Positions 1 through 64,000 of a DNA stretch of 64,000 bases are shown here, in pieces. Numbering within the stretch: position 1 is the stretch's first letter; each line of letters begins with the position of its first letter. The position numbers and the translations under genes are program-made. The notes under the pieces are model-generated. The model saw only the letters and a program-made list of their open reading frames with translations. It did no database searches and was not told the origin of the DNA. This DNA comes from an uncultured Clostridiaceae bacterium (GTDB lineage: Bacteria; Bacillota; Clostridia; TANB77; CAG-508). Location of the stretch: the NCBI GenBank assembly GCA_946493085.1, contig CAMMAC010000001.1, positions 2,593 to 66,592 on the forward strand, written 5' to 3'.

Positions 1-1578
1 GAAGATAATTTCAAAGGAATTGTAGACTTAATTAAAATGAAAGCATTTATTCATAAAGACGATTTAGGAAAAGAAATCGAAGAATGTGAAATTCCAGAAG
101 ATATGAAAGCTGATGCAGAAAAATATAGAGCAGCAATGGTGGAAGCAGCAGCAGAACAAGATGACGAATTAATGATGAAATACTTAGAGGGAGAAGAATT
201 AACAGAGGAAGAAATCAATAAAGGTTTAAGAAAAGGTACTATAGATAACACTATCGTTCCTGTAACCTGTGGTTCTTCTTACAAAAATAAAGGTGTGCAA
301 GAATTATTAAATGCAATCGTATACTATATGCCATCACCAATCGATATTCCACATATTAAAGGTGTTGACCCAGAAGGTAACGAAGTAGAAAGAAAAACAG
401 ACGATAACGAACCTTTTTCAGCATTAGCATTTAAAATTGCAACAGACCCATTCGTTGGAAAATTATGTTTCTTCAGAGTATATTCTGGAACATTAGATGC
501 AGGTTCTACTATTCTAAATGCTAACAAAGATAAGAAAGATAGAATAGGAAGAATATTGCTTATGCACGCAAACCATAGACAAGATATAGAAAAAGTATAT
601 GCTGGAGATATTGCAGCAGCAGTAGGATTAAAAGAAGTATCTACAGGAGATACACTTTGTGATCCAGCACATCCAGTTATCTTAGAATCTATGGAATTCC
701 CAGAGCCTGTTATTGATATCGCTATTGAGCCAAAAGATAAAGCAAATAGCGAAAAAATGGGAGTTGCTCTTGCAAAATTAGCAGAGGAAGATCCAACTTT
801 CAAAACATGGACAGACCATGAAACAGGTCAAACTATTATTGCAGGTATGGGTGAGCTACACTTAGACATTATCGTAGACAGATTAAAAAGAGAGTTTAAA
901 GTAGAATGTAGTGTAGGTAAACCACAAGTTTCTTATAAAGAAACAATTAGAAATAAAGTAAAAGTACAAGGAAAATTCATTCGTCAATCTGGTGGACGTG
1001 GACAATATGGTGATGTATGGCTAGAGCTAGAACCATTAGAGCCAGGTAAAGGTATAGAATTTGAGAGCAAAATCGTTGGTGGTGTTGTTCCAAAAGAATA
1101 TATCAAACCAATTGAAGATGGTGTAAGAGAAGCTGCTGAAAGTGGTATTCTTGCAGGATATCCAGTAATCGACTTCAAAGCAACATTAGTAGATGGTTCT
1201 TACCATGAAGTTGACTCTTCAGAAATGGCGTTCAAAATTGCAGGTTCTATGGCATTCAAAGAAGGATGTAAACAAGCAAAATCTGTATTATTAGAGCCAA
1301 TTATGAGAGTAGAAGTAACAGTTCCAGAAGAATACATGGGAGATGTTATAGGAGATATTAACTCAAGACGTGGAAGAATGGAAGGAATGGAAGCAAGAAG
1401 TGGTAGCCAAATTATTCGTGGATTTATTCCATTATCTGAAATGTTTGGTTATGCAACAGACTTACGTTCTAAAACACAAGGTAGAGGAACTTATAGCATG
1501 GAACCTTCTCATTATGAGGAAGTGCCAAAATCTGTATTAGATCAAATTGTAGCTTCTAGAGCAAAAAAACAAGATTAA
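1..1578 (+). CDS. fusA: Elongation factor G, 5'-truncated by the window edge (C-terminal ~520 aa present)
   Basis: Translation contains EF-G domains II-V (e.g. [28 protein letters not shown] and the C-terminal [16 protein letters not shown]). The reading frame is open to position 1. tuf lies immediately downstream. Confidence 0.95.
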
Positions 1579-1724
1579 ATAAGAAAAGTACTTGCATTTT
1601 TTGCAGAAATGTTATAAAATGCAAGTGCATAAAATTAGTTATTAATTTTAAAAATAAAAGAGAAATTAGAAATAAAGAAAAAATCTTTACTTTCTAAATC
1701 AAATTTAAAAGGAGGAATTTTCAA

Positions 1725-2924
1725 ATGGCAAAGGAGAAATTTGAAAGAACGAAACCACACGTTAACATTGGTACAATCGGACATGTTGACCATGGTAAAA
1801 CAACAACAACAGCTGCTATTACAAAATATTTAAGTTTATTAGGAAAAGCAAAATATGAAGCATACGATCAAATCGACGGTGCTCCAGAAGAAAAAGCAAG
1901 AGGAATTACAATTAACACAGCTCACGTAGAGTATGAAACAGACAACAGACACTATGCACACGTAGACTGCCCAGGTCACGCAGACTATGTAAAGAACATG
2001 ATTACAGGTGCAGCACAAATGGATGGTGCAATCTTAGTTGTTTCTGCAGCAGATGGACCAATGCCTCAAACAAGAGAGCATATCTTACTTGCAAGACAAG
2101 TTGGTGTTAAATACATCGTTGTATACCTAAATAAATGTGATATGGTAGACGATGCAGAATTATTAGAATTAGTTGAAATGGAAGTTAGAGACCTATTAAC
2201 AGAATATGGTTTCCCAGGAGACGAAATTCCAGTAATAAAAGGATCTTCTCTAAAAGTATTAGAGTCTACATCTACAGATCCAAATGCACCAGAATATCAA
2301 TGCATGAAAGAATTAATGGATGCAGTAGACAGCTACATCCCAACTCCTGAAAGACCAATAGATCAACCATTCTTAATGCCAGTAGAAGACGTATTTACTA
2401 TTACTGGACGTGGAACAGTTGCTACAGGTAGAGTAGAAAGAGGAGAAGTTAAACTACAAGACGAAGTTGAAATCGTTGGTATTAAACCAATTAATAAGAG
2501 TGTTGTAACAGGTGTTGAAATGTTTAGAAAATTACTAGACAAAGCAGAAGCTGGAGACAACATTGGTGTATTATTAAGAGGTATTGATAGAAAAGACATC
2601 GAAAGAGGTCAAGTACTTGCAAAACCAGGAACAATACATCCACATACAAAATTCAAAGCACAAGTATACGTTCTAACAAAAGAAGAAGGTGGACGTCATA
2701 CACCATTCTTCGATGGATATAGACCACAATTCTATTTCAGAACAACAGACGTTACAGGTGTTATCAAATTACCAGCAGGAACAGAAATGGTTATGCCTGG
2801 TGATAACGTAGACATGGAAGTTGAATTAATTACTCCAATCGCTATTGAAAAAGGATTAAGATTCGCTATCCGTGAAGGTGGACGTACAGTAGGTTCAGGT
2901 GTAGTTGCTGATATCGAAGGATAA
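1725..2924 (+). CDS. tuf: Elongation factor Tu
   Basis: 399 aa with [17 protein letters not shown] and NKCD GTPase motifs. The RBS AAAGGAGGAA lies upstream. Confidence 0.97.
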
Positions 2925-2965
2925 TTTTTAATAAACCTTGGGAGTATTTCCAATGGATTTAAGTT

Positions 2966-3000
2966 AAAAAAGTCAATAATTGAATTATTGGCTTTTTTAT
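2966..3000 (+). terminator. Intrinsic terminator downstream of tuf
   Basis: Hairpin AGTCAATAA...TTATTGGCT followed by TTTTTT. Confidence 0.6.
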
Positions 3001-3174
3001 TTTATAATTTTTAATTTTCTTATCAATAGTAAAAGTTATTATTATTTTTACATGACGACATAGGAAATGTCACTAAAGTTCACTCTCTTTTTGAGAAAAA
3101 ACACTTGTGTTAAAGCTGAGAATATGATATAAATAGTACAAGTGATAGGTCACAACAGAAAGGGTGAACTTTCT

Positions 3175-3918
3175 ATGAATGAAAATGAAGAAAATAAAAA
3201 AGTAGTATTAATTGTAGATGATGAGCAAACCATCGTTGATATGCTTCGTTATAATTTGGAAAAAGAAGGATATAAAACATTGGAAGCAAATGATGGAGAA
3301 AAAGCTGTGGAAATTGCTTTGAATCAAAAACCAAATTTAGTTTTATTAGATATAATGCTACCCAAAATGGATGGTTTGGCTGTGTGTAAAAGAATTCGTC
3401 AAACTTTAAATATTCCTATACTAATGATATCTGCTAAAGATGAGGAAATAGATAAAATATTAGGTTTAGAATTAGGAGCAGATGATTACATTACGAAACC
3501 TTTTAGCGTAAGAGAACTCATAGCAAGAGTAAAGGCCAACTTACGTAAAGCCGAAATTACTGCAAAAGCAGAGAAGGACCAAAAAGAAGAAGGAAAGCAA
3601 GAGGGGACAAAAGCAAACACTATTGTAGTGGGAGATTTAAGTTTAGATCTAAATAGATTTGAGGTAAAAGTAAGAGGAGAAATAATCGATTTAACATTAA
3701 GAGAATTTGAAGTATTAAAATATTTAGCAAATCAACCAGGACAAGTAGTAACGAGAGAAGTATTACTAGAAAAAGTATGGGGATACGAATATTATGGAGA
3801 TATAAGAACAGTAGATGTAACAGTTAGAAGAATAAGAGAAAAAATAGAAAAAGATACGTCTAATCCTAAAATTTTAATTACAAAAAGAGGCGTTGGTTAT
3901 TATATAGCTTCCAAATAA
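3175..3918 (+). CDS. OmpR-family response regulator (receiver plus winged-helix domain, long KE-rich linker)
   Basis: VLIVDDEQTIVDMLRYNLEKEGY receiver motif; C-terminal Trans_reg_C-like LTLREFEVLKYLANQPGQVVTRE...RRIREKIE. The start was moved to the ATG at 3175, which has the RBS AAAGGGTG. Confidence 0.9.
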   Translation: MNENEENKKVVLIVDDEQTIVDMLRYNLEKEGYKTLEANDGEKAVEIALNQKPNLVLLDIMLPKMDGLAVCKRIRQTLNIPILMISAKDEEIDKILGLELGADDYITKPFSVRELIARVKANLRKAEITAKAEKDQKEEGKQEGTKANTIVVGDLSLDLNRFEVKVRGEIIDLTLREFEVLKYLANQPGQVVTREVLLEKVWGYEYYGDIRTVDVTVRRIREKIEKDTSNPKILITKRGVGYYIASK

Positions 3919-3991
3919 AATAAAGAAGAAAGAATATGCCTTTTAGGAGATCCTATAAGGGCATATTTTTATAGAAGAGAAGGGAAATACT

Positions 3992-5422
3992 ATGTTAAAA
4001 AATGTACAATTTAAAATTATTTTGCTATTTTCTATTTTAGGTATTTGTCTTATTTTAGGCATGGGAATTTTAGGAATTGTTAACATGAAAGAGATGCTAT
4101 CCGAACAAGTAATGGCACAAAATGTAATACAAGCATCACAAATAGAAATGCAAATAAATAATATAGGAATGATAACAATTATATTACTACTATTATATGG
4201 TATAGCTTCTATTATTATTAGCTTATTTATGTCTCAGTCTATTTTAAAGCCACTTTCAAAAATGATAAAGGCAGCACCTAACATTATAGAGGGAGAGGAA
4301 AAACAAAATAAAAAAGATATTAAAAAGAAAAAAGAAGTAGATGAAATTACCAATGCTTTTGATAGAATATCTAATGAAATGCAAGAAAATTTAAACGAAG
4401 TGCAAAGACAAAAAAAGCAAATTGAAACCATTCTATTACACATGACAGATGGTATTATTGCTTTTAATATGGAAGGAGAAATTACGCATATTAATCCTGC
4501 TGCTACAGAAATGCTACAATTAACACAAAATGATAATTCTTTTGATAAAATATTTAAAAAATTACATATAGATATTAATTTAGAAAAAACCATCTATCTA
4601 GAAGATTGGACATCTTCGGAACAGCGTATTCGTGTGGGAGATAAATATTTGAATATTTTATTTGCTTCTTTTAAGGATGAAAAAGATAGACCTTCAGGAG
4701 TTATGGCAGTGATACAAGATATTACAGAACATGTAAAATTAGATAATATGAGAAAAGAATTTGTTGCCGATGTATCTCACGAACTAAAAACACCAATTAC
4801 TTCGATTATGGGATATGCAGATACTTTATTAGAAGGAGAATATGACAAAGAAACGCAGGAAAGATTTTTAAAGGTAATTGCAGGAGAAGCAAGAAGAATG
4901 GCAAAATTAGTATCCGACTTATTAACGCTTTCTCGTTATGATAATAACAAAGTAAAACAAGAAAGAGAAAAATTTGATTTAGGAAATCTAGTAAAAAGGT
5001 GCCAAGAAAAGCTACAGTTAGAAATTAATCGAAAAAATCACCATGTAGAATGTTTTGTTACCGCGAATGTTCCTCCAGTATATGCCAATAAAGATGGTAT
5101 AGAAAGAGTAATACTTAATATATTAACGAATAGTATTAAATACACACCAGAAGGAGGTATTATTAAAATATATGTAGGTTTTGTATATAATGATGCATAT
5201 ATTAAAGTGATTGATAATGGAATAGGAATTCCAGAAGAAGATTTGAATCGTATTTTTGAGAGATTCTATCGTGTAGATAAAGCAAGAACGAGAGAGATGG
5301 GAGGAAGCGGTTTAGGATTATCCATTGCAAAAGAAATTTTAAACCAAAATCATGGAAGTATTGATATTAAGAGTGAAAAAGGAAAAGGAACAGAGGTAGT
5401 TATTCGTATTCCAACAAAATAA
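3992..5422 (+). CDS. Sensor histidine kinase (TM, HAMP, PAS, HisKA, HATPase_c)
   Basis: H-box FVADVSHELKTPITSI. N, G1 and G2 boxes (NILTNSIKYT, DNGIGIP, GGSGLGLSIAKEI). Two N-terminal TM segments. Confidence 0.9.
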   Translation: MLKNVQFKIILLFSILGICLILGMGILGIVNMKEMLSEQVMAQNVIQASQIEMQINNIGMITIILLLLYGIASIIISLFMSQSILKPLSKMIKAAPNIIEGEEKQNKKDIKKKKEVDEITNAFDRISNEMQENLNEVQRQKKQIETILLHMTDGIIAFNMEGEITHINPAATEMLQLTQNDNSFDKIFKKLHIDINLEKTIYLEDWTSSEQRIRVGDKYLNILFASFKDEKDRPSGVMAVIQDITEHVKLDNMRKEFVADVSHELKTPITSIMGYADTLLEGEYDKETQERFLKVIAGEARRMAKLVSDLLTLSRYDNNKVKQEREKFDLGNLVKRCQEKLQLEINRKNHHVECFVTANVPPVYANKDGIERVILNILTNSIKYTPEGGIIKIYVGFVYNDAYIKVIDNGIGIPEEDLNRIFERFYRVDKARTREMGGSGLGLSIAKEILNQNHGSIDIKSEKGKGTEVVIRIPTK

Positions 5423-5491
5423 TGGTAGACATATGCACAAAAATTGTGTATAATGGTAGATAGATAAAAAAGAGAGGAAGAGACTTTATTC

Positions 5492-6118
5492 ATGATAAAA
5501 ATGAGTGATAAAACCAAAAATATATTAGAATGGATTGCCTGTTTTGCTATTGCAATTGTGCTAGCGTTACTCATTCGTTTTTATATAGGAACACCAACTG
5601 TGGTACAACAACCATCTATGTATCCTACATTGAAACAAGGGCAAAGACTAATTTTAAATAGAATGATAAGAACATTCCATGAAGTACCTCAAAGAGGAGA
5701 TATTATTACTTTTGAGGCGCCTAGCAATTCTTATGCTAGTTCTGTAAGAGCAGAATATGAAAATGAGCCAACTAACATTTTCTCTAGTTTTTCCTATTAT
5801 GTGTTAGAAATAGGAAAGAAAAGCTATATCAAAAGAGTGATTGCTCTCCCAGGAGAACAAGTAAAAATAGAAGAAGGAAAAGTATATATCAATGGAGAGC
5901 TTTTGGAGGAAGATTATCTGCAAGAAGGAGTAACAACAGATAGCAAAAATCCATATTTAACAGAATTTACAGTACCAGAAGATTGTGTATTTGCTATGGG
6001 AGATAATAGACAGCAAAGTTCGGATTGTAGAAGTTTTGGATGTATTCCATTAGACAAAATAGAAAGTAAAGTATGGATACGTTTCTGGCCATTAGATTTA
6101 TGGGGAGAAGTAAAATAA
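5492..6118 (+). CDS. lepB: Signal peptidase I (S26 family)
   Basis: TM anchor followed by the catalytic SMYPTL and GDNRQQSSDCRSFG motifs. Confidence 0.85.
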   Translation: MIKMSDKTKNILEWIACFAIAIVLALLIRFYIGTPTVVQQPSMYPTLKQGQRLILNRMIRTFHEVPQRGDIITFEAPSNSYASSVRAEYENEPTNIFSSFSYYVLEIGKKSYIKRVIALPGEQVKIEEGKVYINGELLEEDYLQEGVTTDSKNPYLTEFTVPEDCVFAMGDNRQQSSDCRSFGCIPLDKIESKVWIRFWPLDLWGEVK

Positions 6119-6149
6119 AGGATGTGCTGCAAAGGAGTGAAAAAGCAAA

Positions 6150-7049
6150 ATGGAGGAACTAATCGGAAACGATAAGGTAAAAGAGACATTGAAAAATATG
6201 GTAAAAAATCAAAAAGTAGCGCATAGTTATTTATTTTCTGGAATAGAGGGAATTGGAAAAACACTTTTTGCCAGAGAATTTGCCAAAACACTATTATGTG
6301 AAGAGCAGAAAGAAATGCCATGTGGTAAGTGTAGGTCTTGTAGGAGCTTTGCAGAAAACAACCATCCAGATTTTATGCAGATAGAACCAGACGGAAAAGC
6401 TATTAAAATTGAACAAATTCGCTATATGCAAGAAAAAATAGCAGAAAAACCAATTCAATCAAATTTTAAAATATATATCCTAAAGGATGCAGATACAATG
6501 ACGAGAGAGGCACAAAACAGTTTGCTAAAAACATTAGAAGAACCACCTATGTACGCAAGAATGATATTGGTGACAAGTAATGAAAACAAACTATTGAATA
6601 CTATTAAATCTAGATGTATTAAGATTCCTTTTTTACCAATAGAAATGGAAAAAATAAAAAAATATATGCAAAAAAACTTTTCTATGGAATTATCTGAAAA
6701 TGAGTTAACTGTTTGTGCAGGGAGCATAGGAAAAGCAATTGGTGTGCAAGAATTACTAGCACAATATCGTCAAATAGAAGGAATGATACAAAATTTAGAT
6801 AAGCAAGATTTATTGAGTTCGTTAAAAGAAAGTGAGTTTTTGCATAAAGAAAAAGATAATATACTAGAGTTGTTGGATTATATGCTAGTAATATTGTATA
6901 AGTCAAAAGATAGAGCTAAAATTAATGCAATTCATTATGTAGAGGATACGAAACAAAGAATACTAGCAAATAGTAATTATGATATGGCAATAGATTATTT
7001 ATGGATAAGAGTATGGGAGGAAGTAAATGAAAAATATAATAGGTGTTAG
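6150..7049 (+). CDS. holB: DNA polymerase III delta-prime subunit
   Basis: AHSYLFSGIEGIGKT Walker-like box plus the CGKCRSCRSF zinc module typical of HolB. Confidence 0.85.
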   Translation: MEELIGNDKVKETLKNMVKNQKVAHSYLFSGIEGIGKTLFAREFAKTLLCEEQKEMPCGKCRSCRSFAENNHPDFMQIEPDGKAIKIEQIRYMQEKIAEKPIQSNFKIYILKDADTMTREAQNSLLKTLEEPPMYARMILVTSNENKLLNTIKSRCIKIPFLPIEMEKIKKYMQKNFSMELSENELTVCAGSIGKAIGVQELLAQYRQIEGMIQNLDKQDLLSSLKESEFLHKEKDNILELLDYMLVILYKSKDRAKINAIHYVEDTKQRILANSNYDMAIDYLWIRVWEEVNEKYNRC

Positions 7050-7956
7050 ATTTAAAAAGCCGGGAAAAATTTATTTTTTTGATCCGGGGCATTTAAAAGT
7101 TAGCACAAAAGATTTCGTAATTGTAGAAACTTTGCAGGGAGAAGAATATGGAGAAGTAGTAATTGCGAATAGACAGATGCCAGAAGATAAAATTATAAAA
7201 CCTCTAAAAAAAGTGCTTCGTGTTGCCAACTACAAAGATAAAAAGCATTATGGAGAAAATAAGAGAAAAGAAAAAGAAGCGTTTGCTATATGTAAGAAAA
7301 AGATTGAAGAGCATAAATTAGATATGACATTAATTGATGTGGAATTTAAATTTGATAATAGTAAAGTTCTATTTTATTTTACGGCAGATGGAAGAATTGA
7401 TTTTAGAGAATTGGTAAAAGACTTAGCAGCTATTTTTAGAACTAGAATAGAGTTAAGACAAATAGGAGTAAGAGATGAAGTAAAAAGAATTGGTGGAAAT
7501 GGTGTATGTGGAAGAGAACTTTGTTGTTGCTCTTTTTTAGGAAATTTTGAAACTGTTTCTATAAAAATGGCAAAAGAACAAAATCTATCCTTAAATCCAA
7601 CGAAAATTTCAGGAAATTGTGGAAGATTAATGTGTTGTTTGAAATATGAACAAGAAGTATACGAAGAAAAATTAAAGAAACTTCCTAAAATAGGAGCTAT
7701 TGTAAAAACACCGGATGGAGAAGGAGTAGTAGAAAATGTAGAGACATTAAAAGAAAAATTGAGAGTAAAGTTGAAAGATGATTCAGGAGATTTTTACTAT
7801 AAAAAGTACGATTCTGGAGAAGTAAGTATTATCAAAAATATAGAAGAAGAGGAAATAGTAGATCCAGAGGAAAAAGAGCATATGCAAGAGTTAGAAGAAT
7901 TGGAAAAACTAGAGAAAATAGAAAAAGATGCAAGAATAGAAGATGAAATAGAATAA
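7027..7956 (+). CDS. PSP1-domain protein (stage 0 sporulation / RicT-YaaT-like)
   Basis: Position directly after holB as in Bacillus (holB-yaaT). The Cys-rich GNGVCGRELCCCSF...CGRLMCCLKYE motifs belong to the PSP1 C-terminal domain. The tail is acidic. Confidence 0.8.
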   Translation: MKNIIGVRFKKPGKIYFFDPGHLKVSTKDFVIVETLQGEEYGEVVIANRQMPEDKIIKPLKKVLRVANYKDKKHYGENKRKEKEAFAICKKKIEEHKLDMTLIDVEFKFDNSKVLFYFTADGRIDFRELVKDLAAIFRTRIELRQIGVRDEVKRIGGNGVCGRELCCCSFLGNFETVSIKMAKEQNLSLNPTKISGNCGRLMCCLKYEQEVYEEKLKKLPKIGAIVKTPDGEGVVENVETLKEKLRVKLKDDSGDFYYKKYDSGEVSIIKNIEEEEIVDPEEKEHMQELEELEKLEKIEKDARIEDEIE

Positions 7957-8044
7957 CAATAAAATAAAAAATAGAAGAGAAAATAGAATAGCAACAAGAA
8001 AAATAACATAAAAATAAACGTGACATGGAAAGGTGGTGATAGAA

Positions 8045-8215
8045 ATGGCATATAAAATAACAGAAAAATGTATTAAATGTGGAGCTTGTGCAGCAGAATG
8101 TCCAGTTGGGTGTATTTCTGAGGGAGATGATAGATATGTAATTGATCCAGAACAATGCATTAGCTGTGGAAACTGTGCGAATATATGTCCAGTGGAAGCA
8201 CCAGAAGAAGCTTAG
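8045..8215 (+). CDS. 4Fe-4S ferredoxin (2x CxxCxxCxxxCP)
   Basis: CIKCGACAAECP and CISCGNCANICP motifs. The RBS AAAGGTGGTGA precedes the ATG at 8045. Confidence 0.85.
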   Translation: MAYKITEKCIKCGACAAECPVGCISEGDDRYVIDPEQCISCGNCANICPVEAPEEA

Positions 8216-8238
8216 GGCAAAGGAATAAAAATATATAA

Positions 8239-8285
8239 AAAGCACTAAAAATTAAGAAAAAACTTAATCCTTTTAGTGCTTTTCT
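8239..8285 (+). terminator. Intrinsic terminator after the ferredoxin gene
   Basis: AAGCACTAAAA...TTTTAGTGCTTTTCT hairpin with a T-run. Confidence 0.6.
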
Positions 8286-8297
8286 AAAATAAAAATA

Positions 8298-8326
8298 TTG
8301 ACAAACGTAAAAACGTACGTTATACT
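8298..8326 (+). promoter_or_regulatory. Sigma-A-type promoter of yefM-yoeB with an operator-like repeat in the spacer
   Basis: TTGACA-17-TATACT. The spacer contains AACGTA-AAA-ACGTACGTT, a repeat/palindrome typical of YefM-YoeB autoregulation sites. Confidence 0.55.
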
Positions 8327-8349
8327 AATGATATAGGAGGTGTTATGCT

Positions 8350-8598
8350 ATGACAAACACAAATATCACAAATTTTAGAAAAGATATTTATGAATTATTA
8401 GAAACAACTATAAAGTATAATGAACCAATTAACGTTTCTACGAAAAATGGAAATGCAATCGTATTGTCTGAAGAAGATTACAATGGATTAATAGAAACTG
8501 TGAATTTATTAAATATACAAGGCATGAAAGAAAAATTAATAAAAGGAAAAGAAGAAAAAATAGAAAATTGTATTTCAGAAGAAGAGGTGGAATGGTAA
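8350..8598 (+). CDS. yefM: Type II antitoxin, Phd/YefM family
   Basis: 82 aa. The N-terminal ITNFRKDIYELLE...EPINVSTKNGNAIVLSEEDYNGLIETVNLL matches the YefM fold. Its stop overlaps the start of the toxin gene. Confidence 0.8.
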   Translation: MTNTNITNFRKDIYELLETTIKYNEPINVSTKNGNAIVLSEEDYNGLIETVNLLNIQGMKEKLIKGKEEKIENCISEEEVEW

Positions 8599-8864
8599 TG
8601 TATAAAGTAATTTATACAAAAATGGCAACAAAAGATATACCAAAATTGAAATCTAATCATTTAGATAAAAAAGCATTAGCGCTAATAGAAGTTATAAAGA
8701 ATAATCCATTCCAAACTCCACCACCATATGAAAAATTAGTAGGTGTTTTACAGGGACTATATTCCAGAAGAATAAATATAAAACATAGATTAATCTATCA
8801 AGTTTATGAGGAAGAAAAAATAGTTAAGATTATTAGTTTATGGACACACTATGAAAATATATAA
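8598..8864 (+). CDS. yoeB: Type II toxin, YoeB/Txe family (mRNA interferase)
   Basis: MYKVIYTKMATKDIPKL...LQGLYSRRINIKHRLIYQV...IISLWTHYE; YoeB-like RelE-superfamily toxin (family assignment from sequence resemblance). The RBS GAGGTGG lies 7 nt upstream of the ATG at 8598 (TAATG overlap with yefM). Confidence 0.8.
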   Translation: MYKVIYTKMATKDIPKLKSNHLDKKALALIEVIKNNPFQTPPPYEKLVGVLQGLYSRRINIKHRLIYQVYEEEKIVKIISLWTHYENI

Positions 8865-8935
8865 AATAAAAAAGTAGCAAAATTTCGAAAGAAGACGGCT
8901 ACTTTTTTATTTTCTTAATAAAAGTGTGATTATAA

Positions 8936-9074
8936 ATAGAAAATTACATAAAATAGATTGCTATAAGACAAGAATAAGTAGAAAATAATAAAAAGGTATA
9001 TTGAAATTAACCGAAAGGTAATATATAATAAAAGTATAGAGGATAAAAAACATAAGAAAAAGGAGAGGACAAGA
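8936..9074 (+). promoter_or_regulatory. Type-1 conserved leader of the variable family (copy A): upstream motif AAATTACATAAAATAGATTGC plus the promoter TTGAAA(9001-9006)-17-TATAAT(9024-9029)
   Basis: The same ~140-bp segment recurs at 9977, 11489, 12030, 12739 and, diverged, at 23078. It contains a near-consensus -35/-10 pair and an AGGAGAGGA RBS. Confidence 0.7.
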
Positions 9075-9884
9075 ATGAAAAAAGAGAATGGAATTACTAT
9101 GATAACGTTAGCAGTAACCATCATTGTACTAATTATACTAGCAGGAGTAAGTATCAATATGCTAGTAGGAGAGAATGGAATTATTACAATGGCACAAAAA
9201 GCCAAAGAAAATATAGAACTAGCACAAATAGAGGAAGAAAAACAATTAAATAATTTATATGGAGAATTAGTAAATGCAGGAGAAGGAATTTTTGATGATT
9301 CTATGGGAGATGCTATAGAAAAATTAGAAAATTTCAAAAAAATAATAGCAACAGCCATAACTAATGAGGGAGTAGCAACGTCCGAAACAGATACAGCAGA
9401 AACTATGTCAGAGAATATAGCAAAAATATTAGAAGAAAGAACAAAAGATGCCACAGCATCGGAGTCAGATATACTAGAAGGAAAAACAGCTTATATAAAA
9501 GGACAATTAGTAACAGGAACAAATAAGGGATATGATGTAGGATATAATGAAGGTTACGAAGCTGGAAAAAGTGGGAATGCTTTGACTTTTACAATAGCAA
9601 TGACAACAGCACCAAATATACCATCGGGAGCAGCAGCTTATCCAATACAAAATTTAAATATAGAAAATTACAGTACAATAACAGTTACAGGTAGTTTTTC
9701 TAGTCAATCAGATGGAGGTTCTTTTCAAATTTTAGCAGATGATAAGGTTATTTCAGATACAATAAGAAATAATTCTAGTATTAATATATCTTATGATATA
9801 TCTAATTATAGTAAACTTTCTCTTTACATATATGCAGGATATACTAGAGTTGTAAATGCCAATTTAAATGTACAAATACAATAA
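9075..9884 (+). CDS. Variable-family protein, copy A (intact): pilin-like N-terminal anchor, conserved ~150-aa N-module, unique beta-rich C-terminal domain
   Basis: MKKENGITMITLAVTIIVLIILAGVSINMLVGENGIITMAQKAKEN..., about 60-75% protein identity to copies E, F and D across the first ~150 aa (by-eye alignment of the ORF-track translations). The C-terminal GYDVGYNEGYEAGKSG... domain is unique. Confidence 0.75.
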   Translation: MKKENGITMITLAVTIIVLIILAGVSINMLVGENGIITMAQKAKENIELAQIEEEKQLNNLYGELVNAGEGIFDDSMGDAIEKLENFKKIIATAITNEGVATSETDTAETMSENIAKILEERTKDATASESDILEGKTAYIKGQLVTGTNKGYDVGYNEGYEAGKSGNALTFTIAMTTAPNIPSGAAAYPIQNLNIENYSTITVTGSFSSQSDGGSFQILADDKVISDTIRNNSSINISYDISNYSKLSLYIYAGYTRVVNANLNVQIQ

Positions 9885-9976
9885 TAATTTAAATAGAATA
9901 ATTTTTTAAAAGAAAGTAGCAGTCTTTATCTATAGATTGTTATTTTTTGACATTAAGAACTATAAAAACGATAAAT

Positions 9977-10077
9977 AAATTACATAAAATAAATTGCAAA
10001 ATAAAAGGAATAAATAGAAAATAAAATATAAGAATCGAGTCTTAGAAGTAAAAAACATAAAAAGAGGAGAAAAGGGA
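9977..10077 (+). promoter_or_regulatory. Type-1 leader remnant (copy B) lacking the -35/-10 block
   Basis: AAATTACATAAAATAAATTGC is present, but the TTGAAATTAACC...TATAAT segment is replaced by unrelated sequence. Confidence 0.5.
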
Positions 10078-10269
10078 ATGATTACAGAAAAAGGAATTAC
10101 AATGGTGGCTTTGGCAGTAACCATCATTGTACTAATTATACTAAGGAAATATAAATTGGAGTACAAATACGATAACAGCTATAGTAAATCGACTAGAATG
10201 TCCATTATATGTACAATTATTTACAATATTATAAAACAAAAGAATAGTATAATAGAAAAGAAAAAGTAG
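10078..10269 (+). pseudogene. Variable-family copy B: truncated remnant (only ~22 aa of the conserved N-terminus, then frame decay)
   Basis: MITEKGITMVALAVTIIVLIIL then unrelated residues. There is a 27-nt stretch identical to copy A (GCAGTAACCATCATTGTACTAATTATACTA). Confidence 0.65.
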
Positions 10270-10280
10270 TAATAATATCA

Positions 10281-11363
10281 CTACTTTTTTTCTTGTTTAA
10301 CGAAATTAGATTTTTTTATAGGAATTAAGAATAAGGCTCCTACTATAATAGGAAGGTAGAAAGTATAAATACGCCAAAATAAGATGGCTAAATTGATAGT
10401 TCCAGTTTTAAAAATAGATTGAAAGATAAGTAAAAATCCACCTTCTGCACCAAGACCAGCACCAGGAGTAGGAGTAATGGTCATAATCATTAATAAAAAG
10501 GCTTGTGCCGGAATAATTTGCCAATAGTTAATCCCAGAATTACCAAAAGCACGATATACCATATAAGTAATGGCATAATAGCATAAACTTTGCAGAGTTG
10601 CCCATATAAAAATTTGAAGAAGAATTTGCTTCTGGGTAAAGATAAATTTAAATTGATTACTAAAATGAATAATGCTATTAGTTACTTTTTCTTTCGCTTT
10701 ATTAAAATCTTTTATTATTTTTAATTTTGCCAAAAGTTTTACCCATGGTAAAGTAATTATAATAATGAGTTTCGGGTAAATTCCAGCAAATACAATAACC
10801 ACTACTAAAACAATATTAGCAACAAATCCTAAAATAGCGACCCATAGAAAATCTTGGAATAAATTCAGAAAAAAGGGTAATTCCCATAATACAACAATAA
10901 CTGTAAAAATTAATAAAGCTAATTGTGTTACAATGAATTTCATAGTTAAAATAGACATTGATTCACTAGCTCTTTTTCCTGTTTTGGTAAGAGCATAAGC
11001 CTGCATTGGCTGTCCACCAGAGGAAAATGGAGTTACATTATTAAATAACTGTCCTATCATATTTACTTTAATAGAATTTGTAAATTTTTGAGCGGGATAA
11101 AATTTTTTTAGTGGAATATGTAAGCACATAGTGTCGCAAAACCAAAGTCCAAGTAGAGCAAGAAGTCCCCAGCATACCCAAGTGTAATCTACTTGTTGTA
11201 ATACTAAAATAATATTATCTATACCATCTACCATAAACATATAAATTAATAAACCAATAAAAATAACTGCAATCAAAATAAAATTAAAAATAGTTACTTT
11301 TTTGCTAGTAGTTTTAATTTCTTGCTCTTCTGTTTCTATTTGAGAATTTTTATTGTCCTCCAT
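10281..11363 (-). CDS. Flippase-like / lysylphosphatidylglycerol-synthase-TM-domain (UPF0104) membrane protein
   Basis: 360 aa with about 8 TM helices. The pattern of conserved Gly/Pro/Trp positions (GQLFNNVTPFSSGGQPMQAYAL) is typical of the LPG_synthase_TM / flippase-like family. The RBS AGGAGGATT lies on the minus strand upstream. Confidence 0.7.
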   Translation of the reverse strand: MEDNKNSQIETEEQEIKTTSKKVTIFNFILIAVIFIGLLIYMFMVDGIDNIILVLQQVDYTWVCWGLLALLGLWFCDTMCLHIPLKKFYPAQKFTNSIKVNMIGQLFNNVTPFSSGGQPMQAYALTKTGKRASESMSILTMKFIVTQLALLIFTVIVVLWELPFFLNLFQDFLWVAILGFVANIVLVVVIVFAGIYPKLIIIITLPWVKLLAKLKIIKDFNKAKEKVTNSIIHFSNQFKFIFTQKQILLQIFIWATLQSLCYYAITYMVYRAFGNSGINYWQIIPAQAFLLMIMTITPTPGAGLGAEGGFLLIFQSIFKTGTINLAILFWRIYTFYLPIIVGALFLIPIKKSNFVKQEKK

Positions 11364-11488
11364 GTTATAGAATCCTCCTTTATTATCTTATTATTTATAT
11401 AAAAAAATAGAGAAAAAGTCAATCGAAATAAGAAAATCTTCATGAAATTTGAAAATACTGGGAAAAAATAAAATATAAGTATAAAAAT

Positions 11489-11559
11489 AAAATTACATAA
11501 AGTAAATTATAAAATGAAAAAATTGGTAGAAAATAATAAAGAAGAATATTGATGTTAAC
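11489..11559 (+). promoter_or_regulatory. Type-1 leader (copy C) with promoter TTGATG-17-CATAAT
   Basis: AAATTACATAAAGTAAATT motif plus the TTAACCAAAAAGTAATACATAAT promoter block. Confidence 0.5.
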
Positions 11560-11893
11560 CAAAAAGTAATACATAATATTTGATAATTTAAAGCAAGAAT
11601 TTCAAGATTTTAAAAAACAAATTGCAGAAGCATTAACCAATAAAGGTGTACAAACAGAAGAAACAGATTCTATAGAAAGCATAGTGGAGAATATTGGTAA
11701 GCAGGGTGGTAGTGGAATACAACGAATAAAAATAGGAAGTTCTTATAATGCTTCTACAGGTATTTTAACTATTTCTAGTACAAGTAATTCTGGACATTTT
11801 GATAAGGGAGATGGAAATGGAGGTATTATGTGGACAGAAGATTGGTCATGTAGTATTCAATTTGATGTTTATGCATTTATACCAAATGTATGA
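11560..11893 (+). pseudogene. Variable-family copy C: 5'-deleted copy (no start codon and no TM anchor) that retains the end of the conserved module fused to a unique C-terminal domain
   Basis: In-frame translation ...NLKQEFQDFKKQIAEALTNKGVQTEETDSIESIVENIGKQ aligns to LENFKKIIATAITNEGVATSETDTAETMSENIAKIL of copy A. The tail GSGIQRIKIGSSYNASTGILTISSTSNSGHF...WSCSIQFDVYAFIPNV is unique. Confidence 0.6.
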
Positions 11894-12029
11894 AACATGA
11901 TTTTTTAAATTAACCTCGAGTGATAAAGGAAAAATTTCTAGTCACTAGAGGTAATTTTTTATGCCTATTAGATATTACTAAATTACGAAGTAAGAAAAAA
12001 TTTATTAAAAAAGTAATAAGATAGTATGA

Positions 12030-12167
12030 AAATTACATAAAATAGATTGCTAAAAGAAAAAGTTAAATAGAAAATAAGTATATGAAAAGATTTAATATTA
12101 ACCAAAAGGTAATACATAAAAAGTATTAAAATAAAAGATAGGAAACATAAGAAAAAGGAGAAAAGCA
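12030..12167 (+). promoter_or_regulatory. Type-1 leader (copy D), promoter partly degraded (TTAATA / TACATA)
   Basis: AAATTACATAAAATAGATTGC is exact. The -35/-10 are weakened relative to copies A and E. Confidence 0.5.
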
Positions 12168-12652
12168 ATGAAGAGAGAAAATGGAATTACCATGATAACG
12201 TTAGCCGTAACCATTATTGTGTTAATTATCTTAGCAGGAGTAAGTATCAATATGTTGGTAGGAGATAATGGGATTATTACAATGGCGCAAAAAGCCAAGG
12301 AAAATATGGAACTAGCACAAATAGAAGAAGAGGAACAAATGAACAGTTTATATGAAGAATTAGCTAATGGGGCGAAGGAATTTTTGACGATTCTATGGGA
12401 GATGCTATAGAGAAATTAGAAAATTTTAGAAAGATAATAGCAACAGCTATAACGAATGAAGGAGTTGCTACAGCAGAAACAATGGCAGAGAATATTAGTA
12501 AAATATTAGAAGCAAGGACAAAAGATGTAACAGCTACAGCAGAAGATATAGCAGAAGGAAAAACAGCCTATGTAAATGGAGAAAAGATAGTAGGGACTGA
12601 AAAATATATTCATCTTATCCTAATACTGCAGGTATATATTATTGGAAATTAG
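12168..12652 (+). pseudogene. Variable-family copy D: frameshifted within the conserved module (two ORFs, 12168-12410 and 12395-12652), with the C-terminal domain missing
   Basis: MKRENGITMITLAVTIIVLIILAGVSINMLVGDNG... The frame breaks at ...EELANGAKEFLTILWEML and resumes as MGDAIEKLENFRKIIATAITNEGV.... It ends soon after DIAEGKTAYVNGEKIVGTEK. Confidence 0.7.
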
Positions 12653-12738
12653 AATACTAATCGAAATTAAAACTTTAGAAGGCAGAGAGAAATCTCTGTT
12701 TTATTTTTTGAGAAAAAAGAAAGTATAAAAATAAAAAG

Positions 12739-12880
12739 AAAATTACATAAAATTAATTGCATAGCAAAAGAAATAAATAGAAAATAAAATAAAGAAATGT
12801 TGAAATTAACCAAAAGATAAGATATAATAAAAGTATAAAGAATAGAAAAAATGGAAAACATAAGAAAAGGAGAAAACGTA
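12739..12880 (+). promoter_or_regulatory. Type-1 leader (copy E) with consensus TTGAAA(12799-12804)-17-TATAAT(12822-12827)
   Basis: Same architecture as the copy A leader. Confidence 0.7.
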
Positions 12881-13642
12881 ATGAAAAAAGAAAATGGAAT
12901 TACAATGATTACTTTAGCAGTGACGATAATTGTGTTAATTATATTAGCGGGAGTAAGTTTAAATATGACGGTAGGGGAAAGTGGAATTATCACTATGGCA
13001 CAGAAAGCAAAAGAAAACATGGAACTGGCAAAGGTAGAAGAAGAGGAACAGTTAAATAGTTTGTATGAAGAATTAGAAAAAGGAGGAGAAGGAATTTTCG
13101 ATGATTCTATGGCAGATGCTATAGAAAAACTAGAAAATTTTAGAAAGATAATAGCAACAGCTATAACGAATGAAGGAGTAAGTACAGCAAGCACAGATTC
13201 AGCAGAAACCATGGCAGAAAATATAGGTAAAATATTGCAGGAAAGAACCAAGGATGCAACTGCTATGGCGGATGATCTATCTAATGGAGTAACAGCCTAT
13301 GTAAATGGACAGAAAATAACAGGAAATGGAATGGATGTAAATAATAGTTATAATAATGGATATAATGTGGGGTATCAGGACGGAAAACAACAAAGTAACG
13401 TGAAGCAATATTCTATGTCCTTTAGTATAGGAATTAATACTACGCAAACGTATAATTTAGATAATTATGTGCAAGGAGGAAATTTATTAACTGCTTCTAT
13501 TACTTCTTGGTCAGAACCATATACAGTTAAAGCAACTTCGTTTCAATTAACGGTAAATGGAAATGTTGTTACAATTAAATATTCTAGTGGTGATGTTGGA
13601 TTTGCTGGTAGTGGTACTATCGTATTTTATTATTATGAATAG
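12881..13642 (+). CDS. Variable-family protein, copy E (intact)
   Basis: MKKENGITMITLAVTIIVLIILAGVSLNMTVGESGIITMAQKAKEN... The C-terminus YNNGYNVGYQDGKQQS...LTVNGNVVTIKYSSGDVGFAGSGTIVFYYYE is related to copy A only in the GY(D/N)VGY motif. The RBS AAAGGAGAAAA precedes the ATG at 12881. Confidence 0.75.
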   Translation: MKKENGITMITLAVTIIVLIILAGVSLNMTVGESGIITMAQKAKENMELAKVEEEEQLNSLYEELEKGGEGIFDDSMADAIEKLENFRKIIATAITNEGVSTASTDSAETMAENIGKILQERTKDATAMADDLSNGVTAYVNGQKITGNGMDVNNSYNNGYNVGYQDGKQQSNVKQYSMSFSIGINTTQTYNLDNYVQGGNLLTASITSWSEPYTVKATSFQLTVNGNVVTIKYSSGDVGFAGSGTIVFYYYE

Positions 13643-13743
13643 GAAAATACTATAATTTCTACAAAAAATCACCTTAGATTTTGTGCTAAAACAAGTTTAT
13701 TTTTGAATTGTTCAGATGAATAATATTAAAATAGAACTAAAAT

Positions 13744-13776
13744 AAAAAATGGTAGGTTATTACCTACCATTTTTTA
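13744..13776. terminator. Bidirectional intrinsic terminator between the variable-family island and the por operon
   Basis: AAAAAATGGTAGGTtattACCTACCATTTTTT: a perfect 8-bp stem flanked by A-run and T-run. Confidence 0.75.
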
Positions 13777-14736
13777 CTAATCATTATTTTTATTTGTAAT
13801 TTCTTCTAAATCTAATAGTTCTTGCCATCTCTTATCTACTTCCTCTTGGAAAGCTTCTATCATCCACTCATTGCCAGGTTTAAACATGTGTTTAAATCTT
13901 CTTTGTGGTTTCAAAAATTCTTCAATAGGAAGCTTTTTAGCAGGTTTATAAGTAATTTTATATTTACCGTCTACTACTTCATATAAAGGCCAATAGCAAG
14001 TATCTATTGCCAATTTATTAATTTGCATTAACATATCTGTTGGATAACCCCATCCTCTAGGGCATGGAGCAAGTACATTTAAGAAAGTTGGTCCTTCTGT
14101 GTAAATTGCTTTTTCAGCTTTTTCATATAAATCTTTAAAATTATTTACTCCAATGGTTTGTGCAACATAAGGTAAATGATGAGATGCCATAATTTCTGTT
14201 AAATCTTTTCTGGATTGCATTTTACCAGGAATAACATCACCTGCTGGAGATGTTGTAGTATCTGCAAAACGAGGTGTAGCAGAAGAACGTTGAATACCTG
14301 TATTCATGTAAGCACCATTATCATAGCATACATAAGTCATATCATGACCTCTTTCCATGGCACCAGATAAAGATTGAATACCAATATCATAAGTACCTCC
14401 ATCTCCACCAAAAGTGATAAATTTTGTATGCTTATCTTCTGGTAATTTTCCTTGTCTCTTCATTGCTTTGTAAGCAGCTTCTGCACCAGAACAAGTAGCA
14501 GCTGCACATTCAAAAGCAGTGTGAATATAAGAAGTGGTCCAAGAAGTATAAGGATAAATACAAGTAGAAACTTCCATACATCCTGTAGCATTAGAAACAA
14601 CAGCATGATCCTCTTCTTTTAATGCTCTCATAATCATTCTTGCAACAGGAGGAGCACCACAACCTGCACACATTCTATGTCCAGCAGTAAATCTTGCTGG
14701 TTTATTAGCAACAATTTCTTTTACATTATAAGCCAT
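13777..14736 (-). CDS. 2-oxoacid:ferredoxin oxidoreductase, beta (TPP-binding) subunit
   Basis: GDGGTYDIG TPP motif. CAGCGAPP Cys cluster at the N-terminus. Last gene of a four-gene gamma-delta-alpha-beta operon. Confidence 0.85.
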   Translation of the reverse strand: MAYNVKEIVANKPARFTAGHRMCAGCGAPPVARMIMRALKEEDHAVVSNATGCMEVSTCIYPYTSWTTSYIHTAFECAAATCSGAEAAYKAMKRQGKLPEDKHTKFITFGGDGGTYDIGIQSLSGAMERGHDMTYVCYDNGAYMNTGIQRSSATPRFADTTTSPAGDVIPGKMQSRKDLTEIMASHHLPYVAQTIGVNNFKDLYEKAEKAIYTEGPTFLNVLAPCPRGWGYPTDMLMQINKLAIDTCYWPLYEVVDGKYKITYKPAKKLPIEEFLKPQRRFKHMFKPGNEWMIEAFQEEVDKRWQELLDLEEITNKNND

Positions 14737-15935
14737 TATTTAGCACCTCCTTTTAATCCAAAATAACGATAAGGATTCTCTACTTTTCCAGTAGATGCAA
14801 TTTCTTGTAAATCCTGGTATACACCTTCAATTTCTTTTGTAGTAGTATCTCTACCACCAATACCATAAACGTAATTTACAGTAGGAACTTGCATACCATT
14901 GGTATATAAACCAGAAGTAACATCTGTAAATAAAGCTCCACCACAAGCATTTAGGCTTTCTGCTTTATCTAAAACAGCAAGAGCTTTTACATGAGAAACA
15001 GCTTTTGCAATTTCTTCAGCAGGGAATGGTCTAAATACACGAAGTTTTAGAAGACCAGCCTTTACGCCTTGCTCTCTTAAAGCATCTACTACTACTTTGG
15101 TTGTTCCAGCAGTAGAATTCATACAAATAATGGCAATTTCTGCATCTTCTAATTTATATTCTTCAAAGAAACTATATTTTCTACCAGTCATCTTTTCAAA
15201 ATCTTCTGCTACTTCTAAGATTATCTTTTTAGCAGCACGCATTGCATTTGCTTGTTGGTATTTATGTTCAAAAAGATAAGCTTGTAAATCCATTGGACCA
15301 ACAGCAATTGGCTCTTTATCATTTAAAAGATAATGCTCTGGTTTGTATTCTCCTACAAAATTCTTTACTTTGTCATCCTCTATTAATTCAATATTTTCAA
15401 TAGAATGAGAAGTAATAAATCCATCTTGGCAAACACATAAAGGAAGTCTAACATCTTTATGTTCTGCAATACGATGGGCCATAATTAAATTATCGTAAGC
15501 TTCTTGGTTGTTTTCTGAAAACAACATAATCCATCCACTATCACGAATACCCATAGCATCAGAATGGTCATTGTGAATATTCAGTGGACCAGAAATAGCA
15601 CGGTTTACTAGAGGCATAACAATAGGAAGCCTTAAAGAAGAGGCAATATATACCATCTCCCACATTAAAGCAAGACCATTAGAAGAAGTAGCTGTCATGG
15701 CTCTTCCTCCAGCAGCTTCTGCACCAATGCAAGCACTCATAGCACTATGCTCACTTTCTACTGCCACAAACTCTGTATCTACTGTTCCATTACTAACAAA
15801 AGTAGAAAAATATTGTGGAATTTCAGTAGAAGGTGTAATAGGAAAAGCAGCAACAACATCTGGATTAATTTGCTTCATAGCAATAGCAGATGCTTCATTA
15901 CCACTTAAACGTTCTCTAATACTCATATTTTTCAT
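14736..15935 (-). CDS. 2-oxoacid:ferredoxin oxidoreductase, alpha subunit
   Basis: 399 aa transketolase-like domain. Overlapping stop/start with the beta subunit. Confidence 0.85.
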   Translation of the reverse strand: MKNMSIRERLSGNEASAIAMKQINPDVVAAFPITPSTEIPQYFSTFVSNGTVDTEFVAVESEHSAMSACIGAEAAGGRAMTATSSNGLALMWEMVYIASSLRLPIVMPLVNRAISGPLNIHNDHSDAMGIRDSGWIMLFSENNQEAYDNLIMAHRIAEHKDVRLPLCVCQDGFITSHSIENIELIEDDKVKNFVGEYKPEHYLLNDKEPIAVGPMDLQAYLFEHKYQQANAMRAAKKIILEVAEDFEKMTGRKYSFFEEYKLEDAEIAIICMNSTAGTTKVVVDALREQGVKAGLLKLRVFRPFPAEEIAKAVSHVKALAVLDKAESLNACGGALFTDVTSGLYTNGMQVPTVNYVYGIGGRDTTTKEIEGVYQDLQEIASTGKVENPYRYFGLKGGAK

Positions 15936-15946
15936 CCTTTCTATCT

Positions 15947-16243
15947 TTAAATTTCTTTCATTTCAATTGCACCGAATGGGCAAGTTTTAGCACAAACACC
16001 GCAACCTTTGCAATAATCATAATTAAAATCCGTTCTTTTTTGATCTTTTCCTACTGGAATTGCGTTGTCTGGGCAAACTGGGAAACAAAGACCGCATTGT
16101 TTACATTTTTCAGGAATAAAAACGGGTTTTACACTTCTCCAGTCACCTGTTTTAAAACAAACAGAATTACCAGCTTCGTAGATATCTCCACCTGGTGTCA
16201 TTTCCTGCCATGGAGTATCTTTATTAATTTTTACGTCAGCCAT
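15947..16243 (-). CDS. 2-oxoacid:ferredoxin oxidoreductase, delta subunit (2x[4Fe-4S] ferredoxin)
   Basis: CKQCGLCFPVCP and CKGCGVCAKTCP motifs. Confidence 0.85.
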   Translation of the reverse strand: MADVKINKDTPWQEMTPGGDIYEAGNSVCFKTGDWRSVKPVFIPEKCKQCGLCFPVCPDNAIPVGKDQKRTDFNYDYCKGCGVCAKTCPFGAIEMKEI

Positions 16244-16258
16244 TTTCTATTTCCTCCT

Positions 16259-16846
16259 TTACATTTCTACTTCATGAACATCTTTTAAAGCCATCTCTAA
16301 AGCCTTCATGTTACCTTCAATTACTTCAGGTTTTTTTGCAAATTTGTGCTTAAAAGAACCTTGCATATCATTTATAAATTCTTCTTCCGTCATAATGCCA
16401 GAGACTTTAACAATAGCTGCAAGCATTGGTGTGTTTGGGAAATACTTGCCAAGTGCTTCTTCTGATATTTTTTTCGCATCTACTGTATACACTTTTCCTT
16501 TATAACCATGTAAAACAGATTTTAAATAAGTAGCATCTTTTGTGGTGTTAATAACAATAGCACCGGTTTCTTTTAAACCATCTGTTACAGGAACAGACTC
16601 TAATAAAGAATCATCTACAACAACTACATAATCTGGTTCATAAATATTACTATGAATACGAATAGGAGAGCTACTAATACGGTTGTATGCAGTAATAGGA
16701 GCACCCATTCTCTCTGGACCATATTCCGGAAAACCTTGAATATATTTGCCAGTATTAAAAGCTGCATCAGCAAGAAGTAGAGAAGCAGTTTTTGCACCTT
16801 GTCCGCCTCTACCATGCCATCTAATTTCAATAATGTTATCCATCAC
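16259..16846 (-). CDS. 2-oxoacid:ferredoxin oxidoreductase, gamma subunit
   Basis: IEIRWHGRGGQGAKTAS motif. The start was placed at the internal Met (MDNIIE..) downstream of the RBS AAAGGA; the ORF extends to 16885. Confidence 0.8.
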   Translation of the reverse strand: MMDNIIEIRWHGRGGQGAKTASLLLADAAFNTGKYIQGFPEYGPERMGAPITAYNRISSSPIRIHSNIYEPDYVVVVDDSLLESVPVTDGLKETGAIVINTTKDATYLKSVLHGYKGKVYTVDAKKISEEALGKYFPNTPMLAAIVKVSGIMTEEEFINDMQGSFKHKFAKKPEVIEGNMKALEMALKDVHEVEM

Positions 16847-16961
16847 ATTCATTCCTTTCTCTTTGTATTTTCCTACTCTTTTCAAAACATATTGCTAGTC
16901 TTAAGTATATGCTTTGAGGCAAAAATTGTCAAGAGATTTTAGGCAACTACCGAATGGTCAG

Positions 16962-17024
16962 GTGTCCATTTAAGTCAGTCTTTTTTGAGACATGTCTCAT
17001 TTAACCCTGACTTAAATGGACATT
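16962..17024 (-). repeat. REP-like composite palindromic repeat (full copy, minus orientation)
   Basis: Outer 15-bp inverted repeat GTCCATTTAAGTCAG...CTGACTTAAATGGAC around the self-complementary core GAGACATGTCTC. The reverse complement aligns nearly end to end with 46682-46743. Confidence 0.7.
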
Positions 17025-17145
17025 AGTCGAATGATGTCGAAAAATAACTGATTGTACATTAGTATTGTTAAATCACATACAATATGATATATTAGTATAT
17101 GGAAATAATCATAAAGACCAACACTAAGTACAATAGTACATAGTA

Positions 17146-17184
17146 AAAGAGTAGGAAATGTTGTGGATTCCTACTCTTTTTTGT
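17146..17184 (+). terminator. Orphan intrinsic terminator in the por / NlpC-P60 intergenic region
   Basis: AAAAGAGTAGGAAatgttgtggaTTCCTACTCTTTTTTG: 9-bp stem plus T-run. No plus-strand CDS lies upstream. Confidence 0.55.
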
Positions 17185-17429
17185 TCCTTGTATTATCTCT
17201 TTAATAGAGCTATGAATACAAAATCAATATATTAATATAGACCAAATATTAATATATTGTGAATACCAATAGCAATGAAAGTTACTTGTTATTCACTACA
17301 GATATATTACTACATTTTTTTTGATATGTCAAACATTATATTGAAAAAGAAGGCAAAACGGTTGACTTTTTATCTTCTTTTAGTATATACTTAAGTCCGA
17401 AATGAAAGAAAAAAAGGAGCAGATGATAC

Positions 17430-18788
17430 ATGTTATCGAAAGCGAAAAATTTTATGCTACTATTAGGAATGACAAGCATTTTTATACTTTTATGGACAGC
17501 TAGTAGCTATGCTACAACAGGAATTGTAAATACAGAAACATTGAAATTAAGAAAAGCCCCTTCTACTAGTTCAGAAATATTAGATTTACTAGACTATAAT
17601 GAGAAGTTAGAAATAACAGGCGAAGAAGGTGAATGGTACAGTGTAGTACATGAAGGAACAGCAGGTTATGTGAGCAAGCAATATATGAGAGTAGAAGAGG
17701 AAGAAGAGACACAAACGAATACACAAGTAAGTGAAACGGTAGCAACTACCGAGGTAGAAAATGTACTGGAAAATACTACTACAAATACAACAACAGAAAC
17801 TACAAGCGCAGAGGTTACTCAGCCAGAAGAGACAACTACGCCAACACAAAATGTATTAAAAGAAGATACACAAATTAGCATCTTACCTTTAATACAAGCT
17901 AGTAAAATAGGAACAGAAAAGAAAGGAACTAGTGTAGAAATAATCACAACGGCTGGAAATTGGTGTTACATTGCGACAGAAAATCTAAATGGATGGGTAA
18001 GACAGGATGCTTTAGAAACTGAAACACCACAAACGACTACTCCAGAAGAAACTACACCAACTACAGAGGAGACTCCAGCTACAACCGAACAAGAAACAGC
18101 AATAGAAGAAACAACTATGTATGTAACAGGTTCTTCGGTTTATGTAAGATCAGGACCTGGAACAAACTATGAAATTGTTACCTCTCTTATTAGAGGAAAT
18201 TCCGTAAAGGCAGTTGCAGAAACAAGCCAGTGGTATAAAGTAGAAGTAAATGGACAAACCGGTTATATTTCCAAAAGCTTAGTATCTACTACAAGACCAG
18301 AAACTACATCTAGAGGTACAGAAACCTCTAGAACGCAAGACGAAGAAGAGCAGGTAAGTAGTACACCACAAGAAGAAAATACACAAGTAGAACAAACAGT
18401 AGTACAAACAAGTACTGGTCAGCAAATTGTAGATTATGCGAAAAACTATTTAGGATGCAAGTATGTTTATGGAGGTTCTGGACCAAATACATTTGATTGT
18501 TCCGGATTTACGATGTATGTTTACCAAAAATTTGGAGTAACACTTAGTCATTCTGCTAGAGCACAATCTAAGGTAGGAACAGCAGTAGAAAAAGAAAACT
18601 TACAATTAGGAGATTTAGTATTTTTTAAAGATTACGAGACCATGGACGGAATAGGTCACTGTGGTATTTATATAGGAGATGGCAACTTTATTCATGCCTC
18701 TTCTGGAACAGGATATTGTGTAAAAATCTCTACCTTATTATCTGGTAGTTATGCTACAAGATATGAAACAGCAAGAAGAGTTATTTAA
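17430..18788 (+). CDS. Secreted cell-wall hydrolase: signal peptide, two SH3b domains, Thr/Glu-rich linkers, C-terminal NlpC/P60 endopeptidase
   Basis: SH3b-like ...LKLRKAPSTSSEILDLLDYNEKLEI..WYSV... is present twice. The NlpC/P60 catalytic region is DCSGFTMYVYQKFG...H...GHCGIYIGDG. Confidence 0.85.
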   Translation: MLSKAKNFMLLLGMTSIFILLWTASSYATTGIVNTETLKLRKAPSTSSEILDLLDYNEKLEITGEEGEWYSVVHEGTAGYVSKQYMRVEEEEETQTNTQVSETVATTEVENVLENTTTNTTTETTSAEVTQPEETTTPTQNVLKEDTQISILPLIQASKIGTEKKGTSVEIITTAGNWCYIATENLNGWVRQDALETETPQTTTPEETTPTTEETPATTEQETAIEETTMYVTGSSVYVRSGPGTNYEIVTSLIRGNSVKAVAETSQWYKVEVNGQTGYISKSLVSTTRPETTSRGTETSRTQDEEEQVSSTPQEENTQVEQTVVQTSTGQQIVDYAKNYLGCKYVYGGSGPNTFDCSGFTMYVYQKFGVTLSHSARAQSKVGTAVEKENLQLGDLVFFKDYETMDGIGHCGIYIGDGNFIHASSGTGYCVKISTLLSGSYATRYETARRVI

Positions 18789-18847
18789 AAAAAGAAAAAT
18801 GGGGCAATACATAAAAAGGAAAATGTTTTCCTTTTTAGAAAGAAGCG

Positions 18848-21280
18848 GTGAAGAAAATGCAAATTGCTCTATTTGGTTGGATATTAGGATTGATAGGGGG
18901 ACTATACTTACCAAAATTAAGTATAGTCTTTTTTCTATGCTTTTTATTAGGAATACTACTATTAAAAAATGTAAAGAAAAAATATAGCATGCTTAGGATT
19001 GTACAAAGGCATATTTCCTATCAAAAAATTATCGTCATGGCAATAAGTTTTATCCTAGCCTTTCTACTTATACAAGAAAAAGAAAGAGATTATAGCCAAA
19101 GATACGCAGAGGTAATGGGGGAGGCAGAAGTGATAGGCACCATTGTGAGCATGCCAAAAGAAAAAGAATATAGAACGGATTATACCATGCAAGTAGAGAG
19201 CATAAATGGACAAATTTTGCAAAAGAATACCAAAATTTTGTTACAGCTAAAAAAGGGAAAACAAGCACAAAAGAATTTAGTTTATGGAAATAAAATAAAA
19301 GTAAAAGTAGAATTAAAAATGCCAACAGAAGCTAGAAATACGGGAGGGTTTGATTACAGTTTTTATTTAAAAACAAAGCAAATTTATGCAATTGCTATAG
19401 GTAAAGAAGATGATGTTACTCTTTTAAAAAACGAAAATAGCAATTTGTGGCAAAAAGCAGTAACGGCGGTAAAGCAGTCTATTATAGAACAAGTAAAGAA
19501 AGTATTGCCACAAGAGGAAGCAGACTTATTTATAGGCATATTAATTGGAGAAAGACAAGGGATACAAGAAGAAATCGAAAAGAATTTTAAAAATAGTAGT
19601 TTAACTCATCTTCTAGCTGTTTCTGGTTCTCATGTAGCTTATATTTTGATGGGAGTTACTTTTGCTGTAACGCAGCTAAAAGGAGACAAAAAAATAGGGA
19701 AAATAGGAACCATTTTATTTCTATTCTTTTTCATGGAATTAACAGATAGAACTGCATCGGTAGTAAGAGCGTGTATTATGGCAATGTATGCTATAGTAGC
19801 GAATTTATGTCATAAAAAAATAGATTGGCTAGGTAGTATTTGCTTTAGCTTGTGGTGGATATTGTTAGAAAATCCGTATAGTTTATGGGATACCTCCCTT
19901 ATTTTGTCTTATGGAGGAACAATAGGCATTTTATTATTTATTCCTCTTTTTCAGAAAAAGCAAAATCCAAACGAGGGGAAAAATCATAAACTATTAGAAA
20001 AGTGTAAAAATTATCTAAAGGAAAGTTTCATAATTACTATTAGTGCCAACTTAATTTTACTTCCCATTATGGCGTATTTATTTTATACTTTATCTTTTAC
20101 CTTTTGGATAGGTAATTTGCTGGCTACACCGCTCATGGAAGGAATTATATTCATAGGTATTGCATTTTTGGCAAGTGCCTATTTATGCATGCCTTTAGCA
20201 ATAATAATAGCTGTGTCATTAAAATGCCTGTTACAATTATTACTGCTAGTAGCAAAAGTATGTGCAAACCTACCTTTCTCTAATATAAGTGTAATAAGAC
20301 CACCCGTGGTTGGTATACTTTTCTACTACATATTTCTATTTTTGTGGATAGGATATGGTAGATTGTCCCAAAGAAGAAAAGCACAAATAAAAGAAATGTA
20401 TAGAAAAAAGAGAAAGACCGTTTTGATAAGTTTCCTACTCATGGTTGTTCTTCTAACATTGCTATATAAAGTACCAGGAGAGTTAGAAATCTTTTTTATA
20501 GATGTTGGTCAAGGAGACAGCATGTTAGTGATAACACCACAAAAGAAAACTTTGCTAGTAGATGGAGGAGGGAGTAAAAGCACAAGTTTTGATGTGGGCG
20601 AGCAAACGCTACTTCCTTACTTATTGAATAAAGGAATTAAAACTATCGATTATATGATGCCATCTCATTTTGATGAAGACCACGTGCAAGGATTATTTAC
20701 TATTCTAGAAAAATTAACCGTAAAAAAGGTAATTGTAGCAGAGCAAAAAGTAGATTCAGAAAATTATCAAAAATTTATGAAATTCGTAGAAGAAAAAAAT
20801 ATACAAACTATATGGGTAAAACAGGGAGATAAAATTTTATTAGAAAAAGGAGTAAACTTAGATATTTTATGGCCAAAAACAGAATGGATAGCAGAAAATC
20901 CACTCAATAATAATGCTATTGTAGCAAATTTGCATTATGGGAAATTTAGTTTATTATTCACAGGAGATATAGAAGAAATAGCAGAAAAAGAAATTCTACA
21001 ATGCTATCAAAATACAGAGTTATGCAAGGCTACTGTGTTAAAAGTAGCCCATCACGGCTCAAAATCCTCTAGTATACAGTCTTTTTTAACAATGATAAAA
21101 CCAAAAATTGCTTTAATTGGTGTGGGAGAAACGAACACCTTTGGACATCCAAATGAGGGTGTTTTAGAAAGGTTAGAAAAGATAGGTGCCAAAATTTATA
21201 GAACAGATGAAAATGGAGAAATCAGTCTAAAAGTAAACAAAGAAGGAAAAATAAAAATAAATACCAAAATTGGAAAATAA
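18848..21280 (+). CDS. comEC: DNA internalization competence protein ComEC/Rec2 (DUF4131, competence domain, metallo-beta-lactamase domain)
   Basis: 810 aa polytopic membrane region followed by an MBL-fold domain (FIDVGQGDSMLV...HFDEDHVQG...AHHGSKSS). Confidence 0.85.
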   Translation: MKKMQIALFGWILGLIGGLYLPKLSIVFFLCFLLGILLLKNVKKKYSMLRIVQRHISYQKIIVMAISFILAFLLIQEKERDYSQRYAEVMGEAEVIGTIVSMPKEKEYRTDYTMQVESINGQILQKNTKILLQLKKGKQAQKNLVYGNKIKVKVELKMPTEARNTGGFDYSFYLKTKQIYAIAIGKEDDVTLLKNENSNLWQKAVTAVKQSIIEQVKKVLPQEEADLFIGILIGERQGIQEEIEKNFKNSSLTHLLAVSGSHVAYILMGVTFAVTQLKGDKKIGKIGTILFLFFFMELTDRTASVVRACIMAMYAIVANLCHKKIDWLGSICFSLWWILLENPYSLWDTSLILSYGGTIGILLFIPLFQKKQNPNEGKNHKLLEKCKNYLKESFIITISANLILLPIMAYLFYTLSFTFWIGNLLATPLMEGIIFIGIAFLASAYLCMPLAIIIAVSLKCLLQLLLLVAKVCANLPFSNISVIRPPVVGILFYYIFLFLWIGYGRLSQRRKAQIKEMYRKKRKTVLISFLLMVVLLTLLYKVPGELEIFFIDVGQGDSMLVITPQKKTLLVDGGGSKSTSFDVGEQTLLPYLLNKGIKTIDYMMPSHFDEDHVQGLFTILEKLTVKKVIVAEQKVDSENYQKFMKFVEEKNIQTIWVKQGDKILLEKGVNLDILWPKTEWIAENPLNNNAIVANLHYGKFSLLFTGDIEEIAEKEILQCYQNTELCKATVLKVAHHGSKSSSIQSFLTMIKPKIALIGVGETNTFGHPNEGVLERLEKIGAKIYRTDENGEISLKVNKEGKIKINTKIGK

Positions 21281-21337
21281 TTGTATAAAAAAGAGAAAAA
21301 AATCCCATACTAATAGCAATAAAGAGGTGGAGATAAC

Positions 21338-21928
21338 ATGAAAAAGTGGTTTATGATAGGGCTAATAGGAACCATTATTTTAGCCGTTGTTTTAACAATT
21401 ACAGTGCAAATTATTCTAGAAGAAAATACACAGCAAGAAATTTATCAGCAAAGAGCAGAAGTGCAAGAGAAAGAAGAAAATAGAGAAATAGCAGAAAATA
21501 AATTAGCTATGACTAGCACTACAGGAGAAGATAAAATTTCTCCTAATGCAGTCATTTATTTTAAAACTTATTATGCAAGTTGTAAACATACAACAACAGA
21601 AACAATAGATGTACCAGAAGAGTTAGTAAATAAAACAAGAGAAGATGTAGCAGAAAAATATAAAGATTGGGATATAGGAGAATTTACAAATCAAGAAATT
21701 ACATTATATTGTGAGCAACAAGGCATATGTCCAGAACACTATATGATAAGAGAAAAAGATGGATATATAGCCATTTATCAAATAGGAGAAGACGGAACAG
21801 AAACATTAAAAGAAATGACAGGGATTGTTACCAATTATTTACCAGAAACAGACATATTAAGATTAGAAGAAGGAATTAAGGTAGTAGGAAAAGAAGAATT
21901 AAATGCAACCATAGAAGATTATGAATAG
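21338..21928 (+). CDS. Membrane-anchored hypothetical protein, possibly BofC-like
   Basis: N-terminal TM anchor. The soluble domain has no catalytic motifs. The functional assignment is weak. Confidence 0.4.
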   Translation: MKKWFMIGLIGTIILAVVLTITVQIILEENTQQEIYQQRAEVQEKEENREIAENKLAMTSTTGEDKISPNAVIYFKTYYASCKHTTTETIDVPEELVNKTREDVAEKYKDWDIGEFTNQEITLYCEQQGICPEHYMIREKDGYIAIYQIGEDGTETLKEMTGIVTNYLPETDILRLEEGIKVVGKEELNATIEDYE

Positions 21929-21947
21929 TATATTTGGGTGAACTTTA

Positions 21948-21978
21948 GGGGCAGTCCTTAAAGTTCATTTAGAAAAAT
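21948..21978 (+). terminator. GAACTTTAGGG palindrome family member, acting as a terminator after the 21338 gene
   Basis: GTGAACTTTAGGGGcagTCCTTAAAGTTCAT forms an RNA stem with G-U wobbles only on the plus strand. Confidence 0.6.
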
Positions 21979-22012
21979 AAAAGTTAGTTCGTAACCGTGA
22001 ATAATGCTCACT

Positions 22013-22043
22013 GTCCCATTTAAATCAGGGATAAGTGGGACAT
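22013..22043 (+). repeat. REP-like repeat, partial copy (GTCCCATTTAAATCAGGGATAAGTGGGACATTTTT)
   Basis: Matches the right half of the 46682-46743 element. It sits immediately upstream of a type-2 leader. Confidence 0.65.
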
Positions 22044-22168
22044 TTTTAAAAATAAAGTCGAAAATTATGGAAATAAGTAACTACTAAAAAGCAAAAATAA
22101 AGAGTAAAGAAAAATAGAGAAACGATATAATCCTCTCTGTAAAATTAGATAGCAGGGAGGATAAAATT
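22044..22168 (+). promoter_or_regulatory. Type-2 conserved leader (copy F): GTCGAAAATTATGGAAATAAGTAAC...TATAAT followed by an SD-sequestering hairpin (22132-22160)
   Basis: CCTCTCTG pairs with CAGGGAGG (one G-U wobble), occluding the RBS GGGAGGA. The same architecture occurs at 22915-23010 and 46744-46862. Confidence 0.6.
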
Positions 22169-22906
22169 ATGCCAAAACAAAAGAGTGGAGAAGAAGGAAT
22201 TACTATGATAACTTTAGCAGTAACAATCGTAGTATTAATTATTTTGGCAGGAGTTAGTCTAAATGCAACTGTAGGAGAAAATGGAATTATCTCGCAGGCA
22301 CAAAAAGCAAGGGAGAATATAGAGATAGCAAGAGAAGAAGAAGAGATACAATTAAATAATTTGTATGAAGAATTAGCAAAGGGAGGAGAAGGGATTTTTG
22401 ATGATTCTATGACAGATGCCATAGAAAAATTAGAAAACTTTAGAAAAATAATAGCAACAGCCATAACAAATGAAGGAGTTACTACAGTAGAAACAGATAC
22501 AGCGGAAACAATGGCAGAAAATATTAGTAAAATATTACAAGAACGAACAAAAGATGCAACAGCAACAGCAGAAGATATAGCAGAGGGAAAGACTGCTTAT
22601 GTGAATGGGAATAAAGTAGTTGGAACAGCTCATAATAGTGATGAAATTACTTTTTCAACGTTGTTAGTAAATTCAAGTTCTAGTAAATGTCTTATTGTTC
22701 CTTTAAATAAAAATTATAAAAATCTATCTATAACAAATATTTCAGGAGGAACAGGAGGCACAGGAACTGCAACTGTATATTTAGATGAAGTAGATAGCGG
22801 AACTTTTTATGCGGGAATGCCAGTTCCAATTGAATATGATTTAACAGATGTAGAAGAACTAAAGATTACTGGAAATCAAGTTTTCTTTACTCTAACAATT
22901 TTATAG
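22169..22906 (+). CDS. Variable-family protein, copy F (intact): N-terminal extension MPKQKSGEE, then the conserved module and a unique C-terminal domain
   Basis: GITMITLAVTIVVLIILAGVSLNATVGENGIISQAQKAREN...DIAEGKTAYVNGNKVVGT, then a unique tail (...ISGGTGGTGTATVYLDEVDSGTFYAGMPVPIEYDL...). Confidence 0.75.
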   Translation: MPKQKSGEEGITMITLAVTIVVLIILAGVSLNATVGENGIISQAQKARENIEIAREEEEIQLNNLYEELAKGGEGIFDDSMTDAIEKLENFRKIIATAITNEGVTTVETDTAETMAENISKILQERTKDATATAEDIAEGKTAYVNGNKVVGTAHNSDEITFSTLLVNSSSSKCLIVPLNKNYKNLSITNISGGTGGTGTATVYLDEVDSGTFYAGMPVPIEYDLTDVEELKITGNQVFFTLTIL

Positions 22907-22914
22907 GATTATGG

Positions 22915-23010
22915 AAATAAGTATCCACTAAAAAGAGAAATAAAAAGGTAACAAAAAATAAAGAAAATATATAATCCTCCTTGAAATTAGAGAAATCAAG
23001 GAGGATAAAC
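22915..23010 (+). promoter_or_regulatory. Type-2 leader (remnant G) with a perfect 10-bp SD-sequestering stem (TCCTCCTTGA / TCAAGGAGGA)
   Basis: TATAAT at 22970-22975. The hairpin spans 22975-23006. Confidence 0.55.
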
Positions 23011-23061
23011 TATGAACAAACAAAAGCAACAAAAGAATAAACAAAGAAGAATCGCACGATA
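23011..23061 (+). pseudogene. Variable-family remnant G: 16-codon N-terminal stub (MNKQKQQKNKQRRIAR*), homologous to the start of copy I (MMQKQKNKQKGITLI...)
   Basis: Sequence similarity to the first codons of the 46863 gene. A stop codon replaces the TM anchor. Confidence 0.5.
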
Positions 23062-23214
23062 AGTTTATATAATAACAAAATAACATAAAACGAATTGTAG
23101 TTAAAAAAGAAATAAGAGAAAATAAAAATAATACTTGATAATAGCCAAAAGGTAATGTACAATAAAGGTATAAATGTGAAAGAAATGGAAAACATAAGAA
23201 GAAGGAGTAAAAAA

Positions 23215-23481
23215 ATGAAAAATAATACAGGAATAACGATGGTTTCGTTAGTAGTAACTATAATAGTGTTAATCATCTTGGCAGGAGTAAGTATTAATAT
23301 GCTAGTAGGGGATAATGGAATTATAACCTTAGCACAAAAGGCGAAAGAAAATACAGAATTGGCACAAATAGAAGAAGAAAAACAATTGAATAGTTTATAT
23401 GGAGAATTAGTAAATAGCGGTGATGGAATTTTTGATGATTCTAATGTAGAGGCAATAGAGAAGAAAATGCAATTATTATAG
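23215..23481 (+). pseudogene. Variable-family copy H: truncated after ~85 aa of the conserved module (diverged type-1 leader at 23078-23214)
   Basis: MKNNTGITMVSLVVTIIVLIILAGVSINMLVGDNGIITLAQKAKENTELAQIEEEKQLNSLYGELVNSGDGIFDDSNVEAIEKKMQLL*. Confidence 0.65.
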
Positions 23482-23483
23482 GA

Positions 23484-23642
23484 GCAGGGGCAATCAGTCG
23501 TGATTATAAAGGTTGGACAGGTTTTAATATAAGTTATACGAATGATACCGTAACAGTTACATTTGGTTTAGATGGTAGTAGAGTTGTAAATTCTGATGGA
23601 AATTGGAAGATTAGAGTTTGGTATCAAATTGCATCGAAATAA
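23484..23642 (+). pseudogene. Orphan C-terminal cassette fragment of the variable family (out of frame with copy H)
   Basis: Translation ...DYKGWTGFNISYTNDTVTVTFGLDGSRVVNSDGNWKIRVWYQIASK* is beta-rich and resembles the tails of copies A and E. Confidence 0.4.
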
Positions 23643-23741
23643 TATAATAAAAAATGTGATAAATGCATTTTGTTAGCATTTGTCACATTTTTTAATGTGC
23701 AACAGGCACAGTTTAATAAATTTTAGATAATATCTAAAAAT

Positions 23742-24281
23742 CTATTTTTTCTTATTCAAATATCCTTTTTTATAAAATTCTTCGAAATACATGATTAAAG
23801 AGAAGATTGTAGCAATAAGAGCCACATAATAAATATAAATATCAAAATTCCAATCTAATCCAAAGTAACGAATTCCTAAAGAACATACAATAGCAATATA
23901 GAAAGCTACAGTAGCAAGCTTACCAAACCATCTACTAGATACTACAAGGTCTTTTCCATAAAGGAAAGAGGCACCTGCAATCATCAATATTTCCTTTAGA
24001 AAAACGATAATTAATATCCATAAAGGAATGATATTTTTAATGGCAAGTGAGACTAAAATAGAAATTTGTGTTACTTTATCTGCTAGAGGATCCACTAATT
24101 TTCCAAAGTCTGTAATATAGTTATACTTTCTTGCAATCGTACCATCTAAAATATCCGTTAAGCCGGAAATGGTAATGACAATCACGGCTGCTAAATATTG
24201 TTCTTGAAAGATGAGTACTAAGATGAAAGGTACTAAAATAAATCTAATCACTGTTAATATATTGGGTACGTATTTTAACAT
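23742..24281 (-). CDS. pgsA: CDP-diacylglycerol--glycerol-3-phosphate 3-phosphatidyltransferase (CDP-alcohol phosphatidyltransferase family)
   Basis: DILDGTIARKYNYITDFGKLVDPLADK signature motif in a 179-aa membrane protein. Confidence 0.85.
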   Translation of the reverse strand: MLKYVPNILTVIRFILVPFILVLIFQEQYLAAVIVITISGLTDILDGTIARKYNYITDFGKLVDPLADKVTQISILVSLAIKNIIPLWILIIVFLKEILMIAGASFLYGKDLVVSSRWFGKLATVAFYIAIVCSLGIRYFGLDWNFDIYIYYVALIATIFSLIMYFEEFYKKGYLNKKK

Positions 24282-24313
24282 AACTATATTCCTCCTAAAT
24301 GTTACTTATTTAT

Positions 24314-26638
24314 TTATAAAACAGAAAAAATGAAATTACCTTCTTTTGCAGAAACTTGTACAGTTTGTCCGTTTTGAAGTTCCCCCTTCAAAATTTTATC
24401 AGAAAGTTCATCTTCTATATATCTTTGGATAGCACGTCTTAGTGGTCTAGCACCATATTTTAAGTCTGTTCCCTTTTGTAATAGTTCTTCTTTAGCATTT
24501 TCTTCTACGCCTAATAAAATGTGCTTATCTGCTAGTGCTTTTTTGGTATCTTCCAACATTAAATCTACAATTTGTAGTAATTGAGTTTTGTTTAATGGGT
24601 CAAATACAACCACTTCATCTACTCTATTTAAAAATTCTGGTCTAAACGTTTCTTTTAATGCATCCAAAATTTTATTTTTACTAGTAGTAGAAGTACCTGC
24701 AAATCCAATAGAATTGGTATTTAAGTTAGAACCTGCGTTAGATGTCATAATGATAATGGTGTTTTCAAAACTAACGGTATTTCCTTGGCTATCGGTTAGT
24801 CTGCCATCATCTAGCACTTGCAATAAAATATTAAATACATCTGGATGGGCTTTTTCTATTTCGTCTAATAATACAATCGAATAAGGGTGTCTTTTTATTT
24901 TTTCTGTTAATTGACCGGCATCATCATAGCCTACATATCCTGGAGGAGAGCCTATCAATTTAGAAGTAGAATGACTTTCCATATATTCTGACATATCCAT
25001 ACGAATAATAGAATTTTCATCTCCAAACATTTCATAAGCAAGGCTTTTAGCAAGCTCTGTTTTACCAACACCAGTTGGTCCTACAAAGATAAAAGATGGT
25101 GGGCGTTTGGTACTTTTAAGTCCTGCTCTATTTCTACGAATAGCACGAGCTACTGCAGCAACAGCTTCTTCTTGACCAATAATACGTTTATGTAAGTTTG
25201 TTTCTAAATTTAACAATTTTTGTGTTTCTTCCTCTGTAATTTTTTTAACCGGAATTTTCGTCCAGTTTTCAATTACTTCGGCAACATCTTGCATCGTTAA
25301 TTCTTGAGGTTTTAATTTACTACTAATTTTTTCTATTTGCTCTATTAAACTACATTCTTTTGCTTTTAATTCAGCTGCTTTTTGATAATCTTCTTCTGAA
25401 TCTGCTTGTGCAGCTTCCTCTTTTTGCTCTTGTACTTTTTTAAGCTCGTTTTTCAAAATTTCTAATTGATAAAGTTCTTTGTTGTTTAAGTTAATTCTAG
25501 AACAAGCTTCATCTAAAATATCAATTGCCTTGTCTGGCAAAAATCTATCATGAATGTATTTTTCTGACATAATAACGGTACCGCGAATCACATCATTAGA
25601 AATACTTACTTTGTGATAATCTTCGTAATATTTTTTAATGCCGGTTAAAATATCAATAGAGTCGGTAATAGAAGGTTCTTCTACTAAAACTGGTTGAAAT
25701 CTACGTTCTAGGGCACTATCTTTTTCAATATATTTACGATACTCTTTTAAAGTAGTAGTACCAATTAATTGAATCTCTCCATTCGATAAAGATGGCTTTA
25801 AAATATTAGCAGCATTCATAGAGTGCTCGGCATCTCCGGCGCCAATAATATTATGGATTTCATCAATCACAAGAATAATATTACCATAAGATTTACATTC
25901 ATCCATAATGGATTTCATTCTAGCTTCAAATTGACCTCTAAATTGTGTTCCTGCAATAATGGAAGTCATGTCTAGTAAATAGACCTCTTTATTTAATAAT
26001 TTAGCAGGTACTCTTCCTTGTGCAATTTTAATAGCAAGTCCTTGGGCAATAGCTGTTTTACCAACACCAGGCTCTCCTATTAAACAAGGGTTGTTTTTAG
26101 AACGACGATTTAAAATTTGAATGACTCTTTGAATTTCTTTATCCCTACCAATAACAGCATCTAACTGGTTAGTTTTTGCTTTTTGTGTTAGGTTAGTGCC
26201 ATAGGTATCTAATGCTTTTTTACGTTTATCCTTTGGTTTTTTGTCTACTTTTACTTTGCGCTTTTCGTTATTAGAAGAACTAGCAGACTGTGCATTATCA
26301 GATCTTCCAAAAATGTTAGCAAAAATAGAACCCAGAGGAATAGCACTTCCGTTGGCGCTTGTCTCATTATCTTCATCACTGTTATCCATATCGTTAGTTA
26401 GCATGGCATTCATATCCATATTTTCTGTCATATCATTTAACATATTTTCTAATTGATTGGTCATATCCTGAATATCTTCTTCAGAAAGATTTACTCCCTG
26501 TGATAGGGCATCCATTGGATTAATGCCTTTTTCTTTGGCACAATCATAGCATAATCCTTCTGTAGAGATAGAATTATCTGGCATTTGTTTATTTATAAAA
26601 ATCACAGCTGTATTTTTGTGACATATTGAACATAACAT
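24314..26638 (-). CDS. clpE: AAA+ Clp ATPase of ClpE/ClpC type (N-terminal Zn-finger, two AAA modules, UVR-like middle domain)
   Basis: The N-terminal MLCSICHKN...CYDCAKEKG resembles the ClpE zinc ribbon. Walker A motifs GEPGVGKT and GPTGVGKT. Confidence 0.8.
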   Translation of the reverse strand: MLCSICHKNTAVIFINKQMPDNSISTEGLCYDCAKEKGINPMDALSQGVNLSEEDIQDMTNQLENMLNDMTENMDMNAMLTNDMDNSDEDNETSANGSAIPLGSIFANIFGRSDNAQSASSSNNEKRKVKVDKKPKDKRKKALDTYGTNLTQKAKTNQLDAVIGRDKEIQRVIQILNRRSKNNPCLIGEPGVGKTAIAQGLAIKIAQGRVPAKLLNKEVYLLDMTSIIAGTQFRGQFEARMKSIMDECKSYGNIILVIDEIHNIIGAGDAEHSMNAANILKPSLSNGEIQLIGTTTLKEYRKYIEKDSALERRFQPVLVEEPSITDSIDILTGIKKYYEDYHKVSISNDVIRGTVIMSEKYIHDRFLPDKAIDILDEACSRINLNNKELYQLEILKNELKKVQEQKEEAAQADSEEDYQKAAELKAKECSLIEQIEKISSKLKPQELTMQDVAEVIENWTKIPVKKITEEETQKLLNLETNLHKRIIGQEEAVAAVARAIRRNRAGLKSTKRPPSFIFVGPTGVGKTELAKSLAYEMFGDENSIIRMDMSEYMESHSTSKLIGSPPGYVGYDDAGQLTEKIKRHPYSIVLLDEIEKAHPDVFNILLQVLDDGRLTDSQGNTVSFENTIIIMTSNAGSNLNTNSIGFAGTSTTSKNKILDALKETFRPEFLNRVDEVVVFDPLNKTQLLQIVDLMLEDTKKALADKHILLGVEENAKEELLQKGTDLKYGARPLRRAIQRYIEDELSDKILKGELQNGQTVQVSAKEGNFIFSVL

Positions 26639-26835
26639 ATTTTTTTAGTTTCTCCTTTTTCCTAATTTAACAGTATATATCATACATGAAAAAGGGAAAA
26701 TAGTCAATAAAATTAAGGAAATATTCATAGGAAAAACACAGAATTTTAACAAAGAAAATAAGAAAAAACATTGACATGAAAAAATAAAAGAAATACAATA
26801 AGAGTGAGTAATATAATAAAAGGAGAGAAAGCATA

Positions 26836-27687
26836 GTGAAAAAAAGAACAATATTATATATTGCTATTAGCACATTTTGTGTAATTGCTATTGGTGTGGG
26901 GATGTACTATCAAATATTTGTAGCAGGAAATGAACAGTTTAATGAAATAACTTCACAAAATCAAGTGGGAAATATTCCACAGCAAGAGCAAACACAGGAG
27001 GAATTAAAAGCAGAATTTGACAACTTATTTGATAATAATTTACATGAACAAGGTTATGATACCAGTAGTGTGCAAAAGCTAGCAGGGCATGAAGAACAAC
27101 CATTAGTATATGCAGCTTATAACATTCAAGAAGAGCAAGATGAAAAATATAGTGTAGATATCAATCTACCAGTGTTTAATATTAATGGAGAAATTGCAGC
27201 AGAGTTTAATAATACAACACAAAGTATTTTTGCTAATAAAGCAAATGATGTATTAAATAATGCACAAGTATATACTATTTATAACGTGAATTATGTAGCT
27301 TATGTGAATGATAATATTCTCTCTTTAATTATAAAATCTACTTTAAAAGAGGGAAATAATCCGCAAAGAGTGATTGTACAAACCTATAATTATAATTTAA
27401 GTACAGGACAAAAAGTTATTTTGAATGATGTGCTAACAAGTCAAGGATATGAAACAAGAGAAGTAAATGAGCAAATAGATAATGTGGTAAGAAAAGCAGC
27501 AGAAGATGCTGGAGCAATATCACAAGCAGCAGGACAAACCATTTATCAAAGGGATCCAGATAATGCGATGTATGTAACAGACAATGTAAATAATTTCTTT
27601 ATAGGAGAAAATGGAATCATTTATATTATCTATGCTTATGGAAATAATAACTATACTTCAGAAATGGATATAATAAAATTATCATAA
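26836..27687 (+). CDS. Membrane-anchored DUF4163/DUF3298-like protein (RsiV/PdaC-like extracellular domain)
   Basis: Single N-terminal TM. The domain composition is inferred from sequence family resemblance and is of moderate confidence. Confidence 0.5.
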   Translation: MKKRTILYIAISTFCVIAIGVGMYYQIFVAGNEQFNEITSQNQVGNIPQQEQTQEELKAEFDNLFDNNLHEQGYDTSSVQKLAGHEEQPLVYAAYNIQEEQDEKYSVDINLPVFNINGEIAAEFNNTTQSIFANKANDVLNNAQVYTIYNVNYVAYVNDNILSLIIKSTLKEGNNPQRVIVQTYNYNLSTGQKVILNDVLTSQGYETREVNEQIDNVVRKAAEDAGAISQAAGQTIYQRDPDNAMYVTDNVNNFFIGENGIIYIIYAYGNNNYTSEMDIIKLS

Positions 27688-27741
27688 AATTGCCAAAATA
27701 AAGCCAAAATTTTGGCAATTTTTAAAATGGGGAGGAATAAG

Positions 27742-28524
27742 ATGATAGATATAGAAAAAGCAGAAAAGGCTTTTAGAGAATACATAAAAGCTTATAATCC
27801 AGAGGATGAAAAAATTAAAATAAAAATAGGGCATATTAAAAGAGTAGAAGAGCAAAGCAAGTGGATTGCTACTAGCTTAGGACTAGATGAGGAAAATATT
27901 TTATTGGCTAAGCTAATAGGTTTATTGCACGATATAGGAAGGTTTGAGCAAGTAAGAAGATTTCATACTTTTTTAGATAAAATTAGCGTAAACCATGCAG
28001 AAGAAGGAAATAGAGTATTGTTTGAACAAGGGTTTATTCGTGAATTTGTAACAGACCCACAGTATGACGATATCATTCGCAAAGCTATTGGAAACCACAA
28101 TAAACTACAAATAGAGGATGGCTTAAAGGAAAGAGAGTTATTACATGCTAAAATTATTCGAGATGCAGATAAATCAGATATTTTTCCTACTATCTTAGCA
28201 ACGGGACTGCAGGGGAATATTGCTTTTTCGGACAGAGATACCTCAAAAGAAACGATAACATCAGTTGTTTTCGAAAAATTTATGAGACAAGAGCCAATTT
28301 CCTATGGAGAAATTCAAACAAATATAGACCATATGGTAATATGGGTTACCTATATTTATGATATTAACTTTGGTGTTACTTTGCAAAAAATAAAAGAAGG
28401 AAACTATGTTTCTAGAATTTTGCATATGACAGACTACGAGGATGAGAATACGAAAGAAAAAATAAGACAAATAGAAAATAAAGCAAATCGAGATATCGAA
28501 GAAATGATAAAAAAGGATGAGTAA
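27742..28524 (+). CDS. HD-domain phosphohydrolase
   Basis: H...HD motif (LLHDIGRFEQ), downstream His/Asp residues. RBS GGGGAGG before the ATG at 27742. Confidence 0.75.
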   Translation: MIDIEKAEKAFREYIKAYNPEDEKIKIKIGHIKRVEEQSKWIATSLGLDEENILLAKLIGLLHDIGRFEQVRRFHTFLDKISVNHAEEGNRVLFEQGFIREFVTDPQYDDIIRKAIGNHNKLQIEDGLKERELLHAKIIRDADKSDIFPTILATGLQGNIAFSDRDTSKETITSVVFEKFMRQEPISYGEIQTNIDHMVIWVTYIYDINFGVTLQKIKEGNYVSRILHMTDYEDENTKEKIRQIENKANRDIEEMIKKDE

Positions 28525-30496
28525 AGAAAAAATGGCGAAAAGTATACTAATTACGGAGAAACCATCTGTAGCAATGGAATTTGCAAAAGTACTTGGAATC
28601 AATGGGGCAAGAAAAGATGGATACTTAGAGTCGACAGAGTGGATTGTTACTTGGTGTGTAGGACATTTGGTTACCATGTCCTACCCAGAGAAGTATGATG
28701 AAAAATTAAAAATATGGCGTTTAGATACCCTCCCTTTTCTACCAAAAGAATATAAATACGAAGTAATACCAAATGTACAAAAACAATTTAACATTATAAA
28801 AAATCTATTAGAAAGAGAAGATGTAGATACTATTTATGTATGCACAGACTCTGGGAGAGAGGGAGAATATATTTATCGTTTAGTAGAACAACAAATAGGA
28901 GTAAAAAACAAGCAAAGAAAAAGAGTTTGGATAGATTCTCAAACAGAGGAAGAAATTAAAAGAGGAATCAAAGAAGCAAAAGACCTATCCGAATATGATA
29001 GTTTATCTAGTTCCGCTTATTTAAGAGCAAAAGAAGATTATTTGATAGGAATTAATTTTTCACGCCTGCTTTCTATTATTTATGGAAGAAGAGTAGCCAA
29101 ACAAATCAACGAAGAAAGAGCTTCTATTTCAGTAGGACGTGTGATGACTTGTGTGTTAGGAATGGTAGTAGAAAGAGAGCGAGAAATTAGAAACTTTGTA
29201 AAAACACCTTATTATAAAGTGATTGGTAAATTTGGAGAGGAAAGAGGGGCTTTTACAGCGGAATGGAAAGTAACGAATGAATCCACTATGTGGGAGTCTC
29301 CAAAACTATATAACGAGAATGGCTTTAAAAAGAAAGAAGAAGCACAAAACTTTATTCTTTCTTTGAAAAATAAAAAAGCAACCATAACAGAGCTTAAGAA
29401 AAGCAAACAAAAAGAAAATGCACCGCTATTATTTAATTTAGCAGAAATACAAAATGAGTGTACCAAACGTTTTAAAATAAAACCAGATGAGACTCTGGAA
29501 ATTATTCAAAATTTATATGAAAAAAAATTAGTAACCTATCCAAGAACAGATGCTAGAGTATTATCTACAGCAGTGGCAAAAGTAATTTCTAAAAACTTAA
29601 ATGGTATAGCAAAAGGTTTTGCAGATACAGAAATACAAGGCTACATAGAAAAAATGGTAAAAGAAAAATATAGCACAAATTTATTAAAAACCAAATACGT
29701 AAATGATAGCAAAATCACAGACCACTATGCGATTATTCCAACAGGGCAAGGATTTGAAAATTATCAGCAATTACCAGATTTGCAGAAACAAATTTATCGA
29801 GTAATTGTAAAACGATTTTTAGCTATTTTTTACCCACCTGCACAGTACGAGAAAATAGCCGTAACCGTGCAAGTAGAAAAAGAACAATTTACTAGCAGTG
29901 GAAGAGTATGCACAGATTTAGGGTATTTAGAAGTATTAAAACCAAAAGCAAAAGAAGAGGTATCCACAAAACAAGAACAAAATGTGGATAAAAAGACAGA
30001 AGAAGAGCAAAACGAAGAAGAAATACAACCATTGGAAATTCTAAAAAACTTAAAAAAAGGACAAGAAATAGGTGTAGAAAATTATGAAATAAAAGAGGCA
30101 GAAACTTCTCCTCCTACCAGATACAATTCCGGCTCTATGATACTGGCAATGGAGAATGCAGGAAAACTAATAGAAGAAGAGGAATTGCGAGAGCAAATTA
30201 AAGGAGCAGGTATTGGAACAAGTGCTACTAGGGCAGAGATTATAAAAAAACTAGAAAAGATTCAATACATTACAATTAATAATAAAACACAAATTATTAC
30301 GCCAACTCAAAAAGGAGAAATTATCTATGATGTGATAAAATCCTCTATGCCAGATATGCTCAATCCAAAATTAACAGCTAGCTGGGAGAAGGGATTGGAA
30401 ATGGTGGCAAAAAATGAAATACAACCAGACGAATTTATGGAAAAATTAGAAAAATATATAAGGTCCAAATTTGATAGATTAGTAGTGAAATATTAA
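28517..30496 (+). CDS. topB: DNA topoisomerase III
   Basis: 659 aa. N-terminal Toprim (ILITEKPSVA...VCTDSGREGE) plus the topoisomerase IA core with catalytic Tyr region. Confidence 0.85.
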   Translation: MSKEKMAKSILITEKPSVAMEFAKVLGINGARKDGYLESTEWIVTWCVGHLVTMSYPEKYDEKLKIWRLDTLPFLPKEYKYEVIPNVQKQFNIIKNLLEREDVDTIYVCTDSGREGEYIYRLVEQQIGVKNKQRKRVWIDSQTEEEIKRGIKEAKDLSEYDSLSSSAYLRAKEDYLIGINFSRLLSIIYGRRVAKQINEERASISVGRVMTCVLGMVVEREREIRNFVKTPYYKVIGKFGEERGAFTAEWKVTNESTMWESPKLYNENGFKKKEEAQNFILSLKNKKATITELKKSKQKENAPLLFNLAEIQNECTKRFKIKPDETLEIIQNLYEKKLVTYPRTDARVLSTAVAKVISKNLNGIAKGFADTEIQGYIEKMVKEKYSTNLLKTKYVNDSKITDHYAIIPTGQGFENYQQLPDLQKQIYRVIVKRFLAIFYPPAQYEKIAVTVQVEKEQFTSSGRVCTDLGYLEVLKPKAKEEVSTKQEQNVDKKTEEEQNEEEIQPLEILKNLKKGQEIGVENYEIKEAETSPPTRYNSGSMILAMENAGKLIEEEELREQIKGAGIGTSATRAEIIKKLEKIQYITINNKTQIITPTQKGEIIYDVIKSSMPDMLNPKLTASWEKGLEMVAKNEIQPDEFMEKLEKYIRSKFDRLVVKY

Positions 30497-30599
30497 AAGT
30501 TAAATTTTTTCGGTCGCATTCACTATTTCTGTAAATTTAGGAAAGAAGCAGAACGTTCGGATGAAATTAAAGAAAAATGAAGTGAAAGAGGTGAAATTT

Positions 30600-31226
30600 A
30601 TGATGAAATCAGAAGATAATTATTTTTTATCCTTATCTAGTCAACAAAAAGAAAATATGTTAGAAACCATAAAAAAAGACGTGAGAAGAAGTGTATCAGA
30701 AGCAAGGTATGAACATTCTATAGGAACTATGCAAAAAGCAAAAGAATTAGCAGAGCTGTATGGAGAAGATCCGTTAGAAGCAATGCTTGTAGGATTAGTG
30801 CATGATATTGCAAAAGAAATGACAAAAGAACAATATTTTTTATATTGTGTACAAAATAAAATAGAAATGGATGAATTTGATAAAGTACAATCTGTCACAT
30901 TACATGGAAAAATAGGAGCAGATATAGCGAAAAAGAAATACCATTTTACCAAAGAAATGCAAGATGCTATTTATTATCATACTACAGGTAGGGCAAATAT
31001 GACGAAGCTTGATAAAATTATTTTCCTAGCAGATAAAATAGAAGATACAAGAGAAAACACAGAAGAATTAGAGCAAGTAAAAAATCTAGCTAAAAGAGAC
31101 ATGGATGAAGCCATTTTATGGGATATAGATCATTTTACAATACCAAAAATGATAAAACAAAGAAAGATGATACATCCTGATTCTATTTTTGCAAGAAATG
31201 ATATTATCAGGAGAAAAACAAAATAA
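30600..31226 (+). CDS. HD-domain protein, YqeK-like
   Basis: HSIGTMQKAKELAELYG...VHDIAKE and HTTGR motifs typical of YqeK HD hydrolases. Start placed at ATG 30600 after GAGGTG. Confidence 0.7.
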   Translation: MMKSEDNYFLSLSSQQKENMLETIKKDVRRSVSEARYEHSIGTMQKAKELAELYGEDPLEAMLVGLVHDIAKEMTKEQYFLYCVQNKIEMDEFDKVQSVTLHGKIGADIAKKKYHFTKEMQDAIYYHTTGRANMTKLDKIIFLADKIEDTRENTEELEQVKNLAKRDMDEAILWDIDHFTIPKMIKQRKMIHPDSIFARNDIIRRKTK

Positions 31227-31230
31227 AAAA

Positions 31231-31268
31231 TTGAACTTTAGGGAACTTCCTTAAAGTTCAATTTTTTT
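31231..31268 (+). terminator. GAACTTTAGGG palindrome family member: canonical intrinsic terminator
   Basis: TTGAACTTTAGGGAActTCCTTAAAGTTCAATTTTTTT; the stem pairs perfectly apart from one G-U wobble and is followed by a T-run. Confidence 0.8.
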
Positions 31269-31453
31269 AAATATATCTTTTTCTGTACAATAACCTAGTT
31301 TTTTATGGATAAATATGGTAAAAATAAAATTCTGAAATACTATATCCAAACTGAGGAAAATACGATATAATAAAAATAGATGAATTCATAAAGAAAAAGT
31401 GATATCTATCAAAAAAATATAAAATAAATTTGACAGAGCGAAAGGGGTTAAAC

Positions 31454-32323
31454 ATGAAATTAGGTTTGGCTTTAGCAGGTGGTGGTGTGAAAGGTGCGGC
31501 ACACATAGGAGTAATAAAAGCGTTAGAAGATAATCATATTACCATAAATGCCATAGGAGGAACGAGTATAGGAAGTATTGTAGCAACATTATATGCTATG
31601 GGATATAGTACGGAAAAAATGTTAGAAATTTTTCATTTTTTTGCAAAAGAAATTATGAGAGCGAATCCAAAACATGTAGTAAATAATGTACGTAAAACGA
31701 GAAAAATTTTAGGATATGGGTTATTATCTGGAGAGAGTATAGAGATTGCAGTAAAAGAATGTGCAAAATCAAAAAATATAAACAATATCGCAGATATTAA
31801 AATGCCACTTGCTATACCGGCAGTAGATATTTTAAACAGTAAGGAATATGTTTTTACAAACGATAAAGCTATAGAAGAAAATCATTTGAATAGCATAGCA
31901 ATTGAAACAGCAGTAAGAGCGAGCTGTAGCTATCCAGTTCTATTTGAACCATGTACATATGAAGGACATCAATTTGTAGATGGAGGAATATTAGATAATC
32001 TGCCAGCGAAAGAAGTAAGAAAATTAGGAGTAGATAAAGTACTTTCTGTAAAATTTAGTGCGGGGTTGAGTTTCAAACCAAAAAATGCTTATGATATTGC
32101 ATTTAAAGCAGTAGATATTCTTTTCGATAATCGTTCGCAGGAAGCAGTAAAAGAAAGTGATTATACATTAGAATTGGATTTGTCAGAAGCGAGTGTATTC
32201 AATATTAAAAAAATAGATTATTGTTATAATATAGGCTATATTACAGCTATTTCAAGAATGAAAGAAATAAAGAAAATCATAAAAGAAAAAGAAGAGGAGG
32301 GAAAATATGGAGAAGAAGAGTAA
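31454..32323 (+). CDS. Patatin-like phospholipase
   Basis: GGGVKGAAHIGV (oxyanion) and GTSIGS (GxSxG) motifs. DGG near the C-terminus. Confidence 0.85.
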   Translation: MKLGLALAGGGVKGAAHIGVIKALEDNHITINAIGGTSIGSIVATLYAMGYSTEKMLEIFHFFAKEIMRANPKHVVNNVRKTRKILGYGLLSGESIEIAVKECAKSKNINNIADIKMPLAIPAVDILNSKEYVFTNDKAIEENHLNSIAIETAVRASCSYPVLFEPCTYEGHQFVDGGILDNLPAKEVRKLGVDKVLSVKFSAGLSFKPKNAYDIAFKAVDILFDNRSQEAVKESDYTLELDLSEASVFNIKKIDYCYNIGYITAISRMKEIKKIIKEKEEEGKYGEEE

Positions 32324-33437
32324 CTTTGGAAAAATCGTATTCATTTTGATTATTTTCATCATAATAATATTGGGAATTTTAATCATGAAACAATCTGGCA
32401 TGGAATTGTTGCCAAATGAAGGAAATACAGAAGAAACATCTGGTGCAGTAAAAAATATGATGAGTGAAAGTAACATAAAGAACGAAATGCAATATGAACA
32501 AACCAATATTGTAGAGCCAGTATTAAAAGTAGAAACCAGCAACTCTAATACAACAGAAAATACAATGCAAGAAAGTAATGGTTATTTTTATTCACAATTA
32601 GGAGAAGATGCTAAAAAAATATATGATGCAATAGAAAATCATATAGAAGAAATGAAAACAGGAAATTATACCATCGATATGGGAGATACCTTTCAAGAAC
32701 TTTTAGAACAAGAAGATGGTTCCGCTAGATTGGAACAAGCTTATCAAGATGCATGGGATGCTATTAATACAGATCGAGTAGATTTATTTTATATAGACAG
32801 TTCAAAAGTGCGTTTGTATACGAAACAGACAACTTTTTGGAATCATAGTACTTATACCGTATCTATAGGACCAGTGGAAAATAGTAACTATTTCGCACAG
32901 GGATATACCTCTAAACAAATGGTAGAGCAGACGTTAGCAGAACTAGAAAATACAAAACAAACCATTGTGTCACAACTTACCGGTAACACTTATCAAAAAA
33001 TGGCACAGCTAAATACCTATTTAGTGGATACTATTACCTATGACGAAACATTAAATCGAACAAATACAAGAAATATATATGGAGCATTAATAGAAAAACA
33101 AGTAGTGTGTGAGGGATATGCTAAGGCATTAAAATATGTATTAGATGCCATAGATATTCCATGTGTCATCGTATCAGGAACAGCAACCAATACAGATGGG
33201 CAAACAGAAGCCCATATGTGGAATTATGTGCAAATAGGAGAAAATTGGTATGCCGTAGATAGTACATGGAATGACCCTGCTATAGTGGGAGGAGGAAGCC
33301 CAACCCACGCAATGAAAACAGCTTATCTATGTAAAGGTCAAAGTACTATGCAAAAGGATCATATTCCGAATGGAAAAGTATCACAAAAAGGTATGACATT
33401 TACTTATCCAATATTAAGCCAGCAAGATTATTATTAA
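32307..33437 (+). CDS. Membrane-anchored transglutaminase-like cysteine protease domain protein
   Basis: C-terminal transglutaminase core: CEGYAKAL...HMWNYV...D (Cys-His-Asp). Confidence 0.7.
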   Translation: MEKKSNFGKIVFILIIFIIIILGILIMKQSGMELLPNEGNTEETSGAVKNMMSESNIKNEMQYEQTNIVEPVLKVETSNSNTTENTMQESNGYFYSQLGEDAKKIYDAIENHIEEMKTGNYTIDMGDTFQELLEQEDGSARLEQAYQDAWDAINTDRVDLFYIDSSKVRLYTKQTTFWNHSTYTVSIGPVENSNYFAQGYTSKQMVEQTLAELENTKQTIVSQLTGNTYQKMAQLNTYLVDTITYDETLNRTNTRNIYGALIEKQVVCEGYAKALKYVLDAIDIPCVIVSGTATNTDGQTEAHMWNYVQIGENWYAVDSTWNDPAIVGGGSPTHAMKTAYLCKGQSTMQKDHIPNGKVSQKGMTFTYPILSQQDYY

Positions 33438-33622
33438 TATTTCGTTAAAGTGTCCCACAAAAGGTCAGAGCTAGAGAGGGACATTTTTTCTTTTTTTTAT
33501 GTGGAAACATTGACTTTTTCTGGATTTCCGTATATGATATATGTATTCAAAATATGCATTTTTATAGAAAAAATAAAAAGATATGCAAAAAGGAACCACA
33601 AACCGTTCAAGGAGGAAAAAAT

Positions 33623-34417
33623 ATGGGTGAGGTTATAGTAATAACATCTGGAAAGGGAGGCGTTGGAAAAACAACTACAACAGCCAATTTAGGTTCTGCT
33701 CTAGCGTTAAGAGGAAAAAAAGTAGTGCTAGTAGATACCGATATTGGGCTTCGTAACTTAGATGTTGTTATGGGACTTGAAAACAGAATTGTCTATGACA
33801 TTGTAGATGTTGTAGAAGAAAAATGCAAATTAAGACAAGCTCTCATAAAGGACAAACGTTTTAACGAGTTATTCCTACTTCCAGCAGCGCAAACAAGAGA
33901 TAAAAGTGCAGTAAATGAAGAACAAATGATAGAACTAACCAAAAAACTAAAAGAAGAATTTGATTATATTCTAGTAGATTGCCCAGCAGGAATTGAGCAA
34001 GGTTTTAAAAATGCAGTAGCAGGGGCTGATAGAGCCATTGTCGTAACAACAGCAGAGATATCTGCTATTCGTGATGCAGATAGAATTATTGGTTTATTAG
34101 AAGCTTCTGAAATCAAAAATCCGGAATTAGTCATTAATAGATTACGTCCTAATATGGTAAAAAAAGGTGAAATGATGGATGTAGAGGATATTGTAGATTT
34201 ATTATCTATTGATTTAATTGGAGTAGTGCCAGATGATGAATATATTATTACACAAACCAATAAAGGAGAACCTGTTATATCGAATCATAAGGCTCCTTCT
34301 GGGAAGGCATATACAGAAATTGCAAGACGAATATTAGGAGAAAATGTAGAAATAACCATTCCTGGAAGAGAAAAAGGGTTCATGGCAAAAATCAAAAGAA
34401 TTTTCTCTAAAAAATAA
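33623..34417 (+). CDS. minD: Septum site-determining ATPase MinD
   Basis: Deviant Walker A SGKGGVGKTT. C-terminal amphipathic helix GFMAKIKRIFSKK. RBS AAGGAGGAAAAAAT before the ATG at 33623. Confidence 0.9.
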   Translation: MGEVIVITSGKGGVGKTTTTANLGSALALRGKKVVLVDTDIGLRNLDVVMGLENRIVYDIVDVVEEKCKLRQALIKDKRFNELFLLPAAQTRDKSAVNEEQMIELTKKLKEEFDYILVDCPAGIEQGFKNAVAGADRAIVVTTAEISAIRDADRIIGLLEASEIKNPELVINRLRPNMVKKGEMMDVEDIVDLLSIDLIGVVPDDEYIITQTNKGEPVISNHKAPSGKAYTEIARRILGENVEITIPGREKGFMAKIKRIFSKK

Positions 34418-34441
34418 AAAATCAAAAGTGGAGGAAATAGG

Positions 34442-35017
34442 ATGTTCGAGAGTATCACAAAATTTTTTAAGAAATTTACGAAGCAAAAAGAAGCAGATTC
34501 TAAAGATACAGCAAAAGAAAGATTACATTTAGTATTAATGCAAGATAGAGCTAATGTTTCTGCTGATTTCTTAGAATTAATGAGACAAGAAATTATAGAA
34601 GTCATCAAAAAATATGTAGATGCAGATGAAAGTGCCATTGATGTTAAGCTAATTAATAAAACGAATAGCGATGGTACAATAGGTGCACCTGCTCTTTATG
34701 CTAATATTCCTATTGTTAGTATTAAAGATGAATCTAGAAAAATAACAATGCCAAAGCAAGAAAATAAAGAAAAAGAAGAAACCATGCAAAAAGAAAAAAT
34801 TCAAGAGGAAGTAAAAAAGGCAGAAGAAGTGATTGAAAAGGCAGAGCAACTAGAACAAAATGAAAATAATGCTAAGGAAGAACAAGAAGATAACAACACA
34901 CCAGTAGAAGAAAATAAAGAAGAAGGCATAGAAAAAACAGAAAAAGAAATTATAGAAAGTGAAAAAATAGTAGAGGAACCATTAGAAACAAAAGATGATG
35001 AAAAAGCAGAGGCTTAG
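34442..35017 (+). CDS. minE: Cell-division topological specificity factor MinE with ~100-aa K/E-rich C-terminal extension
   Basis: The N-terminal ~90 aa (…RLHLVLMQDRANVSADFLELMRQEIIEVIKKYVDADESAIDVKL…) match MinE. The rest is low-complexity acidic/lysine-rich. Confidence 0.75.
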   Translation: MFESITKFFKKFTKQKEADSKDTAKERLHLVLMQDRANVSADFLELMRQEIIEVIKKYVDADESAIDVKLINKTNSDGTIGAPALYANIPIVSIKDESRKITMPKQENKEKEETMQKEKIQEEVKKAEEVIEKAEQLEQNENNAKEEQEDNNTPVEENKEEGIEKTEKEIIESEKIVEEPLETKDDEKAEA

Positions 35018-35076
35018 AAAAATGGCAATTCTTTTCCAACCAAATTTGTACTTTTAGAAAAGGAAGGATAGGAATC

Positions 35077-36183
35077 GTGAGGAAAAAAATTTGGAAAAAT
35101 ATAGAATGGGGAATACTAATTTGTACCATTTTATTAATTGGTATAGGATTAGTAGCACTATTTTCTGCAACGCAAAATACAGAATATGAAGAGTTAAAAA
35201 GGCAGATAATGTGGTTAGGAATTAGTATTCCTATTGTCATAATAGTGATAGTGATAGACTATGAATGGATAGCGAAAATATCACCTATTGTCTATGGAAT
35301 TGTATTAATATTACTGGTAGCTGTTTTATTTACAGAATCCATCAATGGAGCAAGTAGTTGGTTTAATTTGGGATCATTTTCTATTCAACCGTCAGAATTT
35401 GCTAAAATCTTTACAGTTATTGTATTTGCCTTAGTTATTACCAAAATACAAGCAAGAGGAAGAGATGAGCTAAGTAGACCTACTAGACTACTATTAGCTC
35501 TTATGGTTGTAGCAGTTCCCGTTTTATTAATTATTAAACAGCCAGATTATGGAACAGCACTTGCCTTTTTAATGGCTACTGTGTTTATGCTATTTGTTGC
35601 AGGAATCAAAAAAAGATATATTATTGGAGCCATTTTAATTGTAGTAATTGCAGCTCCCTTACTATATTTCTTTATATTACCAGAACATGCAAAAACTAGA
35701 ATAGATGTATTTTTAAATCCAGATTTAGATCCAAGAGGTGCAGGCTATAATGTCATACAGTCCAAATTAGCTATTGGTTCTGGTCAATTCTTGGGAATGG
35801 GATTATTAAAAGGAAATCAAACACAGTTAGGATTTCTATATCCAAAAACAACAGATTTTATCTTTTCTGTTATAGGAGAAGAAATGGGATTTGTAGCAAC
35901 AGCAGGAATTGTTATTGTCTATGTTGTATTAATTACAAAAGCAATTTATGTGGCAAAAACAGCCAAAGACGATTTAGGTTCTTATATAGCAGCGGGAATA
36001 GCAGGTATTTTCTTATTTCATATGGTAGAAAATATAGGCATGACGATAGGACTTCTTCCTATTACCGGTGTTCCATTGCCATTTGTAAGTTATGGAGGAA
36101 GTTCACTGCTTACCAACTTAATTTTAATTGCACTATTATTAAATATTAGTGGAAGAAGACAAAAAGCAATATTTGTAGAATAA
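35077..36183 (+). CDS. rodA: SEDS-family peptidoglycan glycosyltransferase (RodA/FtsW)
   Basis: 368 aa with 10 TM and conserved SEDS motifs (GDxxxxxxxxSEF...; ...VPLPFVSYGGSS). Confidence 0.85.
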   Translation: MRKKIWKNIEWGILICTILLIGIGLVALFSATQNTEYEELKRQIMWLGISIPIVIIVIVIDYEWIAKISPIVYGIVLILLVAVLFTESINGASSWFNLGSFSIQPSEFAKIFTVIVFALVITKIQARGRDELSRPTRLLLALMVVAVPVLLIIKQPDYGTALAFLMATVFMLFVAGIKKRYIIGAILIVVIAAPLLYFFILPEHAKTRIDVFLNPDLDPRGAGYNVIQSKLAIGSGQFLGMGLLKGNQTQLGFLYPKTTDFIFSVIGEEMGFVATAGIVIVYVVLITKAIYVAKTAKDDLGSYIAAGIAGIFLFHMVENIGMTIGLLPITGVPLPFVSYGGSSLLTNLILIALLLNISGRRQKAIFVE

Positions 36184-36246
36184 AGTATTATTTTCCGGTA
36201 GAACTTAAGAGCTACCGGAAATTGTATTAGAAAGGTAGAAATCAAA

Positions 36247-37236
36247 GTGTTATTAAAACCATTAACTATCGGAAATGTAAGCTTAGAAAATAATGTAATT
36301 TTAGCTCCTATGGCAGGACTAACCGATAATCCTTTTCGTAGGATTGTAAAGCAAGTAGGAAGAGTAGGTTTAGTTTGCACAGAAATGATAAGCAGTAAGG
36401 GGATTTTTTATCATGACCAAAAAACGTTTTCGTTATGGGATAGAAATAAAGAAAAAGAACCTGTATCGGTGCAGATTTTTGGAAGTGATAAAGAAGCCAT
36501 TAGTTATGCAGTGAAAGTGTTAGTGGAAAAAGATGCAACAATGATTGATATCAATATGGGTTGTCCAGCTCCTAAAATTGTAAAAAACGGAGATGGAAGC
36601 AAGTTATTATTAGACTTACCATTAGCAGAAGAAATTGCAAGAGTAGCAGTAAAAGCGGCAGAAGGAAAAGTTCCTATTACAGTAAAAATGAGAATAGGAT
36701 GGGATAGAGAGCATATTGTAGCAGTAGAAGCGGCCAAACGCCTAGAAAGAGCAGGAGTATCTGCTATTACCGTGCATGGTAGAACGAGAGAAGAATATTA
36801 TGCAGGAAAAGCAGATTGGGAAATGATTCGAAAAGTAAAAGAAGCTGTTTCTATTCCAGTTATCGGAAATGGTGATGTTAAAACAAAAGAAGATGCGGCT
36901 TCCATGATAGAGCAAACAAAAGTAGATGGCATTATGGTAGGAAGAGCAGCTGTAGGAAATCCATGGCTGTTACGAGAAATTATTAGCTTTTTGCAAGGAA
37001 AAGAAACATTACCTGTTAGTAATGACGAAAAATTACAAACGATTTTGCAACATATCGATTGGGAGGTAGAAAAAAAAGGAGAGACAGTAGGAATTAAAGA
37101 ATTAAGAAAGCACTTATGTGCTTATTTAAAAAATATGCCGGAAGCGGCAAAGATGAGAGAAAAGATAAATACAATAGAAACAAAAAAGGAATTGGTACAA
37201 AGCTTTACCGAATACTTTCAAAATTTAGGAATATAG
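36247..37236 (+). CDS. dusB: tRNA-dihydrouridine synthase
   Basis: [14 protein letters not shown], catalytic Cys region [11 protein letters not shown]-binding TIM barrel. Confidence 0.85.
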
Positions 37237-37271
37237 ATAGAATAAGAAATAACAGGAGGGGAAAATATCCT

Positions 37272-37889
37272 ATGCATAAAAAAATAAAAATTCTATCTAT
37301 TATCCTATTAGGAATTGGCATTATTTCCTTTTTTATTTTTTTCCTATTTTGTGATAAAACAAAAGAAAATGGAAATACTATAACTAATCGATCGGAAGAA
37401 GAAATGATACAAAGTATTTTAAATATGGAGCAGTATACAGCAGAAATGTTGGTAGAAGTACAAAGTAATAAAAATAGTAATCAATATAAAATAAAACAAA
37501 CTTACAGTAAACACAATATAGAAAGACAAGAAGTATTAGAACCAAGTCATATTGCAGGAATTATTACAGAATATGATGGACAAAATTTGAAGATAACTAA
37601 TCAAAAACTAAATTTGACCACGCTATATGAAAATTATCCCTATGTAGTAAGTAATGATTTATGGCTGAATAGTTTTATAAACGATTATCAAAACTATGAG
37701 AATAAAAAAAGTAATGTAGAGCAGGAACAAATTGTATTAGAAGTTAAAAATGAAACAGGTAATAAATACAATTTGTACAAAAAACTTTATATAGACACAA
37801 AAACAGGAAAACCAACAAAATTAATTGTACAGGATATTAACCAAAATACCACAATTTACATATCATATACTAAGATAGAAATATCTTAA
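37272..37889 (+). CDS. Hypothetical membrane-anchored protein
   Basis: N-terminal TM (ILSIILLGIGIISFFIFFLF). RBS AGGAGGGG before the ATG at 37272. The ORF upstream of this Met overlaps dusB and is unlikely to be coding. Confidence 0.5.
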   Translation: MHKKIKILSIILLGIGIISFFIFFLFCDKTKENGNTITNRSEEEMIQSILNMEQYTAEMLVEVQSNKNSNQYKIKQTYSKHNIERQEVLEPSHIAGIITEYDGQNLKITNQKLNLTTLYENYPYVVSNDLWLNSFINDYQNYENKKSNVEQEQIVLEVKNETGNKYNLYKKLYIDTKTGKPTKLIVQDINQNTTIYISYTKIEIS

Positions 37890-37959
37890 AAATGCGCATG
37901 TTTAAAATAAATTAACAAAGGCACTTTCGATACGTAAAAATAGTAGGAGTGATTCACAA

Positions 37960-38304
37960 ATGGTAATAAAAAGAGGAGATATGTTCTATGCGGATTTAAG
38001 TCCTGTAGTAGGTTCAGAACAAGGAGGAATTAGACCGGTTATTATCATACAAAATGATATAGGAAATAAGCATAGTCCCACTGTAATTGCAGCAGCAATT
38101 ACCTCTCAGACAGGAAAAAATAAATTACCTACTCATATAGAAATAGGCTCACAAAATAATGGATTAAAGTCAGATTCGATTGTGCTCACAGAACAAATAC
38201 GTACAATTGATAAAAGTAGATTAAAAGAAAAAATTGGGCATATTGATGATGAAGTGGTAATGGAAAAAATTAATAATGCACTAGGTGTTAGTTTTGGTTT
38301 GTGA
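37960..38304 (+). CDS. mazF: MazF/PemK/EndoA-family type II toxin endoribonuclease
   Basis: MVIKRGDMFYADLSPVVGSEQGGIRPVIIIQNDIGNKHSPTVIAAAITSQ closely matches EndoA/MazF. Confidence 0.85.
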   Translation: MVIKRGDMFYADLSPVVGSEQGGIRPVIIIQNDIGNKHSPTVIAAAITSQTGKNKLPTHIEIGSQNNGLKSDSIVLTEQIRTIDKSRLKEKIGHIDDEVVMEKINNALGVSFGL

Positions 38305-38331
38305 ACTTTAAGGAACGTCCCTAAAGTTCAC
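38301..38331. terminator. GAACTTTAGGG palindrome family member between convergent genes
   Basis: GTGAACTTTAAGGAAcgTCCCTAAAGTTCAC followed by TTCTTTTT. Confidence 0.6.
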
Positions 38332-38338
38332 ATTCTTT

Positions 38339-39280
38339 TTACACTCTCAATTTTTTAATAATTTTAATTTCATCATATAAGCGTTTTTTGACATGTTCTC
38401 TTGTGTCAACAGCAGTGATGTATTCTTCTAAAATTTGATTATAATTGTCAAGCGTTTCCCCTTGTTTCAAAAGAATTTTCATGCCTTCTTCGTAATATTT
38501 CTTTTCAGAATCTTTTTTAACCTTATCTCGTTTTTCACCATATTTGGCAACGGTTTGTAATCTTTTTATTTCATCTTTTAAAAAGTTAATATAGTCCATA
38601 ACGCAAGCAATTTCATAATAAATATCATCAATTACTACCTTAAATAAAGCCTTTAATGCCGTGCTATCAATTTTTCCTACTTTATAATTCTCCCTTAACA
38701 TATCTAAAGCAATTGGTTTTAGATATTCTTCAGGTCTGGCATCTTTAATTAGTTCTTTTAAGGTTTCGGAAATATTAATGTGTGTTGTGTATTGTCTTTT
38801 CGTTACAATAGCATCATATTCGTCGGCTACACGAATAATTTGAGCAACGTAAGGAATATCTTTTTTGGTTAAGCCTTGGGGATAGCCTGTACCATTTAAT
38901 GCTTCATGATGATATAAAGGACCATCTGCATAAGGTCTTAGTTCTAAATCATGCATACATATATCATAACCAAGAGTGGTATGTTTTTTCATGATTTCAT
39001 ATTCTTCAGGAGTTAAAGGACCTGGCTTAGATAAAATTTCATATGGAATTTTCAATTTACCAATATCATGTAAATAGGCACAAATAGTGGCATACACAAT
39101 ATATACTCTTTTAAATTTTAAATATTCACATATTCTACAAACTAGATTGGCTACATTCTCACTATGCCTCCTGGTAAAAGGATCTAAATTTTGTAACATA
39201 GCTAATTGATAACGCATAGTAGCATCTAAATTATAGGATTTTAAATTCGTAGGGCTATAAAAATCAATTTTATCGTTCAT
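38339..39280 (-). CDS. HD-GYP domain protein (putative c-di-GMP phosphodiesterase)
   Basis: HDIGK...HH...GTGYPQG (HD-GYP signature). Confidence 0.75.
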   Translation of the reverse strand: MNDKIDFYSPTNLKSYNLDATMRYQLAMLQNLDPFTRRHSENVANLVCRICEYLKFKRVYIVYATICAYLHDIGKLKIPYEILSKPGPLTPEEYEIMKKHTTLGYDICMHDLELRPYADGPLYHHEALNGTGYPQGLTKKDIPYVAQIIRVADEYDAIVTKRQYTTHINISETLKELIKDARPEEYLKPIALDMLRENYKVGKIDSTALKALFKVVIDDIYYEIACVMDYINFLKDEIKRLQTVAKYGEKRDKVKKDSEKKYYEEGMKILLKQGETLDNYNQILEEYITAVDTREHVKKRLYDEIKIIKKLRV

Positions 39281-39422
39281 AAATTACCTCTTTTGTTTTT
39301 TACTATCATAGCATGACTAGAAAGAAAAAACAAGAGCCTAGCTTGACTTTTCACTAGAGTATCGATATAATTTAAACAAGAAAAAACGACAAAATTTAGG
39401 CAAATAAGTAAAGGTGAAAAAT

Positions 39423-42400
39423 ATGTATTTAAAACGATTAGAATTGCAAGGATTTAAGTCTTTTGCAGATAGAACCGTGCTAGAATTTAGACCTGGTATT
39501 ACATCAGTAATTGGACCAAATGGTTCTGGAAAAAGTAATATATCCGATAGTATCAGATGGGTGCTGGGAGAACAAAGTATGAAATCTTTGAGAGGAAGTA
39601 ACTCTTCTGATATTATTTTTGCAGGAACACAAAATAGAAAATCCTTAGGTTTTGCGGAAGTTTCTATTGTGATTGATAATACAGATGGAAAGCTTCCTAT
39701 TGAATATAATGAGGTAACGGTTACCAGAAAGCTATATAGAAGTGGAGAAACAGGCTATTTTATCAACAAAGCACCATGCCGACTAAAAGATATTCTAGAA
39801 TTATTTATGGATACAGGAATTGGAAAAGATGGCTATTCTATTATTGGGCAAGGCAAGATTGATGAGATTTTAAGTAATAAATCAGAAGATAGAAGAAGAG
39901 TATTCGAAGAAGCTGCTGGAATTGTAAAATATAGAACACGAAAGGCAGAATCAGAGAAAAAACTAGAACAAACGAAATTAAATTTACTGCGCATTAATGA
40001 TATTTTATCGGAAATCGAAGGAAGCCTAGAGCCTTTAAAAATGCAATCAGAAAAGGCAAAAAAATTTTTAGATTTACGTGAAGAGCTAAAAACAGTAGAA
40101 GTGGGGCTATTTTTATACAATATAGAATCTTACAGAGAAAAATTAGAGGCACTTGTAAGAGACGAAGATATTATGCAATCCCAATATGATGCAGAAAATA
40201 CCAAACAAGAAGAGGCAAGTAGGCTAAAAGAAAGACTAAATGAAGAAATTAATCAGATAACACAAAGAATAGAAGAGATGCAAAACGAAAAATTTGAAAG
40301 TAGTAATCAAATTGAAAAAATGAATTCAGAAACCAATGTAGCCAAACAAAGAATGGCTAGCAATGAAGAAAACAGAATACGTTTTGCAGAAGAAATAAAA
40401 GAAGTAGAAACAAGGATACAAGAATTAGAAGAAGAGAAAAAGCAGAAACAAGATAAAAAAGAAAATTTGCAAGATAACCGAAAAAAATTCGAAGAAGAAT
40501 TAACACAAAAAGAAGAGGAATTAAAAGAACTAACCCAAAAGCTATCTCATAAAGAACTAGAAATAGAAGAGAAAAAGAAAGCTGTAGAGGAATATACAAA
40601 CGAGAAATATGAGATGGCAGGAAAAATAAATGCACAAGATATGCAGTGGGAGACCTTGCAAAAAAGACAAAAAGCCTTAAAGCAAGAAATAACAGGAACT
40701 ATTGCAGAATTAGATAGTGCCCGTATGCAAAAACAAGAGCTAAATAAAAACTTTTATGAAATAGAAAAAAATAGAAATGAGACGATAAAAAAACAAGAAG
40801 AAATAGCAAAAGAGCAACAAGAAAGCATGCAAAAAAGAAAAAGTTTTGAGGAAAAAATAAATCAGCTATCTTATGAGATAAGAATGAAACAATCCAGAAA
40901 ACAATTTTTAGAAGAAACGGAAAGAGAAAAAGAAGGCTACAATAAAAGTGTAAAAAGTTTACTGCTTGCTTGTGATAAAGAAGAAAGCTTGCGAAAAGGC
41001 ATGCATGGTGTACTTGCCAATTTAATTTCTGTGCCAAAAGAATATGAAACTGCTATAGAGATGGCTTTAGGAGCTGCTCTTCAAAACATTGTAACAGAAA
41101 CAGAAGAAGATGCGAAAAAGTTAATCCAGTACTTACGTGATAAAAATCTTGGAAGAGCCTCTTTCCTACCAATGACTAGTGTAAAAGCAAGACCTTTAGA
41201 AAATTTAAACCAAAAAGGAATAGAAGGAGTGATTGGCGTAGCATCTAACTTAGTAAGTTGTAAAAAACAATATGAGGGAATTATTTCTAATTTACTAGGA
41301 AAAACCGTCATTGTAGAAAATATGGATTCTGCTATAAAACTTGCCAAACAAAACCATTATGCTTTTCGTATTGTCACATTACAAGGAGATATTTTAAATA
41401 GTTCTGGTAGTATGACAGGAGGAAGTGTAGCCAATAAAACAGTGAACATTTTAGGAAGAGGAAGAGAAATAGAAGAACTAGAAAAGCAGTTACAAGGCAT
41501 GAAACAAGAATTAGAGAAAGAAGAAAAACAAAAACAAGAATATGAAAATGGCAACCAATCCTTGTTAGAAAAAGTAGAAAGTATGCAGAATCAAAGGCAA
41601 GAAATAGAAGCTACTTATGGAGCAGAAAAACAGAAAATAATTGCGATAGAAGAAACTATTCAAAAACTAGAGCAAAGGCTTGCTAAGCAAAAAGAAGAGG
41701 AGGCAAAGTCAGAAGAGCAAAAGACAGAAAATAGAGCAGAAAAACAAAGATTAGAAGCAAGAGTACAAGAAATAGGCAAGGAAATGGAAAAATTACAGCT
41801 AGAAATTGCAGAATTTGTGAAAGTAAATCAAGATAACCAAGCTTATATAGACAATTTAAATTTAGATATCACCAATTTAAAAATATCGGTTTCTTCTTTT
41901 GATGAAAGTAGTCTATCTATGGAAGAAATGATAGAAAGAATTGATCAAGATATACAAAATCAAAAAATTAGTAAGCAAAATAAACAGCAGCAAATAGAAA
42001 AAGCAGTGGAAGAAAATCAAAGTTTGCAAGAAAAAATAAAAGAATTTGAAATAGAAATAGAAAAAATAAATGAGCGTATAACAAATAGTGGAGAAGAAGT
42101 AGAAACTTGCAAACAAACAAGAGTAGAAAAACAACGAAGTTTAAAACAAAAAGAAGAAGAAATACAAAGTCAGTTCAAAGTATTAGAAGACTTAAAAGAA
42201 CAAATTGTAAAAATGGATATCAAGAAAAATAAAATAGAACAAGATATTCAAGATACCATTAATACATTATGGGAAGAATATGAAATAACACCAAATCATG
42301 CAGAAGGCTATCATAAACCAAGTAACGTACAACAAGCAACCAAACAAGTAAATCAGCTAAGAAATGCCATAAGAGATTTAGGAAGCATTAATATAGATTC

Positions 42401-42974
42401 TATAGATGAATATAAAAAGACAAAAGAAAGATATGACTTTATGGCAGAACAACGACTAGACTTAGAAAATGCAGCATCTAATTTGAGAAAAATGATTGCA
42501 GAGATGACAGAAACTATGAAAACACAATTTGCAGAGAAATTTAAGGTAATTAACCAAAATTTTAATGAAGTGTTTGTAGAATTATTTGGTGGAGGAAAAG
42601 CAGAACTTATTTTAGAAGATGAAAATAATATTTTAGAATGTGGTATTGATATTCGCGTACAACCAACAGGAAAAAAACTACAAAATATGATGCTATTATC
42701 AGGTGGAGAAAGAGCTTTTACAGCAATTGCTCTATTATTTGCTATTTTAAAAATTAATCCAGCACCTTTCTGTATCCTAGATGAGATAGAGGCAGCATTA
42801 GACGATGTCAACGTGTATCGATTTGCAGAATACCTAAAAAAATTCAGTAAAGAAACACAATTTTTAGTGATTACCCATAGGAAAGGAACTATGGAATCTG
42901 CAGATGCCGTATATGGTGTAACCATGGAGGAAAATGGTATTAGTAAATTGTTATCTATGAGATTAGGACAATAA
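39423..42974 (+). CDS. smc: Chromosome partition protein SMC
   Basis: N-terminal Walker A GPNGSGKSN. Long coiled coils with a hinge. C-terminal LSGGE signature and Walker B (ILDEIEAALDD). Confidence 0.92.
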   Translation: MYLKRLELQGFKSFADRTVLEFRPGITSVIGPNGSGKSNISDSIRWVLGEQSMKSLRGSNSSDIIFAGTQNRKSLGFAEVSIVIDNTDGKLPIEYNEVTVTRKLYRSGETGYFINKAPCRLKDILELFMDTGIGKDGYSIIGQGKIDEILSNKSEDRRRVFEEAAGIVKYRTRKAESEKKLEQTKLNLLRINDILSEIEGSLEPLKMQSEKAKKFLDLREELKTVEVGLFLYNIESYREKLEALVRDEDIMQSQYDAENTKQEEASRLKERLNEEINQITQRIEEMQNEKFESSNQIEKMNSETNVAKQRMASNEENRIRFAEEIKEVETRIQELEEEKKQKQDKKENLQDNRKKFEEELTQKEEELKELTQKLSHKELEIEEKKKAVEEYTNEKYEMAGKINAQDMQWETLQKRQKALKQEITGTIAELDSARMQKQELNKNFYEIEKNRNETIKKQEEIAKEQQESMQKRKSFEEKINQLSYEIRMKQSRKQFLEETEREKEGYNKSVKSLLLACDKEESLRKGMHGVLANLISVPKEYETAIEMALGAALQNIVTETEEDAKKLIQYLRDKNLGRASFLPMTSVKARPLENLNQKGIEGVIGVASNLVSCKKQYEGIISNLLGKTVIVENMDSAIKLAKQNHYAFRIVTLQGDILNSSGSMTGGSVANKTVNILGRGREIEELEKQLQGMKQELEKEEKQKQEYENGNQSLLEKVESMQNQRQEIEATYGAEKQKIIAIEETIQKLEQRLAKQKEEEAKSEEQKTENRAEKQRLEARVQEIGKEMEKLQLEIAEFVKVNQDNQAYIDNLNLDITNLKISVSSFDESSLSMEEMIERIDQDIQNQKISKQNKQQQIEKAVEENQSLQEKIKEFEIEIEKINERITNSGEEVETCKQTRVEKQRSLKQKEEEIQSQFKVLEDLKEQIVKMDIKKNKIEQDIQDTINTLWEEYEITPNHAEGYHKPSNVQQATKQVNQLRNAIRDLGSINIDSIDEYKKTKERYDFMAEQRLDLENAASNLRKMIAEMTETMKTQFAEKFKVINQNFNEVFVELFGGGKAELILEDENNILECGIDIRVQPTGKKLQNMMLLSGGERAFTAIALLFAILKINPAPFCILDEIEAALDDVNVYRFAEYLKKFSKETQFLVITHRKGTMESADAVYGVTMEENGISKLLSMRLGQ

Positions 42975-42989
42975 TCGACATAAAGATTA

Positions 42990-43021
42990 AAATGTCCATT
43001 TAACCCTGAATTAAATGAGAC
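42990..43021 (+). repeat. REP-like repeat, half copy (AATGTCCATTTAACCCTGAATTAAATGAGAC)
   Basis: Shares the AATGTCCATTTAA...AAATGAGAC arms with the 16962 and 46682 elements. Confidence 0.55.
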
Positions 43022-43040
43022 TTTTTGAATAAAAATTACC

Positions 43041-43070
43041 AAAAGCCCCAGAAGTCTACTGGGGCTTTGG
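43041..43070. terminator. Bidirectional intrinsic terminator (AAAAGCCCCAgaagtctacTGGGGCTTTGG)
   Basis: 7-bp GC-rich stem flanked by A-run and T-run, between smc (+) and the minus-strand genes. Confidence 0.7.
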
Positions 43071-43072
43071 CG

Positions 43073-43321
43073 TTAAGATTTCATATGATAGGCAATTGCG
43101 GCCATAATTTTCATATAGCCGGAATAACTTACCTTGTAAGTTCCAGCCCCTATTTTTTCAATATAAGGCTGAGAACCACTAGTAGAAGAATGTTTTACGC
43201 TATATATAAGTGAAGCAATCTCCTGGTTTATAGTATCAATCAGGGCAGGCTCATCGGTTAATAAGATTGACCGAGAACTACTTTCCACAAAATTGAATCG
43301 AATACTTCTAGTATTGTTCAT
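43073..43321 (-). CDS. Small hypothetical protein (82 aa)
   Basis: ORF with the RBS AAGGAGGATTTTAT on the minus strand. No recognisable motif. Confidence 0.45.
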   Translation of the reverse strand: MNNTRSIRFNFVESSSRSILLTDEPALIDTINQEIASLIYSVKHSSTSGSQPYIEKIGAGTYKVSYSGYMKIMAAIAYHMKS

Positions 43322-43394
43322 ATAAAATCCTCCTTTACATACAAAACTAAAGTTGCATGCTAATGATTATATCACGACTTAACATAAAAATCAA

Positions 43395-43934
43395 CTAAAA
43401 AATCAATTTAGTGACAGCAATAGCAATTAATAGAATACCGGAGATTAAATTCCAGATGTTTTCAGGCAGTCGGGAATTTTTTTGTATTTTTCTGCCAATG
43501 TAGCTACCAAAACTTAAAAAAATCAGTTGGAAAAGAGCAGCTAGTAAAGGAAAAATAAAGGAATGAAACCCAATCATACTGCTTCCTATTCCAATACCAA
43601 TGGCATCCAAAGAAAGAGCTACTCCCAGAAAAATAGCTTCTTTACTATCAATGTGATTAGAATGATCAGAATCAGCATTAGAAGGCTGTGTTATCATCCA
43701 TATTCCTAAAAGAATAAGAAGTAGCGTTCCTATAAGGTTTGTAACACTAGAGGGCAAAAAGGCAGAAATGGCTTTTCCAGTTAATAAAGATAGGCTCGTA
43801 ATAAAAAAAGAAACGAGAAATAAAATCCATTTAGCCCAAAAAGTAATTTGGGTATTTTTCAAGCCATAGGTCATGCCAATACCAAGAGAATCGATACTAA
43901 CACAAATAGCAAGTAAAATAAAACTGCAATACAT
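43395..43934 (-). CDS. mntP: Putative manganese efflux pump MntP (DUF204)
   Basis: 179 aa with 6 TM and two DUF204 half-repeats (SIDSLGIG... / SLDAIGIGIG...). Confidence 0.75.
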   Translation of the reverse strand: MYCSFILLAICVSIDSLGIGMTYGLKNTQITFWAKWILFLVSFFITSLSLLTGKAISAFLPSSVTNLIGTLLLILLGIWMITQPSNADSDHSNHIDSKEAIFLGVALSLDAIGIGIGSSMIGFHSFIFPLLAALFQLIFLSFGSYIGRKIQKNSRLPENIWNLISGILLIAIAVTKLIF

Positions 43935-44056
43935 AGTTATCTAAGTCCTCCTTTGTTAATAATATATGTAAACTAAAAAGATAAGTGAAAAAAGAATATT
44001 ATGGGATAAGCCTTGCATATATATAGGATAAATCATATACAAAGGAGAGGATAAAT

Positions 44057-46703
44057 ATGTGGCATACAAAAGGAATTTCTAAAGTAGAAGAAGAGCTTGG
44101 GACAAGTATTAGGCAGGGCTTATCTGGAAAAGAGGCAAAAGAAAGACTACAAAAGGAGGGACCAAATGAACTGACAAGCAAGAAAAAAGAATCCTTGCTA
44201 GTACGTTTTCTTAAACAATTTAACGACTTTATGATTATTATTTTAATTATAGCATCCATTATTTCAGCAGTAGTAGCAAGCATAGAGGGAAGCGGAGACT
44301 ATATGGATTCCATTATTATTATAGCCATCGTAATAGTGAATGCGATGATGGGAGTTTTACAAGAAGCAAAGGCAGAAAAAGCATTAGAGGCATTAAAGAA
44401 TATGACAGCACCTACGGCAAAAGTAAAAAGAGAGGGAAAGGTACAAACCATACCAGGAATAGAAGTAGTACCGGGAGACGTTATTCTTTTAGAAGCAGGA
44501 AATTACGTGCCAGCAGATGCTAGAATTATAAAAGCATCGAATTTAAAAATAGAAGAAGCTAGCCTTACAGGAGAAACGGTAGCAGTAGAAAAGCAAGAAG
44601 GAATCATTCAGGAAGAAACAATAAGCATAGGGGATATGTATAATATGGTATTCGCCTCTACTATAGTGGTGAACGGACATGGTGAGGCAATTGTAACCCA
44701 AACAGGGATGCATACAAAAGTGGGACAAATTGCTAATATGATTATGGAGGAAGAAGCTCCTCAAACACCAATTCAAAAGAAGTTAGCAGAAGTAGGAAAA
44801 GCCTTAGGAATAGCCTGCTTAGTAATATGCACTCTTATCTTTGTAATAGGGCTATTGAAACAAATATCTCCAATAGAAATGTTTATGACTTCTGTGGGAC
44901 TTGCTGTGGCAGCTATTCCAGAAGGGTTGCCAGCCATTGTTACAATAGTATTATCGATAGGTGTAACAAAAATGGCAAAGAAAAACAGTATTATTAGACA
45001 TCTACCAGCAGTAGAAACATTAGGTAGTAGTAGCGTTATTTGTTCAGATAAAACAGGAACATTAACTCAAAATAAAATGACAGTAAGAGAAGTGTTTACT
45101 ATGGGAAGCACAAAAGAAGAACTAGCCCTTCAGTTTGGAACTATGTGTAGTGATGTAGTAGCAGAAGAAAAAGAAGCAGGACAAGAATTAGTAGGAGAAG
45201 CAACAGAAATTGCTATTGTAAGAGGAGCCATAGAAAAAGGCATTCGAAAAGAAAAATTAGAGAAAGAAGCACCAAGAGTAGCAGATATCCCTTTTGATTC
45301 TAATAGAAAAAGAATGAGTACGATCCATGAAAAAGAAGGACAATATCAAATTGTATGTAAAGGAGCGCCAGATGTTTTATTAGAGAGATGCTCCTATTAT
45401 CAAGACGGAGAAAAAATAAGTAGCCTTACTCCTCACATAAAGGAACAAATAGAAAAACAGAATGAAAAAATGGCAGAAAATGCCCTTAGAGTAATTGCAG
45501 TTGCCTATAAAATGCAAAGCGTGTTACCAAACACAATAAAAAGCGAAGAAATAGAAAATGAGCTTATTTTTGTAGGATTAATAGGCATGATAGATCCTCC
45601 AAGAGAAGGCGTAAAAGAAGCGGTAGCTACTTGCAGAAAAGCAGGAATTAAAACCGTAATGATAACAGGTGACCATGTCATTACTGCCAAAGCCATTGCC
45701 AAAGAGTTAGGCATTTTGAAAAGTGGAGATAAAAGTATTACAGGAGCAGAATTAGAAAAAATATCGCAAAAAGAATTAGAAAAAAATATCATGGGATATT
45801 CTGTTTTTGCAAGAGTATCGCCAGAGCATAAAGTAAGAATTGTAAAAGCTTTTCAGAGTACAGGAGCAGTGGTAGCTATGACAGGAGATGGGGTAAATGA
45901 TGCGCCTGCACTAAAAAATGCAGATATCGGTATTGCAATGGGACAAAATGGCACAGATGTAGCAAAAAACGCGGCAGACATGATATTAGTAGATGATAAT
46001 TTTGTGACAATAGTAGGAGCGGTAAAGCAAGGAAGAAATATTTATGATAATATTAAAAAGGCAATCCATTTCTTAATTGCTACTAATATAGGAGAAATTG
46101 TTACGATTTTTATGGGATTAGTATTAGGATTAAAAACGCCTCTTCTTGCCATTCAGTTATTATGGATAAATTTAGTAACCGATTCTTTCCCAGCCATTGC
46201 ATTAGGACTAGAAAAACCAGAAAAAGATATTATGAGCAAAAAGCCTAGAGATGCCAAAAAAGGTATTTTTGCAGATGGATTATGGAGTAAGATTTTTGTA
46301 GAAGGTATCATGCTTGGTATGCTTACACTATTTGCTTTTAGTATAGGAAACTATCTATTTGGTTTAGAAGTGGGAAGAACAATGGCATTTGTATCATTAG
46401 GAATGTTAGAATTAATCCACAGCTTTAATATAAAAAGTGAAGAAAGTATTTTCAAAATGCGGATTTTTAGAAAACAAATATCTATTGGGAGCCTTTTTAT
46501 TAGGAGCGGCGTTACAAATAGGAGTTGTCGTTATTCCACCACTTGCACAAATCTTTGATGTAGTTCCACTAAATGGAATGCAATGGTTATATACCATAGG
46601 AATTTCGCTGTTACCAATTCCAATTATGGAATTACAGAAAAAATGGAATGAAATAAAATTTGGAAAAGTAGTATATGGGGTGTCCCATTCAAGTCAGGGT
46701 TAA
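44057..46703 (+). pseudogene. P-type (type IIA, Ca2+-like) cation ATPase interrupted by a frameshift near 46450
   Basis: DKTGTLT phosphorylation motif, TGDGVNDAPAL hinge, PEGLP in TM4. The final TM helices continue in another frame (ORF 46437-46703). Confidence 0.8.
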
Positions 46704-46743
46704 GTGAGACATGTCTCAAAAATGTCAGGGATAAGTGGGACAC
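46682..46743 (+). repeat. REP-like composite repeat (full copy) overlapping the 3' end of the ATPase and abutting the type-2 leader
   Basis: GTCCCATTCAAGTCAGGGTTAAGTGAGACATGTCTCAAAAATGTCAGGGATAAGTGGGACAC: internal palindrome GAGACATGTCTC and direct repeats of GTCAGGG(A/T)TAAGTG(A/G)GAC. Confidence 0.7.
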
Positions 46744-46862
46744 ACAAAGAAAAAAGTCGAAAATTATGGAAATAAGTAACCAGTAAAAAAGGAAAAGTAA
46801 AAGAGAAGAAAAAGCAAAGAAAGATATAATCCTCTTTATAAGAAAAAAGCAAGGAGGATAAG
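46744..46862 (+). promoter_or_regulatory. Type-2 leader (copy I) with TATAAT (46825-46830) and an SD-sequestering hairpin (46831-46858)
   Basis: CCTCTTT pairs with AAGGAGG(A) (includes a G-U wobble). Conserved block GTCGAAAATTATGGAAATAAGTAAC at 46756. Confidence 0.55.
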
Positions 46863-48608
46863 ATGATGCAAAAACAAAAGAATAAACAAAAAGGTATTAC
46901 ATTAATTGCATTAGTTGTAACAATTATCGTTTTAATTATACTAGCGGGGGTATCCATTAACATGTTAGTAGGAGATAATGGAATTATAACACAAGCACAG
47001 ATAGCAAAAGAAGAAACTGAACAAACACGCAAGGAGGAATTACAAGAATTAGCAACTTTAGAAACAGCTCTAGAAGAAGCTTCTGGGAATATTTATGTTA
47101 AAGAAGAAGGTGTAAATAAACCAAGGTTGACTACTGGAATGACACCAATTAAATTTATAGATCCCACAGATACAACTAAAGGAAGTGTTGTTATAACTAC
47201 AAGTGAGGATAAAGATTGGTATCAGTATGATGAAAAGAAATGGGCAAATGCCCAAACGGAAGATGGAAGCATGTGGGTATGGATACCAAGGTTTGCATAT
47301 AGAGTAAATGAGAGTACTAAAACTTTTGATGTTGTATTTTTAATAGGAACAACAGATACGTATTATGATAGAAATGGGCAAATACAAACAGCAAAACGTT
47401 GTACGAGTGAAGATGAATTAGTAGATACAAGCACAGGCTATACCGTGCATCCAGCCTTTACAGATGAAACAGACATCAACTTTAGAAACGGAGGATGGGA
47501 TAAAGAAATAACAGGTATATGGGTAGCTAAATTTGAGGCAGGCTATGCTAGTGGAAATAATGGTGCAGAAGTAGTAGCAAGTAGCGTGAACTATAGTCAA
47601 AGTAATGCATGGATAAGAAGTATAGAATTACATGGAAACACTACAACAGGCGATGGAAATGGAAATGCAAGAAACTGGTTAGATGGCATCTATGAAAGTA
47701 CAACAACAGCCATTAAATACCCTGTATTTCAACCAACAACCTATGGTATGAATTATATTAATATAAATGATGCTTATAATATAGCAAAAGTATTAACAGA
47801 GAATGGAAATATCTATGGCTTTAATGGAGCAGCAGACAGCCACTTAATGAAAAATAGTGAATGGGGAGCTTGTGCCTATCTATCCAAGAGTCAATATGGA
47901 TTAAATACAATAGACATAGCTATAAATAATATAACTTTAAATAGTGGAGCAAAACAAAGAACAGAAGCAGCAGGGCAAAATGAGGTAGATAGCGTATATG
48001 CAGTAACAGGCTGTACTACGGGAAATACAACAGGAGAAAAACAAACAACCATAGAAAATATCAATGCAACAACAGGGAATACGGCACTAGATGGAGTATA
48101 TACGTGGGATCAGTTAAATGGAATAAAAGCAAGTTGTACAGGAACTATTTATGGGATATATGATTTAAGTGGAGGTTTAGTGGAAAGAACAACAGGATAC
48201 GTAGCAAATGGAAAAAAAGAATTAAAAAATTATGGAGCATCTTTTACTTATGAAGATGATGTTTTAAAAACAGTTAGTACCAAATATGCAACTGTATATA
48301 TAAATAATAACACAACAGATAATGCTAGTGTAACGGATACACAAGAGCATTTAAATATAGCAAGTACGAATAACTGGCTAGCAAATAAATTAATCTATGG
48401 CGATGCCATCCGAGAGACATCTACACAAGGAACTGGCAATAATTCATGGTATGAAGATGACTCTTACTTCCCAGGACTTTACTATCCGTTTACTATCCGC
48501 GGCGGAAGTTTCAGAGGTATGGATGGACCTGGTCTATTTAATTTCAGCCGTACTAATGCTCCTAGCCATTATGGAGATGGATTTCGTGCAGTTGTAATTG
48601 TGTCGTAA
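46863..48608 (+). CDS. Variable-family protein, copy I (intact, 581 aa): pilin-like anchor plus short conserved module, large unique extracellular region, C-terminus with an FGE/C-type-lectin-like signature
   Basis: N-terminal MMQKQKNKQKGITLIALVVTIIVLIILAGVSINMLVGDNGIITQAQIAKEE. The C-terminal ...GLYYPFTIRGGSFRGMDGPGLFNFSRTNAPSHYGDGFRAVVIVS resembles the RGGSW...GFR ending of FGE-sulfatase / CLec-fold domains. Confidence 0.75.
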   Translation: MMQKQKNKQKGITLIALVVTIIVLIILAGVSINMLVGDNGIITQAQIAKEETEQTRKEELQELATLETALEEASGNIYVKEEGVNKPRLTTGMTPIKFIDPTDTTKGSVVITTSEDKDWYQYDEKKWANAQTEDGSMWVWIPRFAYRVNESTKTFDVVFLIGTTDTYYDRNGQIQTAKRCTSEDELVDTSTGYTVHPAFTDETDINFRNGGWDKEITGIWVAKFEAGYASGNNGAEVVASSVNYSQSNAWIRSIELHGNTTTGDGNGNARNWLDGIYESTTTAIKYPVFQPTTYGMNYININDAYNIAKVLTENGNIYGFNGAADSHLMKNSEWGACAYLSKSQYGLNTIDIAINNITLNSGAKQRTEAAGQNEVDSVYAVTGCTTGNTTGEKQTTIENINATTGNTALDGVYTWDQLNGIKASCTGTIYGIYDLSGGLVERTTGYVANGKKELKNYGASFTYEDDVLKTVSTKYATVYINNNTTDNASVTDTQEHLNIASTNNWLANKLIYGDAIRETSTQGTGNNSWYEDDSYFPGLYYPFTIRGGSFRGMDGPGLFNFSRTNAPSHYGDGFRAVVIVS

Positions 48609-48831
48609 ATGTTTCATGTAAATGAGCCTTGTGAAGTAATAAATAGAAAATTATTTAATCAGCATATAAAAATAGTAAGGTAATGGACAACCTTACTATT
48701 TTTGTTTCTCGCTAAAAATAATTATTCTTTAAAATTATTCTCTTCAACTCATTAAGAAAACATTCATAAAAATAGCATTGCATACTAAGAAAAAAAATGC
48801 TACAATGAGGCTAGAAGAAGAGAGGATTTTT

Positions 48832-49731
48832 ATGAAGAGCAAAACAAAAACAATTTTAAAAATATTAGTCTTTTTCTTAATCATTCTTTGCCTTATTGTA
48901 GGAGGCGTGGTAGTGTATCTTTTTTTAGCTGATATAGAATCTGTAGTGCCAGAAGAAATAAAAGACAAAATAGAAATCATAGAAGAAACTTATGAGGGAA
49001 GGAAAGTATTTTCTCTTGCACCGAAAGAGACAGACACAGAAAGTATCGTCATTTTTTATTTACATGGTGGCTCTTATGTGGCAGAAGCAAGCAAGGAGCA
49101 TTGGTATTTCTTAGTAGATTTAGTAGAAGATACAAAAGCAAAAGTAATTATGCCTGACTATCCTTTAACACCGAAATACAATTATAAAGATGTATTTGCC
49201 ATGATAGAGCCTTTATATGAAGAAATCATAGCACAAGAAGATACAGAAAAATTTATTGTAATGGGAGATTCGGCAGGTGGAGGAATGGCACTTGCTTTAT
49301 GTGAAAAATTAGGAGAAGAAGGAAAACAAAAGCCAGATAAGCTTATATTAATTTCCCCATGGTTAGATGTAAGGCTAGAAAATGAAGCAATTGATGCAGT
49401 AGAAGAAAAAGATAAACAACTAAATAGAGAAGCACTAAAGGTAGCAGGACTTAGCTATGCAGGGGAAGATGGAATGGAAAGTCATTTGGTAAATCCTATT
49501 TTAGGAAATTCAGAAACCTTGCAAAACATTTCTATTACCATATTTACAGGAACCTATGATATTTTAAATCCAGATGTGCATACATGGCTTGAAAAAGTAG
49601 AAAGCACACTACAAATAGATTTAAAAGAATATGAAGGAGCGCCCCATATTTGGTTATTAGATAGGAGCGAAAATAAAACTGAACAAGCAGAAGAAGCTTA
49701 TCAAGAATTATTAGAAAGTATAGAAGAATAA
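48832..49731 (+). CDS. Alpha/beta-hydrolase fold esterase/lipase (Abhydrolase_3-like), membrane-anchored
   Basis: HGGSY oxyanion motif and GDSAGG nucleophile elbow. N-terminal TM. RBS GAGAGGA before the ATG at 48832. Confidence 0.8.
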   Translation: MKSKTKTILKILVFFLIILCLIVGGVVVYLFLADIESVVPEEIKDKIEIIEETYEGRKVFSLAPKETDTESIVIFYLHGGSYVAEASKEHWYFLVDLVEDTKAKVIMPDYPLTPKYNYKDVFAMIEPLYEEIIAQEDTEKFIVMGDSAGGGMALALCEKLGEEGKQKPDKLILISPWLDVRLENEAIDAVEEKDKQLNREALKVAGLSYAGEDGMESHLVNPILGNSETLQNISITIFTGTYDILNPDVHTWLEKVESTLQIDLKEYEGAPHIWLLDRSENKTEQAEEAYQELLESIEE

Positions 49732-49791
49732 ATATAGCTTATACAAGATTGCAATAACAAAAGATGGTAAAAAAGAAAAGAGGAAAACACA

Positions 49792-51081
49792 ATGAAAGAG
49801 AATACAATTCCGACATGGAGAAGACTAGATAATTCCGCAAAAATTTTTCCTGTTTCTACAGGAAAACGATATAGTACCGTTTTTCGTATATCGGCTGTTA
49901 TGAAAGAAACCATACAACCTTATCTATTAAAAAAGGCAGTAAAACAAGCTTTAAAACGATTTCATGATTTTAAGGTGAAAATGAAACAAGGTGTGTTTTG
50001 GTATTATTTTGAGGAGAACAACAAAGAGATACATGTAGAAGAAGAGAAAAATTATCCATGCAAGTATATAGAACCGTATACCAATCAGGATTATTTATTT
50101 AAAGTAACGTATTTTGATAAAAAAATCAATATGGATGTGAACCATGCCCTAACAGATGGAAATAATGCAACTAACTTTTTTAAAGAAATTATCTACTGTT
50201 ATATAGAGCTAGCTCATAAAAAGGAATTTACCAAGGAATATAGAACCAAGAGAACTTATCGTTATAATACAGAAGATAGTTATATGGTGAATTATGATAA
50301 ACACGCGGGAAATAATAATTCTAGCCAAAAGGCATATGTATTAAAGGGAGAAAATATTCCATTAGGAGCAATTGCCGTCATTCATGAAATTATAGGATTA
50401 GAAGCATTAAAGAAAAAATGTGAAGAATGGGACTGTAGCATTACACAATACTTAACAGCAACCTTAATACAAGCTATTTATGAAGAAAATTATTTGCCCA
50501 ATAAAGGGAAAAAGCCAATTAAAGTATGCATACCAGTAAACTTAAAAAAATACTTTCATTCAGATACTTTAAGCAATTTCTTTTCCTATATTACCTTAGA
50601 AGCTAATATGCGAGAAGATAATTTAGATACTTTTGAAAAAATTTTAGCATTTGTAAAAGAAGATTTTCAAAAAAGATTAACAGAAGAAGAAATTTTAAAA
50701 ACAATGTCTGGAAATGTAAAATTAGGAACCAATCCATTAGTAAAAATAATTCCACTATTCTTAAAGAAAATACTAGTAAGAGTAGCATACTTGGAAATAC
50801 GAAAATATACAACCATCACCTTTTCTAACATTGGTAGAATTGGTATGATAGGAAAATATCAAGACTATATAGAGGAATTTCTATTTTTAATAGCGCCAGA
50901 TCCTGTAGAAAAAATAAAGTGTTCTGCATGCACATTTAATAACGAATTAGTATTTACCTTTACTACTATTTTAAATGATGCGAGCATAGAAAAAAAATTT
51001 TATGAATTGATACAAAAACAAAATATTCCAATTCGAATAGAAAGTAATGGTGTTTTAGATGTTATATCCGAAAAAAATTGA
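49792..51081 (+). CDS. Uncharacterised acyltransferase with HxxxDG motif (condensation / CAT-like superfamily)
   Basis: VNHALTDG motif at about residue 120. The size (429 aa) and position of the motif fit WS/DGAT- or alcohol-acetyltransferase-like enzymes. Confidence 0.5.
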   Translation: MKENTIPTWRRLDNSAKIFPVSTGKRYSTVFRISAVMKETIQPYLLKKAVKQALKRFHDFKVKMKQGVFWYYFEENNKEIHVEEEKNYPCKYIEPYTNQDYLFKVTYFDKKINMDVNHALTDGNNATNFFKEIIYCYIELAHKKEFTKEYRTKRTYRYNTEDSYMVNYDKHAGNNNSSQKAYVLKGENIPLGAIAVIHEIIGLEALKKKCEEWDCSITQYLTATLIQAIYEENYLPNKGKKPIKVCIPVNLKKYFHSDTLSNFFSYITLEANMREDNLDTFEKILAFVKEDFQKRLTEEEILKTMSGNVKLGTNPLVKIIPLFLKKILVRVAYLEIRKYTTITFSNIGRIGMIGKYQDYIEEFLFLIAPDPVEKIKCSACTFNNELVFTFTTILNDASIEKKFYELIQKQNIPIRIESNGVLDVISEKN

Positions 51082-51622
51082 TGCCAAAAAAGGTGGTAAA
51101 TTAGTTAAAATATTACTAATATTATCGGCTTGTTTAGGTATTCTGTTAATATTCATTAATAAAATAACAACACCTCATATGCATTGGGGAATTTTAGCAG
51201 TAGCTTGTATTGTGTATATTTGGGTAACCATATTATATGCTTTAAAGAAAAATAAAAATATAGCAGCACATATATTAGTGCAAGTAGTGGCAATTTCTCT
51301 GCTATTAATTGCTATAGATTATTCATTAGGATTTAGAAAATGGTCTTTAGAGGTGTCAATGCCTATCATTATTATTACAGCCAATCTTATTATGACCCTT
51401 CTAACTTTTATTAGTTATAAAAAATATATTCGTTATGTAGTGTATCAACTTATTTTAATACTGATTAGTATGACACCGATGCTATTGATTACAGAACATT
51501 ACATTGCAGATAGCTTACTTTCTAGAATTGCTATTTGGATATCCATAGTCAATTTTATCCTTTGTGTGGCACTATGTAGCAAGGATATAAAAGCAGAACT
51601 AAAGAGGAAATTTCATATGTAG
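51059..51622 (+). CDS. Hypothetical polytopic membrane protein (about 5 TM)
   Basis: Overlaps the upstream acyltransferase gene, so the two are probably translationally coupled. A terminator hairpin follows at 51635-51665. Confidence 0.55.
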   Translation: MLYPKKIDAKKGGKLVKILLILSACLGILLIFINKITTPHMHWGILAVACIVYIWVTILYALKKNKNIAAHILVQVVAISLLLIAIDYSLGFRKWSLEVSMPIIIITANLIMTLLTFISYKKYIRYVVYQLILILISMTPMLLITEHYIADSLLSRIAIWISIVNFILCVALCSKDIKAELKRKFHM

Positions 51623-51847
51623 ATAATGAAAATAGGAGAAAATCCATATTTCAGATTTTCTCTTTAATTAATGACTAACATAGTATAAAAACTATGGACA
51701 CTAATGTTTTATTAATCTAATTATAAACTATTCTATAAGTAAAAGGCAATAAGAAAATTGGAATAAATTAGAAACTTTTAAGACATTTTCTTATATTACT
51801 TACATAACATATATAATATTTTCTATAAAAGTAAAAAAATGTAAGAA

Positions 51848-51890
51848 TATATTGGAATTTATTGACAATATTTCCAATATATAGTATAAA
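51848..51890 (+). promoter_or_regulatory. Promoter TTGACA(51862-51867)-17-TATAAA(51885-51890) embedded in a 10-bp inverted repeat (TATATTGGAA...TTCCAATATA): a putative operator
   Basis: The arms at 51848-51857 and 51872-51881 are perfect reverse complements that bracket the -35 element. Confidence 0.6.
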
Positions 51891-51955
51891 TATATATACT
51901 ATAATTTTATAGATGACAAATGCGAATGTGTGCTGTTTCATATAGGAGGTATAAT

Positions 51956-52408
51956 ATGAGCAAATTATTTAAGGTATTTGTGACATTCTGTATGGTGACT
52001 GCTTTGGCAATCGGGGGATCCGTTCCCGCCATGGCTGCCGAAGGTGAGGCAACTAACACAGCACTGGAAGCTGTTTCTACGACTAAAATGGAGAGCCGGG
52101 CTGGAGCTCAGGTTGGCGGTATGTCTGGAACTTGTACCATTAAACCTGGATCCGTTATTGGAACGTGCTATGTTGGTACGGGGGCAAAAACTATTGAGGT
52201 TACCATTACTGGCGTAAGTGGATTTATTATTCTCCAGTTTGATAACCTGACTACTGGTGACCGTGTAAATTTGACAGCCGTTGGTGGACAAAAGGATTAT
52301 TCTCTCACGTATGCTTCCGCGTTGGATTCCGGCGATTGGCGGTGCTCCGTCTTGTCGTGTGCAAACAACGCATCGAATTGTAGTTTTGATATCGACTTTT
52401 ACAGATAA
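51956..52408 (+). CDS. Small secreted Cys-rich protein (150 aa; signal peptide, 6 Cys) with anomalously high GC (about 50%)
   Basis: Signal peptide MSKLFKVFVTFCMVTALAIGGSVPAMA/AEGE. RBS TAGGAGGT. Codon usage is rich in G/C at third positions, unlike the flanking genes. Confidence 0.65.
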   Translation: MSKLFKVFVTFCMVTALAIGGSVPAMAAEGEATNTALEAVSTTKMESRAGAQVGGMSGTCTIKPGSVIGTCYVGTGAKTIEVTITGVSGFIILQFDNLTTGDRVNLTAVGGQKDYSLTYASALDSGDWRCSVLSCANNASNCSFDIDFYR

Positions 52409-52490
52409 TATCGGTAAAAATCAGAACGGAGGTCAAAAGACCTTAGCAAGTAGGTAGTAATCGTTTTTTACACATTCGCATTTTAGCTGG

Positions 52491-52522
52491 GGGGAAGTTC
52501 AAATTAGAACTTCCCTTTATAT
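52491..52522 (+). terminator. Intrinsic terminator after the small secreted protein gene
   Basis: GGGGAAGTTCaaattaGAACTTCCCTTTATAT. Confidence 0.7.
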
Positions 52523-52633
52523 AATATAAGTAATCAACAATAAAACAAACTAACCTTTTAGATTTTTGTTTATATTTAACTATAAAGTTATTTGGATGGA
52601 AAACGATTTATATTATAATTAGGAGAAAAATAT

Positions 52634-54919
52634 ATGAAAATAGAAACAAAATTAACCTTTAATAATATGAAAAAAAATATAAAAAGAACAATATATACTA
52701 CAATTTCAATAGCGTTATGTGCATTTCTTATCATAACAACACTTTTGGTAACAACTAGTATTAGTAATAGTCTTAATGAAAATATTTCTAGTAAATATAA
52801 TGACTATCATTTTGTAATAAGAAATGTAGATTTGGACAGTTTTAATAAAATAAAAGATAAAGAATATATTGCTCAAATTTATTTACAAGAAAATGATGAG
52901 GGGCAATTATATGAAATAGATAATTTACCTGCTTCTTTTCAAATTACTAATGGGATAAATATATATATTAAATATGATAATTACAAAAAAGTTTGTACAT
53001 ATACAAATAATATATTTGAAACCTTAAATCTAACATACGTTGAGGCAAATAAAAAATGTGAATTAAACACTAGATTACTAAATTCCTGTGGGCTAATCGA
53101 TGTATCTATCAATGCAAAACAATATGTAGACAATGTTCCAATATGTCAAGTTAGATTAAACTTTACATACAGTTTAGATGTAATGATTATAATTATATTA
53201 TTAATCTTCTCCATTTTATCCATTATAATATTATATAATGCGTTTTTAATAACTATGAATGAAAGAAAAAAAGAATATGCAGTATTAAATAGTATAGGGG
53301 CAACAGAAAGTCAAATATTAAAGATGACTTTTTTAGAAAATACTATTATAGGAATAATAGGAATAATGATAGGATTTTTCATTTCCATTCTTGGTTCATA
53401 TCTTCTATTAAGAGTGTTAAATCATATAGCAGATTCCACGATATACAATTTTAAATTAATATTAGATATTAAATATATAATTGTATCCTTTGTGATAATA
53501 ATGATGAATATATATATATCTTCATTAATTTCTAGTATAAGAGCAAATAGCACATCAGTTATACAAGGAATAAAAAATAACAAACAAATAAAATTAAAAA
53601 AAAATAATTCTATTTTTGAAAAATATCTTCCTATAGAAGGAAAATTAGCTTTTAAAAATTTTAAAAGAAATAAAAATAAATATAGAATTATAACAATTTT
53701 ACTTATAATATGTATGACTTCGTATATAACAATTTCTACCTATATCAACTATGAAAAAGTAGCTGCAAATTTAATAGATGAATATGATGTTGATGCTGAA
53801 TTACAACTTAGTGAAAATTCAAATAAATATTATAAATCCATACTGGATAACTATGTTAATACTTCAGGGGATAAAATGGAGTATTTAGAATATAAGGTAA
53901 TGGGATTATATGCTCTAGTAGAACCAGAAGATGCTCTTATAGCAGAATGTAGATATGGGGACGTAATGCACTTTCCAATACAAATAATTGGCTTAGATGA
54001 TAAATCTTATAATGGTTATATAACTGATTTAAATGCTAATTATGGAGATTATATTATTTATAATAATCTTACACAAGTAGAAAGAGAAGGGGAAGAATAT
54101 ATATATAAATATTATACTGCATTTAAAGCAAATTATAATTTTAATTTAAAAATAGCTTATTGTAATTATAGTAATAATAGTGAAGCGGTAGAATATGAAA
54201 TAATTGATGATGAAACTTTAAGAGAAAAATTTACTTTAACCAAAGAGCTTCCTAATGGATATAAAGAAGTAAATAATACAGAGAAAATAACAATTTTTAC
54301 AAATATGGACACATTTAATCATATAGAAGAAAAAATAAATATTCATCCAAAAAAAGATAGATATCAACAAAATATATGGATGCATTATGAAAATACAAGT
54401 AATAGTGGAAATTTTGTTAAAATCAAATGCGGAAATATCATTAACTTTTCAAATTATATAGAAAATATGATTCAAAAACAAAATATGGACATTTTTGTAC
54501 GTTACTATTCTTTAGAAAATAAAGAGAAAATAATTTATATGAATATTTTAGAATTAATATTACGAACTATTATTTTAACAATTATAATGATAGGAATAAT
54601 AAATTCTATAAATATAATAAATGCCAGTTTATATGAAAGAGAAGAAGAATTTAAAGCATTATCAAGATTAGGTGCTACCAAAGAAAATATGAATAAAATA
54701 CTAATATATGAAAATATTTATATGTTTATAAAAGCAACAATCATATCCATTATTTTGTCAATTCCTATTTTATATAAGATTATACAATATATGGAAAAAA
54801 CAATTATATTAGATAAATTATTAATCCCGCTTACTAATATAGGTATATTTATTTTACTACTATTTATAATATTTTTGGTTATAGCAATATATTCAACAAA
54901 ATTTATAAAAGAAGAATAA
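52634..54919 (+). CDS. FtsX-family ABC transporter permease (two FtsX modules, MacB/BceB-like), very AT-rich
   Basis: 761 aa. N-terminal TM plus a large extracellular region, repeated 4-TM FtsX-like modules. Confidence 0.75.
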   Translation: MKIETKLTFNNMKKNIKRTIYTTISIALCAFLIITTLLVTTSISNSLNENISSKYNDYHFVIRNVDLDSFNKIKDKEYIAQIYLQENDEGQLYEIDNLPASFQITNGINIYIKYDNYKKVCTYTNNIFETLNLTYVEANKKCELNTRLLNSCGLIDVSINAKQYVDNVPICQVRLNFTYSLDVMIIIILLIFSILSIIILYNAFLITMNERKKEYAVLNSIGATESQILKMTFLENTIIGIIGIMIGFFISILGSYLLLRVLNHIADSTIYNFKLILDIKYIIVSFVIIMMNIYISSLISSIRANSTSVIQGIKNNKQIKLKKNNSIFEKYLPIEGKLAFKNFKRNKNKYRIITILLIICMTSYITISTYINYEKVAANLIDEYDVDAELQLSENSNKYYKSILDNYVNTSGDKMEYLEYKVMGLYALVEPEDALIAECRYGDVMHFPIQIIGLDDKSYNGYITDLNANYGDYIIYNNLTQVEREGEEYIYKYYTAFKANYNFNLKIAYCNYSNNSEAVEYEIIDDETLREKFTLTKELPNGYKEVNNTEKITIFTNMDTFNHIEEKINIHPKKDRYQQNIWMHYENTSNSGNFVKIKCGNIINFSNYIENMIQKQNMDIFVRYYSLENKEKIIYMNILELILRTIILTIIMIGIINSINIINASLYEREEEFKALSRLGATKENMNKILIYENIYMFIKATIISIILSIPILYKIIQYMEKTIILDKLLIPLTNIGIFILLLFIIFLVIAIYSTKFIKEE

Positions 54920-54941
54920 AAATGATAGGAGAAAAATTGTA

Positions 54942-55604
54942 ATGAAAATTTTAAAGGTGGAAAATTTGAGTAAAATTTATGGAAAAGGCGATACAAAAGT
55001 GATTGCTCTAAATAACATTTCTTTTGAAGTAGAAGAAGGAGAATTTCTTGCAATAATAGGACCTTCTGGAAGTGGAAAATCAACCCTTTTGCATACAGTT
55101 GCGGGATTGGGAAAACCAACTAGTGGGAAAGTATATTTTTATGGTAAAAATATGTATGAAATGAATAAAAAAGATTTAACAATACTAAGAAGGCAAAAAA
55201 TAGGAATTATATATCAATTTTATAATTTAATTCCTACTTTAAATGTAGAAGAAAATATAACATTACCTATCGAACTAGATAAGAAAAAAATAGATAAAGT
55301 AAAGTTAGAAGAAATAATGAAATTTTTAGGTATAGATAATAGAAGAAAACATTTACCGAATGAATTATCAGGAGGCGAACAACAAAAAGTAGCAATAGGT
55401 AGAGCGTTGATGATAAATCCAAATATTATTTTAGCGGATGAACCAACTGGTAATCTGGATTCTAAATCAAGTAATGAAATTATACAATTATTAAAAAAAG
55501 CCAATAAAGAATATAATCAAACCATTATAATGATTACACATAATTTAGAAATTGCAAAATTGGCGGACCGAATTATACAAATAGAAGATGGAAAAATTAT
55601 TTGA
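54942..55604 (+). CDS. ABC transporter ATP-binding protein (MacB/LolD-like)
   Basis: Walker A GPSGSGKST, signature LSGGEQQKVAIGRAL, Walker B ILADEPTGNLD. Confidence 0.9.
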   Translation: MKILKVENLSKIYGKGDTKVIALNNISFEVEEGEFLAIIGPSGSGKSTLLHTVAGLGKPTSGKVYFYGKNMYEMNKKDLTILRRQKIGIIYQFYNLIPTLNVEENITLPIELDKKKIDKVKLEEIMKFLGIDNRRKHLPNELSGGEQQKVAIGRALMINPNIILADEPTGNLDSKSSNEIIQLLKKANKEYNQTIIMITHNLEIAKLADRIIQIEDGKII

Positions 55605-55709
55605 TTTTTTAAGATTTTCTATTTAATATAGTAATAGTTTAATGTAGAAAAATAAGATTTCTACAAGCAAACAAAAAGCAGAACTAAAAAGTATGTAGAA
55701 AGGGAAAAT

Positions 55710-56930
55710 ATGAGAAAGAAAAGAGAGGGAATTCTATTAAAAATAGTGCTATGTATTTGCATAGTACTTCTTTGCGTATTAGGAGTTACTTATTGGCAAT
55801 TTATAGAACAAAATCATAAACTAAATATAGTTAGCAATCAAGAAACGATAGGAAAAGTAATTACACAAAATGTATTACAAGAGCAAATAGAACAAGAAGA
55901 AAGTGCTAACGAATTATTTGAGGAGTATTATGATAAAGCTATTTTAAAAATGCAAGAAATGACATTAGAAGAAAAAGTTAGCCAAATGTTTTTAGCAAGG
56001 TGCCCAGCAAATGATAGCACAAAGCAAGTAATGGAAGAACAACCGGGAGGCTATATTCTGTTTGGGAGAGATTTTGAAAATAAAACAGAAAAGCAAGTAA
56101 TAGATATGATACAGGAATTCCAAAATGCAAGTAAAATACCTATGATAATAGGTGTAGATGAAGAAGGCGGAAGTGTAGTAAGAGTAAGTAGAAATAAAAA
56201 ATTAGTAGCAGAAAAATATAAAAGTCCACAAGAATTATATGCACAAGGGGGATTAAGCAAAATAAGAGAGGATGCCATTGAAAAGTCCCAGAGGTTAAAG
56301 AGTTTAGGTATTAATTTAAATTTAGCACCAGTAGCAGATGTATCTACAAATCCAAAGGACTTTATTTACGATAGAAGTTTTGGAAAAGAAGCAATAGAAA
56401 CAGCAGATTATGTAAGAACAGTAGTAGAAGCTATGCAGTCACAAAATATGGCATGTACATTGAAACATTTCCCTGGATATGGAAATAATAAAGATAGCCA
56501 TAATGCCGTAACTTATGATAATCGTAGTTTAGAAGAATTTCAAACGTCAGATTTTTTTCCTTTTAAAGCAGGAATAGAAACAGGAGCACCTACCATATTA
56601 GTTTGCCATAATATAGTGGAAAATATAGAAGCAAATGTACCAGCATCTTTGTCTACCAAAGTGCATAAAATCTTAAAAGAAGAATTACACTTTTCAGGAT
56701 TGATATTAACAGATGATTTAGCGATGGAAGCTGTAGCACAATATGCAAGTTTAGAAGAGGTAGCAATACTAGCAGTGAAAGCAGGAAATGATGTACTTCT
56801 TAGTTCCGATTTTGTGAAGCAAAGAGATGCTATTGTAAAAGCAGTAGAAAATAAAGAAATTACGGAAAAAAGAATAGAAGAGTCTGTTAAAAAGATATTA
56901 GCCTATAAATTTGCTATGAAGTTAATGTAA
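55710..56930 (+). CDS. nagZ: Glycoside hydrolase family 3 beta-N-acetylhexosaminidase (NagZ-like), membrane-anchored
   Basis: KHFPGYG motif, GH3 N-terminal domain, catalytic Asp region. Confidence 0.8.
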   Translation: MRKKREGILLKIVLCICIVLLCVLGVTYWQFIEQNHKLNIVSNQETIGKVITQNVLQEQIEQEESANELFEEYYDKAILKMQEMTLEEKVSQMFLARCPANDSTKQVMEEQPGGYILFGRDFENKTEKQVIDMIQEFQNASKIPMIIGVDEEGGSVVRVSRNKKLVAEKYKSPQELYAQGGLSKIREDAIEKSQRLKSLGINLNLAPVADVSTNPKDFIYDRSFGKEAIETADYVRTVVEAMQSQNMACTLKHFPGYGNNKDSHNAVTYDNRSLEEFQTSDFFPFKAGIETGAPTILVCHNIVENIEANVPASLSTKVHKILKEELHFSGLILTDDLAMEAVAQYASLEEVAILAVKAGNDVLLSSDFVKQRDAIVKAVENKEITEKRIEESVKKILAYKFAMKLM

Positions 56931-57172
56931 AATGTAAGCTTGGCGAAAAAACGAGAAAACAAGAGAAAAACGGAGGAAATAAAAGGAAAATATAGCTTAA
57001 AATGGAATAAAAGCGCCTTTTGTATACATAATTTTGCTAAATTTAGAGATTTTATGTATATATTATTTGCAAAAGCTTAAAATATGTAGTATAATAAATA
57101 TTGTCGCGTAGAAAAAAAGGAGAGTGAAATTTTATTTTAAGCAAAAAAATAAGAAACTGTACGAAAGATATC

Positions 57173-58117
57173 ATGCGATTATTCAAAGTTCTTATGATTG
57201 CACTTATCATTGCACTAGCGATAACATTTTTAAAATACAAAGTAGCCTATGCTGTTACCATAGATGGTAAAGAAGTTGGCTATGTAACGAATAAAACAGA
57301 GTTTGAAAATTTAATACAAGAGGAAATAGTAAATCCAGATGAAGTAAATGTAGCTTATGTAGATATAGAAGCTACCCCAGAATATCAACTAATGCTTATT
57401 GACAATACAAAAGAAACAAATGAACAAGAAATCTATGCAGAAATTGAGCAGACAGCGGTTACTACTTATAGAGTATATGCGATTGCTTTAAATGGAGAAA
57501 ATACTACTTTTGTGAATACACAAAATGAAGCAGAAGAAGTAGTAGCAAAATTAAAAGAAGAAAATGCAGAAAAGATAGAAGAAATAGACATTACTGTTAA
57601 TGAAATTTATACGCAGGACCTAAGCACAATTGGAGGAGAGACAGTAGAACTAGCATCTGCTATAGACACAGCAGAGCAAGAAATAGAAGTCACTTATGCA
57701 GAACAAGAGAAAATAAAATCTTGTACATTAGATGGTGTATATTTTAGTGTACAACCAGTATCTGGTCATATCACTTCCAGATTTGGTGCAAATGAAAGCA
57801 TTAGAGATCATACCCATAAGGGAATGGATATTGCAGCACCAAAAGGGACACCTATTAAAGCAGCAGCTGGCGGAACTGTAACGTATGCTGGTTGGATGAG
57901 TGGATATGGTTATTTGGTAAGAATTTCTCATGGAAATGGAATAGAAACCTATTATGGACATTGTAGTAAATTATACGTTTCAAAAGGAGATACTGTAGAA
58001 GCTGGAGATAAAATAGCAGCAGTGGGATCAACAGGAAACTCAACAGGAAACCATTTACATTTTGAGATTAGAAAAAATGGAGTACAAGTAAATCCACAAA
58101 CATATGTATATCAATAA
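57173..58117 (+). CDS. M23-family metallopeptidase (LytM domain) with N-terminal TM anchor
   Basis: HKGMDIAAPKGTPIKAAAGGTV...GHCS...GNHLHFEI: the HxxxD and HxH zinc motifs of M23. Confidence 0.85.
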   Translation: MRLFKVLMIALIIALAITFLKYKVAYAVTIDGKEVGYVTNKTEFENLIQEEIVNPDEVNVAYVDIEATPEYQLMLIDNTKETNEQEIYAEIEQTAVTTYRVYAIALNGENTTFVNTQNEAEEVVAKLKEENAEKIEEIDITVNEIYTQDLSTIGGETVELASAIDTAEQEIEVTYAEQEKIKSCTLDGVYFSVQPVSGHITSRFGANESIRDHTHKGMDIAAPKGTPIKAAAGGTVTYAGWMSGYGYLVRISHGNGIETYYGHCSKLYVSKGDTVEAGDKIAAVGSTGNSTGNHLHFEIRKNGVQVNPQTYVYQ

Positions 58118-58356
58118 AAGAGAATAAAGAAAGCCAATGAATAAAAACATTGGCTTTTTCTCCTTTTGTAAAGTAAGAAAATCGAATCTGACTAAAAAAA
58201 GCGACCTTCTCTCATAGGTCGCTTTCGAAAATAAAAGGGGATGTTTTTCTAAATTAGTTGTAAATAGAAAGGGTATAAATCTATTTACTAACTACAGATA
58301 TAATATACCAATGTTTTTTGTCCATTTTGTGAACAAAAAGGAAACATTGTGAAAAC

Positions 58357-58390
58357 ATGTCCAAAAAATATCAGGGTAAGTGGGACATTT
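58357..58390 (+). repeat. REP-like repeat, partial copy (ACATGTCCAAAAAATATCAGGGTAAGTGGGACATTT)
   Basis: Contains the TCAGGG(T)AAGTGGGACATTT arm of the family. Confidence 0.5.
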
Positions 58391-58468
58391 GAGAATAAAA
58401 ATAAGGAGGCAATCTAAATTTTTTTAGATTACCTCCGAGGAGAAAGTTTAATTTATCTATTTTTTAAG

Positions 58469-59753
58469 TTATTGCTCTTGAAGCGTAACGGTTAATTCTC
58501 TTTCAGTACCATTTCTATTTACTTTAATGGTCATTTGGTCGCCTATATTATGCGAATTTTTAATTTCATTCAATTCATCCATTGTGGTAATAGATTTTCC
58601 ATCAGCAGCAATAATCACATCACCTGGTTTAATACCAGCTTTTTCTGCTGCAGAAAAGTCATCTACTGCTTTTACGTAAATACCTACTACTAAGTTATTA
58701 GCTTCGGCAAGTTGTTCTGTTAAGTCTTGTCCAGTAATACCAATATATGGTCTTTTTACTTTTTGATATTCTACTAATTGATCATAAACTGGTTTAGCAA
58801 TATTCATTGGAATAGCAAATCCTAAACCTTCTACACCATCACCAGAAAGTTTTAAAGTATTAATACCAATTACTTCTCCATTACTATTTACTAGAGCACC
58901 ACCACTATTTCCAGAGTTGATAGCAGCATCTGTTTGAATTAAAGTATAAGTAACACCGTCTGTAGTAACTTCTCTATTAACGGCACTAATAATACCACCA
59001 GAAACGCTATTTTCCATGCCTAATGGGTTACCAATAGCCATAGCAAATTCTCCTACTTGAACGCTGTCAGAATCTCCTATATCAGCAGCTGTTAAACCAG
59101 TTTTATCAATTTTTATAACAGCTAAATCTGTTTGATCATCTGTTCCAATAATAGTAGCATCATAGGCTGTTTCATCGTTGTATAAGTAAACTGTAACTTT
59201 GGATGCTTCTCCTAATTCATAGAAAGATGAGGAAGAAGTAGAATTGACAATATGATTATTAGTTAAAATATACCCATCTTCTGTCATAATGATACCAGAA
59301 CCTTCTGCTGAAGCAGTAGAAGTACCATTATAAAATGGAGAACTTACAGAATATTCTACTTTAATACCTACTACAGATGGACGAACTTTAGCAGCTACAC
59401 CAACACCTGTTTCAGAATAATTAGCTAAAGAAACAAGGTTAGTATTAGCATTTGCAGCAACACTAGAAGAACCGTGTATCCGTGGTAGGAGTAGATGTAT
59501 TGTTATTTCCCAAAATACTTTCTCTAATACTTGGAACTCCAAAACAAGTACCAAGTACTACAGCAGTACCAACAATTCCACTAAAGAAAGGCAAAACAAC
59601 ATTTTTTCCAAAATGGCTTTCTTTTTTAGATTTTATTTCTCTTACAGTCGTATAAGTATTTGCTGTAGAATTTGTGTTTTCTACTTTTTCTCCTTCTATG
59701 ATTGTTTTTTTGTCATTTGTTTCTTCTTTTATGTTTTCTTTATTTTCTTCCAT
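58469..59753 (-). pseudogene. htrA: HtrA/DegP-family serine protease (TM, trypsin-like, PDZ) split by a frameshift near 59470-59550
   Basis: The N-terminal TM-containing 96-aa ORF (59463-59753) and the 361-aa protease/PDZ ORF (catalytic H, D and GNSGGAL serine motif) overlap in different frames. Confidence 0.75.
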
Positions 59754-59932
59754 AGTACTCCCTCACAAAATAAATTTGGGTTTTGAAAAAGTTACCCATA
59801 AACTTTTTATTTATATCTTACCTCAATTTAAATTTATCATACAATAGGTTTGTGAAAATTGTGTGAAAAAATCTTGATTTTATGAGGGATAACTTATATA
59901 ATGAAAAAATAAAGAAAGGAATGATGTATTAA

Positions 59933-60478
59933 ATGAGAGAAGAAAAAGGAATGACCTATTTAACATTGTTAATTGTATTAGTAATTCTTGCCATAGTGAT
60001 TGTAGCAATTGTATTTTTTATAAAAGGAGAATATCAACAAGAAACGATAGAAGATAGAAAAACAGATTTATTACTAGTAGAAGGAAAAGTAACTATGTTA
60101 GAAGAAATGGTAGTAGCTAAGAGAGAAGGAGCAACCTATATAGGAAAAAAAGTGGCAGATAATAAAGAAAATGAAAAAATAAAGACCTTATTAGAAAAAG
60201 GAATTATTGCGGAAGAAGAGGAGAATTTTGATAGTTATTACTTATTAGAAAAAGAAGATTTAGATGCGTTAGGACTTTCACAATTAGAGCTAAAAGAAGG
60301 GGAAGCCTATGTAGTGAACTATAAAACAGGAGAAGTTATGATGACAGTACCTGTTACTATAGAAAATACCGAATATTACACTCTATCTAGTATTAGAGAA
60401 AGAGATGAGAAATTAAATGCAGAGGCTGGAGCAAACACAGCGAATGTAGCAGAAACTGAAAATAACGAAGAAGAGTAA
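59933..60478 (+). CDS. Hypothetical protein whose pilin-like N-terminal anchor resembles the variable family
   Basis: MREEKGMTYLTLLIVLVILAIVIVAIVFFIKGE vs family K-E-N-G-I-T-M-I-T-L-A-V-T-I-I-V-L-I-I-L. The remainder is unrelated and acidic. Confidence 0.55.
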   Translation: MREEKGMTYLTLLIVLVILAIVIVAIVFFIKGEYQQETIEDRKTDLLLVEGKVTMLEEMVVAKREGATYIGKKVADNKENEKIKTLLEKGIIAEEEENFDSYYLLEKEDLDALGLSQLELKEGEAYVVNYKTGEVMMTVPVTIENTEYYTLSSIRERDEKLNAEAGANTANVAETENNEEE

Positions 60479-60489
60479 GGAAAATAATT

Positions 60490-61122
60490 ATGAAGGAAAA
60501 AGAAGAAGAAAGATTAAAAGCATTAAAAGAAATAGAAGAAAATTTATACGAGCAAGGATGCCACTCTATTTGCGGTATAGATGAAGCAGGAAGGGGACCA
60601 CTAGCTGGTCCCGTTGTAGTAGCAGCTGTTATTATGCCAAGAAATTCTATGATAGAAGGCGTGAACGATTCTAAAAAAGTATCAGAAAAAAAGAGAGAAG
60701 TCTTATATGAGCAAATTTTGCAAGAAGCTATTAGTTATGGAATAGGTATTATCGACCAAAAAGAAATTGACAATATTAATATTTTAAATGCTACAAAAAA
60801 AGGATTAACAACTGCTGTACAAGCACTAACAGTAAAACCGGATAGAATTATTGTAGATGCCTTAGAACATATAGATACCTGCCATATTCCCTATACTTCT
60901 ATTATAAAAGGAGATGCCAAATGTTATAGTATTGCAGCAGCATCCATTATAGCAAAAGTAACAAGGGATAGAATTATGCGCCAGTGGGATAAAATTTATC
61001 CAAAGTATGGATTTGCCAAGCATAAAGGATATGGAACAAAAGCACATATAGAGGCAATAAAAGAGTATGGATTAACTCCAATCCATCGTCTATCTTTTGT
61101 AAAAAATATTATAGGTAAGTAG
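60490..61122 (+). CDS. rnhB: Ribonuclease HII
   Basis: GIDEAGRGPLAGPVV active-site motif. Confidence 0.92.
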   Translation: MKEKEEERLKALKEIEENLYEQGCHSICGIDEAGRGPLAGPVVVAAVIMPRNSMIEGVNDSKKVSEKKREVLYEQILQEAISYGIGIIDQKEIDNINILNATKKGLTTAVQALTVKPDRIIVDALEHIDTCHIPYTSIIKGDAKCYSIAAASIIAKVTRDRIMRQWDKIYPKYGFAKHKGYGTKAHIEAIKEYGLTPIHRLSFVKNIIGK

Positions 61123-61134
61123 TGAGGAAAACTT

Positions 61135-62439
61135 ATGGATATGATTGAAATCATTCGAAAGAAAAGAGATAAAGAAACTCTAAACAAAGAAGAAATAAAA
61201 TATTTTGTAAAGAATTATACTGCTGGTAAAATTCCAGAAGAACAAGCTGCAGCTCTTATTATGGCAATATACTTAAATGGCATGGAGGAAGAAGAAACAA
61301 AAAATCTTACATTAGCTATGGCCTATTCTGGTGATGTACTGGATTTATCAGGATTAGGAAATGTAGTAGATAAACATAGTACAGGAGGAGTAGGAGATAA
61401 AGTAACGCTTATTTTAATGCCTATTATGGCAGCATTAGGAGTACCAGTAGCCAAAATGTCTGGAAGAGCTTTAGGTTATACAGGTGGAACCATAGATAAA
61501 TTAGAATCCATACCTGGATATAAAGTAAATTTGACAGAGGAAGAGTTTCAAGCTCAGGTACAAAAAATAGGAATTAGTTTAATAGGACAAACCAGTAATT
61601 TAGCACCAGCAGATAAAAAGTTATATGCCTTAAGAGATGTAATCTCCTGTACAGAAAGTATACCACTCATTAGTTCTAGTATTATGAGCAAGAAAATAGC
61701 AGCAGGGGCAGGTTCTATTGTGTTAGAAGTAACTTGTGGCGATGGTGCATTTATGAAAACAAAAGAAGATGCCATTAGTTTAGCAAAAAGTATGCAAAAA
61801 ATAGGTAAGCTATGCCAAAAACAAGTAGTGGCGGTTATTACTAATATGGAAGAACCTTTAGGCTACAGTGTGGGAAATATTTGTGAAGTAATAGAAGCAA
61901 ATAGAGCGTTAAAAGAAGGAATTATAGAAAAAGATTTAAAAGAAGTAATATTTACCTTAGGTGCCTATATGTTGCAACTAGCAGGAAAAGGACAGGATAT
62001 TTCAAAAAATAAAGAACAGATAGAAGAAACTATTCATTCTGGAAGAGCATATCAAAAATGGTTAGAATGGATAGAAGCACAAGGAGGAAATATTCAGTAT
62101 TTGCAAAATCCAAATTTATGGGAAAAAGCAAATTATCAGCTAGAGATTTATGCACCAAAAGAGGGATATATACAAAAAATAAAAGCAAGAGCAGTAGGAG
62201 AAATAGTAGGAAGTTTAGGAGCTGGAAGGCAAACCAAAGAAGATATGATTGATAAAGAAGCGGGAATTGTATTTTATAAAAAAGTGGCAGACAAAGTAGA
62301 AAAGGGAGAAAAAATAGCACAAATATCTACAAATAAGAAAGAAATGTTAGAAATTGTCCAAAAGCAATTGTTAGAAGCTATAGAAATAGGAGAAGGAGAG
62401 CCAAAAAAATTGCCAACGGTTTTAGATATTATAGAGTAA
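61135..62439 (+). CDS. pdp: Pyrimidine-nucleoside (thymidine) phosphorylase
   Basis: 434 aa. DKHSTGGVGD phosphate-binding motif and the glycosyl-transferase family 3 fold. Confidence 0.9.
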   Translation: MDMIEIIRKKRDKETLNKEEIKYFVKNYTAGKIPEEQAAALIMAIYLNGMEEEETKNLTLAMAYSGDVLDLSGLGNVVDKHSTGGVGDKVTLILMPIMAALGVPVAKMSGRALGYTGGTIDKLESIPGYKVNLTEEEFQAQVQKIGISLIGQTSNLAPADKKLYALRDVISCTESIPLISSSIMSKKIAAGAGSIVLEVTCGDGAFMKTKEDAISLAKSMQKIGKLCQKQVVAVITNMEEPLGYSVGNICEVIEANRALKEGIIEKDLKEVIFTLGAYMLQLAGKGQDISKNKEQIEETIHSGRAYQKWLEWIEAQGGNIQYLQNPNLWEKANYQLEIYAPKEGYIQKIKARAVGEIVGSLGAGRQTKEDMIDKEAGIVFYKKVADKVEKGEKIAQISTNKKEMLEIVQKQLLEAIEIGEGEPKKLPTVLDIIE

Positions 62440-62447
62440 AAAATAAA

Positions 62448-62490
62448 AGTTCACTTAGGGGGAATCCTTTTTGTTCCCTTAAGTGAACTT
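62448..62490 (+). terminator. Palindrome family variant acting as the pdp terminator
   Basis: AAGTTCACTTAGGGGGAAtcctttttgTTCCCTTAAGTGAACTTCTTTTG. Confidence 0.65.
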
Positions 62491-62524
62491 CTTTTGCACC
62501 TATCATCTAAAAAAGTAAACAAAA

Positions 62525-62794
62525 TTATAACTGAATACTAATATTTCCTTTATCTGGTCTGATAAGAGTTTGTGAAAAAGAATATAATTCGTCCGATTCC
62601 ATAAAACGATTTAAATCATTCATGGCAATTCCTGTTTCGCAGGATAAGGATTCTAAGGAAGTAGGCACTTCTGTTTGTGCTAGAAAGCTTTTTAATTTAC
62701 TCATATCTACTTTATCTTTTTCTTCACATTTTGGGCAAACAAAGCTATTAGAAGCAAAGAAAGCACCGCAACGTTTACATTTTTTTAATTCCAT
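62525..62794 (-). CDS. Small zinc-ribbon protein (CxxC...CxxC)
   Basis: CKRCGAFFASNSFVCPKC at the N-terminus. Function unknown. Confidence 0.55.
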   Translation of the reverse strand: MELKKCKRCGAFFASNSFVCPKCEEKDKVDMSKLKSFLAQTEVPTSLESLSCETGIAMNDLNRFMESDELYSFSQTLIRPDKGNISIQL

Positions 62795-62928
62795 ACAAAA
62801 AACCTCCTATAATAACAAAAAAGTTTATCATTTGAAACGTATTGTATCACATCTTGTCAGAAAATGAAACAAAAAAATAAAAAAATTTAAAAAGTACTTG
62901 ATTTTTAAAATAAGCATATATATAATAA

Positions 62929-62943
62929 TGATAATCGTTATCA
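62929..62943 (+). promoter_or_regulatory. Fur/PerR-type box TGATAATCGTTATCA overlapping the perR promoter (-10 TATAAT at 62921-62926)
   Basis: 7-1-7 inverted repeat matching the Fur-family consensus TGATAATnATTATCA in 13 of 15 positions. Confidence 0.6.
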
Positions 62944-62958
62944 AAACAAGGAGGAAAA

Positions 62959-63372
62959 ATGAAAAAATATAGTAGACAAAGAGAAATGATATTGCAATCA
63001 TTAAGAAACCGAGTAGACCATCCAACGGCAGAAACATTGTATGCAGACATCAAAACACAAATGCCCGAAATTGGAATTGCAACGGTATATCGTAATTTGT
63101 CAGACTTATGTGAGACTGGTCAAATCGTTAAAATAAAGTCTAAAAATGGACCGGACAGATTTGATGGAAATCCAGAACCACATATTCATTTTGAATGTAA
63201 TAGCTGTCATGAAATATATGATATCTATATTCATGATGTACAAACTAAAAAAATGGATAACGAAATACAAAGACTAGCAGAAAACATTGGTGCAGAAGCA
63301 GAGAGTAGCAATATTTGGATTTATGGTTTTTGCAAAAAATGTAAACTGCTAAAAAATATTAATAATTTATAA
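62959..63372 (+). CDS. perR: Fur-family peroxide-responsive repressor (PerR-like)
   Basis: DNA-binding helix ...TVYRNL..., HxH and CxxC...CxxC metal sites. Directly upstream of rubrerythrin. Confidence 0.8.
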
Positions 63373-63385
63373 GGAGGAATTTAGA

Positions 63386-63934
63386 ATGAAAGCATATGTA
63401 TGTAAAGTATGTGGCTATGTACACATTGGAGAAGAAGCTCCAGAAAAATGTCCACAATGTGGAGCAGGAAAGGAAATGTTTGTATTAAAAGAAGAAACAG
63501 ACAAAAAAGATTATGCAGATGAACATAGAATTGGTGTAGCACAAGGATTAGATGAAGAAGTAGTAAAAGGATTAAGAGATAACTTTAATGGAGAATGTTC
63601 GGAAGTAGGAATGTACCTTGCTATGAGCCGTCAAGCAGATAGAGAGGGATATCCAGAAATTGCAGAAGCATTTAAAAGATATGCATGGGAAGAAGCAGAA
63701 CATGCAGCAAAATTTGCAGAATTATTAGGAGAATTAGTATATCCAGATACAAAGAAAAATGTAACATTAAGAGCAGCTGCAGAGCAAGGGGCTTGTATGG
63801 GTAAAAAAGAATTAGCAACAAGAGCAAAAGAACTAGGATATGATGCTATCCATGATACTGTACACGAAATGTGCAAAGACGAGGCAAGACATGGAAGAGG
63901 ATTTGACGGATTATTAAAAAGATATTTCAACTAA
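63386..63934 (+). CDS. Reverse rubrerythrin (N-terminal rubredoxin-like CxxC..CxxC plus a ferritin-like diiron domain)
   Basis: CKVCGYV...CPQCG followed by E..EXXH diiron ligand motifs (EEAEHAAKF; EARHGRGF). Confidence 0.85.
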
Positions 63935-63939
63935 TCAAC

Positions 63940-63971
63940 TTTGAACTTTGGGAATGTTCCTCAAAGTTCAA
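63940..63971 (+). terminator. GAACTTTAGGG palindrome family member after rubrerythrin
   Basis: TTGAACTTTGGGAAtgTTCCTCAAAGTTCAAAAAAAT. Confidence 0.6.
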
Positions 63972-64000
63972 AAAAATAAAAAATTTAATCTATTCGACAA

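Follow-up and report, generated by a model that had tools for sequence, protein, structure and literature searches.

A probably nondiversifying member of a large, multicopy family of retroelement-diversified proteins from uncultured gut Clostridia, with a predicted C-type-lectin fold

Several described systems resemble the gene analyzed here. TaqVP of Thermus aquaticus (PDB 5VF4), to which TvpA of Treponema denticola is related, is the variable protein of a diversity-generating retroelement (DGR). In the gut, type V pilus tip adhesins of Bacteroides are associated with DGRs that carry bAvd and a MutS-like Msl (bioRxiv 10.1101/2024.11.15.621889). Membrane-bound cellular DGR targets with an N-terminal transmembrane or signal segment, a C-terminal C-type-lectin (CLec) variable region (VR), and a proposed function in extracellular binding are described in the passages of Roux et al. 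used here (bioRxiv 10.1101/2020.04.01.020958 / PMC8144416). Finally, the modular pilins PilB and PilC of Streptococcus sanguinis carry a vWA (PilB) and a lectin (PilC) module (PMC8179133, PMC9934059). Here, we describe a 581-amino-acid (aa) protein encoded in the window, meaning the whole 64-kb stretch of DNA that was analyzed, which is likely to be a static, lectin-fold copy within a DGR-target family, serving as a surface binder. The gene is arranged as follows (positions are those of the window; FGE, formylglycine-generating enzyme; TR, template repeat).

46763..46830, + strand: promoter-like upstream element, common to window paralogs and family genes
46852..46857, + strand: ribosome-binding site AGGAGG, 5 nt before the ATG, as read from the sequence
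46863..48608, + strand: coding sequence, 581 aa plus stop
46863..46895, + strand: basic leader MMQKQKNKQKG (residues 1 to 11), ending in a nearly invariant Gly
46896..46973, + strand: hydrophobic helix ITLIALVVTIIVLIILAGVSINMLVG (residues 12 to 37), like pilin alpha1-N, with Ala replacing Glu at position +5
46974..47105, + strand: charged, putatively helical stalk or linker (residues 38 to 81), variable among relatives
47106..48605, + strand: ectodomain (residues 82 to 581), predicted FGE-subtype C-type-lectin fold with large Thr/Gly/Asn-rich insertions
48465..48578, + strand: variable-region equivalent (residues 535 to 572), homologous to the DGR VR of relatives
48579..48608, + strand: apparently decayed IMH-like 3' end GGATTTCGTGCAGTTGTAATTGTGTCGTAA, which reads GGTTTCCGTGCGGTCGTGGTCGTGTCGTAG in relatives and in the TR
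48666..48705, + strand: terminator-like hairpin with a 16-bp stem and an 8-nt loop, followed by a U-run

The 581-aa open reading frame (ORF) proposed in an earlier sequence-only reading is real: a public collection contains a 99% identical protein and, as P0271, the exact sequence. The gene is monocistronic, with its own promoter-like element, ribosome-binding site, and strong terminator. The upstream element, which putatively acts as a promoter, consists of the motif ATTATGGAAATAAGTAACCAG (46763 to 46783), an A-rich spacer, and GATATAAT, whose -10 TATAAT occupies positions 46825 to 46830. It also precedes window paralogs at 22064 to 22165 and 22908 to 23009, as well as family genes at loci L001, L002, and L008; the region upstream of the syntenic ortholog (L011) differs. 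No Rfam family reached its gathering score anywhere in the window, and the conserved element is not a known RNA. The hairpin downstream of the gene (Delta-G, -17.5 kcal/mol; z = -5.7 versus shuffles) was not reported by a consensus terminator scan. The positional ortholog of the gene shares 77% identity with it. When 180-nt sliding segments were compared with the fetched paralogs, none was more than 89% identical to any of them; the identity of 77% is thus not due to a recent patchwork of the sampled copies, and recent mosaic recombination from these copies was rejected.

The gene product is a member of a very large family from gut Clostridia that is unannotated and multicopy, with more than 7,298 matches in MAGs of this group and 2,988 clusters at 50% identity. 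Many genomes harbor multiple copies, with at least six in one MAG, tandem copies elsewhere, and, in one array, at least seven family genes in tandem. Within the window, approximately seven ORFs share the same N terminus of about 70 aa, which is pilin-like, and the 581-aa ORF is the largest among them, as the sequence-only reading had stated.

That reading also pointed to a likeness with FGEs and C-type lectins, based on the C terminus, Thr/Gly/Asn-rich stretches, and a central motif. The C terminus was quoted exactly (...FTIRGGSFRGMDGPGLFNFSRTNAPSHYGDGFRAVVIVS) and the Thr/Gly/Asn-rich stretches are present (HGNTTTGDGNGN, TGCTTGNTTGEKQTTIENINATTGNT, and NNNTTDNASVTDT), but the central motif, given as "QKHSMWVWIPRFAYR," actually reads ...TEDGSMWVWIPRFAYRV. 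In searches with the protein itself, the likeness does not appear: the Pfam scan returned no FGE or lectin match, with no PF03781 hit at E <= 10, the NCBIfam scan returned no significant family, and phmmer with the single sequence against PDB returned only noise. It does appear at the level of the family and of the fold. PF03781 is weakly touched by 5 of 41 diverse relatives (best E value, 1.3e-4), and against PDB sequences the family profile matches TaqVP (E = 0.0016) and SUMF2 (E = 0.038). A first AlphaFold model, computed at full length with 77 close homologs (63 to 77% identity), was unreliable (pLDDT 43); a diverse alignment yielded a confident AF2 model of residues 75 to 581 (pLDDT 96.3; pTM 0.96). 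In a Foldseek search of this model against PDB, the top 21 matches are all TaqVP, FGE, or PorK (E 5.7e-7 to 1e-2; prob 0.85 to 1.0), and the next match, with an E value of 0.38, is noise. TaqVP is the best match (E 5.7e-7) and the FGEs range from 4e-4 (4.4e-4) to 1e-2, with TM-scores that are modest (0.3 to 0.49) because of the large insertions. A model of this quality matching only FGE-type CLec structures, together with the profile matches to TaqVP and SUMF2, places the resemblance beyond chance. We therefore describe the ectodomain of about 500 residues, as modeled, as an elaborated FGE-subtype C-type-lectin fold.

The fold similarity to FGE, the SUMF2 match of the family profile, and a weak OvoA match at Foldseek rank 37 could together suggest an enzyme of the FGE/EgtB/OvoA superfamily, acting in formylglycine generation or as a sulfoxide synthase, which we judge to be extremely unlikely. 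All cysteines of the protein are accounted for by C180, C337, C384, and C425, and there is none in residues 540 to 581, the C-terminal segment which we take, from human FGE, to be the site of the catalytic cysteine pair. The missing catalytic cysteines point to a binding scaffold and not to an enzyme. In addition, the best structural match, TaqVP, is nonenzymatic, a conserved active site is incompatible with the hypervariability that relatives show in the homologous segment, and the predicted location of the protein is extracytoplasmic.

Structural matches in BFVD are led by phage SUMF-like and tail collar fiber proteins (E 4e-9 to 1e-3), and many gut DGRs are phage-borne, as stated in the consulted passages of Roux et al. 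(bioRxiv 10.1101/2020.04.01.020958 / PMC8144416). Both observations would fit a receptor-binding (tail-fiber) protein derived from a prophage or phage, an origin that is nevertheless highly improbable and was rejected after tblastn against 50,697 phage genomes gave no match. The gene is flanked by housekeeping genes (SMC, Ca-ATPase, and hydrolase) that keep the same order in a sister genome. Furthermore, the gene is monocistronic, its product bears a membrane helix at the N terminus, and the DGR loci of relatives likewise lie on the chromosome, between tuf and minD or NlpC-ComEC.

The sequence-only reading had remarked that this fold is shared by DGR variable proteins, which proved to be the key to this family, since relatives of the protein are DGR targets. 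At three related loci (L007, L009, and L015), the last ~155 nt of the gene are repeated just downstream with adenine-specific mismatches, 10/10, 12/13, and 12/14 mismatches of the VR/TR pairs falling at template adenines, and genes encoding RVT_1, bAvd, and MutS_I (Msl) adjoin the repeat. The L015 cluster comprises 15 members with one body haplotype (525 identical aa) and 15 VR haplotypes; its 19 variable columns are all located in residues 530 to 569, and all 15 members differ in their last 50 aa. Close relatives are genuine, active DGR targets with TR, reverse transcriptase (RT), bAvd, and Msl, and it is this family that supplies the variable proteins targeted by an Msl-bAvd-RT DGR. DGR-linked members are 56 to 67% identical to the window protein over its full length. 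The DGR island follows tuf in L007 and L009, and the L007 DGR is carried by a MAG of the same species as the window (E0_LS__bin212; flanks 90 to 98% identical to the window). Two further candidates were rejected: the upstream tandem copy at L007 is frameshifted and was not counted as a functional second target, and a long tblastn match at L008, considered as a TR, owed its extra match to the start of a neighboring family gene.

The window copy appears to be a nondiversifying paralog within this DGR-target family. Its VR equivalent corresponds to the most variable segment among 77 relatives and retains a footprint of diversification: at the 13 positions where the template of the sister genome has AAY codons, 11 codons of the window copy have the form NNY (background Y3 = 0.43; p = 0.0026), and the GC content of the 3' end is raised (0.44 versus 0.35). 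Seven strain variants, a small sample for calling stasis, show this segment nearly invariant, with 2 changes (S549G and R551I, both on DGR-variable codons) versus approximately 17 elsewhere, and the VR is almost invariant in the cluster of the syntenic ortholog as well. The IMH-like end matches the TR of the sister genome at 23 of 30 positions, with all 7 differences being changes from G or C to A or T, and the non-A identity of the window copy to this TR is only 72%. The 64-kb window holds no template repeat of positions 48300 to 48608 and no DGR island after tuf, and tblastn with the RT, Avd, and Msl of relatives gave no match in it; together with Pfam scans of all large ORFs, which revealed only housekeeping genes, this bears out the earlier statement that the window contains no reverse transcriptase. 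An exact-match scan of JGI metagenomes for the 3' end returned 0 matches, so that neither a cognate TR nor other copies of this end were found there. Without TR or RT in the window and with its static behavior, there is no ground for reclassifying the gene as an active DGR target, and we infer that it has lost DGR targeting.

The rest of the genome lies outside the 64-kb window, and a DGR with a cognate template could be located there. The copy might accordingly be an active remote (trans) target of such a DGR, its tip still being mutated, which we consider improbable. Trans-targeting is possible in this lineage, as nonadjacent paralogs in E0_LS__bin212, which carries the L007 DGR, are adenine-biased relative to the TR (87 to 95% non-A identity, with about half of the A positions differing); DGRs with more than one target are known (Wu et al. 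2018, PMC5758913), and the NNY footprint and raised GC persist in the window copy. However, its VR is nearly identical in strain variants whose bodies differ at ~17 sites, the reverse of the pattern in the active L015 cluster. Its IMH-like end appears eroded, with 7/30 positions changed, its non-A identity to the sister TR is low, and its 3' end has no match in JGI metagenomes; moreover, the window has no TR and, next to tuf, where relatives carry a DGR, none is present.

At the N terminus of the window protein, the leader MMQKQKNKQKG, basic and ending in Gly, is followed by ITLIALVVTIIVLIILAGVSI with ~21 hydrophobic residues. This layout resembles a class III (prepilin) signal with a putative cleavage site, and of 77 relatives at least 90% retain G11, while 100% retain T13 and L14. 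The family profile matches pilin N termini in PDB (Geopilin, E = 2e-4, and also MshA, PilE1, and PilA), and 22 of 41 relatives touch Pfam N_methyl, for which the window protein scores 17.3 bits, below the cutoff of 21.2; NCBIfam pilin models do not match the window protein (E > 0.1). Glu at mature position +5 occurs in 0 of 83 relatives (A 50, V 12, S 9, T 6, I 5, L 1), the window protein having Ala. The stalk segment, common to other window paralogs, is predicted as helical (H41-73) only by the low-confidence model 1. A pilin globular module was not recognized in the window protein, and neither the 64-kb window nor the 20-kb neighborhoods of L030 and L031 encode a pilus ATPase, platform protein, or prepilin peptidase.

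The sequence-only reading had proposed a pilin-like anchor carrying a lectin-like tip, as an adhesin. This is plausible: the Gly-ending leader, the helix, and the pilin-profile match speak for it, while the missing Glu5, the subthreshold N_methyl score, and the lack of pilus genes in the neighborhoods examined speak against it. A more specific version, which we regard as rather unlikely, is a true modular type IV pilin that a prepilin peptidase would cut after Gly11 and that would display the lectin-fold module as an adhesin at the tip of a type IV or Com-type filament. It would account for the conserved Gly at the end of the leader, for the ~21 hydrophobic residues and long helix that follow, and for the N_methyl and PDB pilin matches in the family. 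The missing Glu5 could also be accommodated, given that tip-located subunits such as GspK typically lack this residue. ComEC is encoded within the window, and the pilins with lectin modules in S. sanguinis provide a precedent (PMC8179133, PMC9934059). Nevertheless, Glu5 is missing in 83/83 relatives, the window protein stays under the Pfam cutoff and unmatched by NCBIfam pilin models, no pilin globular module is recognized, filament machinery and prepilin peptidase are missing from the window and the L030/L031 neighborhoods, and it would be unusual for pilins to occur as tandem arrays of at least seven large "tip" subunits of this kind. The modular-pilin version deals with how the protein is displayed and does not conflict with membership in the DGR-target family.

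Taken together, we propose that the basic leader and pilin-like helix hold the protein in the membrane or pass it through, and that the charged helical stalk would carry the ectodomain of ~500 residues. In DGR-linked members, adenine-specific mutagenic retrohoming from the TR rewrites ~13 to 19 codons within the last ~45 residues, which may form the ligand-binding face. The window copy presumably descends from such a diversified gene, of which the NNY footprint and the GC-raised 3' end remain, and it now lacks a template and an RT next to it, with an apparently eroded IMH-like end and a tip that is constant across strains. These three features make a binder of fixed specificity most likely. 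The copy is probably one "frozen" variant of the repertoire and would act at the surface as an adhesin or ligand binder whose specificity is fixed, its surface location and ligand binding being suggested by architecture and analogy.

On these results, a very large family from uncultured human-gut Clostridia that lacks Pfam annotation (>7,000 sequences; ~3,000 clusters at 50% identity) can be given a fold and a probable role. An active DGR targets the family, and most copies per genome are static paralogs, so that hypermutated and frozen versions of one binding scaffold can be compared in a natural setting. In scans, NNY-rich codons and a high GC content at the 3' end of a gene whose product ends in a lectin fold can flag a member of a DGR family even with no RT in view. 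The understanding of how DGRs work is unchanged, and the window copy is an ordinary one, probably of fixed specificity. Far more speculatively, and doubtful in our own estimation, the family could play in Gram-positive bacteria the part that type V pilus tip adhesins play in Bacteroides: Glu5-less, type-IV-pilin-like subunits, exported or assembled via a prepilin-type route and with a lectin-fold tip hypermutated by a chromosomal Msl-Avd-RT DGR, would form a two-tier recognition system together with an archive of frozen variants and cassette exchange. Each genome would then keep frozen tip variants in tandem arrays or as dispersed copies such as that of the window, exchangeable as whole promoter-plus-gene cassettes, and hypermutation and the paralog repertoire would be the two tiers that vary surface recognition in uncultured gut Clostridia.

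Compared with known systems, the window protein shares with FGEs (human SUMF1/SUMF2, S. coelicolor, and T. curvata; PF03781) the overall fold (Foldseek E 4e-4 to 1e-2) and the order of motifs, namely, the beta-hairpin WVWIPRFAY, the NSEWG helix, YDLSGG-xE, RGGS-F, and GFR. It differs in having no PF03781 match, no catalytic cysteines in its C-terminal segment, a predicted surface anchor, and relatives in which the segment homologous to the active site is hypervariable. With PilB and PilC it has in common a leader resembling a class III signal, a hydrophobic helix, and a grafted binding module, such that a carrier would present an adhesive effector; those canonical pilins, however, pass IPR012902/N_methyl and sit in pil operons, whereas the window protein falls below N_methyl and is without Glu5, a recognizable pilin module, or nearby pil genes. 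The membrane-bound targets of Roux et al. (bioRxiv 10.1101/2020.04.01.020958 / PMC8144416) resemble the window family in pairing a transmembrane or signal segment at the N terminus with a CLec VR at the C terminus, and a pilin-like leader that is also found on non-CLec paralogs is not described in the passages searched. The Bacteroides tip adhesins likewise come from gut bacteria whose DGRs have bAvd and Msl, with surface or pilus targets and a C-terminal CLec VR, but they belong to another phylum and to type V pili, in contrast to the Glu5-less, type-IV-pilin-like leader of the window family, which has no linked pilus genes and comprises many static paralogs and tandem arrays. From TaqVP, the window protein is separated by a sequence identity of only 14 to 15%, an ectodomain that is ~120 residues longer with Thr/Gly/Asn-rich insertions, a pilin-like N-terminal helix with stalk, a massively multicopy family, and a static state without TR or RT in the window. 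Nevertheless, TaqVP is its best structural match (E 5.7e-7; prob 1.0), and the profile alignment pairs HLMKNSEWGAVAYL...GIYDLSGGxWE with HLMTNAEWAAVALL...GIADLVGNVWEW (E 0.0016). TaqVP and the related TvpA have in common with the window protein the FGE-subtype C-type-lectin fold and a variable region in the C-terminal ~45 residues that ends in GFR, and diversification in the relatives of the window protein follows the same adenine-specific mechanism.

The open reading frame (ORF) at 46863-48608 on the forward strand (581 aa) is present with the C-terminus exactly as quoted by the sequence-only reading; the central motif quoted there was slightly off, being EDGSMWVWIPRFAYR rather than QKHSMWVWIPRFAYR. 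The gene is, as stated there, the largest family member; about seven window ORFs have a common N-terminus of about 70 aa. Its start ATG is preceded at 5 nt by AGGAGG, and a strong terminator-like hairpin (delta-G -17.5 kcal/mol, z = -5.7), which was not among the calls of a consensus terminator scan, lies 3' of the stop codon. Flanked by genes for a P-type Ca-ATPase and an alpha/beta hydrolase, the gene is thus a stand-alone unit.

The C-terminus had been likened to formylglycine-generating enzymes (FGE) and C-type lectins (CLec), with a Pfam check suggested. The 581-aa protein has no FGE-sulfatase or lectin match in Pfam at E <= 10, and an NCBIfam scan and a single-sequence PDB search returned nothing; among relatives, 5 of 41 touch PF03781. 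AlphaFold gave a pLDDT of 43 with 77 close relatives and a confident model with a 109-sequence alignment (35-77% identity), reaching pLDDT 96.3 and pTM 0.96 for residues 75-581. The best 21 Foldseek matches of this model in the PDB are all FGE-subtype CLec folds, headed by TaqVP, the variable protein of a diversity-generating retroelement (DGR) of Thermus aquaticus (E 5.7e-7, prob 1.0), and including formylglycine-generating enzymes (E 4.4e-4 to 1e-2) and PorK; beyond these, E jumps to 0.4. In BFVD, the model matches SUMF-like and tail-fibre proteins of phages. Insertions totalling about 200 residues in the ectodomain keep the TM-scores modest (0.3-0.49). Independently of the model, a sequence search with the family profile finds TaqVP (E 0.0016) and SUMF2 (E 0.038), in alignments spanning the motifs HLMKNSEWGAVAYL and GIYDLSGGxWE. 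The specific structural matches, the profile matches and the PF03781 hits among relatives argue that the predicted FGE-subtype CLec fold is sound, so that the proposed likeness stands for the fold but not in Pfam. Since cysteine is absent from the C-terminal segment, FGE-type catalysis is excluded.

In the leader MMQKQKNKQKG, the terminal Gly is conserved and is followed by the invariant T13 and L14 (77 aligned sequences), with a hydrophobic helix directly after the leader. The family profile also matches the N-termini of Geopilin, MshA, PilE1, and PilA (best E 2e-4), and the protein may accordingly be a true pilin carrying the lectin fold as a tip adhesin. Against this, Glu at position +5 occurs in 0 of 83 relatives, the sole Pfam match of the window protein, N_methyl, is sub-threshold (17.3 bits versus a cut-off of 21.2), and filament machinery or a prepilin peptidase was found neither in the window, where ComEC is the sole competence-related gene, nor in two other neighbourhoods (L030 and L031). 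Being without Glu5 would be in keeping with a position at the tip, as for GspK. Modular pilins are an established concept (PMC8179133), and a plain N-terminal membrane anchor accounts for the data equally well.

The 29 related genomic loci were searched for imperfect copies of the 3' end of each gene. In L007, L009, and L015, the stop codon is followed after 180-400 nt by a copy of about 155 nt, and mismatches between variable region (VR) and template repeat (TR) fall on template adenines in 10 of 10, 12 of 13, and 12 of 14 cases; the template codons that vary are AAY. Adjoining the template on the opposite strand are an RVT_1 reverse transcriptase (RT), bAvd (PF22296), and a small MutS-domain-I protein matching the known Msl accessory class (Wu et al. 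2018, PMC5758913), which Bacteroides DGRs also carry (bioRxiv 10.1101/2024.11.15.621889). The complete DGR cassettes are as follows.

L007 (same-species MAG E0_LS__bin212), 8613-11010: template on target strand; RT, bAvd, and Msl convergent, opposite strand
L009/L030, 11928-14308: template on target strand; RT, bAvd, and Msl convergent, opposite strand
L015, 11872-14238: template on target strand; RT, bAvd, and Msl convergent, opposite strand

The 90% cluster of the L015 target (P0279-P0293) served as positive control for a population test of diversification. Its 15 listed members, natural variants identical over the first 525 residues, display 15 distinct C-terminal haplotypes, with 19 of 19 variable columns in residues 530-569. 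The DGR is therefore active in nature on the family of the window protein, and this cluster provides ready-made data on the amino-acid spectrum that its DGR generates. In L007, the divergence of a frameshifted upstream tandem copy from the template remains biased towards adenines, which account for 15 of 21 mismatches.

Within the 64-kb window, tblastn with RT, Avd, and Msl found none, bearing out the earlier remark on the missing RT. Pfam scans of all sizeable window ORFs yielded housekeeping genes only, no repeat of the gene's 3' end was found in the window, and an exact-match scan of JGI metagenomes for this end found 0. Of the 13 codons reading AAY in the sister template, 11 are NNY in the window gene (background third-position pyrimidine 0.43, p = 0.0026), and its GC is 0.44 over the last 150 nt versus 0.35 for the whole gene, a rise consistent with descent from a diversified ancestor. 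Its IMH-like end (48579-48608), (nearly) invariant among the sister MAG copies, differs at 7 of 30 positions, all seven changes being from G or C to A or T. Outside adenines, the window gene is 72% identical to the sister template, versus 87-100% for that MAG's likely targets. In seven strain variants of 97-100% identity, only 2 changes, inherited together, fall in the VR-equivalent (48465-48578, residues 535-572), and about 17 in the rest of the protein; the cluster of the positional orthologue (L011) is static too. We consider it improbable that a DGR elsewhere in its genome diversifies this copy in trans, and conclude that it is a non-diversifying, "frozen" paralogue, an ordinary static member. 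The DGR link drawn by the sequence-only reading thus applies to the family, where relatives have TR, RT, bAvd, and Msl, but not to the window copy.

L011 belongs to the MAG with the L007 DGR and shows synteny to window 42.7-57.8 kb. Flanking DNA shares 90-98% identity, whereas the family gene shares just 79.7% (protein 77%) and the upstream region is different. A promoter-like element common to several family genes (window 46763-46830, 22064-22165, and 22908-23009; L001, L002, and L008), laid out as ATTATGGAAATAAGTAACCAC, an A-rich spacer, GATATAAT, and then AGGAGG, is missing from the L011 orthologue; Rfam found no known RNA there. This divergence within conserved flanks, together with the missing element, implies that the whole promoter-plus-gene cassette was exchanged at the window locus in one lineage.

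The neighbouring Ca-ATPase frame (window 44057-46703) is broken near 46440 and resumes in another frame (46437-46703). In L011, a matching short ORF (6330-6614) overlapping the ATPase gene end suggests the same split, which may reflect a true frameshift, a pseudogene or an assembly error common to both. A 162-aa ORF with a signal-peptide-like N-terminus (window 51920-52408) has no match in Pfam or, by tblastn, in the otherwise syntenic L011. In the sister MAG, a 558-aa AAA-ATPase_like plus PDDEXK_9 gene adjoins family genes (L011 8743-10419, L007 2236-3912); it was not found at the corresponding window site. The gene tuf is directly followed by the DGR island in L007 and L009/L030, and by a two-component system in the window. 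On the L007 contig this island joins tuf to minD; in the window the two are separated by 30 kb of housekeeping genes (2924-33487), so that either a large rearrangement has occurred or the MAG contig is chimeric.

Window 8900-13700 and 22000-23500 contain paralogues whose similarity to the 581-aa protein is confined to the pilin-like leader and the helical stalk.

9075-9884: paralogue, 269 aa
10078-10269: paralogue, truncated
12168-12410 plus 12395-12652: paralogue, frameshifted
12851-13642: paralogue, 263 aa
22169-22906: paralogue, 245 aa
23155-23481: paralogue, 108 aa

The C-terminal domains of these paralogues are dissimilar and without a Pfam match, and a conserved DNA element of about 150 nt (AAAATTACATAAAATAGATTGC...) is located 5' of most of them. 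Toxin-antitoxin genes are present at window 8350-8864 and 37960-38304 (Phd/YefM antitoxin with YoeB/ParE-type toxin; MazF/PemK toxin). Directly after ComEC, a 196-aa protein (21338-21928) carries the C-terminal domain of BofC, a family associated with sporulation; the order NlpC/P60-ComEC-BofC is kept in L030.

For the family, a word-indexed search gave more than 7,298 matches, and an exhaustive search gave 2,988 clusters at 50% identity. In L031 (ENA OLIV22 scaffold_118, 172 kb), a tandem array (7977-21734) comprises at least seven full-length family genes of 576-577 aa with spacers of about 295 nt. Their bodies are 88-95% identical and their last 48 residues only 65-77%, with divergence from each other at DGR-variable positions; no RT was found within 10 kb of the array. 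Giant relatives (P0121, 4340 aa; P0196, P0205, and P0234) contain up to 11-12 repeats of the same ectodomain module.

Membrane-anchored CLec-fold proteins, as the family of the window protein appears to be, are already the commonest cellular DGR target class according to Roux et al. (PMC8144416), and pilus-associated targets are known in Bacteroides (bioRxiv 10.1101/2024.11.15.621889). The family, very large and unannotated, therefore belongs to a known kind. What is distinctive is its pilin-like, Glu5-less leader, also borne by unrelated ectodomains, and its heavy paralogy, including the tandem array.

Follow-up and report, generated by a model that had tools for sequence, protein, structure and literature searches.

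A conserved cassette for a small secreted protein and an FtsX-type ABC transporter, with a probable 5'/3' helix in the mRNA of the small gene

Layout and distribution of the cassette

The window, i.e. the whole 64,000-nt stretch of DNA from an uncultured Clostridiaceae bacterium that was analysed, contains three consecutive genes on its + strand (Table 1). A gene for a 150-aa secreted protein, already correctly delimited in the preliminary description, is followed by genes for a permease with two FtsX modules and an ABC ATPase, both of which had been anticipated and were confirmed.

Table 1. Coordinates and supporting evidence of the features of the cassette
Feature	Position	Strand	Evidence
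Conserved cassette: promoter, small gene, terminator, permease and ATPase genes	51804..55677	+	blastn
Perfect 11-bp palindrome (arms 51847-51857 / 51872-51882) around the -35 box; possible operator	51847..51882		
Sigma-A-type promoter TTGACA (51862-51867), 17-nt spacer, TATAAA (51885-51890)	51862..51890	+	Sequence reading
5'UTR arm of putative long-range mRNA helix (AAAUGCGAAUGUGU + G)	51918..51932	+	Complementarity, RNAalifold, minimum-energy fold, covariation
Shine-Dalgarno AGGAGG, 6 nt ahead of ATG	51944..51949	+	Sequence reading
Gene for 150-aa secreted protein	51956..52408	+	ORF list, family alignments A1 and A4, AF2 model
Hairpin around stop codon (UUUUACAG / CUGUAAAA in relatives, CGGUAAAA in window)	52397..52419	+	RNAalifold
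3'UTR arm of putative long-range helix (U + ACACAUUCGCAUUU), a few nt ahead of terminator stem	52469..52483	+	
Intrinsic terminator hairpin (GGGAAGUUC..GAACUUCCC), weak U-tract UUUAUAUAAU	52489..52525	+	Inverted repeat I13
761-aa fused-dimer FtsX/MacB-type permease	52634..54919	+	Pfam FtsX, hydrophobic segments, PDB relatives
220-aa ABC ATPase, LolD/MacB/BceA clade	54942..55604	+	Pfam ABC_tran E 2e-36

The promoter of the small gene, present as proposed, has both hexamers and their spacing kept in all relatives, most of which carry a TG-extended -10 box; transcription would start at about position 51897. The Shine-Dalgarno sequence is unchanged in the relatives or reads GGGAGG. A perfect 10-bp palindrome had been noted at the promoter. 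It is there, with arms of 11 bp. By chance, 64 kb should contain about 2.6 perfect inverted repeats of 10 bp or more, which makes a chance occurrence at a particular promoter improbable. L004, L008 and L013 have a different left arm, so the perfect form is specific to the lineage of the window, and L001 has a different, imperfect palindrome: to judge from these sequences, the palindrome is non-random yet not conserved. It is a possible operator, for which a dedicated repressor had been suggested; no regulator gene forms part of the cassette. Beyond the small gene, the terminator hairpin (-18 kcal/mol) is conserved, with changes that keep the pairs, and a promoter-like TTCAAA-16-TATAAT (52498-52525) overlaps it; the transporter genes may thus be expressed by read-through of the terminator or from the overlapping promoter-like site.

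When the window was compared by blastn with 17 related loci, blocks of 79-93% identity were found at 51804/51860-52529/52614 and at 52609-55652/55677. The outer ends of the homology were taken as the ends of the cassette (about 3.9 kb); beyond them the flanks are unlike between loci. The identical three genes occur in identical order in at least four unrelated contexts, among them elements with integrase, relaxase and DNA methylase genes and a site adjoining a tRNA gene. Distant relatives of the small protein (25-27% identity) have an FtsX permease directly after it, either of 755 aa or split into four ORFs (99+125+328+210 aa). The family is rare, with 21 clusters at 90% identity and 34 representatives at 50% in two protein libraries, where no member is named or has a Pfam domain. 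The view of the small gene and the transporter as one unit is borne out by this conservation across differing contexts, and it is highly probable that the cassette and the link between its parts are real. The cassette is an accessory unit that moves horizontally among AT-rich gut Clostridia, in contexts that are often mobile.

The secreted protein and its transporter

The small protein begins with a signal peptide (residues 1-27, ..VPAMA/AEG), recognized by eye and from conservation rather than with a predictor. In the AF2 model, residues 1-47 are disordered; a flexible acidic linker reaches to about residue 48, forming an N-terminal extension of some 20 disordered residues, and is followed by an 8-strand beta-sandwich (residues 52-150, pLDDT above 90 over most of it). 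A six-cysteine mature domain had been announced. The mature protein has five (C60, C71, C130, C135 and C142), the sixth, C12, being in the signal peptide, whereas most close relatives have an extra cysteine in the extension (AAECEA) and hence an even total of six. The cysteines that had suggested a bacteriocin are missing from distant members. Sequence searches gave no match in Pfam, NCBIfam or PDB, save a sub-threshold Fn3-like match when Pfam and NCBIfam were searched at E up to 0.1, and no similarity to known bacteriocin or toxin families, which leaves the bacteriocin-like family proposed for the protein without a match. Fold comparison returned weak and generic matches (E of 2e-3 or higher): the C-terminal domain of C. 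perfringens enterotoxin, Ena spore-appendage subunits, PirA and CBM6. The small gene evolves with dN/dS of 0.23-0.82 versus 0.07-0.20 for the ATPase gene. The product is thus predicted, from the model, to be a Sec-type 8-strand beta-sandwich protein of about 100-120 aa when mature, from an unnamed family.

The permease has two Pfam FtsX stretches (E 4e-25) and eight hydrophobic segments, arranged twice as one TM segment, an extracytoplasmic domain and three TM segments; the outside domains span residues ~41-182 and 371-637. The nearest solved chains are YtrF, LolF, PsdB, MacB, FtsX and LolC. The best NCBIfam match of the ATPase was LolD (238 bits, under its cut-off), with DarD, DevA, FtsE and MacB also among the best models and LolD, BceA, PsdA and YtrE among the PDB relatives. 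As no equivalog cut-off was reached, the ATPase is assigned at the superfamily level only. Its FtsX-type domains, each following a TM helix with an extracytoplasmic domain, and its LolD/BceA-like ATPase of the LolD/MacB/BceA clade place the transporter in the type VII (MacB/FtsX-superfamily) systems, represented by MacB, LolCDE, FtsEX, BceAB/PsdAB and YtrEF. It differs from these in that the permease halves are fused in a single chain with unequal outside domains (~140 and 265 aa), that the permease gene precedes the ATPase gene, that the cassette has neither a MacA-like adaptor nor a BceRS-like two-component system, and that its genes are linked to one for a small secreted protein. Membership of the BceAB-type modules for antimicrobial-peptide resistance was considered and rejected. 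These combine an adjacent BceRS-type two-component system with a 10-TM permease whose single large outside domain lies between TM7 and TM8; the present permease has eight hydrophobic segments with two outside domains and matches PsdB at no better than E 3e-3, and no histidine kinase or OmpR-type regulator is found in the cassette or adjoining it in the window.

The closest parallel in gene organization is lactococcin 972, whose mature form is of about 66 aa. It has no cysteines (PMC8538875), and its locus on pBL1 is lcn972-orf2-orf3 (PMC4055356). In both loci the gene for an unmodified secreted protein is followed by one for a large membrane protein and one for an ABC ATPase, to which immunity is ascribed in the lactococcal case, and both loci lie on a mobile replicon or element. 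There is no sequence relation: the small protein does not match the Lactococcin_972 model (PF09683 / TIGR01653), and the membrane protein of lactococcin 972 is a 7-TM TIGR01654/DUF1430 protein while the double-FtsX permease matches FtsX-type models only. The ATPase scores 197.6 bits against TIGR03608 (L_ocin_972_ABC), under the cut-off of 254.85, and LolD-type models score higher. On these three grounds the cassette was not assigned to the lactococcin 972-type loci. By analogy, our best guess is nevertheless a bacteriocin-plus-immunity role of the lactococcin 972 kind; that the pair is a toxin with its immunity transporter is put forward tentatively, at somewhat less than even odds.

A rather less probable reading is that the small protein is no toxin at all but works outside the cell with the ABC mechanotransducer, as its partner, its substrate or a structural subunit that it handles. 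It could be a surface or fibre subunit joined to neighbouring subunits through the flexible N-terminal linker, with its cysteine in most close relatives, or else a signalling protein that the outside domains of the permease sense or release. Type VII systems such as FtsEX and LolCDE indeed act on extracytoplasmic proteins rather than transport solutes. The disordered extension and the even cysteine number reached through it would suit this reading, a sortase gene lies directly upstream at one distant locus, and Ena2A/Ena3A and other jellyroll assemblies are among the fold matches. Those matches are however weak (E ~4e-3, TM 0.3-0.4), and profile searches found no Ena, TasA or pilin family. The protein has no sortase signal, its C-terminus being a conserved ..FY[x] end, and the cysteines do not extend to distant members. 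A competition factor also agrees better with two further points: the distribution is patchy and on mobile elements, and the terminator lets the small gene be expressed at a level independent of the transporter.

Pairing between the untranslated regions of the small-gene mRNA

The small gene is bracketed by inverted repeats, first described as 11 bp long (ATGCGAATGTG / CACATTCGCAT). These lie where they had been placed, and the perfect match extends over 14 bp (51918-51931 / 52470-52483), or 15 bp with a terminal G.U. When placements in the window were drawn at random, 0.13% gave a repeat this long (14 bp or more) in the same geometry; the window has no other copy of the arms. Given the positions of the promoter and the terminator, both arms would be carried by one transcript. 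Both RNAalifold and the single-sequence minimum-energy fold predicted the helix unprompted, and the complete transcript has a more favourable fold than its dinucleotide-shuffled versions (z = -3.9). The duplex energy is -19.7 kcal/mol in the window and ranges from -19.7 to -24.9 kcal/mol across sequences. The 5' arm is clear of the Shine-Dalgarno, 12 nt downstream, and the 3' arm ends at 52483, with the terminator stem beginning at ~52489.

Among close relatives the helix is mostly invariant, and taken alone they give a covariation score without significance, reached by 67 of 500 shuffles. The changes that do occur include CG to UA in the L001 clade and, at position 14, UA, UG or CG; single changes in an arm mostly give G.U. 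By our own count over the arm differences, distant loci included, there are about 10 changes of the G.U type versus 2 of the A.C type on the + strand. Two more distant loci have arms of other sequence that pair at the same positions, L027 with AAGUAUGUGUGU / ACACACAUACUU and L028 with a 20-bp helix containing three G.U pairs; in both, the 3' arm is directly upstream of the terminator, as in the window. When all arms were combined, 7 of 15 pairs showed changes on both sides, 97.4% of the cells were paired and none of 500 shuffles reached any of the measures, in an alignment that leans towards structure because its arms, located as inverted repeats, were brought into register manually. Since the mismatches are mostly G·U, which pairs only in the + strand RNA, we read the repeats as an RNA helix, and this is very probably what they are. 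Of the two origins initially suggested for the repeats, long-range 5'/3' pairing is thus backed by covariation, and integration scars are disfavoured, the arms changing G.U-wise as RNA would and not like DNA sites.

The nearest known case is the B. subtilis hbs mRNA, in which a 14-nt arm just upstream of the terminator forms a pairing of -19 kcal/mol that restricts RNase Y cleavage, as proven by compensatory mutants (PMC5737220). The two share the length of the complement (~14 nt), the place of the 3' arm just upstream of an intrinsic terminator, the energy, and a short monocistronic mRNA with a strong Shine-Dalgarno. The hbs pairing was established with engineered mutants, and the present helix is backed by natural covariation. 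Unlike that of hbs, the helix is conserved and covarying across a protein family diverged to 25% identity. The present mRNA encodes a secreted accessory protein carried by a mobile cassette, instead of a nucleoid protein, and its coding sequence has, in addition, a high GC3 for an AT-rich genome. By this analogy, the odds that the helix stabilizes the mRNA appear about even.

The helix could also be real and serve otherwise, as a site of RNase III processing or decay or as a control element for translation or termination, which we consider improbable. Substrates of RNase III include perfect duplexes of this size (14-20 bp), there is direct stacking between the helix and the terminator, and RNAalifold gives a weak hairpin involving the ribosome-binding site beside the 5' arm. 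In the S. aureus icaR mRNA, as in RNAIII/hld, the 5' and 3' untranslated regions of one RNA pair, and the icaR pairing leads to RNase III cleavage and repression (PMC7821165). There, however, the 3' arm is a UCCCC motif of the anti-Shine-Dalgarno type, which shuts off translation and brings about RNase III cleavage (PMC7821165), its partner overlapping the Shine-Dalgarno that the present arm leaves free. The geometry, with a 14-nt arm upstream of the terminator and about -20 kcal/mol, matches the protective hbs pairing, and a strong promoter and ribosome-binding site speak for high expression, not repression.

The coding sequence itself gave mixed support for selection on folding: against synonymous-codon shuffles, z ranged from -3.3 to +0.8 across sequences (+0.45 in the window). 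Evidence for the hairpin around the stop codon is weak because its pairs (RNAalifold columns 515-522 / 534-541), invariant in 11-12 of 12 sequences, show no covariation.

Base composition sets the small gene apart. It has a GC of 0.464 and a GC3 of 0.42 in a window of GC 0.31, and the per-gene calculation makes it the single outlier for both values among the 48 ORFs (mean GC 0.320 ± 0.035, GC3 0.193 ± 0.047), so that it is deviant as claimed. A second anomaly had been seen in the AT-rich transporter. The permease gene does have the lowest GC of the window (0.213), with a GC3 (0.127) in the range of host genes, and the ATPase gene (GC 0.267, GC3 0.145) is unremarkable, so that this anomaly is mostly one of amino-acid composition. 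In intact close relatives, GC3 is 0.41-0.48 in the small gene versus 0.09-0.14 in the transporter genes; the distant L028 shows a small excess only (0.17 versus 0.08). The dS of the small gene is comparable to that of the adjacent AT-rich transporter genes. Synonymous changes from GC to AT and from AT to GC are balanced in amino-acid-invariant codons (22 versus 20), as are strong-to-weak and weak-to-strong changes over all third positions (82 versus 72). From these counts, GC3 in the small gene appears to be at equilibrium, with no decay toward AT.

That the small gene is a recent foreign insert, and the repeats integration scars, terminal repeats of a small mobile element or arms of an invertible (phase-variable) segment, would suit the sharp GC jump inside the repeats and the perfect repeats around 538 bp, invertible segments with such flanking repeats being common in gut bacteria, but this is highly improbable and, on the sequences at hand, largely refuted: every relative has the GC contrast and the repeats together with AT-rich UTRs, promoter and transporter at similar dS, GC3 is at equilibrium, where arms differ, the changes compensate each other or give G.U on the + strand, as expected of RNA and not of DNA sites bound by protein, collinearity extends to all 28 related loci with no inverted orientation seen, no recombinase or transposase ORF exists in the cassette or at 51.0-56.9 kb, and on reading no target-site duplication flanks the arms. 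The idea of an acquired peptide and exporter unit therefore survives as a conserved mobile unit, not as a separately acquired foreign small gene.

A possible mode of action

Taken as a whole, the explanation that we favour (a mobile cassette, an mRNA helix, and a toxin with its immunity transporter) has a probability of roughly 0.45. A short transcript for the Sec-type secreted protein would be driven by a strong promoter of the sigma-A type, with a ribosome-binding site of consensus sequence. A stretch of 14-20 bp in its 5'UTR probably pairs with the 3'UTR directly upstream of the intrinsic terminator, and therefore the mRNA would close on itself like a panhandle. The transporter genes would be expressed at a lower level, through read-through of the weak-tailed terminator or from the overlapping promoter, and would give a type VII mechanotransducer (MacB/Lol/Bce-like) made of one fused-dimer FtsX permease and two copies of the ATPase. 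The conserved linkage and the lactococcin 972 parallel suggest that the secreted protein may act on the cell envelope of competitors and that the transporter may protect the producer by clearing this protein from its own membrane. By analogy with hbs, the pairing and the GC-rich coding sequence may together shield the transcript from RNase Y/J-type decay; if so, the message for the secreted protein would be long-lived and abundant.

Distribution and contexts of the cassette

The small secreted protein has few relatives: only 21 close ones (66-100% identity) were found among 5.8 billion clustered proteins, all metagenomic, none named and none with a Pfam domain. Searching 1.84 billion representatives with a profile gave 34 family members, nearly all of 141-170 aa (the outliers being of 61, 112, 124 and 895 aa). 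The features of the gene and of its surroundings are collected in the table.

Features of the small gene, its transcript and the transporter genes (window coordinates)
Feature	Position	Strand	Details
Palindrome	51847-51857 and 51872-51882		11-bp arms; inverted-repeat search
Promoter	TTGACA 51862-51867, TATAAA 51885-51890	+	17-nt spacer; read from sequence
Inverted repeat	51918-51931 and 52470-52483		AAATGCGAATGTGT versus ACACATTCGCATTT; 14 bp, perfect
Shine-Dalgarno AGGAGG	6 nt 5' of small-gene ATG	+	read from sequence
Small gene	51956-52408	+	ORF, 150 aa
Stop-codon hairpin	52397-52419		RNAalifold; UUUUACAG / CUGUAAAA in relatives, one mismatch in window
Terminator hairpin	52489-52525	+	downstream of small gene; weak U-tract
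Promoter-like TTCAAA-16-TATAAT	52498-52525		overlaps terminator loop and U-tract; TTTATATAAT tail conserved in all relatives
Permease gene	downstream of terminator		761 aa; two FtsX stretches
ABC ATPase gene	downstream of terminator, after permease		220 aa

The homology shared between loci (blastn) ends at positions 51804 and 55677, which places the window cassette between the host DUF6320 and GH3 genes. In the related locus L001 the small gene, the permease gene (759-768 aa) and the ATPase gene (220 aa) lie between VanW and PGA_cap genes; in L004-L007 the cassette sits inside an element with an integrase, a relaxase, a NikA-like protein and DNA methylases, and in L008 it adjoins PemK and an integrase. 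In L001 and L011 it begins ~160 nt 3' of a tRNA gene (about 7700-7770 in L001, with the same sequence in L011), a typical insertion hotspot; no tRNA gene adjoins the window cassette. The GTDB genome scan returned one MAG contig, from an uncultured Clostridia bacterium, and the metagenome scan three loci; tblastn searches of plasmid and phage collections were negative, as was the viral contig scan. The preliminary description had proposed an acquired unit, and this part of it holds: the three genes are indeed conserved together in unrelated, partly mobile contexts.

Two distant relatives extend the association. In L028 (27% protein identity) the small gene is followed immediately by a 755-aa double-FtsX permease; in L027 (25%) it is followed by ORFs of 99, 125, 328 and 210 aa (1861-4239), with a Pfam FtsX match only in the last; we read these ORFs as one split permease. 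Since both loci have an FtsX permease downstream, the link between protein and permease is old and conserved, and we have little doubt that the cassette and the protein-transporter link are real. A first permease ORF of only 195 aa was seen in L013 (8336-9209); the broken ORFs of L027 and L013 may be frameshifts, pseudogenes or assembly errors.

A few further peculiarities were observed. L008 (2452-2815) and, with the same insert, L013-L017 carry ~370 AT-rich bases more than the window between terminator and permease gene. Just 5' of the cassette, L004 encodes a 246-aa protein with a TM segment and a coiled coil (2966-3706), and L028 a 228-aa protein (417-1103), both of them unusual regulators. 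A LytTR-type quorum regulator beside the cassette was considered and rejected: the sole domain of the L004 neighbour is a C-terminal receiver domain, and the L028 neighbour has a Spo0A_C DNA-binding domain. Directly upstream of the window cassette (49792-51622) is a 429-aa ORF with no family match, overlapping by 23 nt the gene of the DUF6320 membrane protein (187 aa). Farther upstream (46863-48608) lies a type IV pilin-like protein, with an N-terminal prepilin-type methylation motif and a hydrophobic helix, which at 581 aa is far larger than ordinary pilins.

Promoter palindrome and probable pairing of the transcript ends

The promoter previously noted, TTGACA-17-TATAAA, was read at 51862-51890, and its palindrome proved to have arms of 11 instead of 10 bp. 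By chance, a 64-kb sequence should contain only ~2.6 such perfect repeats, and the palindrome is non-random within the window. The relatives keep only its right arm, in the promoter spacer: the left arm differs in L004, L008 and L013, and L001 has another, imperfect palindrome. A conserved palindromic operator was thus rejected, since the relatives do not conserve the palindrome. No enrichment of the half-site was seen in the rest of the window, and the cassette contains no regulator gene; a repressor peculiar to the window lineage may exist but has found no support.

The inverted repeat that brackets the small gene was found where the preliminary description had put it, with a length of 14 rather than 11 bp. 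A repeat of at least 14 bp in the same geometry was obtained for 0.13% of 3000 random placements in the window, and the window holds no further copy of the arms. Two explanations had been offered, integration scars or 5'/3' pairing within the mRNA. In the L001/L009 clade (AAAUGUGAAUGUGC with GCACAUUCACAUUU) the arms co-vary, with CG replaced by UA at one pair and UA by CG at another, and single arm changes in L004, L013, L019, L022, L018 and L023 mostly give G.U wobbles, which pair only in the + strand RNA. RNAalifold, run on 12 full transcripts, returned unprompted the long-range helix, the terminator and the stop-codon hairpin (the latter invariant, and therefore without covariation signal). 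The helix is also part of the single-sequence minimum-energy fold, and the transcript folds more stably than its shuffled versions (z = -3.9). Within the close family only, 98.2% of the helix is paired, yet 67 of 500 shuffles match the covariation score: there, the helix is too invariant for covariation significance.

The decisive evidence comes from the two distant relatives. The arms of L027 (AAGUAUGUGUGU / ACACACAUACUU) extend the pairing to 16 bp, and the helix of L028 (AAAACAAACGUGGAUGUGUC / GACACAUUUGCGUUUGUUUU) spans 20 bp, each of the three positions inside it that mismatch as DNA being a G.U pair; both helices keep the same distance to the ATG and have the terminator directly downstream. 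When all arms were combined in an alignment that we registered by hand, both sides had changed at 7 of 15 pairs, 97.4% of the cells were paired and none of 500 shuffles matched any measure, while structures shifted by 1-3 columns lowered pairing to 17-62%. Duplex energies were -19.7, -20.4, -21.8 and -24.9 kcal/mol. Compensatory changes have preserved the geometry while the gene family diverged; comparative evidence thus shows the pairing to be under selection, and the inverted repeat very probably forms an mRNA helix.

The readings at the DNA level (scars, terminal repeats or an invertible switch) are contradicted by the G.U pattern of the arm mismatches and by the collinearity of all 28 related loci; moreover, the cassette has no recombinase and no target-site duplication flanks the arms. 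Of the two earlier options, it is thus mRNA pairing that is borne out. The window matched no Rfam family (the sole match, to NrrF at E 0.42, being a chance one). Perfect inverted repeats with arms of 10 bp or more and loops of 3-20 number 22 in the window as a whole, where a first-order Markov model predicts about 2.6; the arms reach 13-15 bp in several of them, e.g. at 13743, 17225, 27686, 31227 and 48668, and most look like terminators.

Base composition of the small gene

The window has 48 long ORFs (GC 0.320 ± 0.035, GC3 0.193 ± 0.047), and the small gene, with a GC content of 0.464 (window 0.31) and a GC3 of 0.42, is the sole outlier, in agreement with the contrast first reported. The second anomaly then proposed, that of the transporter genes, stands only in part: permease GC is low (0.213), but GC3 is within the host range for both permease (0.127) and ATPase (0.145), and the low permease GC mostly reflects amino-acid composition.

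The contrast in GC3 is common to the intact close relatives, where GC3 amounts to 0.41-0.48 for the small gene versus 0.09-0.14 for the permease and ATPase genes. Pairwise dS values are comparable for the small gene (0.18-0.57), the permease gene (0.17-0.38) and the ATPase gene (0.10-0.72), so that the three have diverged together. Decay toward the composition of the neighbours would predict a several-fold excess of GC-to-AT changes (~6:1 by our own estimate); the polarised substitutions are balanced instead, with 82 GC-to-AT versus 72 AT-to-GC at all third positions and 22 versus 20 at amino-acid-invariant codons, and amelioration of a foreign gene is rejected on this ground. The high GC3 is thus a maintained property, and the small gene can no longer be viewed as a separately inserted foreign piece. 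Synonymous-codon shuffling gave folding-energy z values from -3.3 to +0.8 (+0.45 for the window copy), and selection on codon arrangement for folding energy was dropped in view of these mixed results. Neither foreign origin nor codon optimisation accounts for the contrast. In the distant relatives, GC3 of the small gene is only 0.17 versus 0.08 (L028) and 0.42 versus about 0.2 (L027). The copy of L025 (167-814; L026 is identical) is interrupted by an in-frame TAG at codon 7; its helix contains a C.A mismatch and its GC3 is lower, at 0.36. It may be a decaying pseudogene, a single case that would fit selection on helix and GC3 in the intact copies.

Possible roles of the protein, the transporter and the transcript

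The dozens of family members examined share a signal peptide ending in PAMAAE, a variable acidic linker, a TN..TGD.RSFTA motif and a C-terminal FY[x]. Of the six Cys attributed earlier to the mature domain, five are there (C60, C71, C130, C135 and C142) and the sixth, C12, falls within the signal peptide; distant members lack them. In the AF2 model residues 1-47 are disordered and residues 52-150 form a confident 8-strand sandwich, for which Foldseek against the PDB gave only weak generic matches (E >= 2e-3): the C-terminal domain of C. perfringens enterotoxin, a subtilisin jellyroll, Ena2A/3A, PirA and CBM6. The suggestion of a bacteriocin-like family found no counterpart, since Pfam, NCBIfam and PADLOC assigned no family and PDB sequences, searched by profile up to E 1, yielded no match. 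The small protein has evolved more rapidly than the ATPase (dN/dS 0.23-0.82 versus 0.07-0.20). The permease, of the length and with the two FtsX stretches announced, has eight hydrophobic segments arranged as (1+3) x 2, and its outside domains measure ~140 and ~265 aa; with this layout it is a MacB-type fused dimer. Its nearest solved relatives are YtrF, LolF, PsdB, MacB, FtsX and LolC, and those of the ATPase LolD, BceA, PsdA and YtrE.

In the lactococcin 972 locus the structural gene comes first, and the next two genes encode a putative immunity ABC transporter (PMC4055356). The cassette shares this logic, and the small protein shows no membership of the lactococcin 972 family in Pfam or NCBIfam. 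By this analogy, it is conceivable, if short of probable, that the secreted protein is a toxin and the transporter its immunity. A competition factor with self-protection by the transporter is suggested by the gene order (a presumably abundant Sec-secreted protein first, then a terminator and a type VII ABC system) and by the patchy and mobile carriage. A serious rival, if a somewhat less likely one, is that the small protein is a non-toxic client or partner of the mechanotransducer.

Experiments have revealed only a handful of bacterial mRNAs whose own 5' and 3'UTRs pair (hbs, icaR, RNAIII). In the hbs mRNA of B. subtilis, a 14-nt segment of the 5'UTR is fully complementary to, and pairs with, a stretch just 5' of the terminator (-19 kcal/mol); compensatory mutants showed RNase Y cleavage to be restricted by this pairing (PMC5737220). 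The geometry of the cassette helix is hbs-like, with a 5'UTR stretch paired just upstream of the terminator. By analogy, helix, terminator hairpin and GC-rich body would together make the monocistronic message of the secreted protein long-lived and abundant, and the transporter genes would be expressed at a lower level, either by transcription running past the weak U-tract or from the conserved TTCAAA-16-TATAAT sequence, which may be their own promoter. That the helix is instead an RNase III or translational-control element, as in icaR (PMC7821165), seems improbable to us, as its arm leaves the Shine-Dalgarno sequence free. The hbs and icaR pairings are reportedly without conservation among related species (PMC7821165), whereas the cassette helix keeps the same geometry with compensatory changes across a diverged family.

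What is new is thus an hbs-like pairing that is conserved and covarying, an unnamed family of secreted proteins linked with a fused transporter of the MacB type, and a stably high GC3. The boldest reading, to which we give a probability of roughly 0.3, is that the covarying panhandle (5'UTR with 3'UTR at the foot of the terminator) and a selected GC3 of ~0.44 in genomes at 0.1-0.2 form together a device dedicated to expressing, at the RNA level, a novel class of Sec-secreted protein toxin, with immunity provided by the fused-dimer MacB-type transporter. If true, this would be, as far as could be found, the first phylogenetically conserved closed-loop bacterial mRNA, and a natural test of GC enrichment shielding messages from decay in AT-rich Firmicutes. 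The natural helix variants are ready 'mutant' and 'compensated' alleles, and a GC3 of 0.44 in the small gene, against 0.10-0.14 in its neighbours within the cassette, represents a clean case of synonymous-site selection. For gut Clostridia, an unnamed secreted beta-sandwich family that always accompanies a double-FtsX ABC transporter is a candidate for a new type of bacteriocin and immunity or, alternatively, for a novel client protein of the type VII ABC mechanotransducers.
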